Source of the DNA: Escherichia virus TH47 | Sequence record: MT446416.1 | Length of the DNA stretch: 64,000 nucleotides | Reading direction: 5' to 3' (one strand) | Part shown: in pieces, positions 1 to 64,000 of the stretch | How positions within the stretch are numbered: position 1 is the first letter of the stretch | Layout: each line of letters starts with the position of its first letter | Translations under genes and position numbers: made by a program | The notes under the pieces: generated by a model | Told to the model about the DNA's origin: nothing | Database searches by the model: none | Seen by the model: only the letters and a program-made list of their open reading frames with translations

Positions 1-1
1 A

Positions 2-1051
2 GAAGCTGAAGTAATTGACAATACCCTATCTGATGGTGATAAGGTTATGATATTCACAACTGATGGTGAAGATTATGTGAGATACCAAAACAATGCATGG
101 GAAACCATCTTGAGTGTATCAAAAATCAAAACTGACACCACACCAACCTTGTACACAGTAAGAAACACTGCGAACGGAACTGTAGAACTACTAGATAGTA
201 CTGGAGTTGTACTTCGTTATGATAACATCACTAAACAACAGAATGAACCAGCAATACCTCTAGCATTGAACATCGTTCGTATTAGAACCTTTGCTGATCC
301 AGAATTCTTGGTTGATGGTGTTAAGTTGTATGAAACAAATAGAAATTATGCTATCGACGCAATGAACTATGAAGTATTCTACGACACAACACTATACGGT
401 GGTTCTTATAATGATGGAATTACACCAGATGACGTTGATGTTTGGGTAGTGTCTAACGAGATATTTGAAGTTGATGGTGTTACCATTGATAACGGATATA
501 ACTTACCAATTACTGGTGCAGGTGTTCTTAGTGAGTTAGTGAGAACAAAAATGACTGATAGTGTGGAAATTAACGTGTTCGAGTATGATGTTGGTATTAT
601 TCAACCTGTACTGAATGCTGAAGGGGTATGGGAATATGCATATCCACTAGTTAGTGATACATATATTGGTGTAGTTGGTGGAACAGTAACTAACATTACT
701 GCTATCAGTGAAGAAAATGCTACTTATGTTTCACAACCAGATTCAGTTAGTCCATATAGTGTTACTAATAATGTTCTATCTGGTGCTGGTGCAAGTATGA
801 ATGATATTATTTCTCTTGGTTTTGAAAAAGTTGAAGTACGATTTGCAAATAACTTACTCCGTGGGGTAATGTATAGTGCAGAACACGACTTTAAAGAGAA
901 TGTGACATATTCATTTAATGGATTGAACTTAGGTAAAGTTAATTTACTAAAACGTTATAGTGTTAACAGTTATCCAATCGAACTATCGGTTTACTCCGAT
1001 AGTTTGCAAATAAGTGGTAATGACATTAAAAATCTATTAGAAGTTAAATAA
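2..1051 (+). CDS. hypothetical virion/tail-associated protein, 5' end truncated by window edge
   Basis: Frame open from nt 2 with no stop until TAA at 1049-1051; ORF track start at 47 is an internal Met; followed by hairpin terminator. Confidence 0.5.
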   Translation, partial: EAEVIDNTLSDGDKVMIFTTDGEDYVRYQNNAWETILSVSKIKTDTTPTLYTVRNTANGTVELLDSTGVVLRYDNITKQQNEPAIPLALNIVRIRTFADPEFLVDGVKLYETNRNYAIDAMNYEVFYDTTLYGGSYNDGITPDDVDVWVVSNEIFEVDGVTIDNGYNLPITGAGVLSELVRTKMTDSVEINVFEYDVGIIQPVLNAEGVWEYAYPLVSDTYIGVVGGTVTNITAISEENATYVSQPDSVSPYSVTNNVLSGAGASMNDIISLGFEKVEVRFANNLLRGVMYSAEHDFKENVTYSFNGLNLGKVNLLKRYSVNSYPIELSVYSDSLQISGNDIKNLLEVK

Positions 1052-1054
1052 CAA

Positions 1055-1086
1055 AAAGGAGAGCAAATGCTCTCCTTTTCTTTTTT
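1055..1086. terminator. bidirectional rho-independent terminator
   Basis: Perfect 10-bp stem aaaggagagc/gctctccttt with 4-nt loop, A-run upstream and T-run downstream; sits between convergent genes. Confidence 0.7.
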
Positions 1087-3373
1087 ACGCAATAACTTTT
1101 TCTACTGCTTTAGTTCGTTTAGGTTTGATTGCCAATTTACCATCAATCACATCAAACGTTACGTTACCACCATTAACCAGAGAACCACACAACATCTCTT
1201 TAGCTAGTGGGACACGGATGTTTTGCTCAATAGTGCGTTTCATTGGACGTGCACCCATTCCAACTTTAACACCATTTGTTGCCAACCACTCACGAGCCGC
1301 TTTGGTCAGTGAAACTTTAACTTTGCGGTCTTTGATTTGTTCATTCAAACTTCCCATGAACTTATCAATGATGCTGTCAATCGCTTCGCTGCTTAGGTCT
1401 TTGAATGTCACAATACTATCGATACGGTTGATGAATTCAGGTGGCAAGAATGCTTTAATCGCTTTATCTTGTGCTGTATCACTACCGCTCATCCCAATAC
1501 TACGCTTGGTTGAATCTGCTGCACCAAGGTTAGTCGTCATAATAACAGTTACGTTATTGAAGTAAACAGTTTTACCTTGTGAACCAGTCAAACGTCCTTC
1601 GTCCAGAACCTGTAGGAAGGTTAGTAGTACTTTACGATCAGCTTTTTCGATTTCATCGAGCAACAGTACTGCATTCGGGAACTGCTCAATCTTGTCGAGT
1701 AGCAGACCGTTACCAGAATCGTGACCAACATAGCCTGGAGGTGAACCAATCAGTTTAGCAACAGTATGTTCCTGTGAAAACTCGGACATATCGAAACGAA
1801 TCAGTTCAGAACCAGTTGCATCAGCCAGTGCTTTGGTAATTTCAGTTTTACCAGTACCAGATGGCCCAACAAACATGAATGCACCTTGAACACTTGATTT
1901 ATCACGCAGACCAGCACGAGCTACCATCACGTTATCAACCAGTTTCTGTACTGCTTCTTCTTGACCGTATACACGAGAACGGAGTGCATCTGGTAGATTA
2001 CGCATACGTTCACTTTCAGTGCAAGCAACCACGTTAATATCTAGGTTTGCGATACCTGCAACAACTTCTTGAATCAGTGCAACAGTGATGATGTTATCAT
2101 CAGTTTCACGAGAACGTACTTTCGCTGCCGCCGCATCCATTAGGTCGATTGCTTTGTCAGGGAAGTGTTTGTTCTTCAGGAACTTATCACTTAGTGTAAT
2201 AACTGCATCCATTGCTTCAGTACTGAACTCTACGTTATGGAAAGTTTCATAAGTAGATTTCAAACCATTCACAATCGCACGGGTTTCATCAATTGATGGC
2301 TCAACTACATCAATTTTCATGAAACGACGAGTTAGTGCACTATCTTTTTCGATGTTTTTACGATATTCATCGTAAGTTGTTGCACCGATTACACGAATCT
2401 CACCACGAGATAGTGCAGGTTTGAGCATGTTGCTCATATCCATAGAACCGTTGCTTGCTGAACCAGCACCAACCATAATATGGATTTCATCGATGAACAC
2501 AATAGTGTTTTCACGTTTCTTCAGTTCTTTTAGTAGGTTATCGATACGTTCTTCGAACTCACCACGGTACTTAGTACCAGCAGTCAGTGCACCTACGTTC
2601 AGAGACAGAATTTCAACATCTTTAAGATGCTCTGGTACTTCACCATCAGCGATTGCCTGTGCTAGACCATCAATGATTTGAGTTTTACCAACACCAGCTT
2701 CACCAGTCAGGATGGCATTCTTCTTAGTCTTACGGGCCAGAGTTTCAATCAGTGCAGAAAGCTCTTTCTGGCGACCAATCATTGGGTCAAGTTTACCTTC
2801 TTTTGCAAGTGCTGTTAGGTTAGTGGTGTAATCTTCTAAACCTTTTTGTTTGGACGATGGTTGCTGTTGTGCCACTTTTTTCTCCCCAGTTGGCTCATCA
2901 CTAATGCTTTGAAGGTTGATTCCGTTGTCGATTGCTTCTACGTGCTTCTGTAGAGTTCGTGCTGCTTCAGTACAAGTGATACCCTCTTCACGCAATGCTG
3001 CTTCTAGTGCAGTATTTGGGAAGGACAAACACTCAAACAGTACAAAATAAGCATCAATTGAGAAATCATCACGTTTAAGTTGCTCAATTACTGATTTCTT
3101 AGAAAGTTCCTGAACTACACGGTTCACGAGAAGTGATGTGCGGTTCGCTTCATCACCATCAGCACTTTTAGGTGCATGTGGGAATGTTGTATTCTTCAGA
3201 TATGCAATCAAACGACCGTGTAGGTTGTCTGCATCGATGTTCATATCTTCAAATACTGCTTTGATGCTATCGATTGTCAGTACTGTAGCACTTAGATGGT
3301 CAATAGTCAAGAAGGTATGACCCAGAGAAGTTGCCAGTTCGTCGCTTTTTTTGAATAATTGGGTAAGATTCAT
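1085..3373 (-). CDS. clpA: ClpA-like AAA+ unfoldase (Clp_N domain plus two AAA modules)
   Basis: N-terminal Clp_N-like repeats; D1 Walker A GEAGVGKT and Walker B FIDEIH; D2 Walker A GPSGTGKT and LLLDEIEKA; IGM tripeptide in D2 (ClpP-docking IGF/IGL-like loop); no ClpB middle domain. Start placed at ATG 3373 (GGAGAA SD 6 nt upstream) rather than GTG 3397. Confidence 0.85.
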   Translation of the reverse strand: MNLTQLFKKSDELATSLGHTFLTIDHLSATVLTIDSIKAVFEDMNIDADNLHGRLIAYLKNTTFPHAPKSADGDEANRTSLLVNRVVQELSKKSVIEQLKRDDFSIDAYFVLFECLSFPNTALEAALREEGITCTEAARTLQKHVEAIDNGINLQSISDEPTGEKKVAQQQPSSKQKGLEDYTTNLTALAKEGKLDPMIGRQKELSALIETLARKTKKNAILTGEAGVGKTQIIDGLAQAIADGEVPEHLKDVEILSLNVGALTAGTKYRGEFEERIDNLLKELKKRENTIVFIDEIHIMVGAGSASNGSMDMSNMLKPALSRGEIRVIGATTYDEYRKNIEKDSALTRRFMKIDVVEPSIDETRAIVNGLKSTYETFHNVEFSTEAMDAVITLSDKFLKNKHFPDKAIDLMDAAAAKVRSRETDDNIITVALIQEVVAGIANLDINVVACTESERMRNLPDALRSRVYGQEEAVQKLVDNVMVARAGLRDKSSVQGAFMFVGPSGTGKTEITKALADATGSELIRFDMSEFSQEHTVAKLIGSPPGYVGHDSGNGLLLDKIEQFPNAVLLLDEIEKADRKVLLTFLQVLDEGRLTGSQGKTVYFNNVTVIMTTNLGAADSTKRSIGMSGSDTAQDKAIKAFLPPEFINRIDSIVTFKDLSSEAIDSIIDKFMGSLNEQIKDRKVKVSLTKAAREWLATNGVKVGMGARPMKRTIEQNIRVPLAKEMLCGSLVNGGNVTFDVIDGKLAIKPKRTKAVEKVIA

Positions 3374-3411
3374 GTATTCTCCTAAATGAGTAGTCACTCT
3401 AATTAATAAAC

Positions 3412-3439
3412 ATTATATCACATTCTTTGCGTTTGTCAA
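3412..3439 (-). promoter_or_regulatory. sigma70-type promoter TTGACA-N16-TGaTATAAT driving the ClpA-like gene
   Basis: Minus-strand reading TTGACAaacgcaaagaatgtgaTATAAT; consensus -35 and extended -10, about 32-nt leader to the ATG. Confidence 0.6.
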
Positions 3440-3444
3440 CAAGG

Positions 3445-3450
3445 TAAATA
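3445..3450 (+). promoter_or_regulatory. T4-late-like TAAATA motif 31 nt upstream of ATG 3482
   Basis: One of eight TAAATA sites found 31-36 nt upstream of gene starts in this window. Confidence 0.3.
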
Positions 3451-3481
3451 AAGATATACCCGATTTATTTTGGAGACAAAC

Positions 3482-4978
3482 ATGACATACAGAATGTGGA
3501 AAAAAGGTAGAACCAATGATTACAAGTTCATTGACTCTGCCATAGCAGAACAATACAACATCGGTGGTGTTGACATGTGGCTTTATGCCTATGTCGGACC
3601 AAAACAAGTCGCTGATAACACTGATTTATCATATGGCGGTGATTATTATGGTTCAGATAGTACCGTTGTGTCAAGCATTGGTGATTTAATTTTTGGTGAC
3701 ACTCCAAGTCGTAACTATAATCTCGAAGCTATCACCTTAAGTTGCGTCTACCAAGTCCAAGAAGCAACTCCTGACTTGAAAATCCCAGGATTGTTCTTCA
3801 ACTTTAACACTATGGACATCACAATTCATTATAACACAATGATTCAGCGTTTGGGAAGAAAAATTATGCCAGGTGACGTAATCGAACTCCCTAACTTACG
3901 TGATTTTGATGTACTTGGTAAAGATTCTGGTTTAAATCGCTTCTATGTAGTACAAGATGGGTTTAGAACATCAGAAGGTTACTCAGTTACATGGCAACAT
4001 CACATTTACAAACTCCGTGTTAAACCTCTTACTGATTCACCAGAGTATTCAGACCTTCTAGGTAACAATAACTACCCTGATGACCCAGATGAACCAAACA
4101 ACGGCAATGGTAATACTGATGATGGCTCTTCAGAGAACAGCAGCTATGGTAATGAAATGGACATTATGAACCGTATCATTATGCAAGCTGATGATGAAGT
4201 ACCATACATTCATTTTACTAACGAACACTTGTTCGATGACAGACCAGATACCGTTGATTTGTCTAAGTATATGCTAAATGGATACGAATTACCAGAGGAA
4301 CCAGCAAATAAAATGTATTTCCTCAAGAAAACTTACCCAGTACTGAAAGAACTATCTAATGATACATGGATTTCTGTAGAAGTCAAGCGTGGAACAATCT
4401 TTCCTCGCAAACCGATGGATGGTGACTTCTTCTTTAAAGAAAACGAGGCTGATGTCACTGGCTTCTCATTGTATCAATACGATAAATCTGCCAAAAAGTG
4501 GCTAAATTGTGATGTTGAGTATACTACAGAAAGCACACCACCACAAGGGGTTGATGATTTTTATATTGAATACAAAGAACCACACATTTATCAGTACTTA
4601 AATGGTAAATGGGGAGAACCAGAAGTAACTTACGTTAATGACCCATTCACTTCTAATAGTGTTTATGGAAATATCGATTCACAACAAGATTATCGTCCTA
4701 AGATTCCTCCAGCACGAGGTACAGTTCCTGAAGGTAATATGTTCCCAAGTGATGCAGTTGATGGTGATTACTACTATCGTACCGATTATACACCAGTAAC
4801 CCTATGGGAATACAGTGCATCCAAGAATTCTTGGGTGATTTTCGATTACGGTGGTAGAAAACCGTGGGAAGGTGCAGATCTTGCTCTAACAGAATTTGTT
4901 AATAGCCCGAACCGTGTACCATTACATGATGCAGTTAAACCTAATACAGCGTATCGTATACATAAGGATTCAGAATGA
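3482..4978 (+). CDS. hypothetical protein (possible virion structural)
   Basis: 498-aa ORF; ATG 3482 with GGAG SD; ORF-track start 3470 is TTG; stop overlaps next ATG (ATGA). Confidence 0.5.
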   Translation: MTYRMWKKGRTNDYKFIDSAIAEQYNIGGVDMWLYAYVGPKQVADNTDLSYGGDYYGSDSTVVSSIGDLIFGDTPSRNYNLEAITLSCVYQVQEATPDLKIPGLFFNFNTMDITIHYNTMIQRLGRKIMPGDVIELPNLRDFDVLGKDSGLNRFYVVQDGFRTSEGYSVTWQHHIYKLRVKPLTDSPEYSDLLGNNNYPDDPDEPNNGNGNTDDGSSENSSYGNEMDIMNRIIMQADDEVPYIHFTNEHLFDDRPDTVDLSKYMLNGYELPEEPANKMYFLKKTYPVLKELSNDTWISVEVKRGTIFPRKPMDGDFFFKENEADVTGFSLYQYDKSAKKWLNCDVEYTTESTPPQGVDDFYIEYKEPHIYQYLNGKWGEPEVTYVNDPFTSNSVYGNIDSQQDYRPKIPPARGTVPEGNMFPSDAVDGDYYYRTDYTPVTLWEYSASKNSWVIFDYGGRKPWEGADLALTEFVNSPNRVPLHDAVKPNTAYRIHKDSE

Positions 4979-6318
4979 AAATAGATTATTATTATGATGG
5001 TCAATTTCGTCGAGTACTGAAACATCTTATCAGAGTGTTTGGTGAATTTCAAGTACAAAATGGTGTTGATGCTGACGGAAAACCAAAATATAAGAAAGTT
5101 CCTTGCCGCTATGCAGATATTTCACGTATGGCAGCAGCAATTATTAATGGTAACAGTGAGAACGTGCTTCCAACAGCACCAATCATGACCATTAGTGTAA
5201 ACCAACTTAAACTAGATCGCAAGTCAGTTCGTTCAAACGCAAATGAAACATTAGTTATGGGGACTAACAAGTCCCCTGGAATTAACGAATATACTAAAGA
5301 CTTAGATAAACAGTATAAAGTAACTCGTCATAACCCAGTACCTTGGACATTTACGTTTGATGTTAATATTTGGGTTACACAAACACAAACTAAAATGGAA
5401 CTATTTGAGCAAATTTCAACATTGTTTGCTCCTAGTATTCAATTACAACTCTCCGAGAACCCACTGGATTGGACATCATTGAGTGATGTGGAGTTGATTG
5501 ACTGTCAATTTACTACTCGTGGTTTCCCACAAGGAACCGATAGTGATTTGGATATAATGGTATTGACATTTGAAACCACAATTTGGTTCTCTTTGCCAGC
5601 TATTGTTGAGAAACCAAAACTTATCCAACAAATCACCACCAATATTAAAGGTGCTCGTGATGAACTTGATTTTGAAATTGGTAATTACTCGGATATCATT
5701 ACTGATGTATTCACACCAAAGAACTTATGTATTAAAGTTGATGAAATAACAAACTCTGAACTTAATATCCCAGATACTTACCAACTCACTCTTGTTAGTC
5801 AATCACTATCAGAAACATCACCAAATGGTGGGATTTATTCATGGGAAAAATACCTTAAGTACTTGGACCCAGAATATGAAGACAAGACTGTAGGTATTAA
5901 ATTCCAACAAGCTATAGAAGAGGATAACCCACTAAAAGGACATATCTCTTCATTTGGGGAAGGGGCTGATTCTAACAAGATTGTAGTTCAGCTTGATAAT
6001 AGTAATTATACTGTTGATTATACAATACATGGATTCATTAGTAAAGACTCTTTGTTATATAACGCACTACCTGAACAATATTATGTAAATAATAGCATAC
6101 ATAACATCATTTACAAAGAGACTGAAATCCCAGCGAACTATTTGTTTAAAATTACCAATGATGGAGCAGAACTTATTGAGCCATCGCGAGTACACCACTA
6201 TGTTTATAATATGGAAGATAGTGGATATTATAGATATAATGACAAATTCAAATGGCATAAGAGTATTATGTCAGTATATCGTCAGGGATATTGGAAAATA
6301 ACTTTCACTGACAAATAA
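4975..6318 (+). CDS. hypothetical protein
   Basis: 447-aa ORF translationally coupled to upstream gene; no recognisable motif. Confidence 0.5.
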   Translation: MKIDYYYDGQFRRVLKHLIRVFGEFQVQNGVDADGKPKYKKVPCRYADISRMAAAIINGNSENVLPTAPIMTISVNQLKLDRKSVRSNANETLVMGTNKSPGINEYTKDLDKQYKVTRHNPVPWTFTFDVNIWVTQTQTKMELFEQISTLFAPSIQLQLSENPLDWTSLSDVELIDCQFTTRGFPQGTDSDLDIMVLTFETTIWFSLPAIVEKPKLIQQITTNIKGARDELDFEIGNYSDIITDVFTPKNLCIKVDEITNSELNIPDTYQLTLVSQSLSETSPNGGIYSWEKYLKYLDPEYEDKTVGIKFQQAIEEDNPLKGHISSFGEGADSNKIVVQLDNSNYTVDYTIHGFISKDSLLYNALPEQYYVNNSIHNIIYKETEIPANYLFKITNDGAELIEPSRVHHYVYNMEDSGYYRYNDKFKWHKSIMSVYRQGYWKITFTDK

Positions 6319-6330
6319 GGAGGTGTTGTT

Positions 6331-6795
6331 ATGAATGAAGCAGTAGGTGCTATATTTTTATCTAAAAGTACTGGACACATGATGTTAAACTTGAGATCAG
6401 AAAGAAGTACGTATTCTAACAACTGGGCATTTGTTGGTGGGAAGCTTGAGTATAATGAAACTCCGTTACAGGGTCTTATGCGTGAGATTAAAGAAGAGCT
6501 AGGTGATTCTATTCCAACGATAATAGATATTATACCATTTGATGTATTTTGTACGAAGAATGGTAAATTTAAATATTATTCATTTGTCATTGTAGTTGAA
6601 AATGAATTCGTACCTACTTTAAATCATGAGAGTTCTGGTTATGCATGGGTTAAGATTGGCTCATGGCCCAAACCATTACATCCTGGTGCAAAAAACACAT
6701 TACTTAACACAAATTTAATGAAGGATTTCTATTCATTGTGGGAAAGTATACGACAAGGTACACAGTTTGTCAACAGCTTACCATATCGATATTAA
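6331..6795 (+). CDS. Nudix hydrolase
   Basis: Nudix box GGKLEYNETPLQGLMREIKEELG (G-x5-E-x7-REUxEExGU); AGGAGG SD. Confidence 0.8.
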   Translation: MNEAVGAIFLSKSTGHMMLNLRSERSTYSNNWAFVGGKLEYNETPLQGLMREIKEELGDSIPTIIDIIPFDVFCTKNGKFKYYSFVIVVENEFVPTLNHESSGYAWVKIGSWPKPLHPGAKNTLLNTNLMKDFYSLWESIRQGTQFVNSLPYRY

Positions 6796-6800
6796 TAAAA

Positions 6801-6830
6801 AAAGGAGCCAATGGCTCCTTTTTTCTTTTT
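6801..6830. terminator. bidirectional rho-independent terminator
   Basis: aaaggagcc/ggctccttt stem flanked by A-run and T-run, between convergent genes. Confidence 0.7.
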
Positions 6831-7929
6831 ATACCCCAATTAGTGGGATACCTGTTATATTAAGTAGAACAGATACTTGAAGCTTAACTGACTCACCTGC
6901 CGAAAGGTTGTTTACTATACCATCTACGCGGAACCCTAAGTTTTTATTAGAGTTAAGAGAGTTAATCACCCAGTTTTCGTAATCCGCTTTTGTAATACCA
7001 TTCGGATTTGGGAGAGTTGGGTCAACACCATTAATTACCATAGATACATCCCAATTAGGGCGACTACTTGTAATTACATCCTTGATTGATTCTAGTTGTG
7101 TAATGCGACGTGGGTCTGGAATCTGACTTGCACCAATTGAACCAGGAACAAATTTACCTTGGTTATCAACATAGAACTGACCTTTAATGAAAAATGTTTT
7201 TGAATTATACGGAAGAGAAACAATTTCACCTGATGAATCACTAACTTCACGAATCATAATTTTCAATTCATAAAAATAGTTACTACCAAATTCAAACACA
7301 CCAGTACCATTTGTGAATGTTGTCCAGTTATTTGAATCAACCTGTGAAGTACCACCCATATTGAAGTAAGCTAATGGCTTAGTACTGTTACTTTGTGTAA
7401 ATTCAATATATTTCTTACCTGTATCATAGTTGATATCAAGTAGTGTGGAGTACTCTTTATTTTCTGGACGAGATGTTTGAATTTCACGCCATTCTTTATT
7501 TTTCATTAGGACACGAAGGGAATCACCATTACTGGTAAGAACCATACGACCCATAATACTATTTTCACCATCTGGTACGGTGTTGAAAATTGAAATCATT
7601 GGGATAGATGCCCAGTCAGCTTCAGATGCAGTATCTACTGGCTGACGAGCATTATCAACTAATGCAAGAAGTAGTTCGCCAGTGTTGCCAGTATTTCTGT
7701 ACCAAATCTGACCATTAACGTTACCACGAGGTGCAGTTGCTCCACTGAAGTTCTCAACCAAGTGGAGGAAGTTTTCGTTCCATGCTTGACCGTAACCAAC
7801 TTTATTTCGACCTGCAAAGTTTAACGGTACTGGGTTACTACCAGGTTGGTTTGGTCCTAATATTACGTTATTTGGAATGGTAGCATAAACGCTACCATTA
7901 CTTCTATAAATTGTATAACTTACACTCAT
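6829..7929 (-). CDS. hypothetical protein (possible tail/baseplate component)
   Basis: 366-aa ORF, ATG with AAGGTGA SD; first of three co-oriented genes. Confidence 0.5.
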   Translation of the reverse strand: MSVSYTIYRSNGSVYATIPNNVILGPNQPGSNPVPLNFAGRNKVGYGQAWNENFLHLVENFSGATAPRGNVNGQIWYRNTGNTGELLLALVDNARQPVDTASEADWASIPMISIFNTVPDGENSIMGRMVLTSNGDSLRVLMKNKEWREIQTSRPENKEYSTLLDINYDTGKKYIEFTQSNSTKPLAYFNMGGTSQVDSNNWTTFTNGTGVFEFGSNYFYELKIMIREVSDSSGEIVSLPYNSKTFFIKGQFYVDNQGKFVPGSIGASQIPDPRRITQLESIKDVITSSRPNWDVSMVINGVDPTLPNPNGITKADYENWVINSLNSNKNLGFRVDGIVNNLSAGESVKLQVSVLLNITGIPLIGV

Positions 7930-7941
7930 ATCATCACCTTA

Positions 7942-8550
7942 TTATTGTAGTTGGACACGAACTGTGTATTTGATTTGCAAAACACGGTTAGCACTTTTCT
8001 CAACTGGGTGAAAAATAATATGGGTAAGTGGAATACCGCTATCACCATTTGTATATAAACCCAATTCGTCAAATACATATGTCCCATCCATGCTAGTACC
8101 AGAGCTAACACCTTGGTCAGATGGCTCACCTAAACCTAATGTACAAATACAGACGATATCAGTGTAAGCTTGGCCTGGAATGTGAACAGTTGTAATGTTG
8201 TTATATTGTGAATCAATACCAGCAGAGATACGTGGGTTGATTTTTTTCAGATAAGTCTGAGAATATAGACCACCGAAAGAAGTAACGCGTGGTTTCTTGT
8301 ATGTGATACGACCAGTACTCAAAACTACTGTTCCACCATTACCAAAACGCATCTCACTAATAGATCCAATAGGAATACCAGTACTATCTTGATTATAAGC
8401 CAACGCATTAGCAATAGCAGTACTCATATTTTCAGGGTGAATTGCGTTTGATTTATCCAAAACGATTTTTTGGTTAGATGGATCAGTAACGTCAGTAATT
8501 AGTACATGACCCTTAACAAATAGTTTTGGTTGTTCTGTTTCTAATTTCAT
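7942..8550 (-). CDS. hypothetical protein
   Basis: 202-aa ORF, ATG with AAGGA SD. Confidence 0.5.
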   Translation of the reverse strand: MKLETEQPKLFVKGHVLITDVTDPSNQKIVLDKSNAIHPENMSTAIANALAYNQDSTGIPIGSISEMRFGNGGTVVLSTGRITYKKPRVTSFGGLYSQTYLKKINPRISAGIDSQYNNITTVHIPGQAYTDIVCICTLGLGEPSDQGVSSGTSMDGTYVFDELGLYTNGDSGIPLTHIIFHPVEKSANRVLQIKYTVRVQLQ

Positions 8551-8559
8551 TTCTAATCC

Positions 8560-9057
8560 TTAGTAGTTAATTAAAATTTGTTCTAACTTACCAGCTAAAC
8601 TTTTTTGTACATCAGATGGATACTTGCTAATGTAATCACGGTCAATACCAACTTTCAGATAGGTAAAGTTTCCGGTTAAGGTTTCAGCGAATGTACCAGT
8701 TGTACCTTGTTCTCTAATAAGGTCACCACCATTTGGGTTAAGAATGACATTATCAGTAAATTCAAGATAGAAGTTGCAGCTTTCGGTAAATTTAATTGGG
8801 AACCAATCATCGTCCGATGGATTACTTGCCAGTGTAGCGAGTACGTAAATTCTACCAATGAAGTTACGTAGGGTAAAGGATATTGTATGTAATCCTGTAG
8901 TACTACCATAATAGCCGCCACTAGCTAATGATAATGTTTGTTCGTTCCAATGATAATCTAAGTTAGCAGGATACCAGCTATCTGATTCAGGAAATTCTTG
9001 CCATGAACCATCTTTAGTTTTTCTTTTGAAGAGGAAGTCTTTTGATCTTAATGCCAT
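8560..9057 (-). CDS. hypothetical protein
   Basis: 165-aa ORF; first gene of minus-strand operon. Confidence 0.45.
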   Translation of the reverse strand: MALRSKDFLFKRKTKDGSWQEFPESDSWYPANLDYHWNEQTLSLASGGYYGSTTGLHTISFTLRNFIGRIYVLATLASNPSDDDWFPIKFTESCNFYLEFTDNVILNPNGGDLIREQGTTGTFAETLTGNFTYLKVGIDRDYISKYPSDVQKSLAGKLEQILINY

Positions 9058-9088
9058 TGTTAAGCCCTTTTAGTAGTGAACTTTCATT

Positions 9089-9094
9089 TATTTA
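9089..9094 (-). promoter_or_regulatory. T4-late-like TAAATA motif 31 nt upstream of ATG 9057
   Basis: Recurrent motif and spacing. Confidence 0.3.
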
Positions 9095-9124
9095 TTAATG
9101 GCAACGAAATGTATTTTGTACTGA

Positions 9125-9130
9125 TAAATA
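9125..9130 (+). promoter_or_regulatory. T4-late-like TAAATA motif 36 nt upstream of ATG 9167
   Basis: Recurrent motif and spacing; divergent partner of the 9089 site. Confidence 0.3.
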
Positions 9131-9166
9131 TTGGTATATGACATTAACTCATACAAGGGAAATATT

Positions 9167-10294
9167 ATGACAATTTCATTCAACAATGGGTCAGGTGGTT
9201 CATGTAATAATTCTGGCATCAAAAGTTTAGTTATTAACGCTGCTGGACATTTAATTGTAACCTATTCCGACAATACAATCCAAGACCTAGGTCTAGTGGT
9301 TGGACAAAATGGTGCTAACGGTAGAAACTTTTATCCAAATGAGATAGGTTTTGAAGTTCCTAATGAACTCTTCCGTGTTGGTGAAGAACTAGGGTGGTGT
9401 TATCTTAGTCTTGCAAATGGCACTAGTACTTTATATTTTAAATCAAACGATGCACAAGAAGAAATTAGTACTTGGAACCGTGTAGAGTTTGGTAAAGGTG
9501 ATACTGGCGAAACTGGTAAACCATTCCACATTGACAGTTCTGGTACGGTGTTTCCAACAACTGGTCTTTTCAATAATTACACATTCTATAATACTGAAGA
9601 TGGTAAATTATATTTCTATCAAAGCGTAACTGCAACATGGAGTGATGGTATTCCTTTCCGTGGTGAACAAGGTCTACGTGGTCGTTTCCATATTGATAGT
9701 ACTGGTAGTCAATTCCCAAGTATTGATAATCTACCACAAGATTATTGCTTCTATAACACTACTGATGGTAATTTGTATTATGTTGATATCGTAACTACAT
9801 CATCAACCCCAACTAAAGAGTGGAGTGCTGGAATCTTATTCCGTGGTAAAGACGGTGAAGAAGGTAAGCAAGGTGAGCAAGGTGTTCAGGGTGAACCTGG
9901 TAAAGACACAGTTGTTATCATCAACACTATTGATCATTCATGGACTAACGCATTGTTAGTTATTGGTACATGCCCTGCTGGATACCTAGTAACTAATATC
10001 GAAGTTGACATTAATCAAGCATATGATGAACCAGTAAATGAAATGTTTGTACGTTTCGGTGGTGAAGCACAAGAAGATATTGGTGGTACTGTAATTGCAC
10101 CTGTTGATTATTTCGATATCAACCGCAAAATGCGTTACATTGTTAACGAAACCAACCACGAAGTATCAAGTAAAGATGAAATCATTTCTTGTGTATTCAA
10201 TGATTCCGTAAACAACAGTTCATTTGGTGAAATGAAGATCGTTTGTACTTTATCATGGCAAGCACCTATTCAGCCTATTCAAGATAACATTTAA
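9167..10294 (+). CDS. tail-fibre-like protein with collagen-like G-X-Y tract
   Basis: Seven consecutive G-X-Y triplets (GKDGEEGKQGEQGVQGEPGKD); duplicated ~30-aa segment FHIDSxG...FYNTxDGxLY; ATG 9167 preferred over TTG 9131. Confidence 0.55.
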   Translation: MTISFNNGSGGSCNNSGIKSLVINAAGHLIVTYSDNTIQDLGLVVGQNGANGRNFYPNEIGFEVPNELFRVGEELGWCYLSLANGTSTLYFKSNDAQEEISTWNRVEFGKGDTGETGKPFHIDSSGTVFPTTGLFNNYTFYNTEDGKLYFYQSVTATWSDGIPFRGEQGLRGRFHIDSTGSQFPSIDNLPQDYCFYNTTDGNLYYVDIVTTSSTPTKEWSAGILFRGKDGEEGKQGEQGVQGEPGKDTVVIINTIDHSWTNALLVIGTCPAGYLVTNIEVDINQAYDEPVNEMFVRFGGEAQEDIGGTVIAPVDYFDINRKMRYIVNETNHEVSSKDEIISCVFNDSVNNSSFGEMKIVCTLSWQAPIQPIQDNI

Positions 10295-10308
10295 AAGAGG
10301 GTTGATAC

Positions 10309-10344
10309 ATGGCAGTTTTTTCCAATTTAGAAGGGACCATGATG
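10309..10344 (+). repeat. conserved N-terminal module, copy 1, shared by adjacent fibre genes
   Basis: atggcagttttttccaatttagaagggaccatg versus copy at 12465; encodes MAVFSNLEGTM. Confidence 0.7.
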
Positions 10345-12450
10345 CCAACATTCAAGTTGGGTAAACGTGGTGCTTCTATTAATTTTGTAAACGATTCTGT
10401 CGCAATCAAAGACTTTTTAGGTGAAACGTTCCTACCTGTTAAGGTGGGAACTCCTAATGACGATGATTCCGCAGTAAACGTTATGTATCTTGAAGATAAC
10501 CCAAATGCTTTATTTGGCGTACTTCCACCAACAAATGACATTGGTAAAAATAACAACACTTATTTTCAAGTTGATTCTGAGGGTATTGTTGATATCTTTG
10601 CAAAAACAAATGATGTTTGGGTAAAATCATTATACATTAATAAAAATGTCCTTTCCAGTGTTAACGGTGCTGATTATATCGGACTTATTACTGGAGGAAC
10701 ACTCCAACAGGCACAGTTTTACATAACTCCAGAAGAGTTTGGTGCAAAAGGTGATGGCATCACTGATGACACGGCAGCGGTTAACGCATGTGCAGTTTAT
10801 GCAAAAGAACACCAAATCCAAATTCAAGCTGGTGGTAATTATCGTATCAGAACTGCTGTTTATTTGAATGATATTCAATGGTTTGGTGGAACAATCACTG
10901 GCAACGGTGGCACAATGGTATCAGTACTGAATAGTACAATCCAACAAGCAACATTAACAGGATGTTATTTAAAATTCTTTGGTGGTGATGGTAAATTTTA
11001 TTTTAATAAATTTATTAATATTACAAGTACTGCTACATTTCTAATGCAAGGTATGACTGAATCAGGTACTATCGACTTTTGCTTTAATGAAATGACACAA
11101 TGTAAGTACGGTGTTCTTCAGCAAGGCACTGGTGAGAAAATGACAGTTGGGCGTTATTCATACAACCACATCCATGATATATATGGTGATGCAATTGAAT
11201 TGAACGTAGTCAACTCACATTACCCAGACGGTTTTGTAATAGAAGGTAACTTGATTGAAAACGTAGATGGTACAGATGCACCAATTCCTCTTTCAAACTG
11301 GGGTATTGGTATCGGCGTTGCTGGTTCTGGTCCTTATGATGTGAATGCTGATGATTCACAATATGTAAAAAAATTCGTTATAAAAAATAACCGCTTGTAC
11401 AATGTCCGTCAATGTATTCACGTTGAGTTGGGTAAAGACTTTAAAATTCTCAATAATGAAGTTTATCCATCAACGTTGGTATCAATTGGTACTGGTTTGA
11501 CAACCGCTGGTGTAATTACTTATGGTTCTGTTGATTTTATTATTGATGGCCTATCTGGGCATCTATTAAATGATCCATCAGTAACTAACCGTATGGTTTC
11601 TATTAACTGGGGTGTAACATCTGGTAAATTTGCTGGTCCTCCACGTAACTTTAAATTATGTAATCTCCACATTCCTGAGTCGTCTATTATTGTGTATACT
11701 TCAGGCTCTGATAATTGGCTAAATACTACTGAACTTTCTAATATTACATGTAGTAGAATTCAATGGCGTGGATTGCCGTCATCTTCCAAGTTTAATAATA
11801 TCAGTACTAAAGAACTTGATGTTATTGGACAACACCTTGCAACTGAAGGTGAAGGAGGGGGCTTATATACTCGCTCTAAATATACATATACCAACTGGAC
11901 TAATTGTGTTGTTCAAGATGATTGTAACATATCAAAATATAGTTTCTCAAGAATGTATGTTGACCGTATTGACCAATCATCTAATAACTTTAAAGTAACC
12001 ACTGCAATTGATGGAACTGGACATCGTGGACCTGTAGTAATACCTGTAGTTGAACAGTATTACGTGCCTTATGATGTTTTTCCTGGTGGGAGATATTTCC
12101 CAGAAGGAACAATTATCCATAAACAATCAGGTGGAAAATTTATTGTTACAGTAGGTGGTTCTTTCTTTGGTCGATATGACACAATTAGACAAACAGTTGC
12201 AGGACAAACTTATATCGAAGCATTGGGTGTATCATGGGGTGATAATCAATATGCTAAAGCTGCTGGAACCGAAATCCTAATCACAGGAGCAGGGGAAAAC
12301 GGCGAAGATTTAAAAACATATATCACTAGAGCAGTTTATGTTGTTAATAATGCGTATCGTATCGATATTGCCGATCCGATTGTTACTGCTACCGCAGCAG
12401 GGGCATTATTGAAAGCTGCTCAACCAATAACATATATCACCCTATCTTAA
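10309..12450 (+). CDS. tailspike with pectate-lyase-like beta-helix (putative depolymerase)
   Basis: EFGAKGDGITDDTAAVNA motif typical of pectate-lyase-fold tailspikes; N-terminal 11 aa identical to next gene. Confidence 0.65.
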   Translation: MAVFSNLEGTMMPTFKLGKRGASINFVNDSVAIKDFLGETFLPVKVGTPNDDDSAVNVMYLEDNPNALFGVLPPTNDIGKNNNTYFQVDSEGIVDIFAKTNDVWVKSLYINKNVLSSVNGADYIGLITGGTLQQAQFYITPEEFGAKGDGITDDTAAVNACAVYAKEHQIQIQAGGNYRIRTAVYLNDIQWFGGTITGNGGTMVSVLNSTIQQATLTGCYLKFFGGDGKFYFNKFINITSTATFLMQGMTESGTIDFCFNEMTQCKYGVLQQGTGEKMTVGRYSYNHIHDIYGDAIELNVVNSHYPDGFVIEGNLIENVDGTDAPIPLSNWGIGIGVAGSGPYDVNADDSQYVKKFVIKNNRLYNVRQCIHVELGKDFKILNNEVYPSTLVSIGTGLTTAGVITYGSVDFIIDGLSGHLLNDPSVTNRMVSINWGVTSGKFAGPPRNFKLCNLHIPESSIIVYTSGSDNWLNTTELSNITCSRIQWRGLPSSSKFNNISTKELDVIGQHLATEGEGGGLYTRSKYTYTNWTNCVVQDDCNISKYSFSRMYVDRIDQSSNNFKVTTAIDGTGHRGPVVIPVVEQYYVPYDVFPGGRYFPEGTIIHKQSGGKFIVTVGGSFFGRYDTIRQTVAGQTYIEALGVSWGDNQYAKAAGTEILITGAGENGEDLKTYITRAVYVVNNAYRIDIADPIVTATAAGALLKAAQPITYITLS

Positions 12451-12464
12451 AGGAGATTATAAAA

Positions 12465-12500
12465 ATGGCAGTTTTTTCTAATTTAGAAGGAACCATGAAG
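12465..12500 (+). repeat. conserved N-terminal module, copy 2
   Basis: Near-identical to 10309-10344. Confidence 0.7.
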
Positions 12501-13364
12501 AAGACCTTCATACTTGGTAAAAATGGTGCACAAATTGCCACTAATGGTAATGTTGTTCAAATCCAGAACTACACGGGTACACAACTTCTTCCTGTTTCAG
12601 CAGGTGACCCAACCGCAAATACACACTTGGTTACATTGGGTTATTTGAATACACATAGCGGTGGTGGTGGCGGTTCCGGTATTTTACGTGGAACTATTGC
12701 ACCATCTGAATCAATTGGTGTAGATGGTGACGCTTACTTCTTAGTTGACAGTACTAATATTATTCAGATCTATATTAAAGACCTTGGTGTTTGGAAACCT
12801 CTCCAAAGCACAACTCCAGGTACTGATAGTTCTTACGTTACTACTGAAATCGTTCCTGTATCGGCATTTACATTAGTTCCTGGAACAACAGATCAATATA
12901 CTTATTCTTTACCTGAATCAGTACATGGTCGTGGTCCAGATATTATGGTTCAGCTACAGGGTGACCCTGGTAACATCCCACTTGACACTGTATTCCAAAC
13001 TAACGTCACTGTGAGTGGTATTGGTGACATTACGATTGATGTTATTGGTCAAATCACTGATTATACAAGTGTCAAAGTCAACATCATAGGAGCAACAACA
13101 ATGACAGTACCTTATAGTAAATTAATTAACCAAGCGGATTGGGTAGTATCTAGTGATGAATACACCATTACTATCCCAGCGTCTGAACATAACCAAACAC
13201 CTGATAATTTGTATATTTCAATTTATTCAAATAAAACTCCAGGTAGCACAGCAGCATCACCATTTGAACTGGTAATAACCGAAACTCAAATTGATGCAAG
13301 TGGTAATGTTACATTCACTTCTGACGAAGCGTTTAGTGGTAAAATAGTAATTTCTGGTAAATAA
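12465..13364 (+). CDS. tail fibre protein sharing N-terminal anchor with the tailspike
   Basis: MAVFSNLEGTM N-terminus; poly-Gly linker HSGGGGGSG; AAAGGAG SD. Confidence 0.55.
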   Translation: MAVFSNLEGTMKKTFILGKNGAQIATNGNVVQIQNYTGTQLLPVSAGDPTANTHLVTLGYLNTHSGGGGGSGILRGTIAPSESIGVDGDAYFLVDSTNIIQIYIKDLGVWKPLQSTTPGTDSSYVTTEIVPVSAFTLVPGTTDQYTYSLPESVHGRGPDIMVQLQGDPGNIPLDTVFQTNVTVSGIGDITIDVIGQITDYTSVKVNIIGATTMTVPYSKLINQADWVVSSDEYTITIPASEHNQTPDNLYISIYSNKTPGSTAASPFELVITETQIDASGNVTFTSDEAFSGKIVISGK

Positions 13365-13373
13365 AAAAAATAG

Positions 13374-13406
13374 TCCAGACTACGATTCATCGAGTCTGGA
13401 TTTTTT
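13374..13406 (+). terminator. rho-independent terminator
   Basis: tccagact/agtctgga stem followed by T6. Confidence 0.65.
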
Positions 13407-13482
13407 ATATCAATAACTAAATATATGTATATTAACAAGGTCAAATGTATTTTATGCTTTTTGCCTATTTGGAGGGAACTAA

Positions 13483-16400
13483 ATGTACTCGATTAAAACA
13501 GATCTCGATATAACTGGTGGTGCAACGGTTGGTAAAGATCTTCTTGTGAAAGGCGATGCAGTATTCAATAAAAATCTAACAGTTAATGGAACCGTAACTT
13601 TTGCTGACGCTGTATTCACTGCGATTGAAGCAGGAACTGTAGACATTTCATCTACACTAGATGTTGCTGGTAAAGCATCATTGAATGGTGGGATTGAAGT
13701 TCATGGTAATTCCGTAATTGGTAATTTACCAGTTGGCTCTGATACTGCAACGATTAATTCTAATGCACAATTCCAAAGCCCAGTATCAATGGCAGGTAAC
13801 CTAACACAAACGGCTGGCACTGCTGTACTAAAAGATACCCAAGTGGCATCAATGGATGTTCTTGGAACTTCTTCATTTAAAGGTAATATTACTGCTGAAA
13901 CTGGCACTACCGCAGCATTTGACAAAATAACTGCAACTGATGCAACATTCACAAACACTGCAACTACTGATATCACATCAACTGGAACTGCAAACTTTAA
14001 AGATGTGAATATTTCCGGTACACTAGGTGGAACATTTAGTCTATCTGATGTTAATGCAACAACTCTAACTGTTTCTGGTTTAACCAGTCTACAAGGTGGT
14101 GTTACATTAGGTTCCAACATTACTGGTGTGAATAGTAGTGCAAACTTCCGTGATATTAAAATTGGTTCCAATGCTGCAAACACTAACTACCGTTTGAGCT
14201 TTAACTATTCTGCTCCAAGTCTTCGTCCAACTGTAATTCTACAGAACGAAATCCAATCAGAATTGATGTCTCCAGCTACCCTAAGTGTATTGAAAACTGC
14301 ATCTTTTGGTGATTCGTCATTATCCACTTTTGGTATTACTGGTAATGGTCTAAACAAACTAGATTACCTAACAGTATCTGGTAACTCTGTTCAAGATCCA
14401 ACAACTCCACTATTACAAGTAACTTCAGGTAAAACTAAAGTTCATGATTTCGAAGTAACAGGAACTGCAACTATTCCTAACATTGAAAGTACTGGAACTG
14501 CTAATTTTAATAACATCAACGTATCTGGTACACTCGGCGGTACTTTCAGTCTTGATGATATTGAAGCAAACACTCTAACTGTTTCTGGATTAACTAGCCT
14601 TGTTGGTGGTGTAACTTTGGGTGCTGATATTTCCGGTGCTAATAGTACTGCTAATTTTAAAGCAGTAAGTTTAGGACAAAACGCAGCCGATGCTAACGTT
14701 AAGTATGGTTTTGCTTATTCTGCCCCTGGTGCACGTCCAACTGTAATTCTACAAAATGAAATTCAGTCTGAACTAGTATCTCCAGCAGTACTAAATGTAC
14801 AAAAAACTGCTACCTTCGGTGATGCATCTCTTGCAACCTATGGTATCACAGGTAACGGTCTAAACAAACTAGATTATCTATCTATTACTGGTAATGGTAC
14901 ACAAAGTCCAGCAACGCCACAACTACAAGTAGCTGGTAAATCAGTACTAAATGATGTTGAATTCACTGGTACTGTAACTGGCCTAACAGTTGATGTAAGT
15001 GGTCAAGACCTAACTCCTAAATCTGTTGTTGCTGCTGAAGCAATCAAAGGACAAACCCTTGAATCTGTTGGTCAAACCACCGTAGGAACTAACCTACAAG
15101 TTGGTGGAACAGCTAATGTTGTTGGTGCACTAACTGGTACTGCTGCAACCTTTACTGGTGACGTAAGTGCTGCTAAAGGTACTTTCAGTGGTGATGTTAG
15201 CGTTACTGGGCAAACTGTAACTGTACGTGATTTAGTAGTAACTGGCACAACTACTGGTGTAACTGCCCAAGCTGACGTTGATGGTCTTGATATCGCCCCA
15301 AATAAAGTTGATGTTACAACAACACTATCTGTTGCTGGGGACACTACTTTAGCTGGTCTAACTGCTAGTTCAGTAACAAGTACTGGTGATGTTACTGGTG
15401 CGTCTGTATCTGGTAATACAGTAACTGCGGCTGGTGCACTATCTGGTGGTTCTCTTGCAGTAACTGGTGCTGGTTCTATGGCTTCACTAACTGTTCCAAG
15501 TATTACTGGGGACACTACTTTTGCTAATAACGTAACTATTACTGGAACACTAACTCCGAGTAGTATAGATTTAAGCACTACTGATGTAAGTGCTGCTTCT
15601 TTAACAACTACTGGTAACGTAACTGTTGGTGGTTCTCTTGCAGTAACTGGTGCTATTGATTTGTCTGCTGCTGATGTAGTAACAAAATCAGTTAGTGCAA
15701 CTAACCCAAGTACATTTGGTGTAATTAATGCATCTTCTGTTGCCGCAACTGGTGACGTTTCAGGTGGCACTCTAACTACTACTGGTGCAGCGAAAGTAGG
15801 AACACTAACTAGTACTGGTGTAGTATCTGGTTCGCGTTTGTCTTCTGGTACTGCAACAATCTCAACTTCTGTAACAGTTCCAACTTTACAAGCTGAAGCT
15901 GCTGGTGCTGGTACACTAAATCTAGCAAGTAATGTTGTCGCGGCAAAAGATCTAACTGTCACTGGTGTATTCAAACCTGAAGGTGGTCTTGACCTAACAA
16001 CTGTTGATATTACTGCAAACTCACTAACTACTACTGCTGATGTTAATGTTGGTGGAAACTTAGTAGTTGATGGTACTTTTGACCTAAGTGCTGCTGATGT
16101 ATCAGTTAAATCTCTTGTAAGTGCAGAGGCAATTACTAGTGGTGGTGTGATTACCGTTACCGATTCAACCAATACTAGTTCGTTCCCTAAAATTACTTCA
16201 ACTGATGCAACACTCTTTACAGTAAATGCAGGTACTATTAATGCAACTGGCAACAGTGTACTACAAAGTGTATCAGCTACTCAAGTAACTGCTACTAGTG
16301 CTGAATTTTCTGGTAGTGGCCTTGGTCTTCAAGTTGATAATGATGCAAACGTTGGTGGTGCATTATCTGTTGGTGGCATTGCAACTGTTGGTTCTTTAAC

Positions 16401-18441
16401 AACAACTGCTGCTTCTCTTAATATTGCAAAAAATACTGCAATCAATGGTGATTTAGCTGTATCTGGTACACTAACTGCTGGTTCAATCGACCTAAGCAAT
16501 ACTGATGTAACCGTTAAATCTCTTGATTCACTAGGTAACGCACACATTGCTGGTAACCTAACTGTTGATGGTGCATTCGACTTAAGTGCAACTAACCTTG
16601 TAGCTGCAAGTCTAGCAAGTACTGGTTCTACTACTGTTGGAACTGATCTAGTACTAACAACTGGTGTTGTGACTGGTAGCCCAGCTATCTCTGGTAATAC
16701 AACAATCGGTGGAACTCTTGGTGTAACTGGTGCTGTTAACCTAACTGATATTGTTAATATCGGTAAGAAAGTAACAGTGAGTACTGGTGGTATTCAGGTA
16801 GTTGATGGTGGTATCAATACTAACACAATTAACGTTTCTGGTGCTACTACTCTAGCAGGAACTTCCATTACTGGAACTTTAGGTGTAACTGGTGCTTCTA
16901 CTCTAGCAGGTGTATCTGCAACATCACTAACAGTTTCTGGTGACAGTACTGTTCAGAAACTAACTGTCCAAGGTGAATTGATCCCACAAGGTGGTCTTGA
17001 CCTAAGCGGTGCAGACATTACTGCTAATAGTCTAACTACTGCAACAACTATCAATGCAACTGGCCTAAGTACTCTAAGTGGTGGTGTTAGTACTTCTACT
17101 GTGACTGCATCTGGTCTAGCAACTGTTGGAAGTTTAACTTCTACTGCAAACGCATCAGTTGGTGGTAATTTGGGTGTAACTGGAACTCTAGGTGTTACTG
17201 GTGCAACTACTGTATCTTCACTAACAGCTACTGGTGCAGTGAAAACTGGTACAACCCTAACTGTTGGTACTCCAGTTGGTGAACAACCTGAAACTGTACA
17301 GATCATTCCAGATACTTATATTGCTGGTAAATTGCGTGTAATCGGCGGTATTAACGCTGATATTGATGTTAGTGGTCAAACACTAGAACCATATGCAATT
17401 GAAGCTGCTGCAACACTATCTGCTGTTGGTAACATTACTTCTGGTGCAACCATCGTTTCTAAAGCTGCAACAATTGGTGATGTTGGTTCACAAAACAACA
17501 ACCTAACTGTTAATGGTAACGTAGTAACTAATGGTGACTTCACAGTTACTGGGGTACTAAATGCACAATTGAACCAAGCAGATTCCGATGTAGCTGTTAA
17601 ATCTTTAACTGCAACTAATAACGTTGCGGCTGGTACTTCAATCACTGCTGGTACTTCCATCACTGCAACTGGATTACTTAAAGGTAATACTTTAGAAGTT
17701 ACTACTACTGGTTCATTTGGTGGTGCAGTAACTATGTCAAGTGGTGCAAACATCACTGGTACAGTGGGTATTACTGCTGGTGACCTAACAGTAGGTGGTA
17801 ATATCTCTGCAACTGGCACTGCTGGATTCGGTGCAACAACCGTTTCTACAATTACAACATCAGGTTTGGCTACACTTGCAAGTACATCCGTTACTGGTAA
17901 CGCAACAGTAGGTGGAACACTAGCAGTAACAGGAGCACTAACTGCGAATGGTAACGTAACATTAGGTGACGCAGCGGCTGACGTTCTAACCGTTAATGCA
18001 ACTTCATCATTTAAAGAAAATGCTGTGTTTGATAAGGCAGTAACAGTAACTGGTGAACTAACCACTACTAATGCTAACTTAACTACTACAACAGTAACTA
18101 CCAAAAAGTATGATGTAATCCCAACTCAAGTTACATCATCAGTAATTGCTCCAACCGGAACATGGACTCCAGATGGTACAAGTAACGTGTACTTCATCAC
18201 TCTAGACCAAGATACCACGTTGGCTCCAATTACTGGCCTAATTGGTGGCGGTAAAGCTGCATCAGTATACATCTATGTTAAACAAGATACAACTGGTAAC
18301 AGAAACTTTACAACTGATGGTACTTATGCTGTTGTTGATGGTGAACTAAACAAAACTGCTGGTAGCGTGACCATTTACCAAGTAATTTATGATGGTGTAA
18401 GTCCAGTTACTGATTTGTTCATTGCACAACGTACTGCTTAA
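13483..18441 (+). CDS. giant repetitive fibrous protein (1652 aa)
   Basis: T/G/V/S/A-rich periodic sequence; GGAGGG SD; tandem 170-aa duplication near N-terminus. Confidence 0.6.
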   Translation: MYSIKTDLDITGGATVGKDLLVKGDAVFNKNLTVNGTVTFADAVFTAIEAGTVDISSTLDVAGKASLNGGIEVHGNSVIGNLPVGSDTATINSNAQFQSPVSMAGNLTQTAGTAVLKDTQVASMDVLGTSSFKGNITAETGTTAAFDKITATDATFTNTATTDITSTGTANFKDVNISGTLGGTFSLSDVNATTLTVSGLTSLQGGVTLGSNITGVNSSANFRDIKIGSNAANTNYRLSFNYSAPSLRPTVILQNEIQSELMSPATLSVLKTASFGDSSLSTFGITGNGLNKLDYLTVSGNSVQDPTTPLLQVTSGKTKVHDFEVTGTATIPNIESTGTANFNNINVSGTLGGTFSLDDIEANTLTVSGLTSLVGGVTLGADISGANSTANFKAVSLGQNAADANVKYGFAYSAPGARPTVILQNEIQSELVSPAVLNVQKTATFGDASLATYGITGNGLNKLDYLSITGNGTQSPATPQLQVAGKSVLNDVEFTGTVTGLTVDVSGQDLTPKSVVAAEAIKGQTLESVGQTTVGTNLQVGGTANVVGALTGTAATFTGDVSAAKGTFSGDVSVTGQTVTVRDLVVTGTTTGVTAQADVDGLDIAPNKVDVTTTLSVAGDTTLAGLTASSVTSTGDVTGASVSGNTVTAAGALSGGSLAVTGAGSMASLTVPSITGDTTFANNVTITGTLTPSSIDLSTTDVSAASLTTTGNVTVGGSLAVTGAIDLSAADVVTKSVSATNPSTFGVINASSVAATGDVSGGTLTTTGAAKVGTLTSTGVVSGSRLSSGTATISTSVTVPTLQAEAAGAGTLNLASNVVAAKDLTVTGVFKPEGGLDLTTVDITANSLTTTADVNVGGNLVVDGTFDLSAADVSVKSLVSAEAITSGGVITVTDSTNTSSFPKITSTDATLFTVNAGTINATGNSVLQSVSATQVTATSAEFSGSGLGLQVDNDANVGGALSVGGIATVGSLTTTAASLNIAKNTAINGDLAVSGTLTAGSIDLSNTDVTVKSLDSLGNAHIAGNLTVDGAFDLSATNLVAASLASTGSTTVGTDLVLTTGVVTGSPAISGNTTIGGTLGVTGAVNLTDIVNIGKKVTVSTGGIQVVDGGINTNTINVSGATTLAGTSITGTLGVTGASTLAGVSATSLTVSGDSTVQKLTVQGELIPQGGLDLSGADITANSLTTATTINATGLSTLSGGVSTSTVTASGLATVGSLTSTANASVGGNLGVTGTLGVTGATTVSSLTATGAVKTGTTLTVGTPVGEQPETVQIIPDTYIAGKLRVIGGINADIDVSGQTLEPYAIEAAATLSAVGNITSGATIVSKAATIGDVGSQNNNLTVNGNVVTNGDFTVTGVLNAQLNQADSDVAVKSLTATNNVAAGTSITAGTSITATGLLKGNTLEVTTTGSFGGAVTMSSGANITGTVGITAGDLTVGGNISATGTAGFGATTVSTITTSGLATLASTSVTGNATVGGTLAVTGALTANGNVTLGDAAADVLTVNATSSFKENAVFDKAVTVTGELTTTNANLTTTTVTTKKYDVIPTQVTSSVIAPTGTWTPDGTSNVYFITLDQDTTLAPITGLIGGGKAASVYIYVKQDTTGNRNFTTDGTYAVVDGELNKTAGSVTIYQVIYDGVSPVTDLFIAQRTA
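13978..14997 (+). repeat. tandem duplication (2 x about 510 bp) inside the giant fibre gene
   Basis: Protein segments 166-335 and 336-500 align over their full length (STGTANF...TVILQNEIQSEL...GITGNGLNKLDYL). Confidence 0.7.
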
Positions 18442-18507
18442 TAATTATAATAAAAAAAACGGTGTCATCAATTATGGTGACACCATCTTAACAAGTGAGG
18501 TAGTTAT

Positions 18508-19287
18508 ATGTTTACATATGTAAAAGGTAGTTCTAAAGAAAATTATGAATTGGGTAACATCATCTCCAACCCAGTTGGTGTTAAGGGTTTAAAAGAACGC
18601 CCTGGGGCAACTCCAGATGATGAACAAACATATCGTTATTTGTACAGTGATATTCGTGCACTTTATGGTATTTCAAGTAAAGATGGTTCTGAAATTGAAC
18701 CTAATAACGCTGTTCGCAAAGAAGAGGGTTTCTGGTGGTTGGAATATAAGAATGTTGGTAATGTGAACGCAATTAATGAGAATTTGGAATATATTAAACT
18801 ACAAGATAGTAATCAACCAGTCATCACATTCTTAGAAGAAGCAGAAGGTGAATATAAAGAGTTAACAGTACTGAAAACTTATAATTATGTTGATATGGAC
18901 ATTGCAGCAGTTAAATCTGATCTGAAAGCACGCACAGTATCATCTCGTAGTGATCGTATTAATGCTGGTTATATGTTTAACGGTCATCGTTATAGTACTG
19001 ATCTAGCTGGTCGTCAAATGCTTCTTAATTATTATACACAAGTAACTTCCGGTTCTGATAGCGTTTCGATTTTCCTTGATGACGCAATTGTAAAACTATC
19101 TGCTGCTGAAATGACTCAACTATACACTGAAGCATTTGCTATGGTTGAATCCCTATTTGCAGAGTGTAATAAGCAATGTGCTGACATTGATGCAGTTCCT
19201 GATGCTGATGAAGATGCAATTTATAAAGCACAACAGGCGGCTGTATGGGTATATGAAGGTATTGATATTCCTGAGCGTACTCGTTAA
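18508..19287 (+). CDS. hypothetical protein (possible fibre assembly or accessory)
   Basis: 259-aa ORF with GTGAGG SD; function is a positional guess. Confidence 0.4.
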   Translation: MFTYVKGSSKENYELGNIISNPVGVKGLKERPGATPDDEQTYRYLYSDIRALYGISSKDGSEIEPNNAVRKEEGFWWLEYKNVGNVNAINENLEYIKLQDSNQPVITFLEEAEGEYKELTVLKTYNYVDMDIAAVKSDLKARTVSSRSDRINAGYMFNGHRYSTDLAGRQMLLNYYTQVTSGSDSVSIFLDDAIVKLSAAEMTQLYTEAFAMVESLFAECNKQCADIDAVPDADEDAIYKAQQAAVWVYEGIDIPERTR

Positions 19288-19302
19288 TTTATATTTTTTT
19301 TA

Positions 19303-19335
19303 AAGGTCAACTATGGTTGGCCTTTTCTTTTATCT
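19303..19335 (+). terminator. rho-independent terminator
   Basis: 8-bp stem aggtcaac/gttggcct (one G-U pair) followed by ttttctttt. Confidence 0.6.
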
Positions 19336-19339
19336 AAAA

Positions 19340-19345
19340 TAAATA
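19340..19345 (+). promoter_or_regulatory. T4-late-like TAAATA motif 34 nt upstream of ATG 19380
   Basis: Recurrent motif and spacing. Confidence 0.3.
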
Positions 19346-19379
19346 CTTAATATATAATCTATTCTGAGGAAATATTTAA

Positions 19380-21344
19380 ATGAGTATAAATCGAATTAGA
19401 GGTGATGGTGGTGTAATTATAGATAGTCAGGCATTTCTAGAATTACCTAAAGCACCGACTAAAGAAACCGCTGATGTGGTTAGATCAGGGATGATTAGAT
19501 ACAATAAAGGATGGAAAGCATTTGAAGGTGTACTAGACTTTGAAGATGGTTCAATGGCATATCGACGTTTTGCAAACCTAGATGCGAACGGTAAACTTCT
19601 TACTTCCCAATTACCAGATTCAGTAACTAGTGGTTTACAATTTGTTGGTACATATAATCCCATCCCAGATGATATCGATCCACCTTTAGCACAAACTCCA
19701 CTACCAGCACCATCACCATCGCTTAATGGTGATTATTATGTCGTTCGTGGTATAATGGATGCCGCACAAGCACATTATGAAGCAAATAATCCACAAACAA
19801 GTCCTGTTACATTTACACCTACAAATCCAACTGGACAAGGTAATTGGATTGAAATTTTATATTATGTTGACTCTAATCCAAATATATCTGGTGCTAAACT
19901 AGTAACATACGCTTTTGCTAGAATTATTACTGCATCTATTCCCAGTACTGGACATGATGGCCTTGAAAATTTAGCAACAGATACTGACTTGACCAAACCA
20001 TTTGCATCTGGTGTTCCAATGAACCAAACTGCACTTTCAGATGGCGATTGGATTATTATAACTGAAGATAAGAATATACGTCTTCGTCAGTCAAGAACAA
20101 GCATTTCCGCTGCTTCAGTATTATATGACAATACTGTAATGATTGCAAATCATCGTCAATTTAGAACAAACGCAGGGACCGTTCAAACATCCATAGATAA
20201 CGTTGTGATTGAGTGTTTACGTAGAACTGGCGATTCCATGTATAATGATGGAACAGACGGCTCTGGGCGTTTTGGGGTGGTGTATGGCAGTGCAGCAGCA
20301 CCAGCATTGACATTTAATAATAATCCGTTTGACCCAACGAATAACCCAGGTAATGACCCAACTAAGTGGTCCGATGCTAATACTGGTATATTTCATCCAT
20401 CCGATGACGCAATTGGGTTCAGCACTGCTGGCACAGAACGTGTTCGAATTAATAATGGAACACTAACATTATTCCAAACTACCGCTACACCAGCAGCTAC
20501 GCCAGTAATACGTTTTGATAATGCATCAAACACAAACGTAGGGATAAGTGCAAGTAGTAATATTATTTCTTTAAGTTCAATGAATAAAGTTCAAGTTGAA
20601 TTTAAAAATGGTGAATCACATTTTCATGGAAATATTATTGTAGATGGTTCAACATCACTAACTGGTGATTTAGACGCAGGTAACATCAATGCCAGCGGGA
20701 ATTTAGTTGTTAAAGGTAATACAACACTAGGTGACACTACTGGTGACACTATTACAGTTAATGGTGTTAGTACTTATAATGCAAATACTAATTTCAATGG
20801 AACTAATAACAAATTCAAAAACATAAACTTACTAGAGAATGGTGTATTCACATTAGAAAGTACTACAAACCAAAGTGATATAAAACTACTTGGTGCAGAC
20901 TTACGTTTCACTATGGGAAGTTATGCTGATGTAAGTATATATGATAACGGTGTTATTCGTACTCGTTTCAACCGATATGGTATTCAATTACCAGTACTGG
21001 CTACAATTGATAACTCGGTTGGTGTTGATGGTATGATTGCATACTCAAATACCGAACGTACATCGATGCAGAAGGTTCAAGGACAATGGGTTCCAATTGG
21101 TTCTGGTTCTGTTCGTACTGACCCGTTTGTTGCGTCAGCGTGGGTTTTAAACGGCTCATATTACACATTAACAGTAACTGCTAGTAACATAGTAACTGCT
21201 GAAATTCAAGAACTCGTAAGTACTGGTGTTTACACTCGTGTTGAAGTTGATAGTGTTACATTCAATGGAACAAGCGTAGTGTTCAGTATCCCTGCAACTC
21301 CTGATGTGAGATTTGCCGGACGTACACTGGTTACATTAAGATAA
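19380..21344 (+). CDS. tail-fibre-like protein
   Basis: 654-aa ORF; N-terminal GMIRYNKGWKAFEGV segment and Gly/Asn/Thr-rich body resemble fibre proteins. Confidence 0.5.
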   Translation: MSINRIRGDGGVIIDSQAFLELPKAPTKETADVVRSGMIRYNKGWKAFEGVLDFEDGSMAYRRFANLDANGKLLTSQLPDSVTSGLQFVGTYNPIPDDIDPPLAQTPLPAPSPSLNGDYYVVRGIMDAAQAHYEANNPQTSPVTFTPTNPTGQGNWIEILYYVDSNPNISGAKLVTYAFARIITASIPSTGHDGLENLATDTDLTKPFASGVPMNQTALSDGDWIIITEDKNIRLRQSRTSISAASVLYDNTVMIANHRQFRTNAGTVQTSIDNVVIECLRRTGDSMYNDGTDGSGRFGVVYGSAAAPALTFNNNPFDPTNNPGNDPTKWSDANTGIFHPSDDAIGFSTAGTERVRINNGTLTLFQTTATPAATPVIRFDNASNTNVGISASSNIISLSSMNKVQVEFKNGESHFHGNIIVDGSTSLTGDLDAGNINASGNLVVKGNTTLGDTTGDTITVNGVSTYNANTNFNGTNNKFKNINLLENGVFTLESTTNQSDIKLLGADLRFTMGSYADVSIYDNGVIRTRFNRYGIQLPVLATIDNSVGVDGMIAYSNTERTSMQKVQGQWVPIGSGSVRTDPFVASAWVLNGSYYTLTVTASNIVTAEIQELVSTGVYTRVEVDSVTFNGTSVVFSIPATPDVRFAGRTLVTLR

Positions 21345-21350
21345 TAAAAA

Positions 21351-21380
21351 AGGGAGACATAAGTCTCCCTTTTCTTTTAT
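21351..21380. terminator. bidirectional rho-independent terminator
   Basis: agggagac/gtctccct stem, A-run upstream, T-run downstream; between convergent genes. Confidence 0.7.
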
Positions 21381-22306
21381 ACAGCCATTGGTGCTTTGAT
21401 TGTTGGCATTGGATCGTAATTAACTAATTTGAAAGAATCCATAGTGAAATCTTCAATATCAGTAATAGTAGGATCTAACCATAATTCTGGTAATGTACGT
21501 GGTTCACGTTGGAGTTGCTCTTTTACTTGTTCAATATGGTTTTGATAGATATGGCAGTCGCCACCATTCCAAATAAATTCACCAACATCTAACCCAGTAA
21601 TTTGTGCAATCATATGAGTTAGTAGTGAGTAACTACTAATGTTAAATGGTACACCAAGGAATAAATCAGCACTGCGTTGATGAAGAATACAACTTAGTTT
21701 ACCCTGTACAACACAAAACTGCACAAAGCTATGACAGGGTGGCAAAGTCATAGCATCAAGCTCACCAACGTTCCATGCACTTAGAATGTGACGACGACCG
21801 TATGGATCAGTATTGATACCTTCAATAACTTGTTTTAGCTGGTCAGTTACACGACGCATAATAACACCATGTGAACCAGTATAATCAATAACTTTATACC
21901 CTTTATCTTTTAGTTCTTGAATTTCTTCAGTACTGGAACTGAATTTATAATCTTCCCATTCACGCCATTGTTTACCATAAACTGGGCCAAGCTCACCATC
22001 AGAATACCCAAGGCTTACACCTTGATTAAGGTAGTTGTCTGTCCAAATTGTTTTCTTTTCTACATCACGTGTCCCGTGTAAAATTTCACACAGACGACGC
22101 TCATCGTGAGAACCTTCAATAAACCATAACAATTCTGAAGTCATTGCTTTCCAAGCCAAACGTTTAGTAGTTACTGCTGGGAAACCTTCTTTTAGGTCAA
22201 AACGCATTTGTTGTCCGATTAGCTTGATAGTGCCAACACCAGTACGATCAACGCTTTCGACACCTTGATCCAGAATTCTTTGATATAGTTCTTGTAGTTG
22301 TTTCAT
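21377..22306 (-). CDS. thyA: thymidylate synthase
   Basis: DRTGVGT, LPPCHSFVQF (catalytic Cys), GKLSCILHQRSADLFLGVPFNI, C-terminal IKAPMAV; about 33-aa in-frame insertion relative to E. coli ThyA. Confidence 0.92.
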   Translation of the reverse strand: MKQLQELYQRILDQGVESVDRTGVGTIKLIGQQMRFDLKEGFPAVTTKRLAWKAMTSELLWFIEGSHDERRLCEILHGTRDVEKKTIWTDNYLNQGVSLGYSDGELGPVYGKQWREWEDYKFSSSTEEIQELKDKGYKVIDYTGSHGVIMRRVTDQLKQVIEGINTDPYGRRHILSAWNVGELDAMTLPPCHSFVQFCVVQGKLSCILHQRSADLFLGVPFNISSYSLLTHMIAQITGLDVGEFIWNGGDCHIYQNHIEQVKEQLQREPRTLPELWLDPTITDIEDFTMDSFKLVNYDPMPTIKAPMAV

Positions 22307-22899
22307 TTTACGTCCTTGAAAAATGTAATAAAGTGTTCCATGTGTTTTTGTGTAGCATTACGTGAACCAATCCCAGTCCAGTTACCGTGTGGTGCTGGTA
22401 TTGAGAATGTTTCAGTAAACTCTTTCAGTACTGTATCATAATAAAATACAGAGCGAGTGTTCATATCATAACAATATATTTCTGGATTATCAACTGAATC
22501 CATATACATCTGTACTGCCCATGCAGTTCCACCTGAAACTTGCGTAGGTGATGTAATATTTGCAATACAATATACTCTTTTAGTATTAAGTATCTGATAA
22601 CTATTTCTTGCAAGTAATTTATATACATACGAACCGGGCTTCGGAACTGTTCGGCGTAAAGAGTAACATGCAATGTTTAATTGTTTTAATATTGAACTAT
22701 CACAAAGGATATTGGATGGAATTTCTAATATAGTATTTTCATCTACGCTGCTTTGGTGACCCTTGAATGAAAAATTTATTACTTCAAATCCATTGTCTTT
22801 TGCATAGATAGAAAAAAGGCGGTCAGCACCTGCTGCCCCGCCACTGAAACATACATTAGATAAACCATTGATTGCTTCATCTAATTCTATTTTATTCAT
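22303..22899 (-). CDS. Rossmann-fold protein with DprA/LOG-like G-G-A-x-G-A-D signature, function unknown
   Basis: CFSGGAAGADRLF motif; ATGA overlap with thyA start. Confidence 0.4.
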   Translation of the reverse strand: MNKIELDEAINGLSNVCFSGGAAGADRLFSIYAKDNGFEVINFSFKGHQSSVDENTILEIPSNILCDSSILKQLNIACYSLRRTVPKPGSYVYKLLARNSYQILNTKRVYCIANITSPTQVSGGTAWAVQMYMDSVDNPEIYCYDMNTRSVFYYDTVLKEFTETFSIPAPHGNWTGIGSRNATQKHMEHFITFFKDVK

Positions 22900-22904
22900 T
22901 TATA

Positions 22905-23558
22905 TTATTTTGCTTTACGTTCTGCAAATGCCTGTTTAACTTTCTCAATTGCTTTGGTTTGTGAAATTCCTTCTGGGATTTCAATATAGAAAGTTTTGCT
23001 ATCAGGTGCTACAGGTGTTGCTTGAACTTGTGGACGTAGAGATGGTTCTAAGTTGTAAGCACGTTCAAAGTGCTCTTTAGCCAACTGCTCATAACGTTGT
23101 GCATCTTTAAGTAGTTGCTCAACAATGGTAGCTTCTTCAACAGAAGTATCAACTTCTTGTGGCTTGAATGGGTTGTATTCTTTAACTTTACCATCTTCAT
23201 GTTTTTTAGTATCATTATCATTGATTGCGTTGTTTAGAACATCAAGAGAAATCTTACTGTTTCCGCCAACATGCATATCAATATCACAAGTACGTGCACG
23301 ACGCAAATGTTGTAGATTATGAAGAACATCTAGCATTTTGCGACCGTCTAGATGACCAATCTTATGCATAACTTCCCACAAATCTACATTCGATTGACCT
23401 TGATTCATTACTAAATCTGCAACAGATTGAGCATATGCTTCAGGAAGTGAGTCGCGATAAACAATGAGACAATGTTCTGGATCATCAGGGAGTGAACGCC
23501 ATACCACAAATACTCGTGAACCCGTATTACGTACTACACCAACGTGACGAATAGCCAT
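22905..23558 (-). CDS. hypothetical protein
   Basis: 217-aa ORF with AAAGGAGAA SD. Confidence 0.5.
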   Translation of the reverse strand: MAIRHVGVVRNTGSRVFVVWRSLPDDPEHCLIVYRDSLPEAYAQSVADLVMNQGQSNVDLWEVMHKIGHLDGRKMLDVLHNLQHLRRARTCDIDMHVGGNSKISLDVLNNAINDNDTKKHEDGKVKEYNPFKPQEVDTSVEEATIVEQLLKDAQRYEQLAKEHFERAYNLEPSLRPQVQATPVAPDSKTFYIEIPEGISQTKAIEKVKQAFAERKAK

Positions 23559-23560
23559 TA

Positions 23561-23791
23561 TTATTCTCCTTTATTTTGTTCAGCAGCAGCTTGTGCAGCA
23601 TCAGCTTCTTCTTGTGCTTTGATATCTTCGAGTGCAGAGTTAGCAAACTCAACAAACTTAGATACGACTGGAGCAACATCAACAAGTTCTTCGACTTTAA
23701 ATGAATTACGAGCAACAGCAGCTTCCATGATTTTAGCAGCGTTGATTAGGTCGATTAGGGTTAGTTGAATTTTTTCTGGTTCTTGTTCCAT
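23561..23791 (-). CDS. small acidic hypothetical protein
   Basis: Start placed at ATG 23791 (GGAGAG SD); ORF-track start 23890 would overlap the upstream terminator and promoter. Confidence 0.4.
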   Translation of the reverse strand: MEQEPEKIQLTLIDLINAAKIMEAAVARNSFKVEELVDVAPVVSKFVEFANSALEDIKAQEEADAAQAAAEQNKGE

Positions 23792-23825
23792 TTTAATACT
23801 CTCCATGTATGTTGTTACAAATATA

Positions 23826-23853
23826 ATTATATCACCTTTTTCCAAGCTGTCCC
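23826..23853 (-). promoter_or_regulatory. promoter GGGACA-N16-TGaTATAAT
   Basis: Minus-strand GGGACAgcttggaaaaaggtgaTATAAT; same architecture as sites at 44835 and 57615. Confidence 0.55.
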
Positions 23854-23856
23854 GCT

Positions 23857-23888
23857 GAAAAAAGTAGAGAACGGAATTTTCCGTTCTC
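23857..23888 (-). terminator. rho-independent terminator after the VWA gene
   Basis: Perfect 8-bp stem gagaacgg/ccgttctc with T-run on minus strand; immediately upstream of the promoter. Confidence 0.65.
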
Positions 23889-23900
23889 ATTATTTAGTAC

Positions 23901-25310
23901 TTAGCTACGTTGACGCTTTTTGTCAGCTTCATATTCGTAGTGTACAGTTTCGCCAAATGGTGCTTGTTTGTTAGGATTACTGTGGATAACAAACAGTGTC
24001 TTACAGTAATCAGGATCACCCCATGACTGCCACGGCTCACCATCGGTAAACATAATAAGCTGTTTAGGCTTATAGTTGTCATGCTTCATATGAACCCATA
24101 CTGCTTCAAAGTCAGTACCACCACCACCTTTCACTGGATATTCGAGAATCTTACTCTCTTCACCAGTTTTGTAATCTTTAACAGTATAAACTTCAGTATC
24201 GAACGTCATGATACGGATTTTAAATTGTTTAAACTGCTTAGTGATACCCAGTACTTCACTGATGAAATCACGGAGCATATCTTCAGAGATAGAACCGGAT
24301 GCATCTAGTGCAATTGCAATATCAATATCATCATCTGGTTTCATGCCTGGGAAGATTGGATTCCCGTAGAATGAACCAGTACTACCAAAACCAGCACCCC
24401 ATGAACGACGATTAGGACTTTGATAAGTTGCGTCAGACTTCAACCAGCTACGCAGTGTGCGGTGAAGTTTGGAACGCCAGTCAATCTTAGGTTCTTTGAA
24501 GTTGTTAATCATACGTGCGATTTCAGCAGGAGTACCACCTGCACGAGCAGCATTCATCATTGCTGTTTTGAAATCATCCATATAATCACGTTTTTGTTTA
24601 TCACTTGAACCACCTTCTTGACCTTCTTGTGGAACGTCATGCTGGTCGATTGTTGTACCTTTGCCTTTACCATCTTTGATATCACCAAAAGTACCGCGTG
24701 ATTTACCTTCACCCTCACCACTACCAGCCTGTGGATTTCCTTCACCTTCCCCGTCTTGATCCTGTTTATCTTCTTCTTCGAGAATGTTATAAATCTCTTC
24801 AGCAGTCATACCATCGTACTTTTTATCGTACAGCCATTGGCTTTGGATTTTACCAATTTTATCACGAACAAGAATCTGGTTAATTGCATAGTCAGCAGCA
24901 CGGTTATAACGCTGCGGGTCACGCATACCACGACGCAAGAAGTGGTCATATGCACAGTGAAGAATCTCATGACAGATAACTGCAATCAGGTTTTCATCAG
25001 TCAAACCTTCTGTCATTTCTTTAAGTTGTTCTTCAGTTACTTCAGGATGTTTCTCACGAATTGCTTCTTCGTATGCGGACTTTTTGGATTGGTCCTGAAT
25101 ACCCATGATGAATTCTACGTTGTAGAATAAATGCTTACCATCTACTGCCAAAGTACGACACCATGTATTGTTTGCAACTGGACGCAGACGAGAAGCCAGT
25201 ACACCAAAGAATGGGAATGTTAGCATTAAAGATGTGCGAGCTAAGATCAGACGATCTTGACATTCTTTCTGGAGAGCCGGAGTAACATCACTGAAACGTT
25301 TATCTGACAT
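23901..25310 (-). CDS. VWA-domain protein with N-terminal HExxH metallopeptidase-like domain
   Basis: HEILH motif in N-terminal half; MIDAS-like DASGS in C-terminal VWA region; GAGGAAA SD. Confidence 0.75.
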   Translation of the reverse strand: MSDKRFSDVTPALQKECQDRLILARTSLMLTFPFFGVLASRLRPVANNTWCRTLAVDGKHLFYNVEFIMGIQDQSKKSAYEEAIREKHPEVTEEQLKEMTEGLTDENLIAVICHEILHCAYDHFLRRGMRDPQRYNRAADYAINQILVRDKIGKIQSQWLYDKKYDGMTAEEIYNILEEEDKQDQDGEGEGNPQAGSGEGEGKSRGTFGDIKDGKGKGTTIDQHDVPQEGQEGGSSDKQKRDYMDDFKTAMMNAARAGGTPAEIARMINNFKEPKIDWRSKLHRTLRSWLKSDATYQSPNRRSWGAGFGSTGSFYGNPIFPGMKPDDDIDIAIALDASGSISEDMLRDFISEVLGITKQFKQFKIRIMTFDTEVYTVKDYKTGEESKILEYPVKGGGGTDFEAVWVHMKHDNYKPKQLIMFTDGEPWQSWGDPDYCKTLFVIHSNPNKQAPFGETVHYEYEADKKRQRS

Positions 25311-25342
25311 TTGTATTTCCTCGTTTAGTTAAGATAAAAGAA

Positions 25343-25360
25343 GGATACCATGTGGTATCC
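25343..25360 (-). promoter_or_regulatory. intercistronic hairpin (possible attenuator) between ATPase and VWA genes
   Basis: Palindrome ggatacca/tggtatcc followed on the minus strand by tcttttat. Confidence 0.35.
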
Positions 25361-25385
25361 TCCTTGTCAACACTCTTTTTAATTA

Positions 25386-26714
25386 TTAACCAAGAGAGCG
25401 TGCTTTACGTACTAGGTCAGAGTACTTCATAACGAAGTCTTTAAACGCTGGTACATCTTTAATCGTAATCGCTACTTTATGAAGCGTGATGGTACGAATC
25501 GCCAGTACTGCCAGTTCTGCTTGAGTTGCAGAGAAGTTATGGTCTAGGAAGGTGATGAAGTTGTTGCACAGCTTACCCCAATCTTCCACTGGTAGACGTT
25601 GTTCTTGCTTCTCATTGTAGAGGTCGATAATTTTGTAAACCAGATTCAGAGTGATGAAGTAGTTCGCGGAAATATCAAGCGAAGCATCAATCTCTTTAAT
25701 CTCACCCTGTAGGATGGACATGGTATCTGGTAGTTTAGCTACGTTATCAACATACTCGATGTATTCAGTTGCTACGCCTTCACCAACACGACCTGCAATC
25801 ATCGCACGGAACACTTCTTTATCAATGTTCTTAACTTTCTTCAGATCTTCGTAGCGTGCTACTGCTTCCCATGAACGTGGAGAAGTACCACCACAGTGAG
25901 AAGGATCTTGTGGGCTAAGGGTGTTGAAGTGTTTAGCACCAGTGTTGTTGATGAACGCAACAGTTGCTGGGTTCAAACGCTTGCCAATCGCATAATCGTT
26001 AATCCAATCTTGATGATAAGGAATCATTTCGATGTGGGTCATACGGTCACGCAGTGGTGTAGCTAGAGAGAACGTTACACCGCCATCAGTTTCACGGTTA
26101 CCTGCTGCGAGAATCAGTGCAGTCTTAGGTAGCTTCATCTCACCAACACAACGGTCGAGGATTAGCTGGTAAGACGCTGCCTGTACAATCGGCATTGCAG
26201 AGTTGATTTCGTCAAACAGGATAACACCTTTCCAATCATCGGGCAATTTCAGTACTTTTGGTGCTGCCCACACAACTGCTGTTTCAGCGATGTAATCTTG
26301 TGCACTAGCCAGTTCAGATTCAATCAGTTGCTTACCATCCATATCAAGGAACACTTTCTCTGGAACTGGAATACCACGAAGGTCACTTGGTTCAATCTGA
26401 GACAAACGGAAATCGATAAAGTTAGTGTCTTGGTCGATTAGTTTGGCTTCAAACGCTGCCAGTTCACGGCGAAGTTGATCGGCATTTTCAGTATCAGCTT
26501 CGATTTGTTGTTTCATGAACTCAATTTTTGCCACGTTATCTTTACGCAGTGGGTAGTTCTCATCAGCGTATTGACGTGCGATAGCAGATTTACCGATACC
26601 AGGGCTACCCCAAATCATCAGGCTATCTTGAATCATGTCAGCCAGTGCCATTGCTTCTTTAGCTTTCTTAGGAGTCAGTTTTACGTTCAGGATATCGTTG
26701 TTTTGAGTAGACAT
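25386..26714 (-). CDS. MoxR/CbbQ-like AAA+ ATPase
   Basis: Walker A GSPGIGKS, Walker B ILFDEIN, coiled-coil insertion; AAAGGAAAA SD. Confidence 0.75.
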   Translation of the reverse strand: MSTQNNDILNVKLTPKKAKEAMALADMIQDSLMIWGSPGIGKSAIARQYADENYPLRKDNVAKIEFMKQQIEADTENADQLRRELAAFEAKLIDQDTNFIDFRLSQIEPSDLRGIPVPEKVFLDMDGKQLIESELASAQDYIAETAVVWAAPKVLKLPDDWKGVILFDEINSAMPIVQAASYQLILDRCVGEMKLPKTALILAAGNRETDGGVTFSLATPLRDRMTHIEMIPYHQDWINDYAIGKRLNPATVAFINNTGAKHFNTLSPQDPSHCGGTSPRSWEAVARYEDLKKVKNIDKEVFRAMIAGRVGEGVATEYIEYVDNVAKLPDTMSILQGEIKEIDASLDISANYFITLNLVYKIIDLYNEKQEQRLPVEDWGKLCNNFITFLDHNFSATQAELAVLAIRTITLHKVAITIKDVPAFKDFVMKYSDLVRKARSLG

Positions 26715-26754
26715 GTATATTTTCCTTTTGTTGGATAAAATCGTTTAGGTTTCT

Positions 26755-26783
26755 ATTATAGCCAATCCGTGGGCAAAAGTAAA
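26755..26783 (-). promoter_or_regulatory. proximal promoter P3 (TTTACT-N17-TATAAT)
   Basis: Minus-strand TTTACTtttgcccacggattggcTATAAT about 40 nt upstream of the ATPase ATG. Confidence 0.4.
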
Positions 26784-26823
26784 GGAACTGTGTTAAAAGA
26801 ATTTTTAACTTATCAGTTCCTTT
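26781..26823 (-). promoter_or_regulatory. hairpin (possible attenuator/terminator) between P2 and P3
   Basis: Perfect 10-bp inverted repeat aaaggaactg/cagttccttt with 23-nt loop, followed on minus strand by acttttg. Confidence 0.4.
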
Positions 26824-26885
26824 GTTACTTCATGAATCATCCGTGTATTTAAAAAGGCATTTCTCTTTGCCGTCTTGATGTGGTC

Positions 26886-26913
26886 ATTATATCACATCGT
26901 TCAGGCTTGTCAA
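26886..26913 (-). promoter_or_regulatory. promoter P2 (TTGACA-N16-TGaTATAAT) with A-rich UP element
   Basis: Minus-strand aaaaaaaagttgTTGACAagcctgaacgatgtgaTATAAT; part of a ~70-bp direct repeat. Confidence 0.65.
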
Positions 26914-26979
26914 CAACTTTTTTTTATTTCTTTTTCAATCTCACATCTTGTGATTTTGAAAACTTGCTTCGTGGTGGTC

Positions 26980-27007
26980 ATTATATCACATCATTCGGCG
27001 TTGTCAA
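26980..27007 (-). promoter_or_regulatory. promoter P1 (TTGACA-N16-TGaTATAAT) with A-rich UP element
   Basis: Minus-strand aaaaaaaaagatgTTGACAacgccgaatgatgtgaTATAAT; second copy of the repeat. Confidence 0.65.
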
Positions 27008-27034
27008 CATCTTTTTTTTTCTTTATTTTCGAAG

Positions 27035-27412
27035 CTACATGTGCATCGAAATTAACATTCTAAAATCATCACCACACAATGTTAACTCTGTAACTATCAT
27101 TGCGTCAGAGAGGTATATGTACTGCCCTTCAACATAGTAGGGTGAAGTACATATCCTATCAAGCGATGTAAAGATTATAGAACTTTTGAACTCTCTTTGC
27201 AAGGGGATTTTTGTAAATTCGTAAAGAATGTTTTCTTTACAAATTGTATATCCAAACTTGCTAAGTCTTAAACCACCGCCAGTTCTGAAATTTTCAAAAA
27301 TTGACATCAGAAGCATACGGTCTGTTAATTCAGCGTCTGATCCATGTACTTCTCTAACTTTTAAAAGTACATCGTTTTGAAATTCAGTACTGTTGTGTGG
27401 TTCAGGGATCAT
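27035..27412 (-). CDS. hypothetical protein
   Basis: 125-aa ORF, last gene of a long minus-strand operon. Confidence 0.45.
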   Translation of the reverse strand: MIPEPHNSTEFQNDVLLKVREVHGSDAELTDRMLLMSIFENFRTGGGLRLSKFGYTICKENILYEFTKIPLQREFKSSIIFTSLDRICTSPYYVEGQYIYLSDAMIVTELTLCGDDFRMLISMHM

Positions 27413-27415
27413 ATA

Positions 27416-27808
27416 TTACATCCCCACAAAACCCTGTCTTGCTGCATATGAAGGAGCATCTTTAACTTTATAGTCTTGGACACCATCTTTACCAATTTTC
27501 GGACCCATATCTTTGGTTCCGAAGCAGCAATCAGTGGATTCATCAACTTCTTCAGTACTTTCATCATTATATCGAACATCCGATAAAATGTCACACGCTT
27601 TTTGAAGCTTTTCTACGATTTCTTTTTGATCTTCACCTGATTTAACCTTATCCACAATGTGGATAAGGCATTCGGTGATATCTTTAAGTAAATCGGTGGC
27701 TACAGCATCAGAAGGAGTCTCAACTGCAAAACTTTCTTCTTCAGTAGATTCTTCACTAGAAGTGATTTCATCTAATGCTTCAACCAATTCACGATAATTA
27801 TATCCCAT
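27416..27808 (-). CDS. acidic hypothetical protein
   Basis: 130-aa ORF with AGGGGA SD. Confidence 0.45.
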   Translation of the reverse strand: MGYNYRELVEALDEITSSEESTEEESFAVETPSDAVATDLLKDITECLIHIVDKVKSGEDQKEIVEKLQKACDILSDVRYNDESTEEVDESTDCCFGTKDMGPKIGKDGVQDYKVKDAPSYAARQGFVGM

Positions 27809-27809
27809 C

Positions 27810-28799
27810 TTATTTGTCCCCTAGAAATTGTTGATATTTCTTCTGGAGACTTTCGAAAATGTCTTCGACTTCTTCATCGCTTTCATCTTCTAGTTCTTCG
27901 TTACCTTCCACGGACTCATCACTCTCATTAACATTGAGTGGGTTGTCACCTAGAGCAGTACCTGGAAACTTAGGTTCAAATTTGTGAACACGGTTCTCGT
28001 TACCGTCATTGTCATAGTACTCTGGTTCAGGACGATTGTCAACATCTTCATCAACGACACGTCTCCAGTAGAACTTGTTACCCTTGGTAATAACAACAAA
28101 GTGGTCACCTTCTACACCATTAGTTTTAGCTTGACCGTCACGAACGGCATCAGCTTCAGTGTTGTAAGGTCCAAAATCAGTACTGTCACCTTGTTCTTCA
28201 TCTTCAGAGATGGTTAGGTCTGGTAGGAAAGTGTTTTCTTCAACTTTAACTTCAGTATCTGGGTTACCTTCTACTGAATATTCATCTTCTGGTTCGTCTT
28301 GAAGACCAGCTAGAGATAGCATACGACTGAAATCGAATTCTTCTTCGATGATTTCTTCTTCTTCCTCTTCTTCAACTGATTCTAGTTGAGGTTGACCGGA
28401 AAGATCTAAAGAAAACTCTTCTTCATCTGCAACCCCAGGCTCTTCGAACTCTGCATCCATACTTACTTCTTCAGAATCACCACCAAAATCACCAGCTTCA
28501 GCAGATAGTGAGTCAGCAGCTACTTCCAATGGGTCTTCAACTGGTGCATCAATCGCACCATCCATTGCACCACCAACTTCTTCTTCAGCACCAGCACCAA
28601 TGGAATCCATGTCGAGTGGAGCGATTGGTGGTAGAGAAGGGGTCATAGACCCCATAGAAGGAACTGGAGCAGCAACAGGAGAAGCTTGACGCTCTGCTTG
28701 ACCAGCTAATGCAAGCATACGAGATAGTGTTTCTAGATCTTCAGATTCTAGACCTGCGATATCGATTTTAACTTGTGCTTCATTAATTTTTTTAGCCAT
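27810..28799 (-). CDS. highly acidic (Glu/Asp-rich) protein
   Basis: 329-aa ORF, strongly acidic low-complexity C-terminal half. Confidence 0.5.
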   Translation of the reverse strand: MAKKINEAQVKIDIAGLESEDLETLSRMLALAGQAERQASPVAAPVPSMGSMTPSLPPIAPLDMDSIGAGAEEEVGGAMDGAIDAPVEDPLEVAADSLSAEAGDFGGDSEEVSMDAEFEEPGVADEEEFSLDLSGQPQLESVEEEEEEEIIEEEFDFSRMLSLAGLQDEPEDEYSVEGNPDTEVKVEENTFLPDLTISEDEEQGDSTDFGPYNTEADAVRDGQAKTNGVEGDHFVVITKGNKFYWRRVVDEDVDNRPEPEYYDNDGNENRVHKFEPKFPGTALGDNPLNVNESDESVEGNEELEDESDEEVEDIFESLQKKYQQFLGDK

Positions 28800-28821
28800 T
28801 TTAAATAAATCCTTTTAGTTA

Positions 28822-39256: not shown

Positions 39257-41251
39257 TTAATATTTTTTTGTGTATTTTATATTACCAGAGTTGTAAATCT
39301 TATAATATCCCAATACATCACAGCAAATTTGTCTCTCAGTTAAGTTAATATCATGACCTTTCTTGACCAATTTATGTTTTTGACATTTCTGACGTGAAAT
39401 CCTCTCATGTGTTTGTGGGTCATAATAAAAATATCCGGGTTCTGTATAGCTATCAAACTCAAAGCCAAGAACTGTATAAAGATCACCACTACTCCAATCC
39501 ATATCCGCATATGTCAATAATGATTGTGGATTATATACTGTTTCAAAATATTTTAGTAATTTTGATGCACCACCAACAACTGTACCGGATGAACAGTATC
39601 TGATTAATTCATATTCATAGTTTTTATCAAACCTTGATTTACCAAAGGTCATAACTGCAACTAAATCACTTCCATAGTAAAGTCCAATGTGAATACTTGC
39701 TTGTGCAACACCTTGAATATGGTGTGATTTAGTAAACATATTACTTACTTGTTTGTCTATATTTCTAACAGTACATTTTCTAGCATAAATTCTATTTGAC
39801 ACTAGAAGTTTATTCTTTAAACGTTCCTTGATAATTTTATTTGTTAATGGGTTATCCCATTCATCTTCATAAATGTGAATAAGATTCACCCCATGTTTTA
39901 AACAATCCAATACCTTATCTTGATGTTTAGTGGAATTTACATTTTCATCATTATGCCAATACACACCATTAAATTCAATAGCTAGATTACGGTCTGGGAT
40001 ATACACATCCAACTCTTTAGGTTTCAGCACTGAACGGTCGTTTTCTATAATTTGCATATTTTGTATTAATGATTTTATATAATCAACTAAATCTTTCTCT
40101 TTCAATGAATGACCATTATTTTTCTGACACTTACATTTCACTTTATGATTTTTATACTTACTATAAAACAATTCATCACAATACTCACACCAAAATGGGT
40201 ATTCGTCTGTATTAACTTTCATCATTAGGTCGGTGTTTTCAAATAATGGAATATAGTTTTTATCAATATTTGCAACAATGATATTATATCTTTCGTCTAG
40301 ACGAGCAAGTGACATTTTCTCTTTATACTCATCAGTCTGTGAGTAGTGTTCTGAACCATATCTATTTTTTGTGGTTTCTTTCATTTTTTCAATGATAGAA
40401 TTATTTTGGGCTGGGTGTTTTACACCATATCGCTCCACATTGGTATTATGAACTTTTTCCTGAACACTCATATTGCTCATTGGGTAAAATGAATTATACT
40501 TCAACGTGTTGGTGTTTTTTATTTTATCTTGGACAATTTTATTTGATAGTGGATTGCCACCATATCGTTCAAGATTTGTTTTATTGATTTTTTCACGAAT
40601 CGTCGGTGATGATAAAGAATACTCAGCACCGTATCTTAATATATTTGTGTTTTTGGCTTTCTCTTTTACTTCATTTCTTTTGCTTTGGAATTCAACACCA
40701 TACTTTTTTAAATTTGTTGCTTTTACTTTATTGAATATTTCAGAGTTTTGGTTTGGATATTCACAACCATATCGCTCTATATTAGTTTGTTTGATTTTAT
40801 CTTTAGTTTCTGATGTTTGTAAATTAGATGAGACACCATAACGCTCAATGTTAGTTTTTTCTTTCTTTTGTTTTACTTCTTGTATTTGGGACACATTAGA
40901 TACACCATACATATCCATTAATGTTGATTTTGTTTTATTAGTTCGATTTTTATAATACATTTCATGGCATACATTACATGTATTTTTCTTATTAATCACA
41001 TAGTCATCACAAAATTTATAAAATCCTTTTTGGAAATTTTTGTATCTTGCTTTTTTTCCGCAATATGCAGTTGGAACGGTTGTTATATCATTCATGAACA
41101 TATATAGAATTTTATATATTTCGAAATCAGTTTTTGGTTCTATTCCAAAAGTAGAAAGGAGAACCCTCACACGAGAGTCCCCTTTGTATAAATGTACCCA
41201 TGAATTAATATGTTTTGACAACAAAAGTTTTTTTAATTCTTCATTGTTCAT
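39257..41251 (-). CDS. homing-endonuclease-like protein with ten ~23-aa RYG repeats and a Vsr-like nuclease domain
   Basis: Cys-rich N-terminus; ten ~23-aa R/K-Y-G/N repeats; C-terminal LAIEFNGVYWH motif typical of PD-(D/E)xK homing-endonuclease-like domains. Confidence 0.6.
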   Translation of the reverse strand: MNNEELKKLLLSKHINSWVHLYKGDSRVRVLLSTFGIEPKTDFEIYKILYMFMNDITTVPTAYCGKKARYKNFQKGFYKFCDDYVINKKNTCNVCHEMYYKNRTNKTKSTLMDMYGVSNVSQIQEVKQKKEKTNIERYGVSSNLQTSETKDKIKQTNIERYGCEYPNQNSEIFNKVKATNLKKYGVEFQSKRNEVKEKAKNTNILRYGAEYSLSSPTIREKINKTNLERYGGNPLSNKIVQDKIKNTNTLKYNSFYPMSNMSVQEKVHNTNVERYGVKHPAQNNSIIEKMKETTKNRYGSEHYSQTDEYKEKMSLARLDERYNIIVANIDKNYIPLFENTDLMMKVNTDEYPFWCEYCDELFYSKYKNHKVKCKCQKNNGHSLKEKDLVDYIKSLIQNMQIIENDRSVLKPKELDVYIPDRNLAIEFNGVYWHNDENVNSTKHQDKVLDCLKHGVNLIHIYEDEWDNPLTNKIIKERLKNKLLVSNRIYARKCTVRNIDKQVSNMFTKSHHIQGVAQASIHIGLYYGSDLVAVMTFGKSRFDKNYEYELIRYCSSGTVVGGASKLLKYFETVYNPQSLLTYADMDWSSGDLYTVLGFEFDSYTEPGYFYYDPQTHERISRQKCQKHKLVKKGHDINLTERQICCDVLGYYKIYNSGNIKYTKKY
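40277..40939 (-). repeat. in-frame ~69-bp tandem repeats encoding the RYG modules
   Basis: RYG/KYG/RYN recur every 22-24 residues (protein positions ~115-323). Confidence 0.6.
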
Positions 41252-41277
41252 ATAGTTCTCTTTTTAAATGTTTAAAT

Positions 41278-42069
41278 TTATCCGATAATCATTCCAAGTG
41301 GTTCCCCACCATCTTTATATCGCTTCAACTGTTCTTTTAGTTGTTCTTGTAATTGGATACCTTCATTTCTTAATGTATCACCATCCATTGAAAATGTCCC
41401 TTGCGGTCCAGGCAATGAAGCAAACTTAGCACGGTTACGACCAAGCATAATCATTGCTTCAGACAATGCCCAATCACGAAGCCACGGGTAACTTTGCTGA
41501 CGTTGGAATAACAATGGTTCTGGGATGTTATGATATACATGTAATAATACTTCTTCTGTACCACGAATATCACGATCAATAATAAGTTTCTTAGTCATTT
41601 GGTTGAATTGGAATATAATTTCACGTCCAAACATACGACCAACCAATTCTTGAAATTGAAAGCTGAAATCATATGTTGTTAGGTCATATCCACCTGCATT
41701 CCTAGCAGACGTCAATAGATATGTATTTGTGAATGCCAATGAGAATGGGTCTACGCTGTTACCTGACCCAGAACTTAAATAACCATTACCATAACGATAA
41801 ATCTTTTTAACAATTTCTACTTCTGTTGGTAGCATATATACCGATTGTGAATCATAAAATTTCATATTTAAAAATGCTTCTTCTTTAGAAGCAGAACTCC
41901 ACGCTCTGTAATTTGATACAGCATTATCAATTGCAATTTCTAATTGACCATCAGTAATTTCTACCTCAACTGCACCTGCTCCCAACATTTGAGTGATAAC
42001 ATCTTTCAGTTTTTCACGATGATCAAAATTAGGAGCATCTGGGTTTCCACCCATATAATTGTAAGACAT
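41278..42069 (-). CDS. hypothetical protein
   Basis: 263-aa ORF; its GAGGTG SD lies in the 3' arm of the upstream hairpin. Confidence 0.5.
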   Translation of the reverse strand: MSYNYMGGNPDAPNFDHREKLKDVITQMLGAGAVEVEITDGQLEIAIDNAVSNYRAWSSASKEEAFLNMKFYDSQSVYMLPTEVEIVKKIYRYGNGYLSSGSGNSVDPFSLAFTNTYLLTSARNAGGYDLTTYDFSFQFQELVGRMFGREIIFQFNQMTKKLIIDRDIRGTEEVLLHVYHNIPEPLLFQRQQSYPWLRDWALSEAMIMLGRNRAKFASLPGPQGTFSMDGDTLRNEGIQLQEQLKEQLKRYKDGGEPLGMIIG

Positions 42070-42075
42070 AAAAAA

Positions 42076-42117
42076 AGCACCTCATTAATGTTTATATATA
42101 CATTATTTAGAGGTGCT
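42076..42117 (-). promoter_or_regulatory. SD-sequestering hairpin with TAAATA late-like motif in its loop
   Basis: Stem agcacctc/gaggtgct; 3' arm contains the SD; loop carries TAAATA 34 nt upstream of ATG 42069. Confidence 0.45.
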
Positions 42118-42122
42118 AATAC

Positions 42123-42350
42123 TTATTTTGAATTATACAAGCAGTACAGGTATACCAACGGAGTAAAATGTTCTGAATCTATAGCATATATTAACTGTGT
42201 AACATATATTCCGTATAAATCTCGACTTTTATCTCGGTACATTAACAATGAATTATTAAAGTATGGGTCAACCCAGTACTTTATATTATTTAACATCAAT
42301 GTATTGTTTCTGTATCCTGATAATTTTAAGCATTTAGCCAACTTTTTCAC
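42123..42350 (-). CDS. possible small ORF (75 aa), uncertain
   Basis: GTG start, overlaps upstream gene by 17 nt, no clear SD. Confidence 0.25.
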   Translation of the reverse strand: MKKLAKCLKLSGYRNNTLMLNNIKYWVDPYFNNSLLMYRDKSRDLYGIYVTQLIYAIDSEHFTPLVYLYCLYNSK

Positions 42351-42711
42351 AATTACTTAGTAAGTGTGTGATTACATCGGCAGTGAATGGTCCTAGAACT
42401 AAAACTTCTTCTCCATTACCGAAGATACTCAATGGTACAGATTGTTGTCCTGCTAGATATTCGATTTGTTCTAATTCGAAAATGTCATCAGCAGCATAAA
42501 CAACCTGTTCCATTTCATTATCTTTAATCCATGACTGCCAATGTTCTTTAAACTGCTTCGCTTCGTATTCCAGCACATAGTTAGGTGATTCTGGATTGTA
42601 CTGATGTAGCATTGTCATACCAGCCATGACCAGTTCTTTTGGTGATGGAGTAGAATCTTTCAGTACTACGATAGCTTGGATAGTTTTAACTTTAACGTTT
42701 TGAGCAGCCAT
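42334..42711 (-). CDS. hypothetical protein
   Basis: 125-aa ORF with AGAGGT SD. Confidence 0.5.
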   Translation of the reverse strand: MAAQNVKVKTIQAIVVLKDSTPSPKELVMAGMTMLHQYNPESPNYVLEYEAKQFKEHWQSWIKDNEMEQVVYAADDIFELEQIEYLAGQQSVPLSIFGNGEEVLVLGPFTADVITHLLSNCEKVG

Positions 42712-42723
42712 TAGATACCTCTA

Positions 42724-43032
42724 TTATAGAATGATTTTGTTATCAGGAACAATCAGTGCTGGTTTTTCTTCGATAGCCTTGATTGCTTCAACATAAGCTT
42801 CAACTAGTGCAGGGTTTGCATCACTGATGCTGATGATGTTGGATTTATAAAAAATAACGCCTTTTTCAGAACTAATGAATTCTAGGTAATCACGTAGAAT
42901 GATTTCACCTTGTTCGTCAGTACCTAGCTGTGCTGGGTAGTTAACTACTACTGCTTCAGGTGCATCATTTTGTAGAATTGCTAGTACTGGGCCAACGCTG
43001 TTGATGTTTAGTAGTTTAACGGTCATAGTCAT
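42724..43032 (-). CDS. hypothetical protein
   Basis: Start placed at ATG 43032 rather than TTG 43041. Confidence 0.45.
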   Translation of the reverse strand: MTMTVKLLNINSVGPVLAILQNDAPEAVVVNYPAQLGTDEQGEIILRDYLEFISSEKGVIFYKSNIISISDANPALVEAYVEAIKAIEEKPALIVPDNKIIL

Positions 43033-43051
43033 TTTTGTCAAGTCCTTTTGT

Positions 43052-43528
43052 TTATTTTATAATGTATAAGTGTTTTTCTGCATTAACCAGTCTGTGGTCA
43101 ATGATTTCTTTGATAACGTTCCAGTTACCACCGCCTAAATCGGCTCCAATTTTCGGGAAGTGTACATGAACAGTGCGTTCAACGTTACATAAGTAATTGA
43201 GTTGTTTGAAAACATCATCGATTGCATCATAACTCACATACTTAGAACCGTCATTACCATAGTACTTTTGGGTAATGCAGTTTGCGATAAGCAAATCATC
43301 ACTTATAGAAGAATATGAAATTTGTCCTGTTCTTAGAAATCCCATTTCCTTTTCATATGCTTTATAATCATCATATGCCATCGGGTAACGATTTCTTAGT
43401 TCTTTTGCAAAACCCGAACCCATCTTACCCTGTGCATTACAACCATGAGCGATTATATGCAACGCGGTTTGATCATCAGTAACAGTGTTGAACAATTCAA
43501 ACAAATTACCTAGGTGTTCATGTATCAT
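43052..43528 (-). CDS. macro-domain-like protein (ADP-ribose binding/processing fold)
   Basis: HGCNAQGKMGSGFA and FPKIGADLGGGNW resemble the two glycine-rich macro-domain motifs; GGAGAA SD. Confidence 0.55.
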   Translation of the reverse strand: MIHEHLGNLFELFNTVTDDQTALHIIAHGCNAQGKMGSGFAKELRNRYPMAYDDYKAYEKEMGFLRTGQISYSSISDDLLIANCITQKYYGNDGSKYVSYDAIDDVFKQLNYLCNVERTVHVHFPKIGADLGGGNWNVIKEIIDHRLVNAEKHLYIIK

Positions 43529-43537
43529 TATATTCTC

Positions 43538-43567
43538 CGAAAAGAAAGGACTCTGTAATCAGAGTCC
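43538..43567 (-). terminator. rho-independent terminator/attenuator
   Basis: ggactct/agagtcc stem followed by tttcttttc on minus strand, immediately before the macro gene SD. Confidence 0.5.
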
Positions 43568-43579
43568 TTAATTTATATT

Positions 43580-43837
43580 TTATTCTTCTTCACCGAATCG
43601 AATTTTTTTCAATTCTTTTCGTTGTTTGCGAGCAATGGTACTTTTGTGAAGTCTATTACCACGTTTTGTGTCTTTCGTGATGTACCATGAATCTTCTGGT
43701 GCATTATAATCACAATAACCATCTTCTGTAATCGTCCCTAAGAAAGCAGACTTTTTAGGAATGGATGTTTGAGCTTTAGCAGCGAATTGGCCTTTTGCTA
43801 ATTGTTCACGAAAACTGAGCATAATAGTATCTCCCAA
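43580..43837 (-). CDS. hypothetical basic protein
   Basis: 85-aa ORF, Lys/Arg-rich C-terminus. Confidence 0.4.
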   Translation of the reverse strand: MGDTIMLSFREQLAKGQFAAKAQTSIPKKSAFLGTITEDGYCDYNAPEDSWYITKDTKRGNRLHKSTIARKQRKELKKIRFGEEE

Positions 43838-43867
43838 ATTGTTACGAAGAACTTGTGTTCTTCATTA

Positions 43868-44110
43868 TTATTTAGGGTTGCTCGAAACCTCTACTGAAGC
43901 GATGAATGCCAAAATATCATCTTTACTGAAAGCTTCAATAATATAAGCAACCGCTTTATCGTACTGTTCTTTCTTAGTAGTGTATTCTTTCATTTTGTGA
44001 ATTTTACGTTGTGCTTTAACTTTTGCAGCTTCCATATCAGGCATTTTAAATTCAACACCCAATGTGTCAGCTAAATGTTTTGCACGAGATGATACTTTAT
44101 CAATATTCAT
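43868..44110 (-). CDS. hypothetical protein
   Basis: 80-aa ORF. Confidence 0.4.
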   Translation of the reverse strand: MNIDKVSSRAKHLADTLGVEFKMPDMEAAKVKAQRKIHKMKEYTTKKEQYDKAVAYIIEAFSKDDILAFIASVEVSSNPK

Positions 44111-44358
44111 TAATTCCAGCGACCTTCTTTAAGACCTTCAACGAAACCAGTACAGCCACCTGGAACGTAAACATCGTTTACGAAAATTTGTGGAACCTGT
44201 CGTACTGGCTCGCCACATAGTTCAGATAGTTTAGCACCATCAATACCAGCGGTAACAATATCGATAAACTCCATATCAAATTTGTTATTTTCACATACTG
44301 CTTTTGCAGTGTCGCAGAATTTACAACCAGTAGTGCGACCATAAATTTTAACTTTCAT
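44110..44358 (-). CDS. glutaredoxin/NrdC-like redoxin
   Basis: CKFC active-site CxxC near N-terminus and PQIFVND...GG motif. Confidence 0.65.
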   Translation of the reverse strand: MKVKIYGRTTGCKFCDTAKAVCENNKFDMEFIDIVTAGIDGAKLSELCGEPVRQVPQIFVNDVYVPGGCTGFVEGLKEGRWN

Positions 44359-44758
44359 TTCTTTTCCCTTTATTTCGTTGAAACATCGTAACAGCCTTTA
44401 TTATACTGTTACACATTCGTTCAGTCAAATACTTTTGACAATCTAGTACATCAATGTACATGAACTTATCCAATTCTGGGTGACTTCTACCATATCGGTT
44501 TGTGTAAGTACTCTTACACTCTAACTCTTCTGGTATAGGCTTATCTTTGGCTGTATAGAAAAATAAAACTAAACGTTTCCCCTTTCTATACGATACATCA
44601 CCAAGAAACAGAAGATCATCTTCATCGATTTCATATCCTGTCTCTTCGTAGCATTCGCGAACAGCAGCCTCTTTAAATGTTTCTGTACCTTCAGTTTTAC
44701 CTTTAGGTAAGTCCCAGTGATTCTGTCCGTGTTGTATGCCCGATAAGTATCTGACCAT
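44348..44758 (-). CDS. Nudix hydrolase (second copy)
   Basis: Nudix box GKTEGTETFKEAAVRECYEETGY; start ATG 44758 very close to a -10 element (possible short leader). Confidence 0.65.
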   Translation of the reverse strand: MVRYLSGIQHGQNHWDLPKGKTEGTETFKEAAVRECYEETGYEIDEDDLLFLGDVSYRKGKRLVLFFYTAKDKPIPEELECKSTYTNRYGRSHPELDKFMYIDVLDCQKYLTERMCNSIIKAVTMFQRNKGKRNES

Positions 44759-44834
44759 CACGATAAAATATTATACCACAACTATAACGCATAATCTTAT
44801 CTCTTTATCATCAAGTGATGTTCAGATACTAGTA

Positions 44835-44862
44835 ATTATATCAGAAGATGTTAACTTGTCCC
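44835..44862 (-). promoter_or_regulatory. promoter GGGACA-N16-TGaTATAAT
   Basis: Minus-strand GGGACAagttaacatcttctgaTATAAT just after the CCA-enzyme stop; a second TGgTATAAT lies at 44770-44778. Confidence 0.55.
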
Positions 44863-44867
44863 AGCTT

Positions 44868-45983
44868 TTAGAACATTTGCTTGATTGCTTCAATACGCAA
44901 TTCAGCAACAAAATCACGAATCTCTGATGTTTGGAGTTCACCATCTTTCACTAACTGCTGAATATCAGGTAATTCAACATCAGTATAACGATCATAAACT
45001 TTAATAATCAAATCTTCAAGATCAGAATCAATTTCTTTGTTCAAAATGAAGTTTTCCAGTACTTTGTAAAGGAAATCTTCGCCACCATTGTTTTTGATAT
45101 TCATCTCCAGTAAGATTTGTCCCATTTCAACGGGGGTCTTCTTACGGAAGGTTTTAATATCTTCACGGAAACGCTTGATGTAATTACTAAACTTCACGTA
45201 CTTAACTGGAACCTTAATAGAACCATTAAGTACTGAATCATTATTTACTTCTTCATTTTCAAGAAGTACTGTCCATAAGAAATATGGTTTATATTCTTCT
45301 GTACAATTTGCAGCGATAGCATCAATTAATTCCAGACGTTTCTTGGTAACTGGAACTGTAGTAAATGCCTTTTCGTAATAACCAAATTGTACCAGAGTTT
45401 TGATAAACTTGGAAGGGTTTTCTTCAGAAAGTGCTTTTTCGAATTCAACAAAAACACGATCTGGAACTAGATGGTCTAGTTCACCAGTACTAACCATATC
45501 TTTACACATTGTCATAGTATCATCATGGATTGTAAAGTCTGAGTAACGTGTAGCGAAACGTGCCAAACGTAGTACACGCAATGGATCTTCTTTAAAGTGT
45601 TCTGATACATGACGAAGTACTTTGTTCTTGATATCAGCTTTCCCGCCATAAGGGTCGATGTGAATCTGGAGTACTGGATCATACGCTATGCTATTTACCG
45701 TAATATCCCTTCTGTATAGATCTTGCTCTAGTGTCACGCCTTTAGTATTCACTTCGAAGCCACCGTAGCCAGTACCAGTTTTACGTTCGGTACGTGCCAA
45801 TGCGTGCTCATTACCCTCTGGACTTAGATACACTGGAAAATCCTTACCTACTTGCTTATAGCCAATACTTTGTAAGTACTTAATATCGGATTCGGTAGCA
45901 CCGACAATGACATAATCTTTGTCTTTTGCACGAATACCCATTAAACGGTCCCTCACATAGCCGCCCACCAAATACTTTTTCAT
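44868..45983 (-). CDS. cca: tRNA nucleotidyltransferase (CCA-adding enzyme), head domain only
   Basis: YLVGGYVRD...KDKDYV, EHALARTERK, GYGGF, TLEQDLYRRDITVNS, EDPLRVLRLARF match E. coli Cca as recalled; no HD domain. Confidence 0.85.
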   Translation of the reverse strand: MKKYLVGGYVRDRLMGIRAKDKDYVIVGATESDIKYLQSIGYKQVGKDFPVYLSPEGNEHALARTERKTGTGYGGFEVNTKGVTLEQDLYRRDITVNSIAYDPVLQIHIDPYGGKADIKNKVLRHVSEHFKEDPLRVLRLARFATRYSDFTIHDDTMTMCKDMVSTGELDHLVPDRVFVEFEKALSEENPSKFIKTLVQFGYYEKAFTTVPVTKKRLELIDAIAANCTEEYKPYFLWTVLLENEEVNNDSVLNGSIKVPVKYVKFSNYIKRFREDIKTFRKKTPVEMGQILLEMNIKNNGGEDFLYKVLENFILNKEIDSDLEDLIIKVYDRYTDVELPDIQQLVKDGELQTSEIRDFVAELRIEAIKQMF

Positions 45984-47047
45984 AATATACCTTCCTCTGA
46001 AAGATGTTTTTTTAATACAGTTAAGTGGTCTTCATAATATGTTACACGTATTAATTTAATAAAATTCTTTTCACAATATTGTGTCTTTATAGTATCGTTA
46101 TCCTTGATGTTTTTCAATTTATCTTCTCCACCCCAATGAGGTGATTTCTCAAAATGTTGTTTACCATCATACTCAATACAAATATCATAATCAACCAAAT
46201 AAAAATCAAATCTTAATAACATTTTATTTTTACAGTCACTAAATGTTTGTTCTTTATTAAATTTTATACCATTTTCAATTAAAAAACGTGTTATTTCTCT
46301 ACTAGCTCTGGATTCAGTATGTTCAGATGAGCATATTGGGCAACCTTGTTTTTTATTTTTTGCTATATGAAAATTTGGAATGATATAAAAAGAATTATTA
46401 TGTTTTTTACAAATTATTTCAACATGAGTGCTACTATTAATGTAGATGACTTTTGAATAGTCATATACATTACCATGAATTTCTTTTGCTCGTTCAACAA
46501 ATTCAGCGGTGGTGAATGCGTGTGCTAATCTGGTTTTTTCAAATCGACAAATAGAGCAACCCTGACCACTTTGTATATTACTAATTTCCATTTCATCAAC
46601 GTGACCACATTTTAAGCATTTATAAGTTAATTTGGTTCTTTTATCTTTAATTATTGGTTGTTCTAAAAGTAATTCACATTCACCAGTCATTAGACTTTTT
46701 GAAGTCTTATAAAGATAATATCTATAATTTGCATTGTCATATTTCCCAATGATATATTTCATACCTTTCGTTTTTATATCATTTATATTTCTTTTTGTAT
46801 ATATAATACCATCTTTTTCAACAACAGTTCTTGTAAAACTAGATTTCCATTCATCACTTGATGTTATAGCAAATCCTAAAATATTATATCCTTTTTCTAT
46901 TATTTCTTCAAAATGTTCTTTAGGTGTTTTTGATGTTTTAATTAATTTTGGTGATAAATCTTCGGGACGCATCCATTCGAAACGCATACCTAATTCTTCA
47001 TGGAAATATACCTTCTCGTTATTTTCATTAAAATAAAATTTATACAT
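45980..47047 (-). CDS. homing-endonuclease-like protein (zinc ribbons plus Vsr-like nuclease motif)
   Basis: CLKCGH...CSIC and CPIC zinc-ribbon pairs; RFDFYLVDYDICIEYDGKQHF motif shared with the 39257-41251 protein. Confidence 0.55.
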   Translation of the reverse strand: MYKFYFNENNEKVYFHEELGMRFEWMRPEDLSPKLIKTSKTPKEHFEEIIEKGYNILGFAITSSDEWKSSFTRTVVEKDGIIYTKRNINDIKTKGMKYIIGKYDNANYRYYLYKTSKSLMTGECELLLEQPIIKDKRTKLTYKCLKCGHVDEMEISNIQSGQGCSICRFEKTRLAHAFTTAEFVERAKEIHGNVYDYSKVIYINSSTHVEIICKKHNNSFYIIPNFHIAKNKKQGCPICSSEHTESRASREITRFLIENGIKFNKEQTFSDCKNKMLLRFDFYLVDYDICIEYDGKQHFEKSPHWGGEDKLKNIKDNDTIKTQYCEKNFIKLIRVTYYEDHLTVLKKHLSEEGIL

Positions 47048-47190
47048 TTTCTAATCTTATTCCCCCATCAACCAATCAAGCAAATGTTCCCAGAATCCTT
47101 TAGGCTTATATTCTGGGTATTCATATTCATCAGTTCCTTGTTCGGAAACACCCCAATCTTCTTCTAATACTGTAACCACAATGCCTCCAA

Positions 47191-47613
47191 TTAAATCAAT
47201 CTGTCACGTAGACGGTCGTAATATTTTGCATGTATATCTAGTATACACTGAAATGATGGATAGTCAATACTAAATGTATCATCAATGAACATGTACTGAT
47301 CAAGTGTTTCAGGACCATTATCAACAACTGGCAATGAACCTTCTTTTTTTGACAGTGTGTTCCACATCAACTCACATGTAGTATCGAAAATTGCGTATGT
47401 TAATTCTATCTTACTTTTTCTAAGTGTAATTAATAATTCATCATTCTCTTCTAACGAGTTTCGTATTTTTATACGTACAGTACCCTGAAATTTATTAGTG
47501 GTTAGTACTCTATATTGATTATACGAAATTATACCTCGTATTTCAGTACTGATTTCTTGTTCAGAAAAGAACCTTACTGTACTGTGGAAATTTGGTATTT
47601 TACGAATGTCCAT
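47191..47613 (-). CDS. hypothetical protein, paralog of next gene
   Basis: Shares QYxFIDDTF(S/G)xD(Y/F) motif with 47600-48013. Confidence 0.45.
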   Translation of the reverse strand: MDIRKIPNFHSTVRFFSEQEISTEIRGIISYNQYRVLTTNKFQGTVRIKIRNSLEENDELLITLRKSKIELTYAIFDTTCELMWNTLSKKEGSLPVVDNGPETLDQYMFIDDTFSIDYPSFQCILDIHAKYYDRLRDRLI

Positions 47614-48013
47614 TCAAATTCCTTTCGTATATATGGTATACGTTCATTATACTATTATATAGATCAAAGTCAAATCCAAATGTGTCATCAATGAACTGAT
47701 ATTGTAGATATTCTTCATATGAAGCATCAATTGGTAATGAGCCATTACGCACATCATCTGATTTAAAATCGTCAATGTATCTTAATGTTATGTCTTCATC
47801 AACCGTGATATCTATCATCAACGTATCGTCACTGTACCATAGGTTGTGTATACGGATGTAAAGTCTCTTAGCACGATTAAACCAAGATACATTGGTATAG
47901 CGATGAAGTTTGTCTAAATTGAAGAAAAAACCTGACTCGTTCTTACTTATGTTTTTAATATGTTCTGCAATCGGTTCAATTATATGAACAATGTTGAATG
48001 TTTTCATAAACAA
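47600..48013 (-). CDS. hypothetical protein, paralog of previous gene
   Basis: Shared C-terminal motif; tandem arrangement. Confidence 0.45.
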   Translation of the reverse strand: MFMKTFNIVHIIEPIAEHIKNISKNESGFFFNLDKLHRYTNVSWFNRAKRLYIRIHNLWYSDDTLMIDITVDEDITLRYIDDFKSDDVRNGSLPIDASYEEYLQYQFIDDTFGFDFDLYNSIMNVYHIYERNLNGHS

Positions 48014-48189
48014 ATCTCATAACGGTTTGTGTTTGGATTGTAGCAATAGGTATCATTAATTTTAACACCAGGTTTAAGTGTGATGGTTGTACCTACTTCA
48101 GTACTGGGTTCCGCATCACAGTAAATCATCACACCAACTCCTGCGAGTAAGGCTATGATACATACAATTACACATATGGTATATTCCAT
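48004..48189 (-). CDS. small single-TM membrane protein (holin-like candidate)
   Basis: Hydrophobic segment ICVIVCIIALLAGVGVMIY; GAGGAA SD. Confidence 0.35.
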   Translation of the reverse strand: MEYTICVIVCIIALLAGVGVMIYCDAEPSTEVGTTITLKPGVKINDTYCYNPNTNRYEICL

Positions 48190-48202
48190 TTCAATTCCTC
48201 GG

Positions 48203-48595
48203 TTATAAAAAGTAATTGTACATTTTATTGTACAATATAAAAAGGTCTTTCACATTATCATAAGTAATATTAGATACATCATGAATTAATGATAACTGAA
48301 AAAATGATGCTTCGTCTATATCTACTGGGATTATAACATCATCGTCTTCGTCCATTTTATTGGTGTAGTATTTTATGTGATCAGCATTCATCTCAATAGA
48401 GAACGCAAGGTTGGATTTTGTATAATCTTCAATTAATCCGATAAATTTAGATTTTTCATTAATAAAAAATCCAATCCCAAAACAACGGTTATCTGAATAT
48501 GGATAGTACCATCTATTAAAAACTAGGCTTTCAGGTAAATCATCATCATGTGTTGATACGAGAGATTTTACTACATCTACCCAAACATAATTCAT
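48203..48595 (-). CDS. hypothetical protein
   Basis: 130-aa ORF. Confidence 0.45.
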   Translation of the reverse strand: MNYVWVDVVKSLVSTHDDDLPESLVFNRWYYPYSDNRCFGIGFFINEKSKFIGLIEDYTKSNLAFSIEMNADHIKYYTNKMDEDDDVIIPVDIDEASFFQLSLIHDVSNITYDNVKDLFILYNKMYNYFL

Positions 48596-48648
48596 AATTA
48601 AAACTCCATAAGAAAAGGGACAGAATTAATCTGTCCCTTTATTATATC

Positions 48649-48981
48649 TTACTCTTCGTCTTCAGTCAAGTCTTCTTGAACTGGATGTTCTGGGTGGTTA
48701 CGGCGATGCAATTTGATGCTTTTGTCTTTACCTAAGACAGTTTCCATTTTTTCAAATGAATCACCAATTGCTTTGTATAAATCTGCATCATCGGCTGTAA
48801 CACTCTTACCGCCTGATGTTAAAGTTACGGAATATTGGTTCTTATGCTCTTTCTTCACATGAACACCAATATGCAGTACTGAAGAATCACTAAACTTCGT
48901 TAGTGCATTTGCTTCAGCATGAATTGCGTCATTGATTGCTGGAGTAATATCAACATTACCTTGGATAACTAAATCTAGCAT
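48649..48981 (-). CDS. ribosome hibernation factor-like protein (HPF/RaiA family)
   Basis: Collinear with bacterial HPF as recalled: GNVDIT, VTLTSGGKSV, DLYKAIGDSFEKME, KDKSIK; acidic tail. Confidence 0.6.
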   Translation of the reverse strand: MLDLVIQGNVDITPAINDAIHAEANALTKFSDSSVLHIGVHVKKEHKNQYSVTLTSGGKSVTADDADLYKAIGDSFEKMETVLGKDKSIKLHRRNHPEHPVQEDLTEDEE

Positions 48982-49005
48982 AATTTACCTACCTTTTTTT
49001 TAGTT

Positions 49006-49932
49006 TTAAAGATTACTAACTAACAATTCTGCACGGTTTCCTACTTGACGATACCATAGAGAATTCTTAATTTCTTTTTTGAACTTGTTATCATTTTGAT
49101 TATCAACGCTTTTCCATAATTTATTGAAAGTATTTAACTTATCAACTCCTAATGTAAATGCCATCTCAAATAAAATTCGTTGTTGTTCAGCCGTAAGGTT
49201 TGTTGCATTTCTTTTCTTCAATAATAAAACTAAATCATTATTAGTTCGTTCCATGTCAGACAATAAAAGTTTATGTGCTTGTGACTTCGTAATACCATTA
49301 CGATACTTACTTGCATCTGATTCTTTCTTTCCAAGATAATGTCCGTACCCAATAGTGAAGTTACCTTTTATATCACGATACGGATAAAATTTAGAATTTC
49401 GATATGGAACTCCAACTTTCCCACCAAGTAAACGTCGTTTGTTCTTGGACTGAAATTCAATAGAACCTTCAGCTTCTTTGATGTGATTGACAATTTCTGG
49501 ATCTTTATAATCAAACAGTACAGTCACATCTGGTAACAATACGTGCTTCAAATCCTCTTTTGTTGGGATAAAGATACCCTGAGAAGTATGAAGAGTTGCA
49601 TTTAAGTTGATGTTCTTCAACAAAATGACATAATCTTCAATCTGTACATTTTTAGGTTTAAATTTCTGTGCAATAGAATAATAACTATCACCAGGTTGAA
49701 CCGTATAATGTTTCTCGCTGCTTGGAACTGCTTTTGGTACTGATACCTTTGGTAGTTCCTGCTTTTGAATTTGAGTAAACTGTGGTTTTAAATTATGCAC
49801 CTGACTTTCGTCTAATGATGGTACATGATCACTTTGAGAAAAACCATAAAATCCAATAGCAGCGAATAGGGCTGATGAAACTAATACGCCTACGGCAATT
49901 TTAGTTTTCAGTGCTTTTTTCGCTTTTTTCAA
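49006..49932 (-). CDS. endolysin: N-terminal signal-anchor, LysM, T4-lysozyme-like (GH24) domain
   Basis: TM KIAVGVLVSSALFAAIGFYGF; LysM YTVQPGDSYYSIAQKF; catalytic EAEGS...YRDIKGNFTIGYGH; start likely TTG 49932 after AAGGAGG. Confidence 0.75.
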   Translation of the reverse strand: MKKAKKALKTKIAVGVLVSSALFAAIGFYGFSQSDHVPSLDESQVHNLKPQFTQIQKQELPKVSVPKAVPSSEKHYTVQPGDSYYSIAQKFKPKNVQIEDYVILLKNINLNATLHTSQGIFIPTKEDLKHVLLPDVTVLFDYKDPEIVNHIKEAEGSIEFQSKNKRRLLGGKVGVPYRNSKFYPYRDIKGNFTIGYGHYLGKKESDASKYRNGITKSQAHKLLLSDMERTNNDLVLLLKKRNATNLTAEQQRILFEMAFTLGVDKLNTFNKLWKSVDNQNDNKFKKEIKNSLWYRQVGNRAELLVSNL

Positions 49933-50099
49933 AACGCCTCCTTTGTTGGTTGTTAACAATGAGCAATCACAAAGAGGGCAAAGAGGCCATTTGCAAAAGC
50001 CTCATTGGACTTTCTACAGTACTCAGTTGTTCTTTGGAACATTTAAGTAGTATAGCATACTTTTTAGTTATATCAAGACCTATTTACCAAATAACCACA

Positions 50100-50510
50100 T
50101 TAATCGTAATATGTTCTACCAATGGTGATGTGATATTTGAAATATTTAGATGCTAAACCAAGTTCATCACGAATTTGTGCAATGAAATCATCTTCAAACT
50201 CTATGATAAAGAATGACCCAGGTTTCTTATTGTCTTTTACTTCTTCGATGAAAGGTTCGAACTTAATCTTAACTTTCATACCATCGTACTTTTTCCAGTA
50301 CTCTGGATTTGGTGGCACTTCACCACGAACGATACTGACATGTGCTCCCCATTGGGGGTCTTTAATATCAATATGTAAGTCAGTTCTGATGAAGTACTGG
50401 TAGTATCGAACCAACTGTAATGGAAGTTGCAGTACTAACCAGAAGTCCTTCTTCTTTTTCATAGTGCCACGATCTGGATCATACACCAGAGTTCCTTCCA
50501 TTTCAATCAT
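50100..50510 (-). CDS. 2H phosphoesterase superfamily protein
   Basis: Two H-x-S/T-x motifs, HVSI and HITI, about 67 residues apart. Confidence 0.55.
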   Translation of the reverse strand: MIEMEGTLVYDPDRGTMKKKKDFWLVLQLPLQLVRYYQYFIRTDLHIDIKDPQWGAHVSIVRGEVPPNPEYWKKYDGMKVKIKFEPFIEEVKDNKKPGSFFIIEFEDDFIAQIRDELGLASKYFKYHITIGRTYYD

Positions 50511-50517
50511 ATTTTAC

Positions 50518-50721
50518 CTATAAATTTACATATATGTTTTTATTTTCAATACGAACATAAGTTTCTAAAACATCTTTCGGAATTTTATTACTTGTTTTGT
50601 ACCATGTAGTATTATCTACTAAAACAAAAGTTTCACCTTCAGTTTCACCAAATGTACTTAGTGCATAAATGAAGTAGTTTGGTGATGCACTACAATAAAC
50701 ATCAGCATTAATTTCAATCAT
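50518..50721 (-). CDS. hypothetical small protein
   Basis: 67-aa ORF. Confidence 0.35.
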   Translation of the reverse strand: MIEINADVYCSASPNYFIYALSTFGETEGETFVLVDNTTWYKTSNKIPKDVLETYVRIENKNIYVNL

Positions 50722-50867
50722 ATTTTACACCACAATAAAGCTTAATACAACGAGTGTAATAAACACACCCACAATGGCGGTCATTTCAGGGTTAGCATCG
50801 TATGTATAACGGATGCACTTTAGAAAATCTTTACCAAACTTTTTTAGTCCATTCATATATTTTCCTT

Positions 50868-51224
50868 TCATTTCTTGTGTAAAGGGTCGGCACTTTCATA
50901 ATAGATTGTATCATTGTTTCGCTCAATAGTAAAACTCTTTTGACACAACTCTTCAGCTAAACCCTTAGCATAGTTTAATACATCTCGGTTGAGATATACT
51001 TCTTCTTTTGGAAAGCGTGGGTACTGAATAATACGAGCACACATTCCACTTTCAAGACCACCCGTGTAGATGTATTCACACGGAATCAATTGTACACAAA
51101 AACCAAGATTGAATGTGAACTTTCTTGTGTACTCTCTTGCTGTTTGGATATCACCAGCAATATGAATATTCCAGTACTGCGTTTCAACTGTACCTTTGTC
51201 GATGTATTTCATACTCATCTCCAA
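50868..51224 (-). CDS. hypothetical protein
   Basis: 118-aa ORF. Confidence 0.4.
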   Translation of the reverse strand: MEMSMKYIDKGTVETQYWNIHIAGDIQTAREYTRKFTFNLGFCVQLIPCEYIYTGGLESGMCARIIQYPRFPKEEVYLNRDVLNYAKGLAEELCQKSFTIERNNDTIYYESADPLHKK

Positions 51225-51241
51225 TTATAGCATAAAAAATC

Positions 51242-51637
51242 CTACTTGCCCAAATCTTCTATAATTCTTTTTATGGTATCATTGTTTTCCAGACATAAAG
51301 TACTGAAATTTCTACCTGTTTTTTCATTTAGTTCGCTGATTTCAAGCATAAGATAACCATACGTGATATCTTGAATCCTACTTCGTTTTACCCTTGAGTA
51401 CAGTTTTATGGGTACAGATACACGAGTATTCAAAAAGAATTCTGGTAAATCATAACGATATACCAGGTATTCATTCTTGGAACGTCTACGACTGTACGAT
51501 TCTAAACACTGTGGGAAACGTCTGTCAAAAATACTACTCCTTAACTTAAGGAACATTGGATCTATCTTATGTGAGTAATATGATTTGATTATTTCATCAA
51601 ATCTTTTTGTATGTCGTTTACGCCATCTCATAATCAA
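51242..51637 (-). CDS. hypothetical protein
   Basis: 131-aa ORF. Confidence 0.4.
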   Translation of the reverse strand: MIMRWRKRHTKRFDEIIKSYYSHKIDPMFLKLRSSIFDRRFPQCLESYSRRRSKNEYLVYRYDLPEFFLNTRVSVPIKLYSRVKRSRIQDITYGYLMLEISELNEKTGRNFSTLCLENNDTIKRIIEDLGK

Positions 51638-52077
51638 ACCTTAAAAAATATAATAGGAAAGTATTTTGTTTCCGAATCTGAAATACTGTTACAGTAATCT
51701 TTCAATTCATCATGGATAACATTCAAATGAATAGTAGGATAGTTCATAGGTTTCTGTACTGGGCCAGTGGCATATACGCAATCTGTTCTATCCCAACTTA
51801 CATATTGGGTTGGATAATTATCTTTAGTACGTTCTTCAATAATAATATTATATTCTGGTGTATTCAATACATATATATCACATTGAGAAATGTACTGAAC
51901 ATTAAAATCACCGTCAGTGAGATGGATCATGTTCCCATCGCAATATAAGCATGATGGTTCAGTGTATCCTAAAATTGAAGATAAAGTTCTGAAGTTTGCT
52001 CCTGGACCCAAATATACCAAATTCGTGTGTAAACAAATATCAATGAAACGTTTGAAGACTTCAGTTTCGTTATGCAT
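51634..52077 (-). CDS. hypothetical protein
   Basis: 147-aa ORF, 4-nt overlap with next gene. Confidence 0.4.
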   Translation of the reverse strand: MHNETEVFKRFIDICLHTNLVYLGPGANFRTLSSILGYTEPSCLYCDGNMIHLTDGDFNVQYISQCDIYVLNTPEYNIIIEERTKDNYPTQYVSWDRTDCVYATGPVQKPMNYPTIHLNVIHDELKDYCNSISDSETKYFPIIFFKV

Positions 52078-52120
52078 ATAGATACCTTAAAAAGACCCCA
52101 CATAGTGAGGTCAAACACTT

Positions 52121-52345
52121 TTAAACGTTATCATCATCCAATATTTCACGGTAAACATAATAAACATGTGTACCTAGAAGAACAATGAGTACAATGAAGA
52201 CTAACCAGAATGGTACAAAATGCAGTACAAGTGCAAATGCCATTACGGTAATAATCATTACTACTGAACTGAAAATAAGACTGGTCGCTTTTTTAAATCC
52301 AGATAGTACATCATTCAAAACGCGTTTCATAAATGAATCAACCAT
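52121..52345 (-). CDS. small membrane protein (two predicted TM helices)
   Basis: Two hydrophobic segments. Confidence 0.4.
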   Translation of the reverse strand: MVDSFMKRVLNDVLSGFKKATSLIFSSVVMIITVMAFALVLHFVPFWLVFIVLIVLLGTHVYYVYREILDDDNV

Positions 52346-52922
52346 TTTTCTTCCTCATATAATCCATATAGCAAGTTCTGCATAGACTCTTGTATGATTC
52401 ATCACCACCAATAAAGACTTTATCAGTACTTTCAACTATACGGGCATTCATAGTGGCTTCTTTGCCACACTTCTGATTCTCACACACGTTCTTAAGTTCA
52501 TGTATGTCATCAGCTATTTCGAACAGTCTTTGTGAACCTTCAAAAAGATTGGATTCAAAATCTGTTCGGATTCCATAACAGGAAACATCAACACCATAAT
52601 TATCTGCTATATCAGCTAAATGGTCAATTTGTTCTCTGTTTAAAAATTGACATTCATCAACATAGATACTGTTAATGTCAACGTCATTTTTGAGTGTTTC
52701 TTTAACTTTAAGAAGAACACTAATGTCATTTTTTGGAATTACTTCAGCCTCAGCTTCGATGCCAATTCTCGAAGTAATCTTTCCTGTTCCATAACGATCA
52801 TCAAGTGCACTGGTTAAGTAAATTACCTTCATTCCATTTTTCTTATGGTTATATGCTTTTTGTAAAAGATGAGTACTTTTACCACTAGACATACTACCAT
52901 AGTAATATACTAATTTACTCAT
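52338..52922 (-). CDS. tdk: thymidine kinase
   Basis: P-loop GSMSSGKST, VDECQFL, CYGIRTDF, C-terminal zinc ribbon; collinear with E. coli Tdk as recalled. Confidence 0.9.
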   Translation of the reverse strand: MSKLVYYYGSMSSGKSTHLLQKAYNHKKNGMKVIYLTSALDDRYGTGKITSRIGIEAEAEVIPKNDISVLLKVKETLKNDVDINSIYVDECQFLNREQIDHLADIADNYGVDVSCYGIRTDFESNLFEGSQRLFEIADDIHELKNVCENQKCGKEATMNARIVESTDKVFIGGDESYKSLCRTCYMDYMRKKNG

Positions 52923-53253
52923 TTTTAATCCTTAAGTACGTGTGCTTGCATTTTAATCTATTACCATAGGATGAAATTGGGATATTGAACATTTCTATTT
53001 TACCCTCTTTTAAAAGACGTAAAATATCTGGATCGTTTTTGGTTTGTACACAATGAAGACCATTGACTTGAATTTCTACACCATTATTCAGAAATTCATA
53101 AATCTTCTGTCTACGCTTCCCACCGAAACTTTCATTTCGGATAACATCTCTTAGGTCTTTATATTCTTGTTTTAATTTCCTGTCAAAAAGTGTTCCATCT
53201 TTCTTTCTGATTTCTTCAATACACTTATATTGAGTTTGTCCTCTAAGAGCCAT
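52915..53253 (-). CDS. hypothetical protein
   Basis: 112-aa ORF. Confidence 0.4.
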   Translation of the reverse strand: MALRGQTQYKCIEEIRKKDGTLFDRKLKQEYKDLRDVIRNESFGGKRRQKIYEFLNNGVEIQVNGLHCVQTKNDPDILRLLKEGKIEMFNIPISSYGNRLKCKHTYLRIKNE

Positions 53254-53722
53254 ATTTGACCTCGTTGGGATATTTCTTCATTAACTCATGTAAACGTTGA
53301 ATTTCCTGATTTTTCTTATGTTCTTCATCATACTTCTTAGAAAGATTCTTTCTTGTATTTGATTCTAATAATCTAAAATTAGTACAGAATCTATCATTTT
53401 TAGCAACGTTCTTACGTAACGCATCAAAAACAGTACTGAAATAGTTATCCAATGGAAAAGAAGTGTCAGTGTAATTATAAAAATCCATTACATTTGTCAG
53501 GTTCACATGTTCAATTACCGCACCATTGTGCGTTACAATAAACATTATATCACCATAATTACAATTTGCATCAGTACGGTGCAGATATAAATGATCACGT
53601 AAATAATCTTTTAATTTATGTTCAATACCACTTTGTTCAGTACTTTGAAATACCAAAACTTCACCATAGGTTGTATTACCGTCATATTCATTTGGTTCGC
53701 GGATAATTGTAAGGTTATACAT
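53243..53722 (-). CDS. hypothetical protein
   Basis: 159-aa ORF. Confidence 0.4.
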   Translation of the reverse strand: MYNLTIIREPNEYDGNTTYGEVLVFQSTEQSGIEHKLKDYLRDHLYLHRTDANCNYGDIMFIVTHNGAVIEHVNLTNVMDFYNYTDTSFPLDNYFSTVFDALRKNVAKNDRFCTNFRLLESNTRKNLSKKYDEEHKKNQEIQRLHELMKKYPNEVKYGS

Positions 53723-53730
53723 ATAACTCC

Positions 53731-54021
53731 TTATACCGGAGATACGGTACTCAGCATTAGTAGAGCAGTGTTTTCATCAATTTCATGTTGATTGTCGCAA
53801 ACTAGAGTTTCCAGCAGATCTGGATTGTAATAATAATGTTCATAATCTGTATCATTTGGAATATGGTGATAGGTGAATACAATGTCAAATACATCATCAT
53901 CATTTTCACTTTTGAAACGCTTTAATTCTTCTACACTTTCAACAAAGCCATACTCTTCAAAAGCAGTAGTACCATCTTGTAGTTTCATCCATGCACTTGC
54001 GACAATTTTCATAAATTTCAA
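53731..54021 (-). CDS. hypothetical protein
   Basis: 96-aa ORF. Confidence 0.4.
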   Translation of the reverse strand: MKFMKIVASAWMKLQDGTTAFEEYGFVESVEELKRFKSENDDDVFDIVFTYHHIPNDTDYEHYYYNPDLLETLVCDNQHEIDENTALLMLSTVSPV

Positions 54022-54025
54022 ATCC

Positions 54026-54613
54026 TTATTCTTTTGTAATGTTTAGTTTAGAAACGAAATGGTTTTTTGCTTCTTCAAATGTCATTGAAGTATATACTGG
54101 GTTCCAATTATCGTCAAGATCTGTAAGTACTTTAACTTCCATTACATCTTCAGGTGTGTAGAATTGCCATGTATTATGGTCTGGCTCATAATTAGGATCT
54201 AGTACAAAAACTGTTCCATTCTGACCATAAACTTCCCCATCATTTAATAGTTCACTGAAGAAATCTTCACCTGTTGTTGGGTCTTCGTATGCATTATAAA
54301 AACGAAAAACAACATTCTCAACATCAGTTCGGGTAGTACCATCGTCTTCATCATATTCCACCAAACGGTCCTGATGAAATACTAGGTCAATAGCACCAAT
54401 GCGAGGTTTATTATGTGGAGTTTTGATTTCTTGCTGGGAATTGTAATCCATACGTTCAGTACTGATGAATACACCACTTGGTGTGATTTCAATACCAGAC
54501 ACATTTTCTGGTGAATAGTACGCTTCACACATATCATCAATATACATGTGCTCATGATACACTTCCATTTCAGGGTTCTGCATCAACAGTGCTGCTAGGT
54601 CTTTTGCTTTCAA
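54026..54613 (-). CDS. hypothetical protein
   Basis: 195-aa ORF. Confidence 0.4.
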   Translation of the reverse strand: MKAKDLAALLMQNPEMEVYHEHMYIDDMCEAYYSPENVSGIEITPSGVFISTERMDYNSQQEIKTPHNKPRIGAIDLVFHQDRLVEYDEDDGTTRTDVENVVFRFYNAYEDPTTGEDFFSELLNDGEVYGQNGTVFVLDPNYEPDHNTWQFYTPEDVMEVKVLTDLDDNWNPVYTSMTFEEAKNHFVSKLNITKE

Positions 54614-55002
54614 TCTTCAATCTCCATAGAGTCATCACTTTCGTAATCATCACTAGTGTACTTAGTTTTTACCTCAATACCATTCTCATGTAGGTATGTG
54701 ATAAAACCATTACCATGAACGAATTGATTATAATATGTATTTTCTTCTACATGTGAGTCATAATCATCTTCGTAATATGTGGGCATTGTAACATCATGAC
54801 CAGCACTTTGCAAGTACTGGAACAATTCTTTCAGTACTACTTCGATATCACCTTCTTCTGTACCATAACAATATGCAGGTTCACCGTGAGTGAATTTGAA
54901 TCCTTTACAGGAAACTGTATAAATGTCACTCATGTTCATACCACAATCATCACATTCATGTATAGAACAATGCTGGTGGAATTTAATCTTTTTGATTTGC
55001 AT
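54610..55002 (-). CDS. hypothetical protein
   Basis: 130-aa ORF, Cys/His-rich N-terminus, acidic C-terminus. Confidence 0.4.
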   Translation of the reverse strand: MQIKKIKFHQHCSIHECDDCGMNMSDIYTVSCKGFKFTHGEPAYCYGTEEGDIEVVLKELFQYLQSAGHDVTMPTYYEDDYDSHVEENTYYNQFVHGNGFITYLHENGIEVKTKYTSDDYESDDSMEIED

Positions 55003-55351
55003 TTAGAAAATCCTGTAAAGATGTAGTAGACATTGGACTATCAGCACCATCATACCACAGTGATGTATATGGCTGAACTGAACTAATATCAATACACAAC
55101 CCTTCACGCTCACATTTTTGAGCGAATTCTTCAGTAGTTTGTTTGTTACCAAAAGAAATCTCAAATTCATAACTCTCAAATTCATAACTAGACATATCAA
55201 TATCAGTACTGTAAATTAATGCACCATCATATGTAATATGGAGTTTAGAATCTGCGTCAAAAAGACGATCTGAAATAGCTTCATAATCATCTTCAGGAAC
55301 TGCTTCAATAAGACGGGCCATTAGTCCAGATGTTACGCGGTAATCACTCAT
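54983..55351 (-). CDS. hypothetical protein
   Basis: Start at ATG 55351 (GGAGAA SD) rather than GTG 55381. Confidence 0.4.
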   Translation of the reverse strand: MSDYRVTSGLMARLIEAVPEDDYEAISDRLFDADSKLHITYDGALIYSTDIDMSSYEFESYEFEISFGNKQTTEEFAQKCEREGLCIDISSVQPYTSLWYDGADSPMSTTSLQDFLNANQKD

Positions 55352-55362
55352 ATATATTCTCC

Positions 55363-55392
55363 AAAAGAAAAGGAGAGTCACAATGACTCTCC
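55363..55392 (-). terminator. rho-independent terminator
   Basis: Perfect 9-bp stem ggagagtca/tgactctcc with T-run on minus strand. Confidence 0.6.
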
Positions 55393-55399
55393 ATATATT

Positions 55400-55843
55400 T
55401 TATTGTAAAACTTTAAGTTTGTAAAGCATTCCTTCACAAAAACTCATAATGTCTTCTAGTGTGTTAGTACTGCCATAGTCTTCAGCCTCTTCAAGCATAG
55501 CATGAATGGCTTTACATTGACTAACATATTCTTCAAGAATTGGTACACAATCCTCGATAGGGGTAAAACGATAACTGTTACCAGTACCTACCTGTAATGC
55601 CCCGCGAGTGTTCATAATACCCTCTACAAATGCATCAACGTACTCAGGTAACTCTTTGTATAGTTCATCCAATTGTAGATGCTTAGTGTAGAAATGGCTC
55701 TGTAAATGCCAGTTGTGAGCAGCAGCACTTAAAAATAAACTATTCTCAATAAATGTAAGTAGTACTTCATCATAAGAACTATCTTCTTCAGTATCTCCAA
55801 TAAAGTCCATAACGTGGCGAAGTGTTGATATATCTTCATTCAT
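55400..55843 (-). CDS. hypothetical protein
   Basis: Start at ATG 55843 (GAGGATG SD) rather than 55876. Confidence 0.4.
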   Translation of the reverse strand: MNEDISTLRHVMDFIGDTEEDSSYDEVLLTFIENSLFLSAAAHNWHLQSHFYTKHLQLDELYKELPEYVDAFVEGIMNTRGALQVGTGNSYRFTPIEDCVPILEEYVSQCKAIHAMLEEAEDYGSTNTLEDIMSFCEGMLYKLKVLQ

Positions 55844-55872
55844 ATAATTACATCCTCTATGTGTATTCATAT

Positions 55873-56514
55873 TCATATTTTATTTATAGTAATGGTGATA
55901 TTAAAACTTTCTATATCATTCTTTAATATATCAACTCGTTTTCGTAAACCATCTATAACTTCTGGTATTACATCATTTTTATACATCTCTATTAACTCTT
56001 CTATATATTTTTTCTTTTCTATCTGCCACGCACGATGTGCATCTTCTGGAGTTTCATAAACACCAATGTATGTTGTTTTATTATATATTGTTATTTTAGC
56101 ACAATAAGGTTTGGTATATTCACTCACCATGTCTTTTGGACGTTTTCTGTATATCACTCCCATTCCATATGGTGATGCATTTGCAGCACTGTCTAGTATA
56201 CAGTAATTCAATTCTTTGGGAACAAATGCACATGTTTCAGGAGAATAGATTTTCTTACTCCCACCAATAATATCTTTATCTAATTGATATCCTTCTTTAT
56301 AATGTGATTTGTACCAAATTTTAAATTTTGAATAATACTTCCACTCATCACATACAACAGTTCCAATATAAGAACCCTTAGCCTTATCGGAATAGCATCG
56401 GTCTAACATACGTTGCCATGCACAATATATTGCTCGATCTGGATTTGTTATACTAGCATCACCTTTTATATCACAGATGCCATGACCATAAAACTTCTTC
56501 ATTAATTTATCCAT
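55873..56514 (-). CDS. putative DNA-binding protein with AP2-like domain
   Basis: W..M..RCY...Y.G..VC.EW module and C-terminal YIGVYETPEDAHRAWQ AP2-like motif; no nuclease motif seen. Confidence 0.45.
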   Translation of the reverse strand: MDKLMKKFYGHGICDIKGDASITNPDRAIYCAWQRMLDRCYSDKAKGSYIGTVVCDEWKYYSKFKIWYKSHYKEGYQLDKDIIGGSKKIYSPETCAFVPKELNYCILDSAANASPYGMGVIYRKRPKDMVSEYTKPYCAKITIYNKTTYIGVYETPEDAHRAWQIEKKKYIEELIEMYKNDVIPEVIDGLRKRVDILKNDIESFNITITINKI

Positions 56515-56524
56515 ATTTTTGTAA

Positions 56525-56953
56525 TTAGTTAATAATAAAGGTAACTTCAGGATTCATTTCTGAAACTGCATTTCTTTTACTTCTATTCCATAGTACTCTA
56601 TTGTTATATAATGAAGAATCACAAATTATAAGTAAGCAATTCCTTAATCTACTTACAGTACTTTGATTACTTAAATCAGTTTCTGTAACAAAAAATACAT
56701 TATCAGGAACTTCTACAGGAATTGATTTATCAAAGAAGAAAACTACAATAGGTCTGTTTGTATGAACTAAATTAATAAAGTCTAAAATACTGTTATAAAA
56801 TTCAGTTCCTTTGTTTAAACTTAATGGATCTTTGATCCTCTTCAAATATGTCTGAACCAATTTATGATCGTTTTTGATTTGATACTCAAAATATTCTTTG
56901 AATAACATTTGTGTTAATTCAGATGTATTGGATATTTTCGTTGTGTTACTCAT
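56525..56953 (-). CDS. hypothetical protein
   Basis: 142-aa ORF directly downstream of the non-coding unit. Confidence 0.45.
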   Translation of the reverse strand: MSNTTKISNTSELTQMLFKEYFEYQIKNDHKLVQTYLKRIKDPLSLNKGTEFYNSILDFINLVHTNRPIVVFFFDKSIPVEVPDNVFFVTETDLSNQSTVSRLRNCLLIICDSSLYNNRVLWNRSKRNAVSEMNPEVTFIIN

Positions 56954-57091
56954 TCACTTCGTTCTCTCGTAACTCAAGAAGTCACTACGTTTACTTCGTA
57001 AACTAGTTCCTTCTGAAAATGATAATGTACTTTAAAAGCTTGACGGGATTTGTTGAGGACTATTTCATCCCCCCGCAGGGGAATGAAGGTA

Positions 57092-57116
57092 ATAAAAAAG
57101 AGACAATTAAGTCTCT
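57092..57116 (-). terminator. rho-independent terminator ending the candidate ncRNA
   Basis: Perfect 6-bp stem agagac/gtctct, 6-nt loop, T6-7 on the minus strand only. Confidence 0.55.
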
Positions 57117-57608
57117 CTTGACGATGATGGCATCGGATATTATCGAATTGCGAATTTCTCAAATTTTGGACGGATCTTTCTTGTACCAAAATTTAGAGAG
57201 CGAAAGCGGGTTGCTCGGTTTCTCTCTATCGCAGTCATATGCAACGGTCGCTGGTCTTTTCATCAACAGCACTCAGTACTAAACTCTATTCGATCAAAGT
57301 AGTACCTGTTCTCAAATTTTGGACGCAACTTTCTTGTAAAATCGCGTCCACAATCCTTGAACTCCCTTAGCAAATTCGTAAGGTGCGAACCTTATACATC
57401 TATCTAGGAACTCTCTGTGTGCTTATTGGAGTTCTTTATACAGCCGTGTCGCCGTGATTCGTGGTCTTATCTCGTGTTTGTTTGATTGCCAGTACTCTAA
57501 CAGGTTTCTTTTGCTGTTCGCTACAACGGTAAAGCTCATCTATCCTTTACATTTTCAAGAGAAGTAGGTTCTCATTATCCATTTTTCAATGTCCGTTGTC
57601 ATTTTACA
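57092..57608 (-). ncRNA. candidate structured non-coding RNA (~515 nt), promoter-to-terminator unit without ORF
   Basis: Own promoter at 57615-57642 and own terminator at 57092-57116; all frames interrupted by stops; 17-nt direct repeat at 57156-57172 and 57309-57325; several GC-rich hairpins. Confidence 0.4.
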
Positions 57609-57614
57609 ATATAC

Positions 57615-57642
57615 ATTATATCACTAGGATGTATTATGTCCC
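57615..57642 (-). promoter_or_regulatory. promoter GGGACA-N16-TGaTATAAT driving the non-coding unit
   Basis: Minus-strand GGGACAtaatacatcctagtgaTATAAT just after the stop of the 57644-58057 gene. Confidence 0.55.
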
Positions 57643-57643
57643 G

Positions 57644-58057
57644 TTACATGTATACCTTTTTCAAATCCTTGGAACAACGGTCAAAAATTGTTTTGATGAA
57701 TTCGACATCCTCTTTGATATTGGAGTCTATAGCATCATTCTCGTTTCTTGTCGTGTTCCTGTATTTGTGTTCAGGGTGATTGTATACCACCTTGACTACA
57801 TTATTTAGGTCTACAAAAAATGACGATTTTTGCGTATAGGAAGCCTGAAGCTTAATGAGTTTACCATCGTTTTGTAGATTAGTCTTGTGAATTAGTTCTT
57901 CAATACCATCTAAATGGCTATAGCTATCCTGTTCTTTGACGAATGTAACAGTTACCAGTACTGACTTCTCATCTCCAAAGTCAGAGATATTTTTAACAGC
58001 ACTGATGATTTCTAAGTTTGAAAAATCTAATTCTTTTAGCATTACAAGTATTTCCAT
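57644..58057 (-). CDS. hypothetical protein
   Basis: 137-aa ORF. Confidence 0.45.
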   Translation of the reverse strand: MEILVMLKELDFSNLEIISAVKNISDFGDEKSVLVTVTFVKEQDSYSHLDGIEELIHKTNLQNDGKLIKLQASYTQKSSFFVDLNNVVKVVYNHPEHKYRNTTRNENDAIDSNIKEDVEFIKTIFDRCSKDLKKVYM

Positions 58058-58398
58058 AAAGTTCGATAAGTGATAATTTCTTCTCTGGTAACAGAAACTT
58101 CATAGCACTTAACACCATCAGTTTCATTTCTGAATGGTTCTGCTGGTCTATCTTCTGTTAAACCTCGTTCATACGTACAATGATAATATTTGTTCGTGTT
58201 CATGTCAAGAAAAACTAGATCAAATTCTTCTGTCCATCGTCTATGCCCTTTACTTTCATTACTAATGATTTTGTACTTAACATCTGGATTGAATGATTCA
58301 GTACTGTCATCCCATGTACCATAGTCAGTATATTCATCATCTTCATCTAACTCTGCCAGATGCCACATTAACTGCGGTAAAAAGATTTTAGATTTCAT
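58042..58398 (-). CDS. hypothetical protein
   Basis: 118-aa ORF. Confidence 0.45.
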   Translation of the reverse strand: MKSKIFLPQLMWHLAELDEDDEYTDYGTWDDSTESFNPDVKYKIISNESKGHRRWTEEFDLVFLDMNTNKYYHCTYERGLTEDRPAEPFRNETDGVKCYEVSVTREEIITYRTLWKYL

Positions 58399-58452
58399 TT
58401 ATTTTCTCCAAAAAAATAGGGACTCGATTTCTCAAGTCCCTATCATAACACA

Positions 58453-59064
58453 TTAATTGTGATTATTCAATTTCTTTTGTTCTTTTTTTAGAGCTTTCAT
58501 ATGTCGTCCAAAATCACGGACATGCCATATATGGTCGGTTTCCCATAGTTCTGTACGTAAACGGCGTTCTTCCAATTCTTCTGGAGTAGGAATTTTAGAT
58601 TTCTTCTTATCTTTATTGAAAAAATCATTCATATGTTCTTCCAGTAGATTTCTACCCTTAACTTTTTCCAGGAATTCATCTACTGATTCAGTTTTATTAG
58701 AACGAAGACTGTTACAACGTGAACACATTGTGTTGTAATTTGACTCTAAATCAGGTCCACCCTTAGATGCTAGTTGGTTATTATCTACTGTCATCAGTAC
58801 TTCATATAGACCACAAACTGCATAGACATTTAAGTGAGGTTTACCATATACCGGATCTGTGCTATGTGAACGCTCAATGCGAACTTCAGTAGCTTCAATG
58901 CCACACGCAACGCATTTGCAATTCTTAACGAATGTCAGTACTTTTTGTGGGAAGTATCGGAAAGTAACACCGTTATATGTATAGCGTTTCATCTGTGTAC
59001 TTCTTTGATTTAACTCATTAAGAAGTGATAGTTTGGCAACATAGTAGACCTGATATTTTGACAT
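58453..59064 (-). CDS. Cys-rich zinc-finger protein, possibly HNH-like
   Basis: CKCVAC...H...CSRCNSLRSNK; canonical HNH histidines not all present. Confidence 0.35.
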   Translation of the reverse strand: MSKYQVYYVAKLSLLNELNQRSTQMKRYTYNGVTFRYFPQKVLTFVKNCKCVACGIEATEVRIERSHSTDPVYGKPHLNVYAVCGLYEVLMTVDNNQLASKGGPDLESNYNTMCSRCNSLRSNKTESVDEFLEKVKGRNLLEEHMNDFFNKDKKKSKIPTPEELEERRLRTELWETDHIWHVRDFGRHMKALKKEQKKLNNHN

Positions 59065-59066
59065 TT

Positions 59067-59381
59067 TTAATCCTCGGATTTAATTTTAACCTTAACATCT
59101 TGATTTTGTAAATCACGAATAGTTTTAATTAATGCATCATGTTTTAGTGCACAGTCATTGTACATTGCATCCCATTTTGCAAGTACTGCAAGAATTTCAG
59201 CACCATCATATCCTCTGAACCCGTTTTTATCGACCATGATCTTACTTGGTAGTGGTGTGTTTTCATCACAACGTTCAAGTAAGATTTCTTGTTCTACAAT
59301 TGGCTTAGGTTGATACTTAATTTCTTCAGCACAACCACTAATTAATAGAAAAGAAATTGCAAATACTAAAGCGTATTTCAT
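59067..59381 (-). CDS. outer-membrane lipoprotein, o-spanin candidate
   Basis: Signal peptide with lipobox LISGC; 4-nt overlap with upstream i-spanin candidate. Confidence 0.5.
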   Translation of the reverse strand: MKYALVFAISFLLISGCAEEIKYQPKPIVEQEILLERCDENTPLPSKIMVDKNGFRGYDGAEILAVLAKWDAMYNDCALKHDALIKTIRDLQNQDVKVKIKSED

Positions 59382-59752
59382 TTGAATTTATTCCTCGCTG
59401 CAAGGGAATTCTGTTTAAGTTCATTCAGAAGTTTAACGCCATCTTCATCTAGACATACGTTTTTGTAAACTTCTCTTTCTACTATAATAGGCACTTGTGT
59501 CTCGATAACTTTAGCATTATCTTGCATTATCTTTTTGGTTTCGATATAGTTTTTTGCATTTTCTTGCTGCATCTTAGCGAGTGCAGAATCAACTTTCTTT
59601 TCTATTTTTTGGTCAATACTTTCTTTATAACCAGTATAATAAGTATTTGCTGACCATCCACCATAAACACAACCTGCCATTACTCCTACTACCAAAATTG
59701 GTTTCCAATATGGTATTAAAACTTTTGAAACAATAATTTCTAGTACACTCAT
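59378..59752 (-). CDS. i-spanin candidate (N-terminal TM plus periplasmic coiled coil)
   Basis: TM ILVVGVMAGCVYGGW followed by charged helical region. Confidence 0.5.
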   Translation of the reverse strand: MSVLEIIVSKVLIPYWKPILVVGVMAGCVYGGWSANTYYTGYKESIDQKIEKKVDSALAKMQQENAKNYIETKKIMQDNAKVIETQVPIIVEREVYKNVCLDEDGVKLLNELKQNSLAARNKFK

Positions 59753-59805
59753 AATAACATCTCCTATAGTTGGTAATATTATTTAGAGTGTACTATATTA
59801 TATGT

Positions 59806-60222
59806 TTACAACATTTTTTGAATATGATCTACGAGTTTACATAGCATTGTATCATTATCTTCGTACTTTTGATCAACTTCAACTTTGAATTCTTCTTCAA
59901 GTTCCATGATCATTTCAATCCAGTCAAGCCAATCGAATTTAAATTTATCTTCAATTTCCCATTTCTTAAGATGGAAGTTCATTGATACATCTTTCTCTGA
60001 TGCATTTTTGTCGCGACTTGTAATGAATTTGACAATTGCTTTTTCAACGTCAGTTAGTTCACGTGTGCGATATTCTGGATCAAGATACCATTCGCCATTA
60101 TTGATAGCTTCCAACGAAAGTCTAAGTTCATGCATTAGTTTATAACGATCAGTACTTTTCTGGATGCGGTTAACTTCGCGATTCAGTACACGTAGTGCGT
60201 CTTTGATTTGTTCGTTTAGCAT
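59806..60222 (-). CDS. hypothetical protein
   Basis: Start at ATG 60222 (AAGAGGA SD) to avoid overlap with upstream gene. Confidence 0.4.
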   Translation of the reverse strand: MLNEQIKDALRVLNREVNRIQKSTDRYKLMHELRLSLEAINNGEWYLDPEYRTRELTDVEKAIVKFITSRDKNASEKDVSMNFHLKKWEIEDKFKFDWLDWIEMIMELEEEFKVEVDQKYEDNDTMLCKLVDHIQKML

Positions 60223-60232
60223 AACAATCCTC

Positions 60233-62509
60233 TTATTTTTTACTGTACCATTGCATTTCACGGATATCTAATAGTACCTTCGTAGCCAACTTTATGTTTG
60301 GTCGCTTCGGTAGATGGGTTTTATGATACGCCACATTTCGGATGTAGTCAACCTTTTCGTTGAAATAATCCATAACTTCTTGATACAACCACTTCCCGTT
60401 ACGAATGTCCATCAACATAGCAGCATCTGGTCGGTGAACTTGGATGATGCCAGTTTCAAGTGCTTCCTCGGCTGTATTCAGCAGCCTGATTGTATGCATA
60501 GCATGTTTGCAATTTCCATGTAATGCGGTTTTTCCATTTCTACGAGTAATGAGTGTTCCGTTGGGAACAGAAAAACACACAGTTCTGTAATTAGTAACTG
60601 GAATTTTTTCAAGATTTTGTTTCATGTTCATTTTTTCGGTTTTGGGTTTCATATTGATATGAATTTGATATATATCAACACTACCAAAATTGGTTTCGTT
60701 TGTGTATGGTCCCCATTTTGATGTTTCATAACCACATAGCAATGCTAGTTTTTGAACATCATCAGCTAATAATGAATTGGTAGTATAATATACAAATGTA
60801 TCATTGTCATTAACTAAATTTCGTTTTGTTCCATCACCTTGTAACAAACCTTTCAGAAGGAAATCCATTTTACGTTTTGTTAAATCAAATACCCAATTTG
60901 GAATTCGTTTATTATATGAACCATGTCCACAATCATTATATAATGCTTCAGCTACTTCACTTGGGAATGTATATCTTGATTCGTCATTAGCTTGATAATC
61001 TTTCTTTTCTATAATGTATTCATTAAACATTAATTGACCAGATTTTTTGTATTTTGATAAAGCACAACGCATACCTTGACTAGTTTTTGACTGGGAAATA
61101 TATAAAGATTTTACTTTACCATCCCTGAAATTTATGCACCCATCTGAAATAAACCATCCCATGAGTTGAAGATAAACTTTGATATCCATGTAGTCAATTG
61201 GACTTTTTTTATCTTTGTGTTCTTTAGTTATTGGGGATATTGTATTCAAAATTTTATATGTTTCTTTTAATTGTGCTGCTTCTACAAATTTCCAATCAGA
61301 CATATCTTTTTGTTGATTTCGTGCATAATCCTTAACATACATTCGGTGGTTAGCAGTCACTAAAGTATCTTGGTGATGACCAGTGAAATGGTATAGATTG
61401 CCATTATATAAATTATCAAAACGTTCAGTGTATTTCTGATATTCAACTTTGTGATTTTTGTCAAAAGTAGCTAATAGATCGTTTTCAGTAATATCATCAA
61501 ATAACTTCCAACCATCTTTAGTTAAGAATTCAGTATCAAAACTATAACAGTCATAACCGTGGTGTGATTCAAGAATAGCACGTTTGGCATTACGGTTCTG
61601 CTTCCATTTGTGATAACTCTTACGGTTCTCACTATTTTCTTTGTATTCCTTTTCATTGAATTTTACAATGAGTTCAGGACGAACTTTTAATTCTTCCGAA
61701 GTACGTTCTTTATTGAAGTAACGTAGTGAACCATCAGCATTCACTGTACTTTCATTCGGGTTGATAATTACCCCAAAGATGTTTTCACCGTAATGGATTA
61801 GTTCATATCCAGAATTGTAATTCAATAAATTGAAATCACGATCTAATACTTTGTCAGTACTATAATTATGTACTAAACGTACAAAATGATATTGTTTCAA
61901 TGCTTGTGTTGAAACTAATTGTAATGAAGTATCACGCATGTATTTTTCGAAATCAATTTTTGTAGCATTGAATGGGTGAAGATTGGATTTATTCAAACGG
62001 TCAACCAAATACTGCGGGAATGTATCATACATCCATGAAAGTACTTCGTCAACTGGATGTTCTTCTAAAATTTCATTTAGTTTACGTTCAGCAATTCGTT
62101 CCTTATCGAGCCATCCGTGGTGATTCGACATACGCTTAACCTGATTGTATGCATAACCACTGTATGAATGAGCAATCTTTGAACTCAATAATTGCTGATT
62201 GAATGAGCGTAGATAGTCATAGATTTCAGTACTTTCTACGATGTGTTCCGGTTTAACCCATAGTGATTCAAGAATGTTTGGGTTAGCTTCTGTATAAAGA
62301 CTTAAGTACTGATTGACTTCATAAAATTTAGTATCTTCTTCAGAAGGATCTGAAACTTCCTTAACATTAAAAAAAGGAGTTAGGATAAATTCTTTGTTTG
62401 CAAGGAAGATACCACGATAATCGGTATCACTTTCTGGTGTGCTTGTGCCATACGCCTGTGAACCCGCTAAGTGTTTAACAATTGTTTGTTCTAGAAAATT
62501 GTTTTTCAT
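60233..62509 (-). CDS. Pol-beta-superfamily nucleotidyltransferase-like protein interrupted by an intein
   Basis: N-terminal GS-x9-SDTD nucleotidyltransferase signature; 346-aa insertion with intein and LAGLIDADG motifs; ATGA coupling with upstream gene. Confidence 0.65.
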   Translation of the reverse strand: MKNNFLEQTIVKHLAGSQAYGTSTPESDTDYRGIFLANKEFILTPFFNVKEVSDPSEEDTKFYEVNQYLSLYTEANPNILESLWVKPEHIVESTEIYDYLRSFNQQLLSSKIAHSYSGYAYNQVKRMSNHHGWLDKERIAERKLNEILEEHPVDEVLSWMYDTFPQYLVDRLNKSNLHPFNATKIDFEKYMRDTSLQLVSTQALKQYHFVRLVHNYSTDKVLDRDFNLLNYNSGYELIHYGENIFGVIINPNESTVNADGSLRYFNKERTSEELKVRPELIVKFNEKEYKENSENRKSYHKWKQNRNAKRAILESHHGYDCYSFDTEFLTKDGWKLFDDITENDLLATFDKNHKVEYQKYTERFDNLYNGNLYHFTGHHQDTLVTANHRMYVKDYARNQQKDMSDWKFVEAAQLKETYKILNTISPITKEHKDKKSPIDYMDIKVYLQLMGWFISDGCINFRDGKVKSLYISQSKTSQGMRCALSKYKKSGQLMFNEYIIEKKDYQANDESRYTFPSEVAEALYNDCGHGSYNKRIPNWVFDLTKRKMDFLLKGLLQGDGTKRNLVNDNDTFVYYTTNSLLADDVQKLALLCGYETSKWGPYTNETNFGSVDIYQIHINMKPKTEKMNMKQNLEKIPVTNYRTVCFSVPNGTLITRRNGKTALHGNCKHAMHTIRLLNTAEEALETGIIQVHRPDAAMLMDIRNGKWLYQEVMDYFNEKVDYIRNVAYHKTHLPKRPNIKLATKVLLDIREMQWYSKK
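60512..61549 (-). mobile_element. intein with LAGLIDADG homing endonuclease (346 aa)
   Basis: Starts CYSFDTEFLT (block A), block B TANH, LAGLIDADG motifs LMGWFISDG and LLQGDG, ends HGN before Cys +1; codons checked against DNA. Confidence 0.7.
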
Positions 62510-62907
62510 AAGTAAATCGTTAACTCCTTTAGAAAACCATTATAGTATCGTTTAAAATCATGATCCAGTACTTGGTAGTCATTGTAACTAAAACCTAGAT
62601 TTATAATAGTATCTTCTTGGAAGAATTTCTCTTCATTCATTACTTCGATAGGTTCATATACTTTTCCACCTTTATATACTTTAGTAAAGAACATACCATC
62701 ATTGTTAATTTCAACGTACATGAAATTATTTTCTGGATCTCGTGGACACACAATGTTTAATGAACTGGTTCCGTTGTTATTATATTCGTATGAGATAATA
62801 TCAAAAGAATCGATACCATAACACTTGGACTTTTCTTTGTCACCAAAGACTTTTCTATCTGTACTCATATTGCGTATAGTACTATAGATATCATCAACTG
62901 TAGTCAT
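62506..62907 (-). CDS. hypothetical protein
   Basis: 133-aa ORF. Confidence 0.45.
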   Translation of the reverse strand: MTTVDDIYSTIRNMSTDRKVFGDKEKSKCYGIDSFDIISYEYNNNGTSSLNIVCPRDPENNFMYVEINNDGMFFTKVYKGGKVYEPIEVMNEEKFFQEDTIINLGFSYNDYQVLDHDFKRYYNGFLKELTIYL

Positions 62908-62909
62908 AA

Positions 62910-63419
62910 TTAACCACCGTACTTTGACTTGTATGTTTCTAATGATAAAGAAATACGATTTTGCTTTTTAATTCTTTCATCAATATCCTTTGAATTCTTC
63001 ACACTTCTGTATACATCAGCTAATAAATTATAATCTTCTTTATTTGAACTATGCGGTGACCAACCTATATCTGTTTTGATTCGAACATATGCTTTATTTG
63101 ATGTGAAATAAAAACTGAATCCGTTGGACCCATCAAAAATATCATAAGTATCTACCCAATCGCCATAAGGGAAACTCATTGGTACTGACTCGTGATCAAT
63201 AGTGATATCCGATAAATTTTTAGAACAGTACTTTGCAAAGTGATATACAATCGGATCGCATTTTGATAATTCATATTTGTATTCAATGATAGATTTTCTA
63301 TTAGTATCATTGATGGCATATTCTTTCATCAAAGGACTTTTTTTGATGATAAGAGTCCACAGAAACGATTCTAATCCAGTTTCATCAACTTTTTCTTTCT
63401 TTTTGAAAAATGAAATCAT
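62910..63419 (-). CDS. hypothetical protein, weak paralog of next gene
   Basis: 169-aa ORF; shares E.KY.LSK pattern with 63416-63937. Confidence 0.45.
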   Translation of the reverse strand: MISFFKKKEKVDETGLESFLWTLIIKKSPLMKEYAINDTNRKSIIEYKYELSKCDPIVYHFAKYCSKNLSDITIDHESVPMSFPYGDWVDTYDIFDGSNGFSFYFTSNKAYVRIKTDIGWSPHSSNKEDYNLLADVYRSVKNSKDIDERIKKQNRISLSLETYKSKYGG

Positions 63420-63937
63420 TTATATAAACCCTTAATTTTCTGTCTATTATGTATATCATTTTGCTGAATTTTCAAATTAGTAAGATTGTGTCTTACACCT
63501 TCAACACCACGCATTATTTGTAACATAATTAGTGATTCATCATAGGTTAGCACATTGCTATTATTATCGATATACACCTTCACTCCACTTTCAAGATAAT
63601 CATTTTCTTTGGAGTTGAAGTTTCTAATAGCAAACTTGACTCCATTTGTTGTATCCGTGAATACATATCGTTCAGCACCGTAGAATGTTCTACCACGAAA
63701 TAAACTGCCGTCTTCCCACTTCCAACGACTGGAATCATAATCATTAACGTAATCAATGATTAATGGTAGCAAAGGGTGTTTGCTCAATTTATATTTTGCT
63801 TCTAACAGAACACGACGATCTTGATCTGTATTGATACTATCTTTAAGTGAAAAACTTTTTGATATAATTTTAAAGATAATTTCATGCCAAATTAAAGTAC
63901 TGTTTTGTTTTCCAACTGGGCCAAAAAACATATTCAT
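63416..63937 (-). CDS. hypothetical protein
   Basis: 173-aa ORF. Confidence 0.45.
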   Translation of the reverse strand: MNMFFGPVGKQNSTLIWHEIIFKIISKSFSLKDSINTDQDRRVLLEAKYKLSKHPLLPLIIDYVNDYDSSRWKWEDGSLFRGRTFYGAERYVFTDTTNGVKFAIRNFNSKENDYLESGVKVYIDNNSNVLTYDESLIMLQIMRGVEGVRHNLTNLKIQQNDIHNRQKIKGLYK

Positions 63938-64000
63938 TCCTCATTAATATAAATCAGTAATGTCTTTGTATGCATTAAACTGTAACAGTTTAATGCATAC

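What the first reader, a model, noticed from the sequence alone, without database searches (positions are those of the whole stretch)
48649..48981. Phage-encoded ribosome hibernation factor homolog
The 110-aa protein is collinear with bacterial HPF/RaiA and adds an acidic tail. A phage copy could silence or protect host ribosomes during infection.
Basis: partly seen in the sequence, partly recalled or inferred. Interest (0 to 1): 0.55.

Follow-up and report, generated by a model that had tools for sequence, protein, structure and literature searches.

The report
Jumbo-phage RaiA-like ribosome hibernation factor
This is a real, conserved gene of a giant E. coli phage encoding a small protein of the bacterial ribosome-hibernation (HPF/RaiA) family; such phage copies are already annotated and published, and what they do during infection has not been shown.

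Summary
Window 48649..48981 (minus strand) is an intact 110-aa ORF with a good RBS. It matches Pfam Ribosomal_S30AE above the gathering score. It is predicted to fold as beta-alpha-beta-beta-beta-alpha, and the 37 best PDB fold matches are all HPF/YfiA/RaiA-family hibernation factors.

The window comes from an Asteriusvirus (121Q/PBECO4-type, about 350 kb E. coli jumbo phage). Orthologs 76-99% identical are in GenBank/RefSeq, and several records already annotate them as "HPF/RaiA family ribosome-associated protein" or similar. Phage HPF homologs were published in 2019, and the ortholog in phage Sharanji is listed in a 2025 genome paper.

The acidic tail is not an addition. The architecture is RaiA-type: a core domain, then about 20 residues with an Arg-Arg motif and an acidic end, as in E. 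coli RaiA (...FVEEVEEE).

The gene is under purifying selection (dN/dS 0.13-0.23; tail 0.03-0.06). Its synteny (lysozyme, HPF, terminator, then CCA-adding enzyme downstream) is kept across jumbo-phage genera.

About half of the published ribosome-contact positions are kept. The Arg83 equivalent and the basic face of helix 1 are lost.

Most likely it binds the 30S tRNA/mRNA cleft as RaiA does. The effect on infection is untested, and the one published test of another phage HPF found no ribosome association. Already known; modest interest.

The parts
48649..48981 (-). HPF/RaiA-family gene (110 aa). Core domain is residues 1-90 (b-a-b-b-b-a). The tail is residues 91-110, with R93-R94 and an acidic end DLTEDEE.
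   Evidence: ORF; Pfam PF02482 at 43.6 bits; AF2 topology; Foldseek PDB hits; family alignment; dN/dS 0.13-0.23
48985..48994 (-). Shine-Dalgarno-like sequence (AAGGTAGG) about 5 nt upstream of the ATG, within the short spacer after the lysozyme gene.
   Evidence: Read from the sequence. An RBS is annotated at the equivalent place in phage UE-S1.
48614..48640 (-). Intrinsic-terminator-like hairpin (11-bp stem, then UUUUCUUAU) directly after the stop codon; it closes the transcription unit.
   Evidence: Terminator scan; RNA fold -19.9 kcal/mol, z -4.1, 0 of 200 shuffles as stable; a terminator is annotated at the same place in UE-S1
49006..49932 (-). Upstream gene, probably co-transcribed: membrane-anchored LysM + phage lysozyme. 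The likely true start is the TTG at 49932 behind AAAGGAGG, not the longer ORF starting at 49959.
   Evidence: Pfam Phage_lysozyme and LysM; start inferred from the alignment with annotated relatives
50049..50076 (-). Sigma-70-like promoter with an extended -10 (TTGATA-N13-TGcTATACT) upstream of the lysozyme-HPF pair. It is conserved in UE-S1, vB_Ec-M-J and 121Q.
   Evidence: Promoter scan; alignment; this promoter class is enriched in the window, 20 matches against 5.95 expected
49975..50017 (-). Conserved element of unknown role in the 5'UTR (GTAGAAAGTCCAATGAGGC...GGCCTC, with a hairpin) between the promoter and the lysozyme start.
   Evidence: Nearly invariant across three jumbo-phage lineages; no Rfam match; single copy in the window

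Best explanation
The gene encodes a RaiA-type member of the HPF/YfiA (Ribosomal_S30AE) family, carried by an Asteriusvirus jumbo coliphage. By homology (inferred, not shown), the b-a-b-b-b-a core inserts into the tRNA/mRNA cleft of the host 30S subunit in vacant 70S ribosomes. The predicted contacts use the aromatic F30/K29 pair, T53 on the sheet, the basic track of helix 2 (K78, K85, K87) and R93-R94. The 20-residue tail would then run toward the platform and RMF site, as the RaiA tail does. The predicted result is a pool of parked, nuclease-protected 70S monomers kept out of RMF/HPF-driven 100S dimers, during the long infection cycle or in slow-growing hosts. The gene appears to be transcribed together with the upstream LysM-lysozyme gene, from a conserved sigma-70-type promoter to a hairpin terminator. 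Shown here: family membership, fold, RaiA-like architecture, purifying selection, conserved synteny and the layout of the transcription unit. Inferred: ribosome binding, the binding site, the effect on 100S formation and the benefit to the phage.
For: Pfam match above the gathering score. Profile hits to 23 solved HPF/RaiA sequences, E down to 1e-10. Fold matches only to hibernation factors, with TM-scores (target-normalised) up to 0.76. The tail aligns with E. coli RaiA: RRNHPEHPVQEDLTEDEE against RRAATSVKDANFVEEVEEE. Acidic ends are common among 105-130-aa family members, 21 of 40. Published contact positions from bioRxiv 10.1101/2025.10.07.680626 were mapped onto the family. K29, aromatic 30, K80, K87, K89 and RaiA R96 equivalents are kept in 16 of 16 members; the R95 equivalent is basic in 15 of 16; the T53 equivalent is kept in 11 of 16. 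Invariant His/Lys residues occupy beta-2 positions that contact the m2G966 loop in other species. dN/dS is 0.13-0.23 overall and 0.03-0.06 in the tail. The lysozyme-HPF-CCA-enzyme synteny holds in a lineage only about 35% identical.
Against: The whole phage clade lacks the arginine equivalent to Arg83 (T81), described as the single essential contact to m4C1402. It also lacks R17, K23 (now Glu), K26 and K91. It does not reach the NCBIfam cut-offs for yfiA (34.4 against 40.9) or for E. coli HPF (20.3 against 125). BLASTP finds no alignment to E. coli HPF and only 25% identity to RaiA. The only experimental test of a phage HPF, from phage rV5 (a different lineage), found the protein in the cell extract but not in 70S or 100S ribosomes, and saw no change in 100S (PMC6375957). 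Blocking ribosomes globally would also hit phage translation, so the benefit is not obvious. Some Salmonella Asteriusvirus records carry truncated copies.
Confidence: 0.5

Rival explanations
1. Anti-hibernation competitor. The protein binds the same 30S pocket, but more weakly, because Arg83 and the basic residues of helix 1 are lost. Its RaiA-like tail evicts or excludes host RMF, and so also HPF-dependent 100S formation. Host hibernating ribosomes would be converted to 70S particles that initiation factors, including the phage's own IF3, can quickly reactivate. The net effect would favour phage translation in starved hosts.
For: A RaiA-type tail is present and is the most constrained part of the protein. 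The contacts nearest h44 and the decoding centre are lost, while the sheet and helix-2 contacts are kept. Mizuno et al. proposed that viral HPF might compete with cellular homologs and prevent ribosome dimers (PMC6375957). Asteriusvirus genomes also encode IF3, tRNAs, a CCA-adding enzyme and a tRNA deaminase (PMC11895373). The sigma-70-type promoter would allow expression from the start of infection.
Against: There are no affinity or displacement data of any kind. Weaker binding is inferred from sequence alone. E. coli RaiA has the same architecture and is itself a translation inhibitor. Expression timing has not been measured.
Confidence: 0.2
2. Repurposed RNA-binding protein. The HPF fold has been kept, but the target is no longer the ribosomal decoding cleft. 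It could be another RNA, such as a phage mRNA, a tRNA or another structured RNA, or another partner recruited through the acidic tail.
For: Five of the basic positions typical of the family are lost, and a clade-specific invariant motif HVKKEHKxQ has appeared. The rV5 phage HPF showed no ribosome association. Below the hibernation factors, the next fold matches are dsRNA-binding domains, though weakly at E>0.01. The neighbourhood is rich in RNA and nucleotide enzymes: CCA-adding enzyme, a weak 2H phosphoesterase match, Nudix and a weak macro-domain match.
Against: No member of PF02482 is known to work away from the ribosome. About half of the mapped ribosome contacts are still invariant, including the aromatic residue that stacks on A790 and the RaiA-specific RR motif. 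The overall charge pattern and length match RaiA.
Confidence: 0.15
3. Neutral passenger. The gene is a captured host gene with no role in infection.
For: Truncated or internally deleted copies occur in four Salmonella Asteriusvirus records. No phenotype has been reported.
Against: dN/dS is 0.13-0.23 at dS up to about 1. The gene is retained with its synteny in lineages only 30-47% identical. It has its own RBS, a conserved promoter and a terminator. It is much more diverged from host HPF/RaiA than a recent capture would be. The Salmonella records are shorter genomes with other fragmented genes, so their quality is uncertain.
Confidence: 0.05

Closest known systems
E. coli RaiA (YfiA / protein Y), ribosome-associated inhibitor A
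   Same: Same fold and nearly the same length (110 against 113 aa). It has a single HPF domain followed by a tail of about 20 residues, with an Arg-Arg motif at the same alignment position and an acidic C-terminal end. The helix-2 lysines (K80, K87) and the aromatic residue at position 30 are kept.
   Different: Identity is only about 25%. RaiA is not hit by single-sequence phmmer at E<=10 and appears only with the family profile. The phage protein lacks R17, R23, K26, R83, Q84 and K91 equivalents and carries a clade-specific HVKKEHK strand. It is encoded by a virus and expressed next to a lysozyme gene, not under host cold-shock or stationary-phase control.
E. coli short HPF (YhbH)
   Same: Same core fold (6h4n, TM-score 0.73 normalised to the target). 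The family profile matches it at E 6e-8.
   Different: Short HPF ends right after helix 2 with a basic C-terminus and works with RMF to form 100S. The phage protein has the extra tail. NCBIfam PRK10470 scores 20.3 bits against a cut-off of 125, and BLASTP finds no alignment.
Phage HPF homologs already described: Cronobacter phage GAP32 and the rV5-like coliphages (Mizuno et al. 2019, PMC6375957)
   Same: These are phage-encoded PF02482 proteins of 105-111 aa in large myoviruses of Enterobacteriaceae. GAP32 is a jumbo phage of comparable genome size (358,663 bp), and its protein has the same fold (BFVD K4F6Q6).
   Different: The rV5 lineage is about 44% identical to E. coli HPF, which suggests a separate and more recent capture (129 records). 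It is not detected with this protein as the query. GAP32 is only about 20% identical. The rV5 protein was tested and not found on ribosomes. The Asteriusvirus protein has not been tested.
Coxiella burnetii CBU_0020 (HPFcold), PDB 9T0Z/9TZE
   Same: This is the closest solved protein by sequence (E 1e-8 with the single sequence, 1e-10 with the profile). Its N-terminal domain sits in the 30S decoding cleft of monomeric 70S ribosomes (bioRxiv 10.1101/2025.11.08.686982).
   Different: CBU_0020 is 183 aa and has a C-terminal cold-shock domain that holds the anti-Shine-Dalgarno end. The phage protein has only a short acidic tail. CBU_0020 keeps the arginine aligned with phage T81 (alignment).

Membership tests
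HPF/YfiA superfamily (Pfam PF02482 Ribosomal_S30AE) | Profile match at or above the curated gathering score | tested here: met
   43.6 bits against 23.7, E 5.2e-11, covering 80 of 88 model positions
HPF/YfiA superfamily (Pfam PF02482 Ribosomal_S30AE) | beta-alpha-beta-beta-beta-alpha fold | tested here: met
   AF2 elements E2-8, H14-30, E36-46, E49-56, E59-65, H68-85. The top 37 Foldseek PDB hits are all hibernation factors of this family.
HPF/YfiA superfamily (Pfam PF02482 Ribosomal_S30AE) | Conserved 16S rRNA-contact residues (E. coli numbering: aromatic 30, T53, K80, R83, K87, K91) | tested here: inconclusive
   Aromatic 30, K80, K87 and K89 are kept in 16 of 16 clade members, and T53 in 11 of 16. 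R83 is T in 14 of 16, K91 is I/V/M, and R17, K23 and K26 are lost (contact list).
HPF/YfiA superfamily (Pfam PF02482 Ribosomal_S30AE) | Binds the 30S A/P-site cleft and blocks tRNA/mRNA | not testable with these tools
   Needs ribosome co-sedimentation or cryo-EM. The only phage HPF assayed (rV5) was negative (PMC6375957).
RaiA (YfiA/pY) subtype | Single domain plus a C-terminal extension of about 20-25 aa, with no dimerisation domain | tested here: met
   110 aa. The tail (91-110) is disordered in the model. It aligns with the RaiA tail, including R95-R96 against R93-R94 and the acidic end.
RaiA (YfiA/pY) subtype | Reaches the curated cut-off of an NCBIfam model for the YfiA/RaiA family | tested here: not met
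   TIGR00741 (yfiA, HPF/YfiA family) scores 34.4 bits, below its cut-off of 40.9. No RaiA-specific model was hit.
RaiA (YfiA/pY) subtype | Tail blocks RMF binding and antagonises 100S formation | not testable with these tools
   Inferred only from architecture. In cryo-EM of host YfiA the tail heads toward the RMF site, and the last 12 residues are unresolved.
Short HPF (YhbH, NCBIfam PRK10470) | About 95 aa, ends after helix 2, reaches the equivalog score | tested here: not met
   20.3 bits against a cut-off of 125. It has an extra 20-aa tail. BLASTP finds no alignment to E. coli HPF.
Long HPF (Gram-positive / Thermus type) | C-terminal dimerisation domain after a linker (about 180-190 aa) | tested here: not met
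   The protein is 110 aa and has no second Pfam domain. Matches to long HPFs cover only their N-terminal domain.

The most novel reading that the evidence does not exclude
The Asteriusvirus protein is not a silencer. It is a viral anti-hibernation factor: a RaiA mimic with deliberately weakened decoding-centre contacts. Its invariant acidic tail would displace RMF and dismantle host 100S ribosomes, handing 70S particles to the phage's own IF3 and tRNA machinery. That would let a jumbo phage replicate in starved, non-growing E. coli.
Probability: 0.15. Interest if true: 0.65.

Novelty: already known. Interest (0 to 1): 0.28.

Why it matters
Phage copies of hibernation factors raise a real open question: does a virus put host ribosomes to sleep, protect them, or wake them up? 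This gene belongs to a conserved, strongly constrained jumbo-phage lineage with RaiA-like architecture, so it is a reasonable candidate for answering that by experiment. The existence of the gene and its family assignment are not new. Orthologs are annotated in RefSeq and GenBank, phage HPFs were reported in 2019, and the Sharanji genome paper lists the ortholog among translation-related genes. The new information here is limited to four points. The tail is RaiA-type and is the most constrained part of the protein. About half of the published rRNA-contact positions are kept, while the Arg83 equivalent and the basic face of helix 1 are lost. The gene forms a promoter-lysozyme-HPF-terminator unit. 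That arrangement is conserved across jumbo-phage genera.

Tried and rejected
(1) Wider homolog searches. The word-indexed search returned only 16 close phage relatives. The exhaustive HMMER search of 1.84 billion representatives gave only 59 hits at E<=1e-3, five of them below 1e-10. One strong hit, P0017 (1605 aa, 29 stretches), is a tandem-repeat protein and was set aside as uninformative.

(2) The search for related loci with the mixed alignment A3 failed because it had no conserved stretch. With A2 it found only 121Q itself in IMG/VR. With the sister-clade alignment it found four jumbo-phage contigs.

(3) A sigma-54 modulation role was considered and rejected. It is only the historical name of the family and nothing here supports it.

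(4) Long HPF or HPFcold membership was rejected because there is no second domain.

(5) Rfam searches of the whole window and of the local region found nothing relevant. The single weak CsrC hit is just the terminator hairpin.

(6) There are no tRNA genes in the window.

(7) The virion proteome paper for phAPEC6 contains no mention of ribosome, RaiA or translation. The genome papers for UE-S1 and fEgEco12 do not discuss the gene. No transcriptomic data for this phage group were found, so expression timing remains an inference.

(8) An attempt to read Polikanov 2012 by PMC id failed because the paper is not held. Contact residues were taken from a 2025 preprint instead.

(9) My first promoter-pattern search used the wrong spacer length and missed the site. 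It was corrected.

Full report

The ORF list gives an ATG-started ORF of 110 codons at 48649..48981 on the minus strand. The sequence AAGGTAGG lies 5 nt upstream of the ATG.

The translated protein matches Pfam PF02482 (Ribosomal_S30AE, the HPF/YfiA family) at 43.6 bits. The gathering score is 23.7 and the E-value is 5e-11. The match is collinear over residues 8-87 against model positions 5-84 of 88.

NCBIfam's general yfiA model scores 34.4 bits, below its cut-off of 40.9. The E. coli short-HPF equivalog scores only 20.3 against 125.

In PHROGs the protein has its own family, phrog_34864, labelled function unknown (E 2e-54). It also has a weaker link to the S30EA phrog.

phmmer against PDB sequences returns only hibernation factors, the best at 1e-8. 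A profile built from 16 family members raises this to 23 solved HPF/RaiA sequences, the best at 1e-10. These include E. coli HPF (6e-8) and E. coli RaiA (5e-6).

An AlphaFold2 model built on the family alignment has a confident core (block-mean pLDDT about 76-91 over residues 1-80, falling to 70 for 81-90) with beta-alpha-beta-beta-beta-alpha topology. Residues 95-110 are disordered. Its 37 best Foldseek matches in the PDB are all HPF/YfiA/pY/RaiA-family hibernation factors, with target-normalised TM-scores up to 0.76.

**2. What genome is this?**

The surrounding DNA matches 35 phage records. All are jumbo myoviruses of E. coli or Salmonella with genomes of about 310-386 kb, in the genus Asteriusvirus (121Q, PBECO4, phAPEC6, Sharanji, UE-S1 and others). 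The nearest are Ecwhy_1, vB_Ec-M-J, EC.P1 and WPEC5, at 91-95% DNA identity over 3 kb.

tblastn finds the protein in 37 records, at 76-99% identity in most E. coli phages.

Several of these records already name it:
- "HPF/RaiA family ribosome-associated protein" (RefSeq 121Q and PBECO4; UE-S1)
- "ribosome-associated inhibitor A"
- "ribosome hibernation promoting factor"

UniProt/BFVD has the PBECO4 ortholog as "Ribosomal subunit interface protein".

**3. What is already published?**

Mizuno et al. 2019 (PMC6375957) reported PF02482 proteins in cultivated phages: Cronobacter jumbo phage GAP32 (111 aa) and six rV5-like coliphages (105 aa). They expressed the rV5 protein in E. coli. They detected it in the cell extract but not in purified 70S or 100S ribosomes, and saw no change in 100S. 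They speculated that viral HPF might compete with host factors and prevent dimer formation.

The Sharanji genome paper (PMC11895373) lists the Asteriusvirus ortholog among "factors that regulate translation", together with a phage IF3, a CCA-adding enzyme, a tRNA deaminase and seven tRNAs. It reports no experiments on the gene.

I found no paper that tests the Asteriusvirus protein.

**4. Anatomy of the protein**

I aligned the phage family with E. coli HPF and RaiA (taken from NC_000913.3) and with 54 diverse family representatives. The offset is a constant two residues through helix 2 and into the tail.

The phage tail RRNHPEHPVQEDLTEDEE lines up with the RaiA tail RRAATSVKDANFVEEVEEE. Short HPF stops right after helix 2.

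Among non-phage representatives of 135 aa or fewer, 21 of 40 have a net charge of -3 or lower in their last ten residues. The 94-105-aa ones mostly end basic. One caveat applies: these representatives were retrieved with a profile that included the tail.

The architecture is therefore RaiA-type, and the acidic tail is a family feature, not an addition.

Within the phage family the tail end D104-L-T-E-D-E-E110 is almost invariant.

**5. Ribosome-contact positions**

A 2025 cryo-EM preprint (10.1101/2025.10.07.680626) lists the contacts shared by HPF and YfiA in four Gram-negative species:
- the helix-2 basic track K80, R83, K87 and K91, plus K89 in HPF
- R83 as the single essential arginine, touching m4C1402
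- aromatic residue 30, stacking on A790
- K26 and residue 29 on the phosphates near m3U1498
- T53 with residues 60 and 62 on m2G966
- R95/R96 in Klebsiella YfiA

I mapped these onto the phage clade of 16 sequences.

Kept:
- K29, 16 of 16
- F/Y30, 16 of 16
- T53, 11 of 16
- K78 (equivalent to K80), K85 (K87) and K87 (K89), each 16 of 16
- R93 (equivalent to RaiA R95), basic in 15 of 16, and R94 (R96), 16 of 16

Lost:
- R17, now H/N/Q/E
- K23, mostly Glu
- K26
- R83, now T in 14 of 16
- Q84, now V
- K91, now I/V/M

A clade-specific invariant stretch, H41-V-K43-K44-E-H46-K47-x-Q49, occupies beta-2 and the beta-2/beta-3 loop. Positions 40, 42 and 45 there make contacts in other species.

My reading is inference. 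The protein can still dock in the same pocket, but with contacts redistributed away from h44 and the decoding centre and toward the head (the h31 loop). I cannot tell whether this weakens binding.

**6. Evolutionary constraint and distribution**

Nei-Gojobori estimates were made between the window gene and the orthologs in UE-S1, vB_Ec-M-J and 121Q. They give dN/dS of 0.13-0.23 at dS up to about 1. The core gives 0.13-0.30 and the tail 0.03-0.06, though the tail rests on few sites.

The family is small and restricted to phages. There are 16 clusters in 5.8 billion proteins and only 59 significant hits among 1.84 billion representatives.

The next-nearest clade (P0018-P0021, 103-107 aa, ending ...TDTEE or ...EDDE) is found in jumbo phages of Salmonella and Klebsiella (Munch, 7t3, SE_PL, fENko-Kae01) and in viral contigs of 137-366 kb. 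It is annotated there as a ribosome-associated inhibitor.

One such contig, L006, carries an HPF about 90% identical to the sister-clade representative P0018, which is itself about 35% identical to ours. It keeps the same gene order: 2H-phosphoesterase-like gene, LysM-lysozyme, HPF, small paralogous ORFs, CCA-adding enzyme, Nudix.

The gene therefore looks like an old, retained component of this jumbo-phage group and not a recent host capture. By contrast, the rV5-like lineage (129 records) is about 44% identical to E. coli HPF. It is not detectable with our protein as the query, which points to an independent acquisition.

Four Salmonella Asteriusvirus records have internally deleted or N-terminally truncated copies. 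Those genomes are 25-40 kb shorter and have other fragmented genes, so I give this little weight.

**7. Transcription unit**

On the minus strand the order of features is as follows.
- A conserved sigma-70-like promoter with an extended -10: TTGATA, 13 nt, then TGcTATACT, at 50076-50049.
- A 5'UTR of about 110 nt.
- The LysM-lysozyme gene. Its real start is probably the TTG at 49932, behind AAAGGAGG.
- A 24-nt spacer containing the HPF RBS.
- The HPF gene.
- An 11-bp hairpin followed by a U-rich tract, at 48640-48614 (-19.9 kcal/mol, z -4.1). UE-S1 has a terminator annotated at the same place.

The promoter pattern is over-represented in the window, with 20 matches against 5.95 expected. Four are perfect matches to the degenerate pattern, and three of these read TTGACA-N13-TGTGATATAAT. 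This fits a class of promoters read by host sigma-70 holoenzyme. That would allow early expression, but timing has not been measured.

In phAPEC6, one of the two predicted lysozymes was not detected in the virion proteome (PMC7247149). I could not confirm that it corresponds to the LysM-lysozyme gene here.

**8. Mechanism**

Best-supported (confidence about 0.5): a RaiA-like factor that occupies the tRNA/mRNA cleft of vacant host 70S ribosomes. Its tail would be directed at the RMF site, giving parked and protected 70S monomers and opposing 100S formation.

Rivals:
- A weak-binding competitor that wakes hibernating ribosomes for the phage (0.2).
- A repurposed RNA-binding protein that no longer uses the ribosomal pocket (0.15).
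- A neutral passenger (0.05, contradicted by the constraint and synteny).

The membership tests give this result. It is a member of the PF02482 superfamily by sequence and fold. Its architecture is RaiA-type, but it is not an equivalog of enterobacterial RaiA or HPF. It is not a long HPF.

**9. Novelty and score**

The gene, its family assignment and the general idea of phage-encoded hibernation factors are all in public records and papers. A specialist would not be surprised. The open question is functional, and it can be tested by experiment with standard ribosome biochemistry. Interest is about 0.28 and the novelty class is "already known".

Noticed in passing
window 49975-50017 (minus strand); also L001 4971-4989, L010 18974-18992, L006 4985-5003, L008 4984-5002, L011 1644-1662: A non-coding element of about 45 nt lies in the 5'UTR of the lysozyme-HPF operon: GTAG(A/G)AAGTCC(A/G)A(T/C)GAGGCTTT..CAAA..GGCCTC, with a GAGGC/GCCTC hairpin. 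It is nearly invariant across three jumbo-phage lineages whose HPF proteins are only 30-47% identical, while the rest of the UTR does not align. It is a single copy in the window and has no Rfam family. It could be an operator or attenuator that controls timing.
   Followed up: partly
window 45980-47047 (minus strand): A 355-aa ORF with a DUF4379 treble-clef zinc-finger match sits between a 40-aa ORF and the CCA-adding enzyme gene. It is absent at this position in UE-S1, vB_Ec-M-J and 121Q. It looks like an inserted mobile gene of the homing-endonuclease type.
   Followed up: partly
window 3412-3439, 26886-26913, 26980-27007, 50049-50076 (all minus strand), and weaker sites: A class of near-consensus sigma-70 promoters with an extended -10 (TTGACA-N13-TGTGATATAAT) is over-represented: 20 matches at up to 2 mismatches against 5.95 expected. 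Two perfect copies lie 94 bp apart upstream of the gene at 25386-26714.
   Followed up: partly
window 47191-47613, 47600-48013, 48203-48595 (minus strand); L006 6361-6780, 6790-7194: Two of the three small ORFs directly downstream of the HPF terminator (47191-47613 and 47600-48013) share a C-terminal motif (..Y/F.Q...(I/V)DD(T)FG..Y) at 40% identity over 42 aa. The third (48203-48595) has only a weak match to an L006 counterpart. They look like tandem paralogs. Counterparts occur at the same place in a distant jumbo-phage contig. They have no Pfam match.
   Followed up: partly
window 50100-50510 (minus strand): A 136-aa protein has a sub-threshold match to the 2H phosphoesterase 'Swiss Army Knife' domain (23.8 bits against a gathering score of 27). 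It is conserved upstream of the lysozyme-HPF pair in L006 as well. Nearby are the CCA-adding enzyme (44868-45983), a Nudix gene (44348-44761) and a weak macro-domain match below the gathering score (43052-43528). Together these form a neighbourhood enriched in RNA and nucleotide enzymes.
   Followed up: partly
window 55400-55876 (minus strand): A DUF5856 protein (97 bits) lies about where 121Q has a gene annotated as 'starvation-inducible DNA-binding protein'. I did not check whether the two are orthologs. If they are, the phage may carry look-alikes of two stationary-phase host factors (Dps-like and RaiA-like) within 7 kb.
   Followed up: no
Salmonella phage records OR699188.1, OR699183.1 (L011 2499-2651), OR699181.1, OR699182.1: The HPF homolog is internally deleted (74 aa, residues 22-57 missing) or reduced to its C-terminal 40-55 residues. 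The neighbouring lysozyme gene appears fragmented as well. This is either real gene decay in a Salmonella-adapted sublineage or an assembly problem.
   Followed up: partly
P0017 (from the representative search, not in the window): A 1605-aa predicted protein made of about 29 tandem copies of a 53-aa unit scored E 2e-34 against the family profile, over profile positions 40-82. It is probably an assembly or repeat artefact. I did not examine it further.
   Followed up: no

Follow-up and report, generated by a model that had tools for sequence, protein, structure and literature searches.

A 2H-SAK family phosphoesterase of 121Q-like jumbo phages as a candidate RNA-end healing enzyme linked to phage RNA-repair genes

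The gene at positions 50100..50510 of the window (the whole stretch of 64,000 nucleotides of Escherichia virus TH47, record MT446416.1, analysed here) encodes a phosphoesterase of the 2H-SAK family, homologs of which are repeatedly found near RNA-repair genes in jumbo phages. The best explanation, in which our confidence is about even, is that the protein is catalytically active as a metal-independent cyclic phosphodiesterase, healing RNA ends in phage RNA repair. The gene is part of a jumbo-phage auxiliary set that combines RNA repair, translation maintenance, and NAD/ADP-ribose metabolism. An earlier, sequence-only reading had put forward two candidate functions, RNA-end healing and degradation of cyclic-nucleotide defence signals; these are the right two, and comparative genomics favours the former.

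The open reading frame for 136 aa and its two H-x-S/T-x motifs, both noticed in the sequence-only reading, are real and lie on the minus strand, which that reading did not specify:

50100..50510, minus strand: 2H-SAK family phosphoesterase gene, 136 aa, ATG start, TAA stop included
50331..50342, minus strand: motif 1, H57-V-S59-I (residues 57-60), followed by the conserved R62-G63-E64; read from the sequence
50121..50132, minus strand: motif 2, H127-I-T129-I (residues 127-130), followed by G131-R132; read from the sequence

Both motifs are recovered from the reverse complement, where CAT GTC AGT ATC encodes HVSI and CAC ATC ACC ATT encodes HITI. The distance from H57 to H127 is 70 residues, with 66 residues separating the two motifs, hence the spacing of ~67 given initially was a fair figure; it falls in the range of about 60-90 residues expected for 2H proteins. 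By itself, the motif pair is weak evidence and is not diagnostic for 2H proteins: the pattern H-x-[ST]...H-x-[ST] with a spacing of 45-110 is found in 15 of 365 ORFs (stop-to-stop, 100-200 aa) of a related 352-kb genome. It is more than a chance pair here because the catalytic tetrad is conserved, the family matches the Pfam 2H-SAK model, and the predicted fold agrees; together these bear out the original assignment to the 2H superfamily.

Conservation was assessed for the window protein and 150 representatives with at most 50% mutual identity, drawn from a family of 903 clusters. The four motif residues are nearly invariant (H57 in 151/151, S/T59 in 151/151, H127 in 147/148, and T/S129 in 148/148 aligned sequences), and residue 132 is arginine or lysine in 116/149 sequences. 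Strongly conserved too are G6, Y10, P12, W24, Y36, Y37, G63, W72, R114, G118, L119, and G131, while the sole invariant columns of a 106-sequence alignment (A2) are H57 and H127. Judging by this pattern of the tetrad and the other residues, the protein is probably a catalytically active enzyme under purifying selection. Chance occurrence of the motifs in a non-coding stretch is ruled out, since several phages share the protein at 100% identity and conservation extends to homologs of only 25% identity. Promoter-like sites are not above expectation (16 vs 21 expected from shuffled sequence), and no terminator-like site was found 3' of the gene.

A Pfam scan of the window protein yields one family match, PF22547 (2H-SAK; 23.8 bits, E 5.9e-5), which falls short of the gathering cut-off of 27 bits and whose alignment is confined to 46 C-terminal residues; the model gives poor coverage of the conserved module at the N-terminus (G6, Y10, P12, W24, Y36-Y37). 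The assignment is strengthened by relatives. All 23 of 23 close homologs match PF22547 at E<=0.01 (best E 3.9e-10), two orthologs are above the cut-off (GAP32_178 with 32 bits and the protein of contig L087 with 27.7 bits), and most database homologs carry a precomputed PF22547 match. One homolog with 55% identity is named [quoted passage not shown] in UniRef. PHROG 12204 matches the window protein end to end (2e-65) under the label "unknown function", and no NCBIfam model matches either the window protein or the four homologs scanned. PF22547 describes the Swiss Army Knife RNA-repair 2H phosphoesterase domain from the Burroughs and Aravind line of predictions; the family is thus already catalogued in Pfam, with a function so far predicted only. 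A 2016 paper by Burroughs and Aravind is said to be the founding one.

A literature search on 2H-SAK and PF22547 found no paper, no experimental work, and no biochemistry on any member. The RNA-repair idea for jumbo-phage 2H proteins is itself not new, having been put forward by Iyer et al. (PMC7824862) in the 2021 jumbo-phage survey, where it concerned the 2H proteins encoded by jumbo phages of group 2.2, and repeated in a 2022 survey of NAD-ADPr systems (PMC9503650).

An exhaustive profile search retrieved 903 clusters with E<=1e-3, of which 328 reached E<=1e-10. The family numbers about 900 clusters when grouped at 50% identity, and nearly all of them stem from contigs of 200-600 kb, mostly of jumbo phages; its members are almost all standalone proteins of 130-170 aa, and one is a 2H-SAK/YqeY fusion. 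The window belongs to the 121Q/PBECO4-like phages, a group of Rak2-related jumbo myoviruses, and over the 5 kb surrounding the gene it shares 94-97% identity with Escherichia phages Ecwhy_1, vB_Ec-M-J, BF17, and others (348-386 kb). By tblastn, the protein is present in 75 GenBank phage records, and all Rak2-like genera carry a homolog with 54-62% identity. Distant homologs (26-35%) are found in Sinorhizobium phage Phosso, Agrobacterium phage Atu_ph07, Bacillus phage G, and Ralstonia phage RsoM2USA.

The AlphaFold2 model of the protein, built from a 23-sequence alignment (pLDDT 85.1, pTM 0.77; the only weak segment is a loop at about residues 11-24), has the bilobed alpha+beta fold of 2H proteins. 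In comparisons with known structures, the predicted fold scored 7.0 against Acb1 (7t27), the highest value, followed by MHV ns2 (6.5), Usb1 (6.2 and 6.1), PH0099 2'-5' ligase (5.8), CNPase (5.8), Penguinpox cGAMP PDE (5.7), DrCPDase (5.7), YjcG (5.5), AKAP18 (5.1), plant CPDase (4.9), and ASCC1 (4.2). Foldseek gave weak agreement with the 2H fold. These scores for a predicted model establish the 2H superfamily and single out no subfamily. PDB searches with the single sequence, the 23-sequence profile, and the 106-sequence profile gave no significant relative. Likewise, the LigT-like label of the sequence-only reading has no counterpart in Pfam (no match to the LigT/ThpR families PF02834 and PF13563), and the PDB profile search reached PH0099 only at E>=1.2. 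Neither LigT/ThpR nor the CPD domain of the fungal and plant tRNA ligase Trl1 is matched significantly by sequence or profile; the window protein is about 35-50 residues shorter, and it is encoded by a standalone phage gene, not as part of a ligase.

In the window, the gene is flanked on the same strand by genes for RNA repair, translation, and nucleotide metabolism:

60233..62509, minus strand: RlaP (RNA-ligase-associated Pol-beta nucleotidyltransferase), 758 aa; Pfam RlaP 1.2e-14
52338-52922, minus strand: thymidine kinase
49006-49959, minus strand: LysM-lysozyme
48649..48981, minus strand: homolog of the HPF/RaiA ribosome hibernation factor; PF02482 Ribosomal_S30AE on contig L009, same label in relatives
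45980-47047, minus strand: extra zinc-finger ORF
44868..45983, minus strand: class-II CCA-adding tRNA nucleotidyltransferase, 371 aa; Pfam PolyA_pol and PolyA_pol_RNAbd only
44348..44761, minus strand: Nudix hydrolase (NudE-like); PF00293 on L009, a contig of identical context, and Nudix label in relatives
between the Nudix and Macro genes, minus strand: glutaredoxin
43052..43528, minus strand: Macro-domain protein (Tk.4-like); Pfam Macro 20.3 bits, cut-off 22
42334-42711, minus strand: ORF labelled peptidyl-tRNA hydrolase in relatives, without a Pfam match here

Thus, from the 2H gene it is about 10 kb upstream to RlaP and about 4 kb downstream to the CCA enzyme. Many small minus-strand ORFs separate RlaP from the thymidine kinase gene, six more lie between the latter and the 2H gene, and a gap of 140 bp separates the 2H gene from the lysozyme gene. 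RlaP of the window carries a LAGLIDADG insertion (LAGLIDADG_3, 3e-05) and has about 412 aa in relatives. The Macro match is below its cut-off, whereas the GAP32 ortholog (9e-58 to the window protein) is above it with 23.4 bits. No tRNA genes are present within the window.

The component classes of a phage RNA-repair system (in the Burroughs-Aravind "syntax", ligase, nucleotidyltransferase, end-modifying enzymes, and scaffold) co-occur, apart from the scaffold, in EC22.5-2, a complete 121Q-like relative, which encodes a T4-type Rnl1 (1e-58), a full-length Pnkp (4.8e-42), RlaP, 7 tRNAs, and a single 2H gene. Rnl1 and Pnkp are situated about 48-50 kb from the 2H gene, and in the window's own lineage this gene was not found in an operon with a ligase or Pnkp; a TROVE-like scaffold was not found in the 121Q lineage either.

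The CCA enzyme, seen directly in the window and in contig L009, is syntenic in GAP32, RaK2, and 7t3. The HD domain of E. coli Cca provides 2',3'-cyclic phosphodiesterase and phosphatase activities. The product name of the GAP32 CCA enzyme echoes these activities. A Pfam scan detected no HD domain in the CCA enzyme of the window, and for this reason a cyclic phosphodiesterase acting in trans ahead of CCA repair would make sense, with the CCA enzyme as its presumptive partner. The sequence-only reading had suggested precisely such a step ahead of the CCA enzyme, and the link recurs: 5 of 22 lineages have a CCA enzyme no more than 8 kb away from the 2H gene.

This count comes from a census of 86 loci, of which IMG/VR supplied 67 (chiefly on contigs of 200-600 kb), GTDB MAG contigs 5, and other look-ups the remainder; their 2H proteins were clustered at 50% identity into 22 lineages. 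Loci were searched with a 16-sequence alignment, the 106-sequence one being too divergent for a pattern search. RNA ligase, Pnkp/AAA_33 kinase, Pfam-verified RlaP, TROVE/DUF2828, CCA enzyme, HAD_SAK2, and kinase-Metallophos served as strict markers of RNA repair. Of the 22 lineages, at least 11 have one or more strict markers at a distance of up to 8 kb from the 2H gene, and in about 9 no RNA-repair gene was found within this distance. Other recurrent genes within 8 kb are NADAR (7/22), YqeY (5/22), and Macro (3/22). Thymidine kinase, lysozyme, HPF, and EF-Ts are neighbours in one lineage each, and serve as an internal control for inherited synteny.

With a rough background of about 14%, which is the part of the EC22.5-2 genome within 8 kb of a strict marker, the observation of at least 11 of 22 lineages has P ~6e-5; a background of 25% would raise P to 0.01. 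In four lineages, the 2H gene has a Ro-like gene no more than 1.3 kb away (P ~3e-4, even if all genomes had one). These P values are rough, as auxiliary genes cluster in phage genomes and the marker set was partly chosen after seeing the contexts. Sixteen further lineage representatives provided 139 neighbours located at most 3 kb from 2H; in an unbiased tally of their Pfam matches, the top families are YqeY (3), TROVE with vWA_Ro60 (2), and Macro (2); ADP-ribosylglycohydrolase, PARG, SIR2, and DUF7788 each have a single match.

Individual contexts show the repair genes at close range. The GAP32-like order is thymidine kinase ... RNA ligase (PHA02142 OB and PF09414), DUF2828/DUF7788/vWA, a small ORF, and 2H, followed by lysozyme, HPF, CCA, Nudix, Grx, YqeY, and Macro. 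Salmonella phage 7t3 has the same arrangement; the ligase-DUF2828 pair is absent at the 2H position from the RaK2 and 121Q lineages. Contig L012 contains 2H, HNH, TROVE/Ro60, and RlaP, with a CCA enzyme further downstream, and on L089 the 2H gene is situated between an RNA ligase and Pnkp (AAA_33 and PNK3P). Adjacency to repair genes of the ligase or kinase type was observed in the GAP32, 7t3, L089, and L012 lineages. A TROVE/Ro60-vWA gene lies immediately upstream of 2H in RsoM2USA and L037. An AAA_33 kinase-Metallophos fusion is found two genes upstream on L031; Metallophos, AAA_33 kinase, and His_Phos_1 are near 2H on L029, and on contig P0213 His_Phos_1 overlaps the 2H stop codon. L007 has NADAR, RNA ligase (3 kb from 2H), and DSPc, whereas L005 and L010 share DUF3307, YqeY, HAD_SAK_2, and NAMPT. 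In phage G, an "Appr-1-p processing" Macro gene is situated 2.7 kb from 2H with a Pol-beta nucleotidyltransferase nearby, and Phosso has NMNAT near 2H.

One candidate assignment was rejected, and another is retained with caution. Firstly, the phage G gene retrieved as RlaP by an iterated local profile is a generic Pol-beta nucleotidyltransferase by Pfam and was excluded from the strict count. Secondly, BLASTP gave no link between the GAP32 DUF2828 protein and the L012 TROVE protein, with only the vWA motif "DxSGSM" aligned (E 0.11); DUF2828 is termed "Ro-like (vWA)" here with caution.

The substrate, product, and biological role that we infer for the enzyme would fit into this setting as follows. 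The two His-x-Ser/Thr motifs are predicted to face each other across a cleft between the two lobes; one histidine would activate water and the other would protonate the leaving oxygen, so that a five-membered ribose cyclic phosphate is opened. The most likely substrate would be the 2',3'-cyclic phosphate on tRNA or other RNA cut by host metal-independent anticodon nucleases or translation-targeting RNases. Opening would leave a monoester end that phosphatases (Pnkp, HAD, or histidine phosphatases) may clear, and the cleared end could be extended by RlaP or the CCA enzyme and then sealed by RNA ligases.

Several observations temper this reading. T4-type Pnkp is annotated with both 2',3'-cyclic phosphodiesterase and 3'-phosphatase activity, and hence an additional cyclic phosphodiesterase would seem superfluous for the Rnl1 pathway. 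Further, T4 gp57B (Acb1) is encoded at a distance of 1.4 kb from the tRNA cluster and for many years bore the label "RNA ligase", yet it is an anti-CBASS nuclease; by analogy, T4, with its Pnkp/Rnl1 pair and an anti-CBASS 2H protein encoded beside tRNAs, may be taken as a cautionary precedent. This precedent, the Pnkp annotation, and a lineage in which neither Acb1 nor an adjacent ligase was found are the reasons why RNA-end healing is credited with no better than an even chance, the remainder being left, in descending order, to cleavage of immune signals, a role in Appr>p metabolism, and other RNA activities.

It is possible, though we hold it only tentatively, that the protein is an immune-signal nuclease akin to Acb1 or viral ns2, which would cleave a defence second messenger and disarm abortive infection. 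Candidate signals are the cyclic di- and trinucleotides of CBASS, Pycsar cNMPs, type III CRISPR cyclic oligoadenylates, and 2',3'-cyclic-phosphate "alarm" nucleotides. Like Acb1, the 2H protein is small and standalone (136 vs 152 aa), and viruses have repeatedly recruited the 2H fold for signal degradation (PMC11410667); removal of cyclic-phosphate signals is among the proposals of Iyer et al. (PMC7824862). As T4 demonstrates, a neighbourhood of tRNA and RNA-repair genes is compatible with an anti-signalling role. A motif screen and a Pfam scan found neither a second 2H gene nor an Acb1 gene in the 121Q-like genome, leaving the niche unfilled.

The sequences themselves argue against kinship. 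The likeness to T4 Acb1 that had been named in the sequence-only reading holds for the fold score and fails for sequence and profile. The window protein has no match to the Acb1 family PF23474 at E<=10, whereas T4 gp57B scores 202.7 bits; comparing the family profile with T4 Acb1 by hhalign yields a probability of 0.5%, reciprocal local HMMs of 2H-SAK and Acb1 return noise only, and a local Acb1 HMM has no match in the window or in the related 121Q-like genome. Identity to Acb1 (T4 gp57B; PDB 7T26/7T27) is 13%, and the motif contexts differ (HVSIVRGE and HITIGR in the window protein vs HSTICYSR and HITLSYN in T4 Acb1). With every sequence-level test of membership failing, Acb1 orthology is rejected. 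The coronavirus and rotavirus 2',5'-oligoadenylate phosphodiesterases (MHV ns2) and the avian poxvirus cGAMP PDE are similarly without sequence kinship to the window protein; these are enzymes of eukaryotic viruses, directed at eukaryotic immune signals.

Moreover, on contig L087/L088 a true Acb1 gene (72.4 bits) is separated by 4.4 kb from a 2H-SAK gene, and Yersinia phage fHe-Yen9-04 encodes a separate 148-aa protein labelled "Acb1" in BFVD in addition to a 55%-identical 2H-SAK homolog. Given this coexistence on L087/L088 and the lack of any profile relation, Acb1 and 2H-SAK are distinct families, able to coexist in one genome. The L087 Acb1 gene is the sole known anti-defence gene recognised near 2H, the recurring neighbours being RNA-repair and ADP-ribose enzymes. 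We consider it rather doubtful that 2H-SAK constitutes a second phage counter-defence nuclease family, unrelated in sequence to Acb1, which would destroy immune nucleotides or the cyclic-phosphate signals of tRNA damage and fill the Acb1 niche in jumbo phages of the 121Q group that have no Acb1.

A role specific to Appr>p is unlikely. Here, the 2H enzyme would open Appr>p produced by RNA repair of the 2'-phosphotransferase or sirtuin type, or by NAD-consuming effectors of the host; the Macro domain would then dephosphorylate the product, and the Nudix enzyme would recycle it. Such a pathway from KptA through 2H to Macro has been described (PMC7824862, PMC9503650), and it would agree with the NADAR and Macro counts of the census, with the Macro and Nudix genes of the window (5.3-6.6 kb downstream on the same strand), with the nearby Macro gene of phage G, with NAMPT or NMNAT near 2H in L005, L010, and Phosso, and with ADP-ribosylglycohydrolase, PARG, and SIR2 among immediate neighbours. 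At the same time, linkage to NAD genes is looser than that to TROVE, ligase, and Pnkp genes, being mostly at >3 kb. KptA/Tpt1 is not among the genes identified in the window and the related genome, which were covered here by means other than a seed-based search. T4-type Rnl1/Pnkp repair yields no Appr>p, since it leaves no 2'-phosphate. The proposal also overlaps chemically with RNA-end healing, and the enzyme may open Appr>p in addition to healing RNA ends.

Any other RNA activity of the 2H type (a Usb1-like 3' exoribonuclease, a 2'-5' ligase or esterase, or a non-catalytic RNA-end binder) is highly improbable, as there is no profile similarity to Usb1 (HVSL) or to the LigT Pfam families, all four catalytic residues are strictly conserved, which speaks against a mere binder, and the genomic context holds no pointer to such a role.

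RNA-end healing, if correct, bears on the way giant phages recover translation after attack. The cuts made by host anticodon nucleases, and by further RNases directed at translation, end in 2',3'-cyclic phosphates, and recovery from such damage is known only from the Pnkp/Rnl1 pair of T4. The location of 2H-SAK genes beside Ro60/TROVE-like, RlaP, RNA ligase, and Pnkp genes offers a practical entry point to a repair pathway of greater complexity, which may be built on a ribonucleoprotein scaffold. The family is likewise a clean test case of whether a likeness in fold to Acb1 predicts anti-CBASS function. The protein would gain in interest either as a second, Acb1-independent counter-defence nuclease or as part of a Ro60-scaffolded RNA-repair machine of phages.

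Database annotation stands to gain as well. The identical proteins of phages JNE01, Turkey3, and WPEC5 are still labelled "hypothetical protein" in GenBank, and an identical protein in the fEgEco12 record bears the spurious label "viral L protein".

The genes on the minus strand downstream of the 2H gene include several that recur in related phages:

48649-48981, minus strand: homolog of the ribosome hibernation factor HPF/RaiA (Ribosomal_S30AE)
44110-44761, minus strand: Nudix hydrolase and glutaredoxin
43052-43528, minus strand: Macro-domain protein, Tk.4-like (Pfam Macro)

The HPF/RaiA homolog, the second gene downstream from 2H, is kept in the GAP32, 7t3, and 121Q lineages. Downstream of the CCA enzyme (tRNA nucleotidyltransferase) lies a conserved block made up of the Macro-domain protein, the Nudix hydrolase, and glutaredoxin; in GAP32 this block also contains a YqeY gene. 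The Macro-domain match is slightly below the Pfam cut-off in the window and above it in GAP32.

Phages of the GAP32 type carry a further pair of genes between TK and the 2H gene:

GAP32 (L032), 4504-7452: RNA ligase and DUF2828/DUF7788/vWA protein
7t3 (L034), 2759-5797: RNA ligase and DUF2828/DUF7788/vWA protein

The ligase (PHA02142 OB and PF09414) is found beside the DUF2828/DUF7788/vWA protein, which is 504 aa long; neither is present between TK and the 2H gene in the 121Q and RaK2 lineages. The vWA protein is labelled "structural protein" in the 7t3 annotation.

Comparison with the complete 121Q-like genome EC22.5-2 and other relatives bears on two genes of the window:

45980-47047, minus strand: extra treble-clef zinc-finger ORF, 355 aa (DUF4379, weak CapR match)
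60233-62509, minus strand: RlaP gene (RNA-ligase-associated Pol-beta nucleotidyltransferase), 758 aa, identified by Pfam domains

The zinc-finger ORF directly precedes the gene for the CCA enzyme, whose start it overlaps. EC22.5-2 lacks this ORF, and the blastn alignment of that genome with the window stops precisely there; the ORF is probably mobile or of the homing type. RlaP has 758 aa in the window versus approximately 412 aa in close relatives, and the spacing between the aligned blocks at this gene is about 1.3 kb, compared with about 0.46 kb in EC22.5-2. The RlaP domain occupies residues 14-131, and residues 551-601 match LAGLIDADG_3. This resembles an intein, or else a homing-endonuclease insertion that keeps the reading frame, in an RNA-repair nucleotidyltransferase.

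The contigs (36-455 kb) that carry five 2H homologs (L035-L039, GTDB genome contigs) have been binned into MAGs assigned to Planctomycetia, Pseudobdellovibrionaceae, Acinetobacter, Alcaligenaceae, and Gammaproteobacteria. The tally of neighbouring Pfam families, pooled over loci, contains the cellular-looking families LpxB, PSD1/PSCyt2, and CoaE. Given these homologs and neighbours, the 2H-SAK family may extend beyond viruses; alternatively, mis-binning may have placed jumbo-phage contigs in MAGs.

In the GenBank annotation of fEgEco12 (L001, 8655-9411), the 2H gene is called "viral L protein" and its 43-aa neighbour "nucleocapsid protein," names evidently carried over in error from eukaryotic RNA viruses. 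Within the 2H coding region itself, one feature lies on the antisense strand, directly beside the HVSI codons:

50344-50359, plus strand: hairpin resembling a terminator (GCTCCCCATTGGGGGT, then a T-rich tail)

This hairpin is probably a chance match.

Follow-up and report, generated by a model that had tools for sequence, protein, structure and literature searches.

Large RNAs that combine dozens of covarying base pairs with many invariant unpaired bases are rare, and historically such molecules have proved to be ribozymes or the cores of RNA–protein machines. Among the closest described systems are GOLLD and ROOL, large 'ornate' RNAs of phages and prophages with Rfam families of their own. 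Like the RNA described here, they are encoded by stand-alone genes of at least 500 nt, are rich in covarying helices and also have pseudoknots and conserved nucleotides that stay unpaired. Their role is not known, and according to recent cryo-EM work both reportedly form RNA-only multimers. Among jumbo phages, the Pseudomonas phage PA5oct, a distant relative of RaK2 and 121Q, has four ORF-free ncRNAs of 240–620 nt (ncRNA001–004), two of which were found by RNA-seq to be highly transcribed throughout infection (PMC7318152). Phages of the RaK2/121Q group therefore do make abundant long ncRNAs.

We have analyzed a gap between genes in an Asteriusvirus (121Q/PBECO4-like) jumbo phage, within a window of 64,000 nucleotides, by which we mean the whole stretch of DNA that was studied. 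In the literature on jumbo-phage structured RNAs and on Asteriusvirus transcriptomes we found no description of the RNA presented below.

Results

Genomic context and coding potential

The 690-bp gap at positions 56954–57643, for which the original prediction proposed a structured ncRNA of the phage that has a promoter and a terminator of its own, is real. It is bounded by two minus-strand CDSs (Table 1), and the genes around it overlap or lie 2–54 nt apart. The RNA region is indeed richer in GC than its surroundings, with values of 0.405–0.435 inside versus 0.24–0.36 in the flanks. The accompanying statement that the transcribed strand holds no ORF of more than 25 codons was wrong, as this strand contains an ATG ORF (Table 1), GTG or TTG ORFs of 34–37 codons and one TTG ORF of 71 codons. 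None of the gap ORFs keeps its position, length or frame among the homologues, and the longest ORF differs in place and length in every copy of the family. Variability by codon phase in the family alignment is 0.243/0.220/0.218 and shows no 3-nt periodicity, while substitutions between the gap RNA and the copy in phage A4 are distributed over the phases as 43/36/31 (p = 0.37). Indels are of 1, 3, 4, 5 and 8 nt, and all of these sizes but 3 nt break the reading frame. The possibility, raised together with the original prediction, that homologues might reveal a conserved ORF or a decayed pseudogene was thus ruled out by the missing frame, the missing periodicity and the frame-breaking indels; what is conserved is the nucleotide sequence and not a protein. 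A mini-ORF after GGGGGGAUG of hairpin P15 was also dismissed, with 1-nt indels between close relatives and a gap copy that reads AUG AAA UAG.

ARAGORN detected no tRNA or tmRNA gene anywhere in the 64-kb window. A search of the same stretch for further copies of the RNA turned up nothing beyond fragments that resemble promoters or terminators; the remaining paralogues are located beyond its limits.

Table 1. Coordinates of the gap RNA, its predicted structural elements and its neighbors in the window.
Feature	Position	Strand	Remarks
CDS upstream of gap	57644–58057	minus	gap side ends at 57644
Sigma-70-type promoter	57615–57642	minus	-35 GGGACA 57642–57637; 16-nt spacer; extended -10 TGATATAAT 57623–57615
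Putative RNA core, ~515 nt	57094–57608	minus	predicted start to end of U-run
H1, small variable 5' hairpin CAUU-GAAA-AAUG	57579–57590	minus	read from sequence, outside covariation scoring
P2a/P2b hairpin, loop GAAAAYGUA; then GAUGAG-[P3 hairpin]-CGAA	57518–57567	minus	helices 1, 2
P4 (ACAGC/GCUGU) around P5 (CYGU/ACGG) and variable insert	57440–57517	minus	helices 3–5
PKa 5' strand	57449–57447	minus	inside P4 region
ATG ORF, 38 codons	57423–57539	minus	transcribed strand of gap
P6 hairpin GAACUC/GAGUUC, loop with conserved UAAGCA; then PKa 3' strand	57396–57434	minus	helices 5–7
PKa 3' strand UGU	57398–57396	minus	3' of P6
P7 hairpin UAAGG/CCUUA and invariant single-stranded GCUAAGGGAG (57371–57362)	57362–57394	minus	read from sequences
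P8, long imperfect hairpin	57308–57362	minus	3' strand is direct-repeat copy 1 (57309–57338)
P9a/P9b hairpin, 7-nt loop AUCGAAU (57294–57288)	57276–57305	minus	helices 8, 9
P10 hairpin, then invariant GACCGUUGC(A) (57249–57240)	57240–57270	minus	helix 10, 4/4 pairs compensatory
Three-way junction P11/P12/P13, then PKb 3' strand (57148–57142)	57142–57233	minus	helices 11–13, 9
P14 hairpin GAUG...CGUC, ends in first CGUCAAG motif	57120–57134	minus	helix 14, one-sided changes only
Terminator-like hairpin AGAGAC/GUCUCU and U6	57094–57116	minus	helix 15, 4/5 pairs compensatory
P15 hairpin UUCAUUCCCC-UGCG-GGGGGAUGAA	57064–57087	minus	helix 16, essentially no covariation
3' tail CCUCAACAAAUCCCGUCA	57041–57058	minus	end of family homology; second CGUCAAG motif
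CDS downstream of gap	56525–56953	minus	starts at 56953

Family distribution

The gap belongs to a conserved unit with 56–90% nucleotide identity across all enterobacterial RaK2-like genera. The family is present in Asteriusvirus, Mimasvirus, Eneladusvirus, Alcyoneusvirus and their relatives, and nhmmer yields full-length alignments in all genera. We collected ~70 distinct copies, with 71 matching phage records, and all metagenomic pattern matches (47/47) proved to be true family members. Every RaK2-like jumbo phage examined has the RNA at 3–5 paralogous positions that are old and syntenically fixed. Flanking genes differ between these positions, and downstream of copy b in phage 121Q there are only genes on the opposite strand. 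Both facts argue for a stand-alone gene rather than a leader.

The covariance search proposed with the original prediction was carried out with cmscan against Rfam 15, whose 4227 models include GOLLD, ROOL, HEARO, OLE, raiA, RNase P, 6S, tmRNA, group I and II introns and self-cleaving ribozymes. No family reached its gathering score in the gap region. At E ≤ 10 there were five chance-level matches of 14–20 bits versus thresholds of 42–50, none of them of substance over the RNA, and six divergent family members and an island copy gave nothing at E ≤ 0.1. The region thus matches no catalogued RNA family. From the sequence evidence, the gap holds a stand-alone gene for a large ncRNA, and this RNA is the founding example of an uncatalogued family.

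These results also bear on the idea of a guide or scaffold RNA for a nuclease or recombinase of the omega-RNA or bridge-RNA type, or of a non-autonomous remnant of such a mobile element. The RNA is large and pseudoknotted, its subterminal hairpin is conserved and its right-hand boundary is sharp; it occurs in several genomic contexts and, in Asteriusvirus, has HNH endonuclease genes nearby, all of which would suit this explanation. Nevertheless, genes of the IscB, TnpB or IS110 type were not found next to it in any context, HEARO and the other Rfam models remain without a match, there is no hypervariable guide-like segment, and the paralogues are old and syntenic instead of recently mobile. 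We consider it extremely improbable.

Covariation and overall fold

Covariation was assessed on 29 aligned copies with 77 curated base pairs in 16 helices, two of which are pseudoknots. In this set 96.5% of the cells are paired, versus 36–46% in controls with the partner column slid, and compensatory changes occur in 49 of the 77 pairs. Compensatory cells number 351 versus 20–42 in the slid controls, which do not fully remove phylogenetic relatedness, and the covariation score is 0.444 versus 0.03–0.07; in 500 shuffles the observed value was never attained. RNAalifold reported 23 pairs with compensatory change, our own helix finder provided separate support, and the folding energy of the single sequence corresponds to z = −3.4. 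Compensatory pairs well above controls are what a generic test for structured ncRNAs looks for, and conservation and covariation together exclude a chance origin of the features in the gap. The fold predicted from the alignment is compact and multi-domain, with at least 16 helices, a three-way junction, two pseudoknots and many invariant unpaired nucleotides. Such a pattern is typical of RNAs that act through tertiary structure; it is not what mRNAs, antisense RNAs and simple leaders typically show.

At the 5' end, the site of H1 is occupied in other copies by a hairpin of different sequence. Compensatory changes affect 7/8 and 2/3 pairs of helices 1 and 2 in P2a/P2b, 3/5 pairs of P4 and all six pairs of P6 (6/6). 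P5 is weakly tested because it barely varies (1/4 pairs compensatory), and there is almost no covariation behind P5, P14 and P15. The pseudoknot PKa occurs in the variants AUG:CAU, ACA:UGU and AUA:UAU. P7, with the variants UAAGG/CCUUA, UGAG/CUCA and GAGG/CCUU, was left out of covariation scoring because MAFFT misaligns it; the UAAGGGA segment is invariant in 29/29 copies, as is GACCGUUGC downstream of P10. P8 is a lineage-specific expansion or insertion, for which GAP32-type copies have a short equivalent hairpin. In the second pseudoknot, PKb, all 7 nt of the P9 loop pair with 57148–57142. All of these pairs show compensatory changes (7/7) and 99.5% of the cells are paired, and RNAalifold detected the interaction independently.

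The junction region 57142–57233 is the most conserved part down to RaK2, with 85–88% identity. P11 (UGCGA/UCGCA) has 3/5 compensatory pairs and, as it covaries, replaces a helix GUUGC/GCGAU proposed by RNAalifold. P12 (GAGAG/CUUUC, 2/5 pairs compensatory) closes a nearly invariant 15-nt loop, AAACMGRGCAACCCG, and P13 is a long hairpin with 4/4 compensatory pairs. Both hairpins named in the original prediction exist; one is P15, the other the P12/P13 junction. The direct repeat noted there is real and, with 30 nt at 93% identity (57156–57185 and 57309–57338), longer than the 17 nt first reported, although it is not an independent signal, since it consists of the 3' strands of P8 and P13, long hairpins that are related to each other.

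A hammerhead reading of the GAUGAG-hairpin-CGAA element was considered and rejected. Hammerheads have the invariant core CUGAUGA ... GAAA ... UH amid three helices, and the core positions vary here: the family has AGAUGAG or GGAUGAG, with the essential U4 replaced by A or G, and the GAA after the P3 hairpin appears as GAA, GAU, GCA, GUA or GAG. The Rfam hammerhead models gave no match.

Promoter and predicted transcript ends

The predicted promoter, GGGACA-N16-TATAAT with a TG extension (57642–57615, minus strand), was the best site in our scan with 10/12 matches. Three sites of this promoter class are present in the window, versus 0.06 expected. The identical promoter, or TGGTATAAT, is located at the same position upstream of nearly all family copies, and it is kept in phage and island copies. 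Transcription would start at ~57607–57610. Note that the transcript itself, with its ends, timing and abundance, is predicted from sequence.

The claim of a clean terminator held in part. A hairpin with a 6-bp stem, three G–C pairs and a 6-nt loop directly precedes a U-run at 57116–57094 (AGAGAC-UUAAUU-GUCUCU-UUUUUU), which is the arrangement of an intrinsic terminator, a GC-containing hairpin immediately before a U-run. Its stem covaries, and the U-run is conserved in all copies that have the hairpin; a simple terminator scan did not list the site. The conserved unit, however, runs past it and includes an almost invariant 50-nt hairpin and tail beyond the U-run (57087–57041), and several paralogues, such as 121Q copy c, lack the terminator-like hairpin altogether. 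The family can thus do without this hairpin, which may act as a leaky terminator. The RNA may end at 57094, with the hairpin and U-run, or at 57041, with the tail; including the 3' hairpin and tail it is probably ~570 nt long.

Within this 3' element, the CCC/GGG core of P15 and GGGGGAU are invariant. The pyrimidine tract on the 5' side of P15 covaries with the purine tract after GACCGUUGC, which is suggestive of pairing between the two, and the first and second CGUCAR motifs, after P14 and in the 3' tail, change together. We also examined whether the element is a general promoter or regulatory box and rejected this, since P15 occurs a single time in the 64-kb window and the element is always found alongside this RNA.

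The arrangement of the gap copy, with a promoter, a structured RNA, a terminator-like hairpin and then same-strand genes, would be compatible with a cis-regulatory leader, either a sensor or a polymerase-modifying RNA (riboswitch, T-box or HK022 put RNA-like) that acts by read-through past the hairpin and U-run, and the co-change of a core segment with a tract just past the U-run points in the same direction. Yet a leader is very unlikely, given that 121Q copy b faces opposite-strand genes, that unrelated genes lie downstream at the different paralogous positions, that several paralogues have lost the hairpin, and that in the islands described below the RNA converges on a repressor gene.

Copies in chromosomal islands

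Structurally intact copies of the RNA are also carried by small islands integrated in the chromosomes of E. coli, Silvania and metagenomic bacteria, where they adjoin an integrase and a CI/Ner-type switch. A variable-gap pattern applied to GTDB was too permissive; by nhmmer, at least three loci are real among the matches listed. Islands have acquired the RNA from phage copies at least two times. The island copies retain 61–71 of the 77 pairs, and a comparison of the islands with one another shows compensatory variation at 22 pairs, which suggests that the fold is under selection outside the phage. With repeated acquisition and a fold that is kept, phage and islands therefore depend on the same RNA-level function. 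In the E. coli island the RNA unit is the sole part that resembles phage DNA, and island–phage homology ends at the 3' tail, sharply at CGTCAR. Replication or packaging genes were not detected in the islands, and a tblastn search with a conserved island membrane protein (cluster 9) retrieved no phage homologue. The island cargo includes DarT with an ADP-ribosylglycohydrolase, and a DuOB-DUF488-mSLOG/DUF4326 operon.

Islands and 3' element together raise the question of the main alternative, a cis-acting replication or hitch-hiking module. Here the RNA with its G-rich hairpin and tail would be a phage origin at which the RNA primes or forms an R-loop, and islands bearing the unit would be replicated and packaged as concatemers upon infection by a jumbo phage. 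There is precedent in T4, which has at least five origins dependent on promoter-driven RNA primers, with oriE using an early promoter, and in whose infected cells plasmids with a T4 origin or T4 homology replicate as concatemers (PMC3016281). The 3–5 dispersed positions per genome, the extension of the conserved unit past the terminator-like hairpin to a sharp end, the G6 run 3' of the RNA, and the repeated capture of the unit as the only phage-like part of an island equipped with an integrase and repressor switch would all agree with such a module. We nevertheless regard it as unlikely. T4 origins have neither sequence nor RNA structure in common, and for an R-loop primer ~80 covarying pairs would be superfluous, as would pseudoknots and dozens of invariant bases that do not pair. 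In most copies the hairpin and U-run separate the RNA body from the hairpin and tail, the downstream sequence is not more AT-rich than the genome, there is no GC-skew switch at the locus, and none of the PLSDB plasmids carries the unit.

The cargo genes bring up a further alternative, an anti-defence or decoy function in which an abundant early RNA would mimic a cellular RNA or bind a host immune or RNA-modifying enzyme, with multiple copies for dosage, and islands would carry it as other mobile elements carry anti-defence genes. A strong sigma-70-type promoter of the kind usually tied to early expression, a multi-copy family and capture by mobile elements are in line with this, as are the ADP-ribosylation-related island cargo and an ADP-ribosylglycohydrolase gene directly or closely after one RNA copy in Eneladusvirus-type and related uncultivated phages. 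The latter link is limited to one paralogous position, however, and may be coincidence. No cellular RNA family is similar even at E ≤ 10, and the islands themselves carry defence genes and reside in the host, making this alternative quite unlikely.

Discussion

Proposed function

The original prediction was supported in every part that computation can address, and its remark that the sequence says nothing about the role of the RNA still holds. The best explanation as a whole is a stand-alone structured ncRNA family with an early protein-binding or scaffolding role, to which we assign a probability of roughly 0.6. The specific mechanism is put forward as a tentative proposal that we find possible rather than probable. 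The RNA would be made early in infection from a promoter of the kind used by host RNA polymerase, and once folded it would bind a protein encoded elsewhere in the phage or by the host, which it would scaffold or titrate. Contact surfaces could be provided by the invariant loops GAAAAYGUA, UAAGGGAG, GACCGUUGC and GCAACCCG, together with the 3' hairpin and tail, which are likewise invariant. Having several paralogues would raise dosage or offer partner variants. Islands in which the copy is structurally intact would draw on this interaction in dealing with the phage, by sensing, exploiting or hindering it, or to serve themselves.

Three observations speak against this proposal. No gene consistently adjoins the RNA. 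A purely trans-acting RNA offers no obvious reason for islands to keep a copy of their own, and a trans-acting view leaves unexplained why conservation is best in the segment past the terminator-like hairpin. This segment could point to a DNA-level, cis-acting function.

Over 70 jumbo phages of E. coli, Klebsiella, Salmonella, Erwinia and relatives have been sequenced in which the RNA went without annotation or was wrongly entered as very small hypothetical proteins, and several of these phages are considered for therapy. The RNA adds a new family to Rfam and is a new subject for structure determination, and it offers an experimental entry into jumbo-phage biology and possibly a new kind of phage–island interaction. 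A more far-reaching reading, in which it represents a new class of large ribozyme-like or scaffold RNA, a multi-copy core component of RaK2-like jumbo phages that is also a handle for islands exploiting or countering them, appears rather improbable. If true, jumbo phages would have their first described satellite or interference system built around an RNA, and the small chromosomal islands that bear the RNA would be a previously unrecognised family.

Comparison with known systems

For the ncRNAs of PA5oct, unlike the present RNA, neither structure nor family has been described, and an nhmmer --max comparison of ncRNA001 and ncRNA002 with the family gave no detectable similarity. ColE1 RNA II resembles the gap RNA in its length of ~550 nt and its own sigma-70 promoter; its fold matters for a function beside the site of synthesis, and it has a primosome assembly hairpin. 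In T4, with oriE, oriF and oriG, there are several origins per genome, as there are several RNA loci here, but they share no motif or RNA structure. In contrast to either system, the present RNA is under far stronger constraint than any primer RNA, a hairpin and U-run usually come after it, and R-loop or origin activity would be a matter of analogy.

The pRNA of phi29 is likewise phage-encoded, structured and transcribed from its own early promoter, and it is part of a protein machine that relies on loop–loop pairing. It differs in being single-copy and only 174 nt long, its sequence and structure are unrelated, and there was no Rfam match to it. Moreover, the two strands of PKb covary copy by copy, in line with a pseudoknot formed inside one molecule, unlike the loop pairing of pRNA. 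The omega RNAs of IscB and TnpB (HEARO) and the bridge RNAs of IS110 are large structured ncRNAs of mobile DNA with conserved terminal hairpins, and they are sometimes found near HNH nucleases, as this RNA is in Asteriusvirus. They are set apart from it by their adjacent effector genes and guide-like variable segments, and by the lack of a model match.

As for GOLLD and ROOL, the RNA matches neither model even at E ≤ 10. In contrast to both, its hosts are jumbo myoviruses of Enterobacterales, each genome has 3–5 paralogues in syntenic positions, an invariant hairpin and tail lie past the terminator-like hairpin, and copies have been captured by integrative islands.

An RNA gene in a gap among packed genes

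The window originates from an Asteriusvirus jumbo phage and shows 99.9% identity to Escherichia phages EC.P1 and Ecwhy_1 and 97.5% to 121Q. The 690-bp gap singled out in the original prediction is indeed unusual here, since the other neighbouring genes overlap or sit 2-54 nt apart, and it is more GC-rich than its flanks, as described (0.41-0.44 against 0.24-0.36). The proposed promoter (Table) is present and was the top site of a promoter scan; its class occurs three times in the window versus 0.06 expected. The two further exact GGGACA-N16-TGATATAAT sites of this rare class, at 23826-23853 and 44835-44862 on the minus strand, probably head other early transcription units. At the presumed clean terminator, a hairpin AGAGAC/GUCUCU followed by U6 was found at 57116-57094, but the conserved unit extends past the U-run. 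Note that the protein encoded at 58453-59064 (minus, 203 aa) has weak HNH motifs and carries an HNH endonuclease annotation in 121Q (gp513), and that a homologue (cluster 10) also occurs near RNA copies at the 'd' position in other phages.

The claim that no ORF exceeds 25 codons was inexact, as the minus strand has a 38-codon ATG ORF and, with alternative starts, ORFs reaching 71 codons. None of these is conserved among homologues, and each copy has its longest ORF at a different position and of a different length. Column variability by phase (0.243/0.220/0.218) lacks a 3-nt periodicity, substitutions that separate the window from phage A4 are spread evenly over the phases (43/36/31, p = 0.37), and the indels between the two measure 1, 3, 4, 5 and 8 nt. 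With even phases, off-frame indels and unconserved ORFs, a protein-coding reading was rejected. Public records show no annotation over the region or small, inconsistent 'hypothetical protein' calls. An 87-aa ORF (57019-57282, plus), 121Q gp516 (2839-2994 in locus L001) and 'hypothetical protein (x4)' in several GenBank records overlap the RNA gene or run antisense to it; ORFs annotated in this way are unconserved among homologues and very likely annotation artefacts.

Compensatory changes support an intricate fold

RNAalifold, applied to 21 copies, gave 67 predicted pairs, of which 23 showed compensatory changes, and a stacked-covariation search on 29 copies returned the same helices together with long-range ones. 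The curated structure of 77 pairs in 16 helices was tested on a 29-sequence MAFFT alignment. Standard pairs were found in 96.5% of the cells, versus 36-46% when the 3' partner was slid by 1-3 columns. Changes on both sides affected 49 pairs (351 cells), versus 11-19 pairs (20-42 cells) in the slid controls, with a covariation score of 0.444 versus 0.03-0.07. The observed covariation was not attained in any of 500 shuffles, a control inflated by relatedness, from which the slid control is free; phylogeny is handled by these controls only in part. As the alignments are MAFFT-based, some variable hairpins are misaligned, and for this reason P7, P8 and P9a, evident in individual sequences, were left out of the 77 pairs, while P5, P14 and P15 are weakly tested because they barely vary. 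The single-sequence folding energy corresponds to z = -3.4. The proposal of a structured phage RNA is thus upheld by compensatory changes in 29 aligned copies and by the absence of coding signals, and we consider a structured non-coding RNA gene family to be virtually certain. The direct repeat noted earlier is real and longer than the 17 nt claimed (30 nt, 93% identity), and its two copies are 3' strands of long hairpins, the related P8 and P13. Of these long hairpins, GAP32-type sequences have only the P13 one, Munch-type sequences only the P8 one, and the window lineage both.

Table. Features of the RNA unit, its neighbours and related loci (P, helix; PK, pseudoknot; window coordinates unless a genome or locus is named)
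Feature	Position	Strand	Remark
DUF7325 protein gene	57644-58057	minus	borders gap 56954-57643
142-aa protein gene	56525-56953	minus	borders gap 56954-57643
Promoter GGGACA-16-TGATATAAT	57642-57615	minus
5' hairpin		minus	variable; first element of RNA
P2		minus	conserved loop GAAAAYGUA
GAUGAG-P3-CGAA motif		minus	after P2
P4/P5		minus	variable insert
P6		minus	after P4/P5
PKa	57449-57447 with 57398-57396	minus
P7		minus	then invariant UAAGGGAG
P8		minus	long hairpin
P9		minus	whole 7-nt loop pairs with 57148-57142 (PKb); 7/7 PKb pairs compensatory
P10		minus	then invariant GACCGUUGC
P11/P12/P13		minus	three-way junction; P12 closes 15-nt nearly invariant loop AAACMGRGCAACCCG
P14, then terminator-like hairpin		minus	close of architecture
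P15 hairpin UUCAUUCCCC-UGCG-GGGGGAUGAA	57087-57064	minus	directly past U-run
Tail CCUCAACAAAUCCCGUCA	57058-57041	minus	after P15
121Q copy a	247.4 kb		orthologue of window copy
121Q copy b	326.6 kb		between endonuclease VII and baseplate hub
121Q copy c	192.8 kb
E. coli island	L172 7909-18253		LR-29-1, NZ_AP027515.1, ~3473.2-3483.6 kb; same island in L173 (EEC_W5)
ADP-ribosylglycohydrolase	L009 2006-2935		Serratia phage BF
ADP-ribosylglycohydrolase	L005 2573-3394		Erwinia phage Kaldavass
ADP-ribosylglycohydrolase, cluster 6	L013, L016, L021, L023, L044, L196, L198, L216

Old paralogues in jumbo phages

The RNA region was matched by blastn in 71 phage records, from Asteriusvirus, Mimasvirus (GAP32, CBB), Eneladusvirus (fHe-Yen9-04, BF, pEa_SNUABM phages), Alcyoneusvirus (RaK2, K64-1), the Munch/7t3 group and Erwinia phages, and profile searches aligned essentially the full 500 nt in every phage group. 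Exact-pattern scans of IMG/VR and metagenomes followed by nhmmer raised the collection to about 70 distinct copies; all 47 metagenome pattern matches proved to be true family members. Phage genomes carry several copies, with at least three in 121Q and four in one uncultivated 366-kb genome; the 64-kb window contains one. As evidenced by flanking-gene clustering, the copies fall at few syntenic positions, and because these recur across genera the paralogues must be old. Gene conversion among them is likely in these recombination-prone phages. Metagenomic contig L206 (141-289, 1021-1536) holds a full copy and, about 730 nt downstream on the same strand, a partial one (5' 140 nt) that could be a product of rearrangement or recombination.

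The segment beyond the terminator hairpin

The P15 hairpin and the tail, which occur once in the window, are the most invariant part of the family, and are not coding, since 1-nt indels distinguish close relatives. In several paralogues, 121Q copy c among them, the terminator hairpin is missing but P15 and the tail are kept, and the homology between the E. coli island described below and phage DNA stops exactly after CGTCAG. Furthermore, the pyrimidine tract just 5' of P15 covaries with a purine tract after GACCGUUGC, in the combinations AUGA:UCAU, AAGAA:UUCUU, AAGGAU:AUCCUU, AGACA:UGUCU and AAGAAC:GUUCUU. Complementarity within copies exceeded permuted pairings in 5000 of 5000 trials, a test that ignores relatedness, so that we regard this pairing as suggestive. 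From invariance, retention without the terminator hairpin, the end of homology and the tract covariation we infer that the functional RNA continues past the hairpin and U-run to an end near 57041. The motif CGUCAR is found twice per copy, at the ends of P14 (57120-57126) and of the tail (57039-57045), and the two covary across the family (AA/AA 30, AG/AG 22, mixed ~4-5); RaK2-type sequences have CUUCAAG in both places.

Islands in bacterial chromosomes

A distant blastn search located the unit in two of 5426 complete E. coli genomes (LR-29-1 and EEC_W5), both times within a ~10-kb insertion that separates ffs (SRP RNA) from ybaA. Besides the RNA unit and hypothetical proteins, this island contains a tyrosine integrase interrupted by IS3, a DuOB-DUF488-mSLOG/DUF4326 operon, a resolvase and a DUF2188 protein. 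The unit is complete with promoter, terminator hairpin, P15 and tail, and is the only phage-like DNA, best matching copy b of Serratia phage BF (80.6% identity). It is followed by about 0.7 kb of non-coding DNA (L172 12500-13209) that matches no Rfam family and in which three ATCGATCG(TT) repeats lie close together, resembling an operator or iteron cluster. At least three more bacterial copies were picked out by nhmmer among the GTDB pattern matches listed, and the metagenome scan yielded further island copies; in PLSDB plasmids the unit is absent.

These copies delimit a family of islands. Its recurrent core (L108 of Silvania hatchlandensis, 1-10803; also L177, L180, L182, L194, L195, L202, L203, L214) comprises an integrase (large serine or tyrosine recombinase), the RNA, a convergent CI-like S24 repressor, a Ner-like 90-aa protein, a membrane protein of ~287 aa, an LprI-like protein and a resolvase. 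Cargo varies, with DarT plus ADP-ribosylglycohydrolase and a UvrD-like helicase in Silvania hatchlandensis. As no replication or packaging genes were recognised in RNA-carrying islands, they may be satellites or defence islands tied to jumbo phages. Of the 77 pairs, 61-71 are retained in island copies, and 22 pairs are compensatory among the islands themselves, so selection acts on the fold there as well. A neighbour-joining tree, a rough guide, puts the island RNAs at two distinct points, each beside phage copies of the 'b' position, which implies that they were acquired or replaced from phages at least twice.

In Eneladusvirus-type, Kaldavass-type and related uncultivated phages, one RNA paralogue is also followed, immediately or at a short distance, by an ADP-ribosylglycohydrolase gene (Table). 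That RNA-carrying islands likewise hold ADP-ribosylation-related genes may be coincidence.

Possible function

The intricate fold and the many invariant unpaired nucleotides show that the gene product itself is constrained. It is not the leader of a particular gene, because copy b faces opposite-strand genes and downstream genes vary by position; a cis-regulatory leader is accordingly very improbable. As a tentative mechanism, the RNA would be transcribed early by the host polymerase, and the folded molecule would bind a protein partner. We hold this specific mechanism to be somewhat less likely than not; the layered statement that runs from the RNA gene family down to the mechanism has an overall probability of roughly 0.6.

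The main rival, a cis-acting replication or hitch-hiking module, is unlikely but has a precedent in T4, which has at least five promoter-dependent RNA-primed origins, one from an early promoter, and whose infected host cells replicate DNA with a T4 origin or T4 homology into concatemers (PMC3016281). Such a module would be a neat explanation for the whole unit, including the part past the terminator, being retained by islands that lack replication genes. However, T4 origins have no common motif or RNA structure (PMC3016281), a primer RNA would not need such structural constraint, the hairpin and U-run intervene, and the locus has neither an unwinding element nor a skew signal. An anti-defence or decoy role appears still less probable, and we give hardly any credence to a guide RNA for a mobile-element enzyme.

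Comparison with known RNAs

The covariance search against Rfam that the original prediction had suggested recovered no known family: cmscan with all 4227 Rfam 15 models gave no match of substance for the window copy (E<=10) and none for six divergent copies or an island copy (E<=0.1). ARAGORN likewise found nothing, and full-text literature searches returned no description of this RNA. A hammerhead reading of GAUGAG...CGAA was discarded, as it fails the core requirements. The family has no detectable similarity to ncRNA001 and ncRNA002 of the distantly related jumbo phage PA5oct. The long non-coding RNAs found in PA5oct by RNA-seq (PMC7318152) demonstrate that phages of this kind make abundant ORF-free RNAs.

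Follow-up and report, generated by a model that had tools for sequence, protein, structure and literature searches.

Nucleotidyltransferase genes are established intein hosts in mycobacteriophages. Kelley 2016 listed the nucleotidyltransferase (PF10127 / IPR018775) as a host with 23 examples from cluster C1 (PMC5050341), and Gosselin 2025 listed it again (bioRxiv 10.1101/2025.01.02.630785). The loss of the penultimate histidine in phage inteins has also been described and tested. In assays that covered the TerL and RDF inteins only, the Bethlehem RDF intein spliced completely in E. coli, and restoring the histidine (G316H) slowed splicing (PMC5050341). We found no splicing or cleavage assay for the nucleotidyltransferase-intein family in the literature searched. 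In class 1 inteins an Asp at position F:4 and a penultimate His are usual, neither being obligatory, while the defining trait of class 3 inteins is that a position-1 nucleophile is not needed.

We analysed a 64,000-nucleotide stretch (the window) of Escherichia virus TH47 (MT446416.1), an Asteriusvirus-like E. coli jumbo phage of the 350-380 kb class. It holds an RlaP-family nucleotidyltransferase gene with an insertion that has exact borders, a predicted HINT plus LAGLIDADG fold, conserved residues and an allelic site, and that is present or absent among otherwise similar phages. Alignment identifies the insert as a new copy of the known mycobacteriophage C1 gp3 nucleotidyltransferase element, and it is the first full copy that we could find in an enterobacterial jumbo phage.

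An intein splits an RlaP-family nucleotidyltransferase gene

The features of the locus are given in Table 1. An earlier note on this DNA had read the 758-aa open reading frame as a nucleotidyltransferase-like protein of about 412 aa plus a 346-aa element, with coordinates that are correct to the base. The motifs it named (intein block A, a TANH block B, two LAGLIDADG motifs, and a terminal Asn followed by Cys) are all present.

Table 1. Coordinates of the nucleotidyltransferase gene, its exteins and the intein features within the window
Feature	Coordinates	Strand	Details
Precursor gene, 758 codons + stop	60233..62509	(-)	RlaP-family nucleotidyltransferase split by intein; precursor 89.3 kDa
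N-extein, aa 1-320	61550..62509	(-)	Pol-beta nucleotidyltransferase core G16-S17, D28-x-D30; C-terminal end ...ESHHGYD
C-extein, aa 667-758	60236..60511	(-)	N-terminal start CKHAMHTIRLL
Intein, 346 aa, Cys1 to Asn346	60512..61549	(-)	ORF residues 321-666; 1038 bp; 40.5 kDa
Intein block A, CYSFDTEFLTKDGW	61508..61549	(-)	C1, Y2, TEFLT and GW family-invariant
Intein block B, HQDTLVTANHRMYV	61334..61375	(-)	T65 (B:7), H68 (B:10), M70 (B:12)
LAGLIDADG homing-endonuclease domain, intein residues about 118-302	60644..61198	(-)	Between the two splicing-domain halves
LAGLIDADG motif 1, VYLQLMGWFISDG, intein residues 125-137	61139..61177	(-)	Acidic residue D136
LAGLIDADG motif 2, DFLLKGLLQGDGT, intein residues 229-241	60827..60865	(-)	Acidic residue D239
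Intein block F, RTVCFSVPNGTLITRR	60539..60586	(-)	C325 = F:4; block-F His absent in TH47 copy
Intein block G plus +1 residue, KTALHGN then Cys	60509..60532	(-)	H344 (G:5), G345 (G:6), N346 (G:7), Cys+1

The N-extein matches the RlaP family in Pfam (PF10127; 55-59 bits, where the cut-off is 23), and the host protein matches phrog_388 (E 5e-75). RlaP has been associated with RNA repair (PMC7824862). The Pol-beta G-S and DxD motifs are present, with G16, S17, D28 and D30 all invariant in the host family. Without the insert the enzyme is 412 aa long with a predicted mass of 48.9 kDa.

The insertion lies in a loop joining two helices of the host protein, between D320 and K322, each of which is invariant in 85/85 sequences of the host family. 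The sequence at the start of the C-extein, CKHAMHTIRLL, is the top conserved motif in the C-terminal half of that family, and excision of the intein restores the conserved host motif GYD-CKHAMH-x-x-RLL. Sequence searches of the PDB with the extein, and with a 44-aa C-terminal junction peptide, gave no match. A fold search with the extein model returned only weak matches to Pol-beta nucleotidyltransferases (HalB and kanamycin nucleotidyltransferase, E about 0.02-0.05). Because the PDB sequence searches were empty and these fold matches weak, the role of the split motif is one that we infer.

The intein ends read CYSFDTEFLT...TALHGN. The features of class 1 that it displays are a Cys1 nucleophile, a block B TxxH (TANH, intein residues 65-68) and a C-terminal Asn followed by Cys. 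At the 3' junction the codons CAT GGA AAT then TGC encode His-Gly-Asn then Cys, so the glycine noted earlier at the penultimate position (Gly345, codon GGA) is real at the DNA level and the usual G:6 His is missing. Position F:4, located by aligning without gaps to clade members that carry a canonical VYDLTV, is Cys325 and not the Asp usual in class 1. The insert also matches LAGLIDADG_3 in Pfam (PF14528; 24.6-27.1 bits, where the cut-off is 22.5). This score, the predicted fold, and two motifs with the acidic residues D136 and D239 are those of a double-motif monomeric LAGLIDADG endonuclease.

Predicted structure of the intein

The AlphaFold2 model of the intein (pLDDT 91.6, pTM 0.90) predicts a HINT plus LAGLIDADG fold. 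The best PDB matches to the model in Foldseek are TliVMA, PI-SceI, PI-PfuI, PhoVMA and PI-PkoII, then I-DmoI, and the matches also include the hedgehog autoprocessing domain. PI-SceI, TliVMA, PI-PfuI and PI-PkoII are likewise two-domain HINT plus LAGLIDADG proteins (E 1e-15 to 1e-9, TM about 0.6), but they share only 10-13% sequence identity with the TH47 intein, are larger, come from archaeal or yeast hosts, and differ in having canonical His-Asn ends and extra DNA-recognition regions. In a profile search with the intein, PI-PkoII aligned over both LAGLIDADG motifs.

The insert is present or absent among close phages

The exact 1038 bp are missing from eight Asteriusvirus phages with flanks 97-98% identical to those in TH47, and the insert is therefore not a chance pattern. 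Intein-plus and intein-minus genes were compared directly after cutting out the 1038 bp. The resulting 1239-bp gene is collinear with EcMJ_241 of phage vB_Ec-M-J, from which it differs by 26 nt and 2 aa, and the predicted spliced product is 99.5% identical to EcMJ_241 in amino-acid sequence (2/412 residues differ). Around the junction the two DNAs match exactly over 45 nt on the upstream side and 41 nt on the downstream side; mismatches are evenly spread, with none less than about 40 nt from the insertion site. The alignment of exteins with intein-less homologues that the earlier note had proposed thus confirms, in the comparison with EcMJ_241, the insertion point it had placed, exactly, between ESHHGYD and CKHAMH. 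More widely, the closest 31 extein homologues are all 412 aa long, and 118 of the best 120 are 335-447 aa, below the size needed for an intein.

These comparisons bear on whether the 346 aa could belong natively to the enzyme as one of its domains, or result from a chimeric assembly, and not be a mobile insertion at all. Apart from the uninterrupted reading frame nothing speaks for this, and near-identical orthologues do without the 346 aa. We give the idea practically no credence: the eight phages without the insert, the collinearity of EcMJ_241 and the predicted HINT plus LAGLIDADG fold refute it, the same allele occurs in independent assemblies, and the insert splits the most conserved motif of the host family between two invariant residues.

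A near-identical donor of the intein was not found, the closest full-length relative being 54% identical. The intein DNA is absent from INPHARED phages, in near and distant searches, and from complete E. coli genomes; a look-up of proteins identical to the 758-aa product returned no entry. The sequence turned up only in partial proteins from E. coli draft assemblies. These near-identical partial copies come from three assemblies that are independent of one another, which disfavours an assembly artefact. No co-conversion tract near the site was obvious in the comparison with vB_Ec-M-J. Since neither a near-identical donor nor an obvious co-conversion tract was found, it is solely the presence/absence pattern that suggests recent homing.

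The TH47 intein belongs to the C1 gp3 family

Among annotated relatives, the TH47 intein is closest to the gp3 nucleotidyltransferase inteins found in cluster C1 mycobacteriophages such as Cali and LRRHood. These gp3 inteins align with all 346 residues of the TH47 intein at 33% identity (E 4e-50), and their insertion site is homologous, with GWD/TK aligned to GYD/CK in TH47 (the slash marks the junction). Cys1, TxNH, two LAGLIDADG motifs, a block F reading VCF(S/T)VPN and the C-terminal end TRRNGKxAxHGN are shared, whereas the +1 residue is Thr in C1 gp3 and Cys in TH47. The C1 phages have actinobacterial hosts, and their exteins share only about 20% identity with that of TH47. Cali gp3 is itself a PF10127 RlaP protein (167 bits). 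The suggestion of the earlier note that this kind of enzyme had gone unlisted as an intein host does not hold, given the published listings cited above and the related intein at the homologous site in Cali. The same site is also filled in the Lak-B9 megaphage, in P0136 and in 17 metagenomic RlaP proteins; overall, the allele is found in Lak megaphages and about 18 metagenomic RlaP genes. Database labels on the relatives vary among 'HNH endonuclease', 'LAGLIDADG endonuclease' and 'hypothetical protein'.

Conservation was counted over 19 intein relatives at 35-50% identity. C1, H68, K214, C325 (F:4) and N346 are invariant in 19/19, and position B:7 is Thr or Ser in all of them. In the endonuclease, the position of D136 is D or E in 19/19 and that of D239 is D in 18/19. 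The conservation of splicing residues together with both LAGLIDADG acidic residues indicates selection on both the splicing and the endonuclease functions. The +1 residue is C, S or T throughout. The penultimate residue is Gly in 18 relatives and Ser in one. It is also invariably Gly among those more distant relatives, in ThyX, methylase and other hosts, that have a readable intein C-terminus (16 of the 22 examined). The HGN end that the earlier note called atypical is so against the textbook consensus and is ordinary within the family. Both the Gly-Asn ending and the F:4 Cys are inherited clade signatures and not defects. We considered whether His344 (G:5) might be a general stand-in for the penultimate His and rejected this, because the position is His or Gln in the family (Gln in 7/19) and some of the members with Gln also lack the block-F His. 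In the wider clade G:5 is I, C, S, T or V.

A degenerate intein that no longer splices, leaving the nucleotidyltransferase gene of TH47 effectively inactivated, would account for the absence of three canonical assisting residues (penultimate His, F:4 Asp and block-F His), and the gene may be dispensable enough to fit the rarity of inteins in its homologues. We consider this very improbable. The 758-codon frame is intact, every nucleophile is present, the endonuclease residues are intact, and relatives from unrelated phage lineages keep the same non-canonical residues at 35-50% identity. The Bethlehem RDF intein, moreover, has the same layout and splices efficiently. It shares with the TH47 intein Cys1, F:4 Cys, VPNG, the penultimate Gly and the terminal Asn, and its block F (VWCLRVPNG) has the same spacing of 21 residues from F:4 to Asn. 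It differs in its metallophosphoesterase host, its site (NHD/C...N/S), and its Thr at G:5 and Val at B:12, and it is absent among the matches listed in a tblastn search with the TH47 intein. The Bethlehem RDF / phosphoesterase protein is numbered gp51 in Kelley 2016 and gp52 in the AY500153 annotation.

The F:4 Cys raises the question of a class-3-like or hybrid splicing route. It is present in 19/19 family members, and MP-Be DnaB, the prototype of class 3, has the same spacing from F:4 to Asn (C320 to N341). The best PDB sequence match to the N-terminal splicing domain is a class-3 split intein, AceL NrdHF (PDB 6ZGQ; PMC7891396). AceL NrdHF reads ...NHRM, with a His and a Met (B:12) at numbering identical to H68 and M70 of TH47, and likewise has Cys at F:4 and neither the block-F nor the penultimate His. 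Unlike the TH47 intein, it starts with Ala and so has no position-1 nucleophile, is naturally split, lacks an endonuclease and carries Thr at G:5, and its host is related to ribonucleotide reductase. Cys1 and the class-1 Thr/Ser at B:7 are invariant in the TH47 family, and G:5 is not Thr. The F:4 Cys is replaceable, since the wider clade has Asp in P0037 and P0041 (with the canonical VYDLTV), Ser in P0034 and Gly in P0043, and the Bethlehem RDF intein has been treated as class 1 (PMC5050341). Membership of class 3 proper is rejected because Cys1 is invariant and, of the WCT triplet (B:12, F:4, G:5), TH47 has Met70, Cys325 and His344, with only the Cys matching; in AceL NrdHF the variant triplet is MCT (PMC7891396). 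We regard a class-3-like or hybrid route as distinctly unlikely.

The three cysteines Cys1, Cys325 and Cys+1 are expected in or beside the splicing centre and could form a redox switch under which the RNA-repair enzyme would mature only once conditions are reducing. Disulfide-trapped precursor conformers are known from the RDF G316H mutant (PMC5050341), as is a regulatory disulfide formed by the catalytic F:4 Cys in Msm DnaBi1. Against such conditional splicing, +1 is Thr or Ser in 11/19 family members, so a Cys1-Cys+1 disulfide cannot be common to the family, and splicing of the wild-type RDF intein showed no delay (PMC5050341). This proposal seems improbable to us.

Proposed splicing and homing pathway

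Taken together, the evidence makes it very likely that the TH47 insert is a full-size class-1-type LAGLIDADG intein in an RlaP gene, that it splices and homes, and that it is an allele of the C1 gp3 family. Splicing, endonuclease activity and homing we infer, and the intein is genuine and probably active as a homing element. The gene would be translated as an 89-kDa precursor, in which Cys1, helped by T65 and H68, would form a thioester at the GYD/C junction. The N-extein would then move onto Cys+1, and cyclisation of Asn346 would free the 40.5-kDa intein. This would leave the 48.9-kDa nucleotidyltransferase with its invariant motif rejoined. Once free, the intein would work as an endonuclease on relatives infecting the same cell, cutting their intein-less allele at the same sequence, and repair of the break would copy the intein into the cut allele. 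The intein-less alleles of vB_Ec-M-J (EcMJ_241) and Ecwhy_1 are candidate substrates, with a predicted target centred on CACGGTTATGAC/TGCAAACATGCT; 121Q-like phages show Thr-codon variants of it. Such homing would account for nearly identical phages that differ only by these exact 1038 bp. Counting against this reading, the TH47 copy lacks the usual catalytic helpers (F:4 Asp, block-F His and penultimate His).

It is unlikely, though a reading that we retain, that the splicing chemistry of the clade falls cleanly into neither of classes 1 and 3 and that its allele spread by repeated homing. Behind this reading stand three features of the clade: Cys1 is accompanied by a Cys in block F, the penultimate residue is obligatorily Gly, and His is often missing from F:13, G:5 and G:6. 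The thioester could be relayed from Cys1 to Cys(F:4) and on to the +1 residue, and Asn cyclisation could be helped by the invariant Thr335-Arg336 or by Asn330 in place of histidines. One allele would have homed repeatedly into the same RlaP motif in phages of Actinobacteria, Bacteroidota (Lak megaphages) and Enterobacteria.

Significance

The importance of the TH47 intein is modest. The proper annotation of the TH47 gene is an intein-containing nucleotidyltransferase. If the intein splices, it would be a compact natural example with a Gly-Asn end and no block-F His, of possible interest for intein engineering. The near-isogenic intein-plus and intein-minus E. coli phages offer a convenient laboratory system for homing during co-infection. 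A known actinobacteriophage intein allele is now extended to an E. coli jumbo phage, and the C1 and TH47 inteins resemble each other more closely than do the genes that host them, which fits lateral movement. Along with the copies from Lak megaphages and metagenomes, the TH47 copy points to the RlaP GxD/(T/C/S)K motif as a homing site common to phage lineages that are very far apart.

The RlaP gene is interrupted by an intein

The gene described in the earlier note, a minus-strand ORF encoding 758 residues, was recovered with intein boundaries that match exactly, running from CYSFDTEFLT at residue 321 to ...TALHGN at residue 666. Excision of these 346 residues leaves a protein of 412 aa, as had been estimated for the host. 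The N-extein is RlaP (PF10127, 55–59 bits against a Pfam cut-off of 23 bits), described as an 'RNA repair pathway DNA polymerase beta family', and the exteins match phrog_388 'nucleotidyltransferase' in PHROGs over their whole length (E 5e-75). The insert matches LAGLIDADG_3 in Pfam, and its NCBIfam matches are exclusively to intein-containing models (GyrA_w_intein, PolII large subunit and DnaB).

The source is a jumbo phage of E. coli, Asteriusvirus-like and in the 121Q/Rak2 group. In eight sequenced relatives the gene matches in two pieces at 97–98% nucleotide identity, with the middle 1038 bp skipped. Without this segment the window gene is collinear with EcMJ_241, its 1239 bp orthologue in the close relative vB_Ec-M-J; the two differ by 26 nucleotides and 2 amino acids. 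No base differs over 45 nt on the upstream side of the junction and 41 nt on the downstream side, and the peptide AILESHHGYD-CKHAMHTIRL is common to both. Among the 120 best extein homologues out of 5.8 billion proteins, the closest 31 (98–100% identity) are all 412 aa long, and 118 are 335–447 aa, with no room for an intein. The exceptions are a 287-aa fragment and P0136, a 686-aa protein from a relative of the window phage group carrying a related intein at this site. The 346-aa element is an insertion; its reading as a native domain is ruled out by the intein-less relatives, which skip exactly 1038 bp.

Insertion site in the host enzyme

The insertion falls inside the motif G-Y-D-[T/C/S]-K-H-A-M-H-x-x-R-L-L. 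Across 85 diverse homologues that lack the intein, no block other than the N-terminal Pol-beta core is better conserved. All 85 have D320, K322, H326 and R329. The +1 residue is Thr in 60 of them, Cys in 12 and Ser in 5; a nucleophile is thus already present in the host. In a model of the extein (pLDDT 91.9), the junction lies in a short loop between helices 308–317 and 321–340. PDB sequence and fold searches with the extein returned no close solved structure, so a catalytic or substrate-binding role for the split motif is one that we infer; the fold matches are weak and of the Pol-beta NTase type (HalB, kanamycin nucleotidyltransferase). The predicted role of RlaP enzymes is to replace nucleotides that RNA ends have lost, ahead of ligation, and so to counter host anticodon nucleases (PMC7824862).

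The Cys+1 codon of the window gene is TGC, and intein-less Asteriusvirus alleles already have Cys there (GYD-C-KHAMH), whereas Thr predominates in the wider family. The Asteriusvirus Cys could be the trace of an intein that once occupied the site and was lost precisely, or it could have pre-adapted the site to invasion.

Fold and conserved residues of the intein

An AlphaFold2 model of the 346 residues, computed with 17 homologues as input, has a pLDDT of 91.6 and a pTM of 0.90. Its top PDB fold matches are endonuclease-containing inteins (TliVMA, PI-SceI, PI-PfuI, PhoVMA and PI-PkoII; E 1e-15 to 1e-9), followed by the free LAGLIDADG enzyme I-DmoI and a hedgehog autoprocessing domain. Both LAGLIDADG motifs align to PI-PkoII in the family profile. 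Across 19 family members that are 35–50% identical to the window copy, the invariant residues include C1, Y2, TEFLT, G13 and W14 at the N-terminus, N67 and the block B His (H68), S135, G137, K214 and G240 in the middle, and V324, C325, F326, N330, T335, R336, G339 and N346 at the C-terminus. The first LAGLIDADG acidic residue is Asp or Glu in all 19 members and the second is Asp in 18. That splicing and endonuclease residues are both conserved across very different hosts is an argument for selection on both activities.

The Gly-Asn end and splicing class

The 3' junction codons are CAT GGA AAT followed by TGC, so the penultimate Gly, reported earlier at the DNA level, is free of reading error. 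Its description as atypical holds only against the textbook consensus, since Gly is the rule at G:6 (18 of 19 family members, with Ser in one). At G:5, 12 members have His and 7 have Gln; Gly, Glu or His stands at the block-F His position, and some members have no His at block F, G:5 or G:6. We examined 22 more distant relatives, with hosts that include ThyX, DNA methylase and RNA polymerase; they have the common pattern C-x-x-x-T-E-V-L-T...V-R-R-N-G-K...x-G-N, with a variable G:5 and with Gly at G:6 in all 16 with a readable C-terminus. The Gly-Asn end is thus, judged from the alignments, a clade signature.

Block F of the window copy reads RTVCFSVPNG. Some clade members have the textbook VYDLTVPN instead, and in a gap-free alignment with these, Cys325 falls at F:4, where Mtu RecA has Asp422. 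For the N-terminal splicing domain, the top PDB match by sequence is AceL NrdHF, an unusual class-3 intein, which is like the window copy in its NHRM (H68, M70), its F:4 Cys and its lack of either assisting His. We rejected a class 3 reading on account of the invariant Cys1 and B:7 Thr/Ser, a G:5 residue other than Thr, and the Asp, Ser or Gly that some clade members have at F:4. The Bethlehem RDF intein (junctions NHD/CSWTN...EVWCLRVPNGRFFIEDGGKIHLTGN/S) has the same Cys1, F:4 Cys, VPNG and penultimate Gly as the window copy, and in both, F:4 and the Asn are 21 residues apart. It splices completely in E. coli, and its G316H variant is slow (PMC5050341). By analogy, this precedent settles that splicing from a layout of the window type is plausible.

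Distribution and host range

In a tblastn search of 50,697 phage genomes, the best matches to the intein were gp3 proteins of cluster C1 mycobacteriophages, aligned over all 346 residues at about 33% identity (E 4e-50). Cali gp3 (junctions ...ELIEAYGWD/CYLDDTEFLT...IVCFTVPNETLVTRRNGKVAMHGN/TKTGYHALRL) is, like the window host, a PF10127 protein (167 bits), and the two junctions are in register when the exteins are aligned. The exteins are about 20% identical and the inteins 33%. GenBank labels for C1 gp3 vary ('nucleotidyltransferase', 'HNH endonuclease', 'LAGLIDADG endonuclease', 'nucleotidyltransferase with HNH endonuclease'); of these, the HNH designation is incorrect for a LAGLIDADG intein. 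Kelley et al. 2016 name 'NT, nucleotidyltransferase' among intein hosts and count 23 examples in cluster C1; they also report that phage inteins often have Gly, Lys or Ser in place of the penultimate His (PMC5050341). Gosselin et al. 2025 again include nucleotidyltransferase (IPR018775) with the hosts known from earlier reports, and analyse its local spread (bioRxiv 10.1101/2025.01.02.630785). The earlier impression that this kind of enzyme was unlisted as a host is therefore unsupported.

The same site is occupied in Prevotella megaphage Lak-B9 (NYD/CYLNNETEFLT...VAFHGN/SKNMMH) and in 17 metagenomic RlaP proteins. One metagenomic RlaP intein protein (P0005) occurs on T4-like contigs of 84–237 kb (cluster maximum 352 kb). 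On its contigs L004 and L005 the RlaP gene is apparently split (3346–5800) into a 177-aa ORF with the PF10127 N-domain, a 41-aa ORF and a 599-aa intein ORF. Either a second intervening element (perhaps an intron) or a frameshift before the intein could account for this. Another, the fragment P0012, lies at 5001–6632 of L006, a 557-kb contig binned into a Promethearchaeota MAG. The genes around it (NAPRTase, PRPP synthetase, nucleoside deoxyribosyltransferase and a GIY-YIG protein) resemble those of a giant phage, not an Asgard archaeon, and the contig may be mis-binned.

The annotated collections searched (INPHARED phages, complete E. coli genomes and an exact-protein look-up) yielded no full-length copy of the intein in the window. 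Three partial proteins from E. coli drafts (P0001, P0165 and P0166; NCBI EPE1232641.1, HAN1507203.1 and EFJ0711899.1) are identical to the window intein allele except at one residue (YYTANS versus YYTTNS). All are partial, on contigs of 1.4–4.5 kb from isolate assemblies, which indicates jumbo-phage DNA carried along with the sequenced isolates; the intein region tends to break assemblies.

Other insertions and divergence in the window

Four mobile-endonuclease insertions, the intein included, distinguish the 64-kb window from vB_Ec-M-J. The 664-aa ORF, on a segment of about 2 kb that directly follows the head-tail adaptor gene, probably encodes a free-standing homing endonuclease. The 355-aa ORF (about 1.06 kb) lies directly upstream of the tRNA (CCA-adding) nucleotidyltransferase gene, and the 213-aa ORF occupies a segment of about 0.7 kb. 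Both phages also have the 203-aa ORF, which lies two genes away from the intein host; its Pfam HNH matches are weak and sub-threshold. The tail-fibre region is 72–79% identical to vB_Ec-M-J or unaligned, versus 95–98% for the remaining window, which suggests exchange of a host-range module.

Positions of the intein, its host gene and other features in the window
Feature	Position	Strand	Matches
Tail-fibre region	13966-17164		
664-aa ORF	39257-41251	-	phrog_3339 'homing endonuclease' (E 5e-163); Pfam DUF7487 repeats (N-x-E-R-Y-G)
355-aa ORF	45980-47047	-	phrog_559 and phrog_9084 (HNH / homing endonuclease); treble-clef zinc finger
213-aa ORF	55873-56514	-	phrog_953 'HNH endonuclease' (E 6e-65); no Pfam match
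203-aa ORF	58453-59064	-	vB_Ec-M-J counterpart EcMJ_245, annotated HNH endonuclease
758-aa RlaP-intein ORF	60233-62509	-	
Cys+1 codon	60509-60511	-	
Intein	60512-61549	-	

Proposed mechanism and significance

We infer splicing, cleavage and homing for the window intein. The predicted 89.3-kDa precursor would undergo standard class-1 splicing to a 48.9-kDa enzyme and a 40.5-kDa intein (computed masses), and the released LAGLIDADG endonuclease would home into the intein-less allele of co-infecting relatives. Intein-less relatives retain an identical target sequence at the site.

The window element is a real, well-preserved intein that is probably active and mobile. It is a further member of a documented intein allele, and neither its host class nor its terminal chemistry is new. 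Its interest lies in the cross-phylum spread of one allele, in a putative active site that combines Cys1, the F:4 Cys and a Gly-Asn end, and in the near-isogenic intein-plus and intein-minus coliphages that are to hand.
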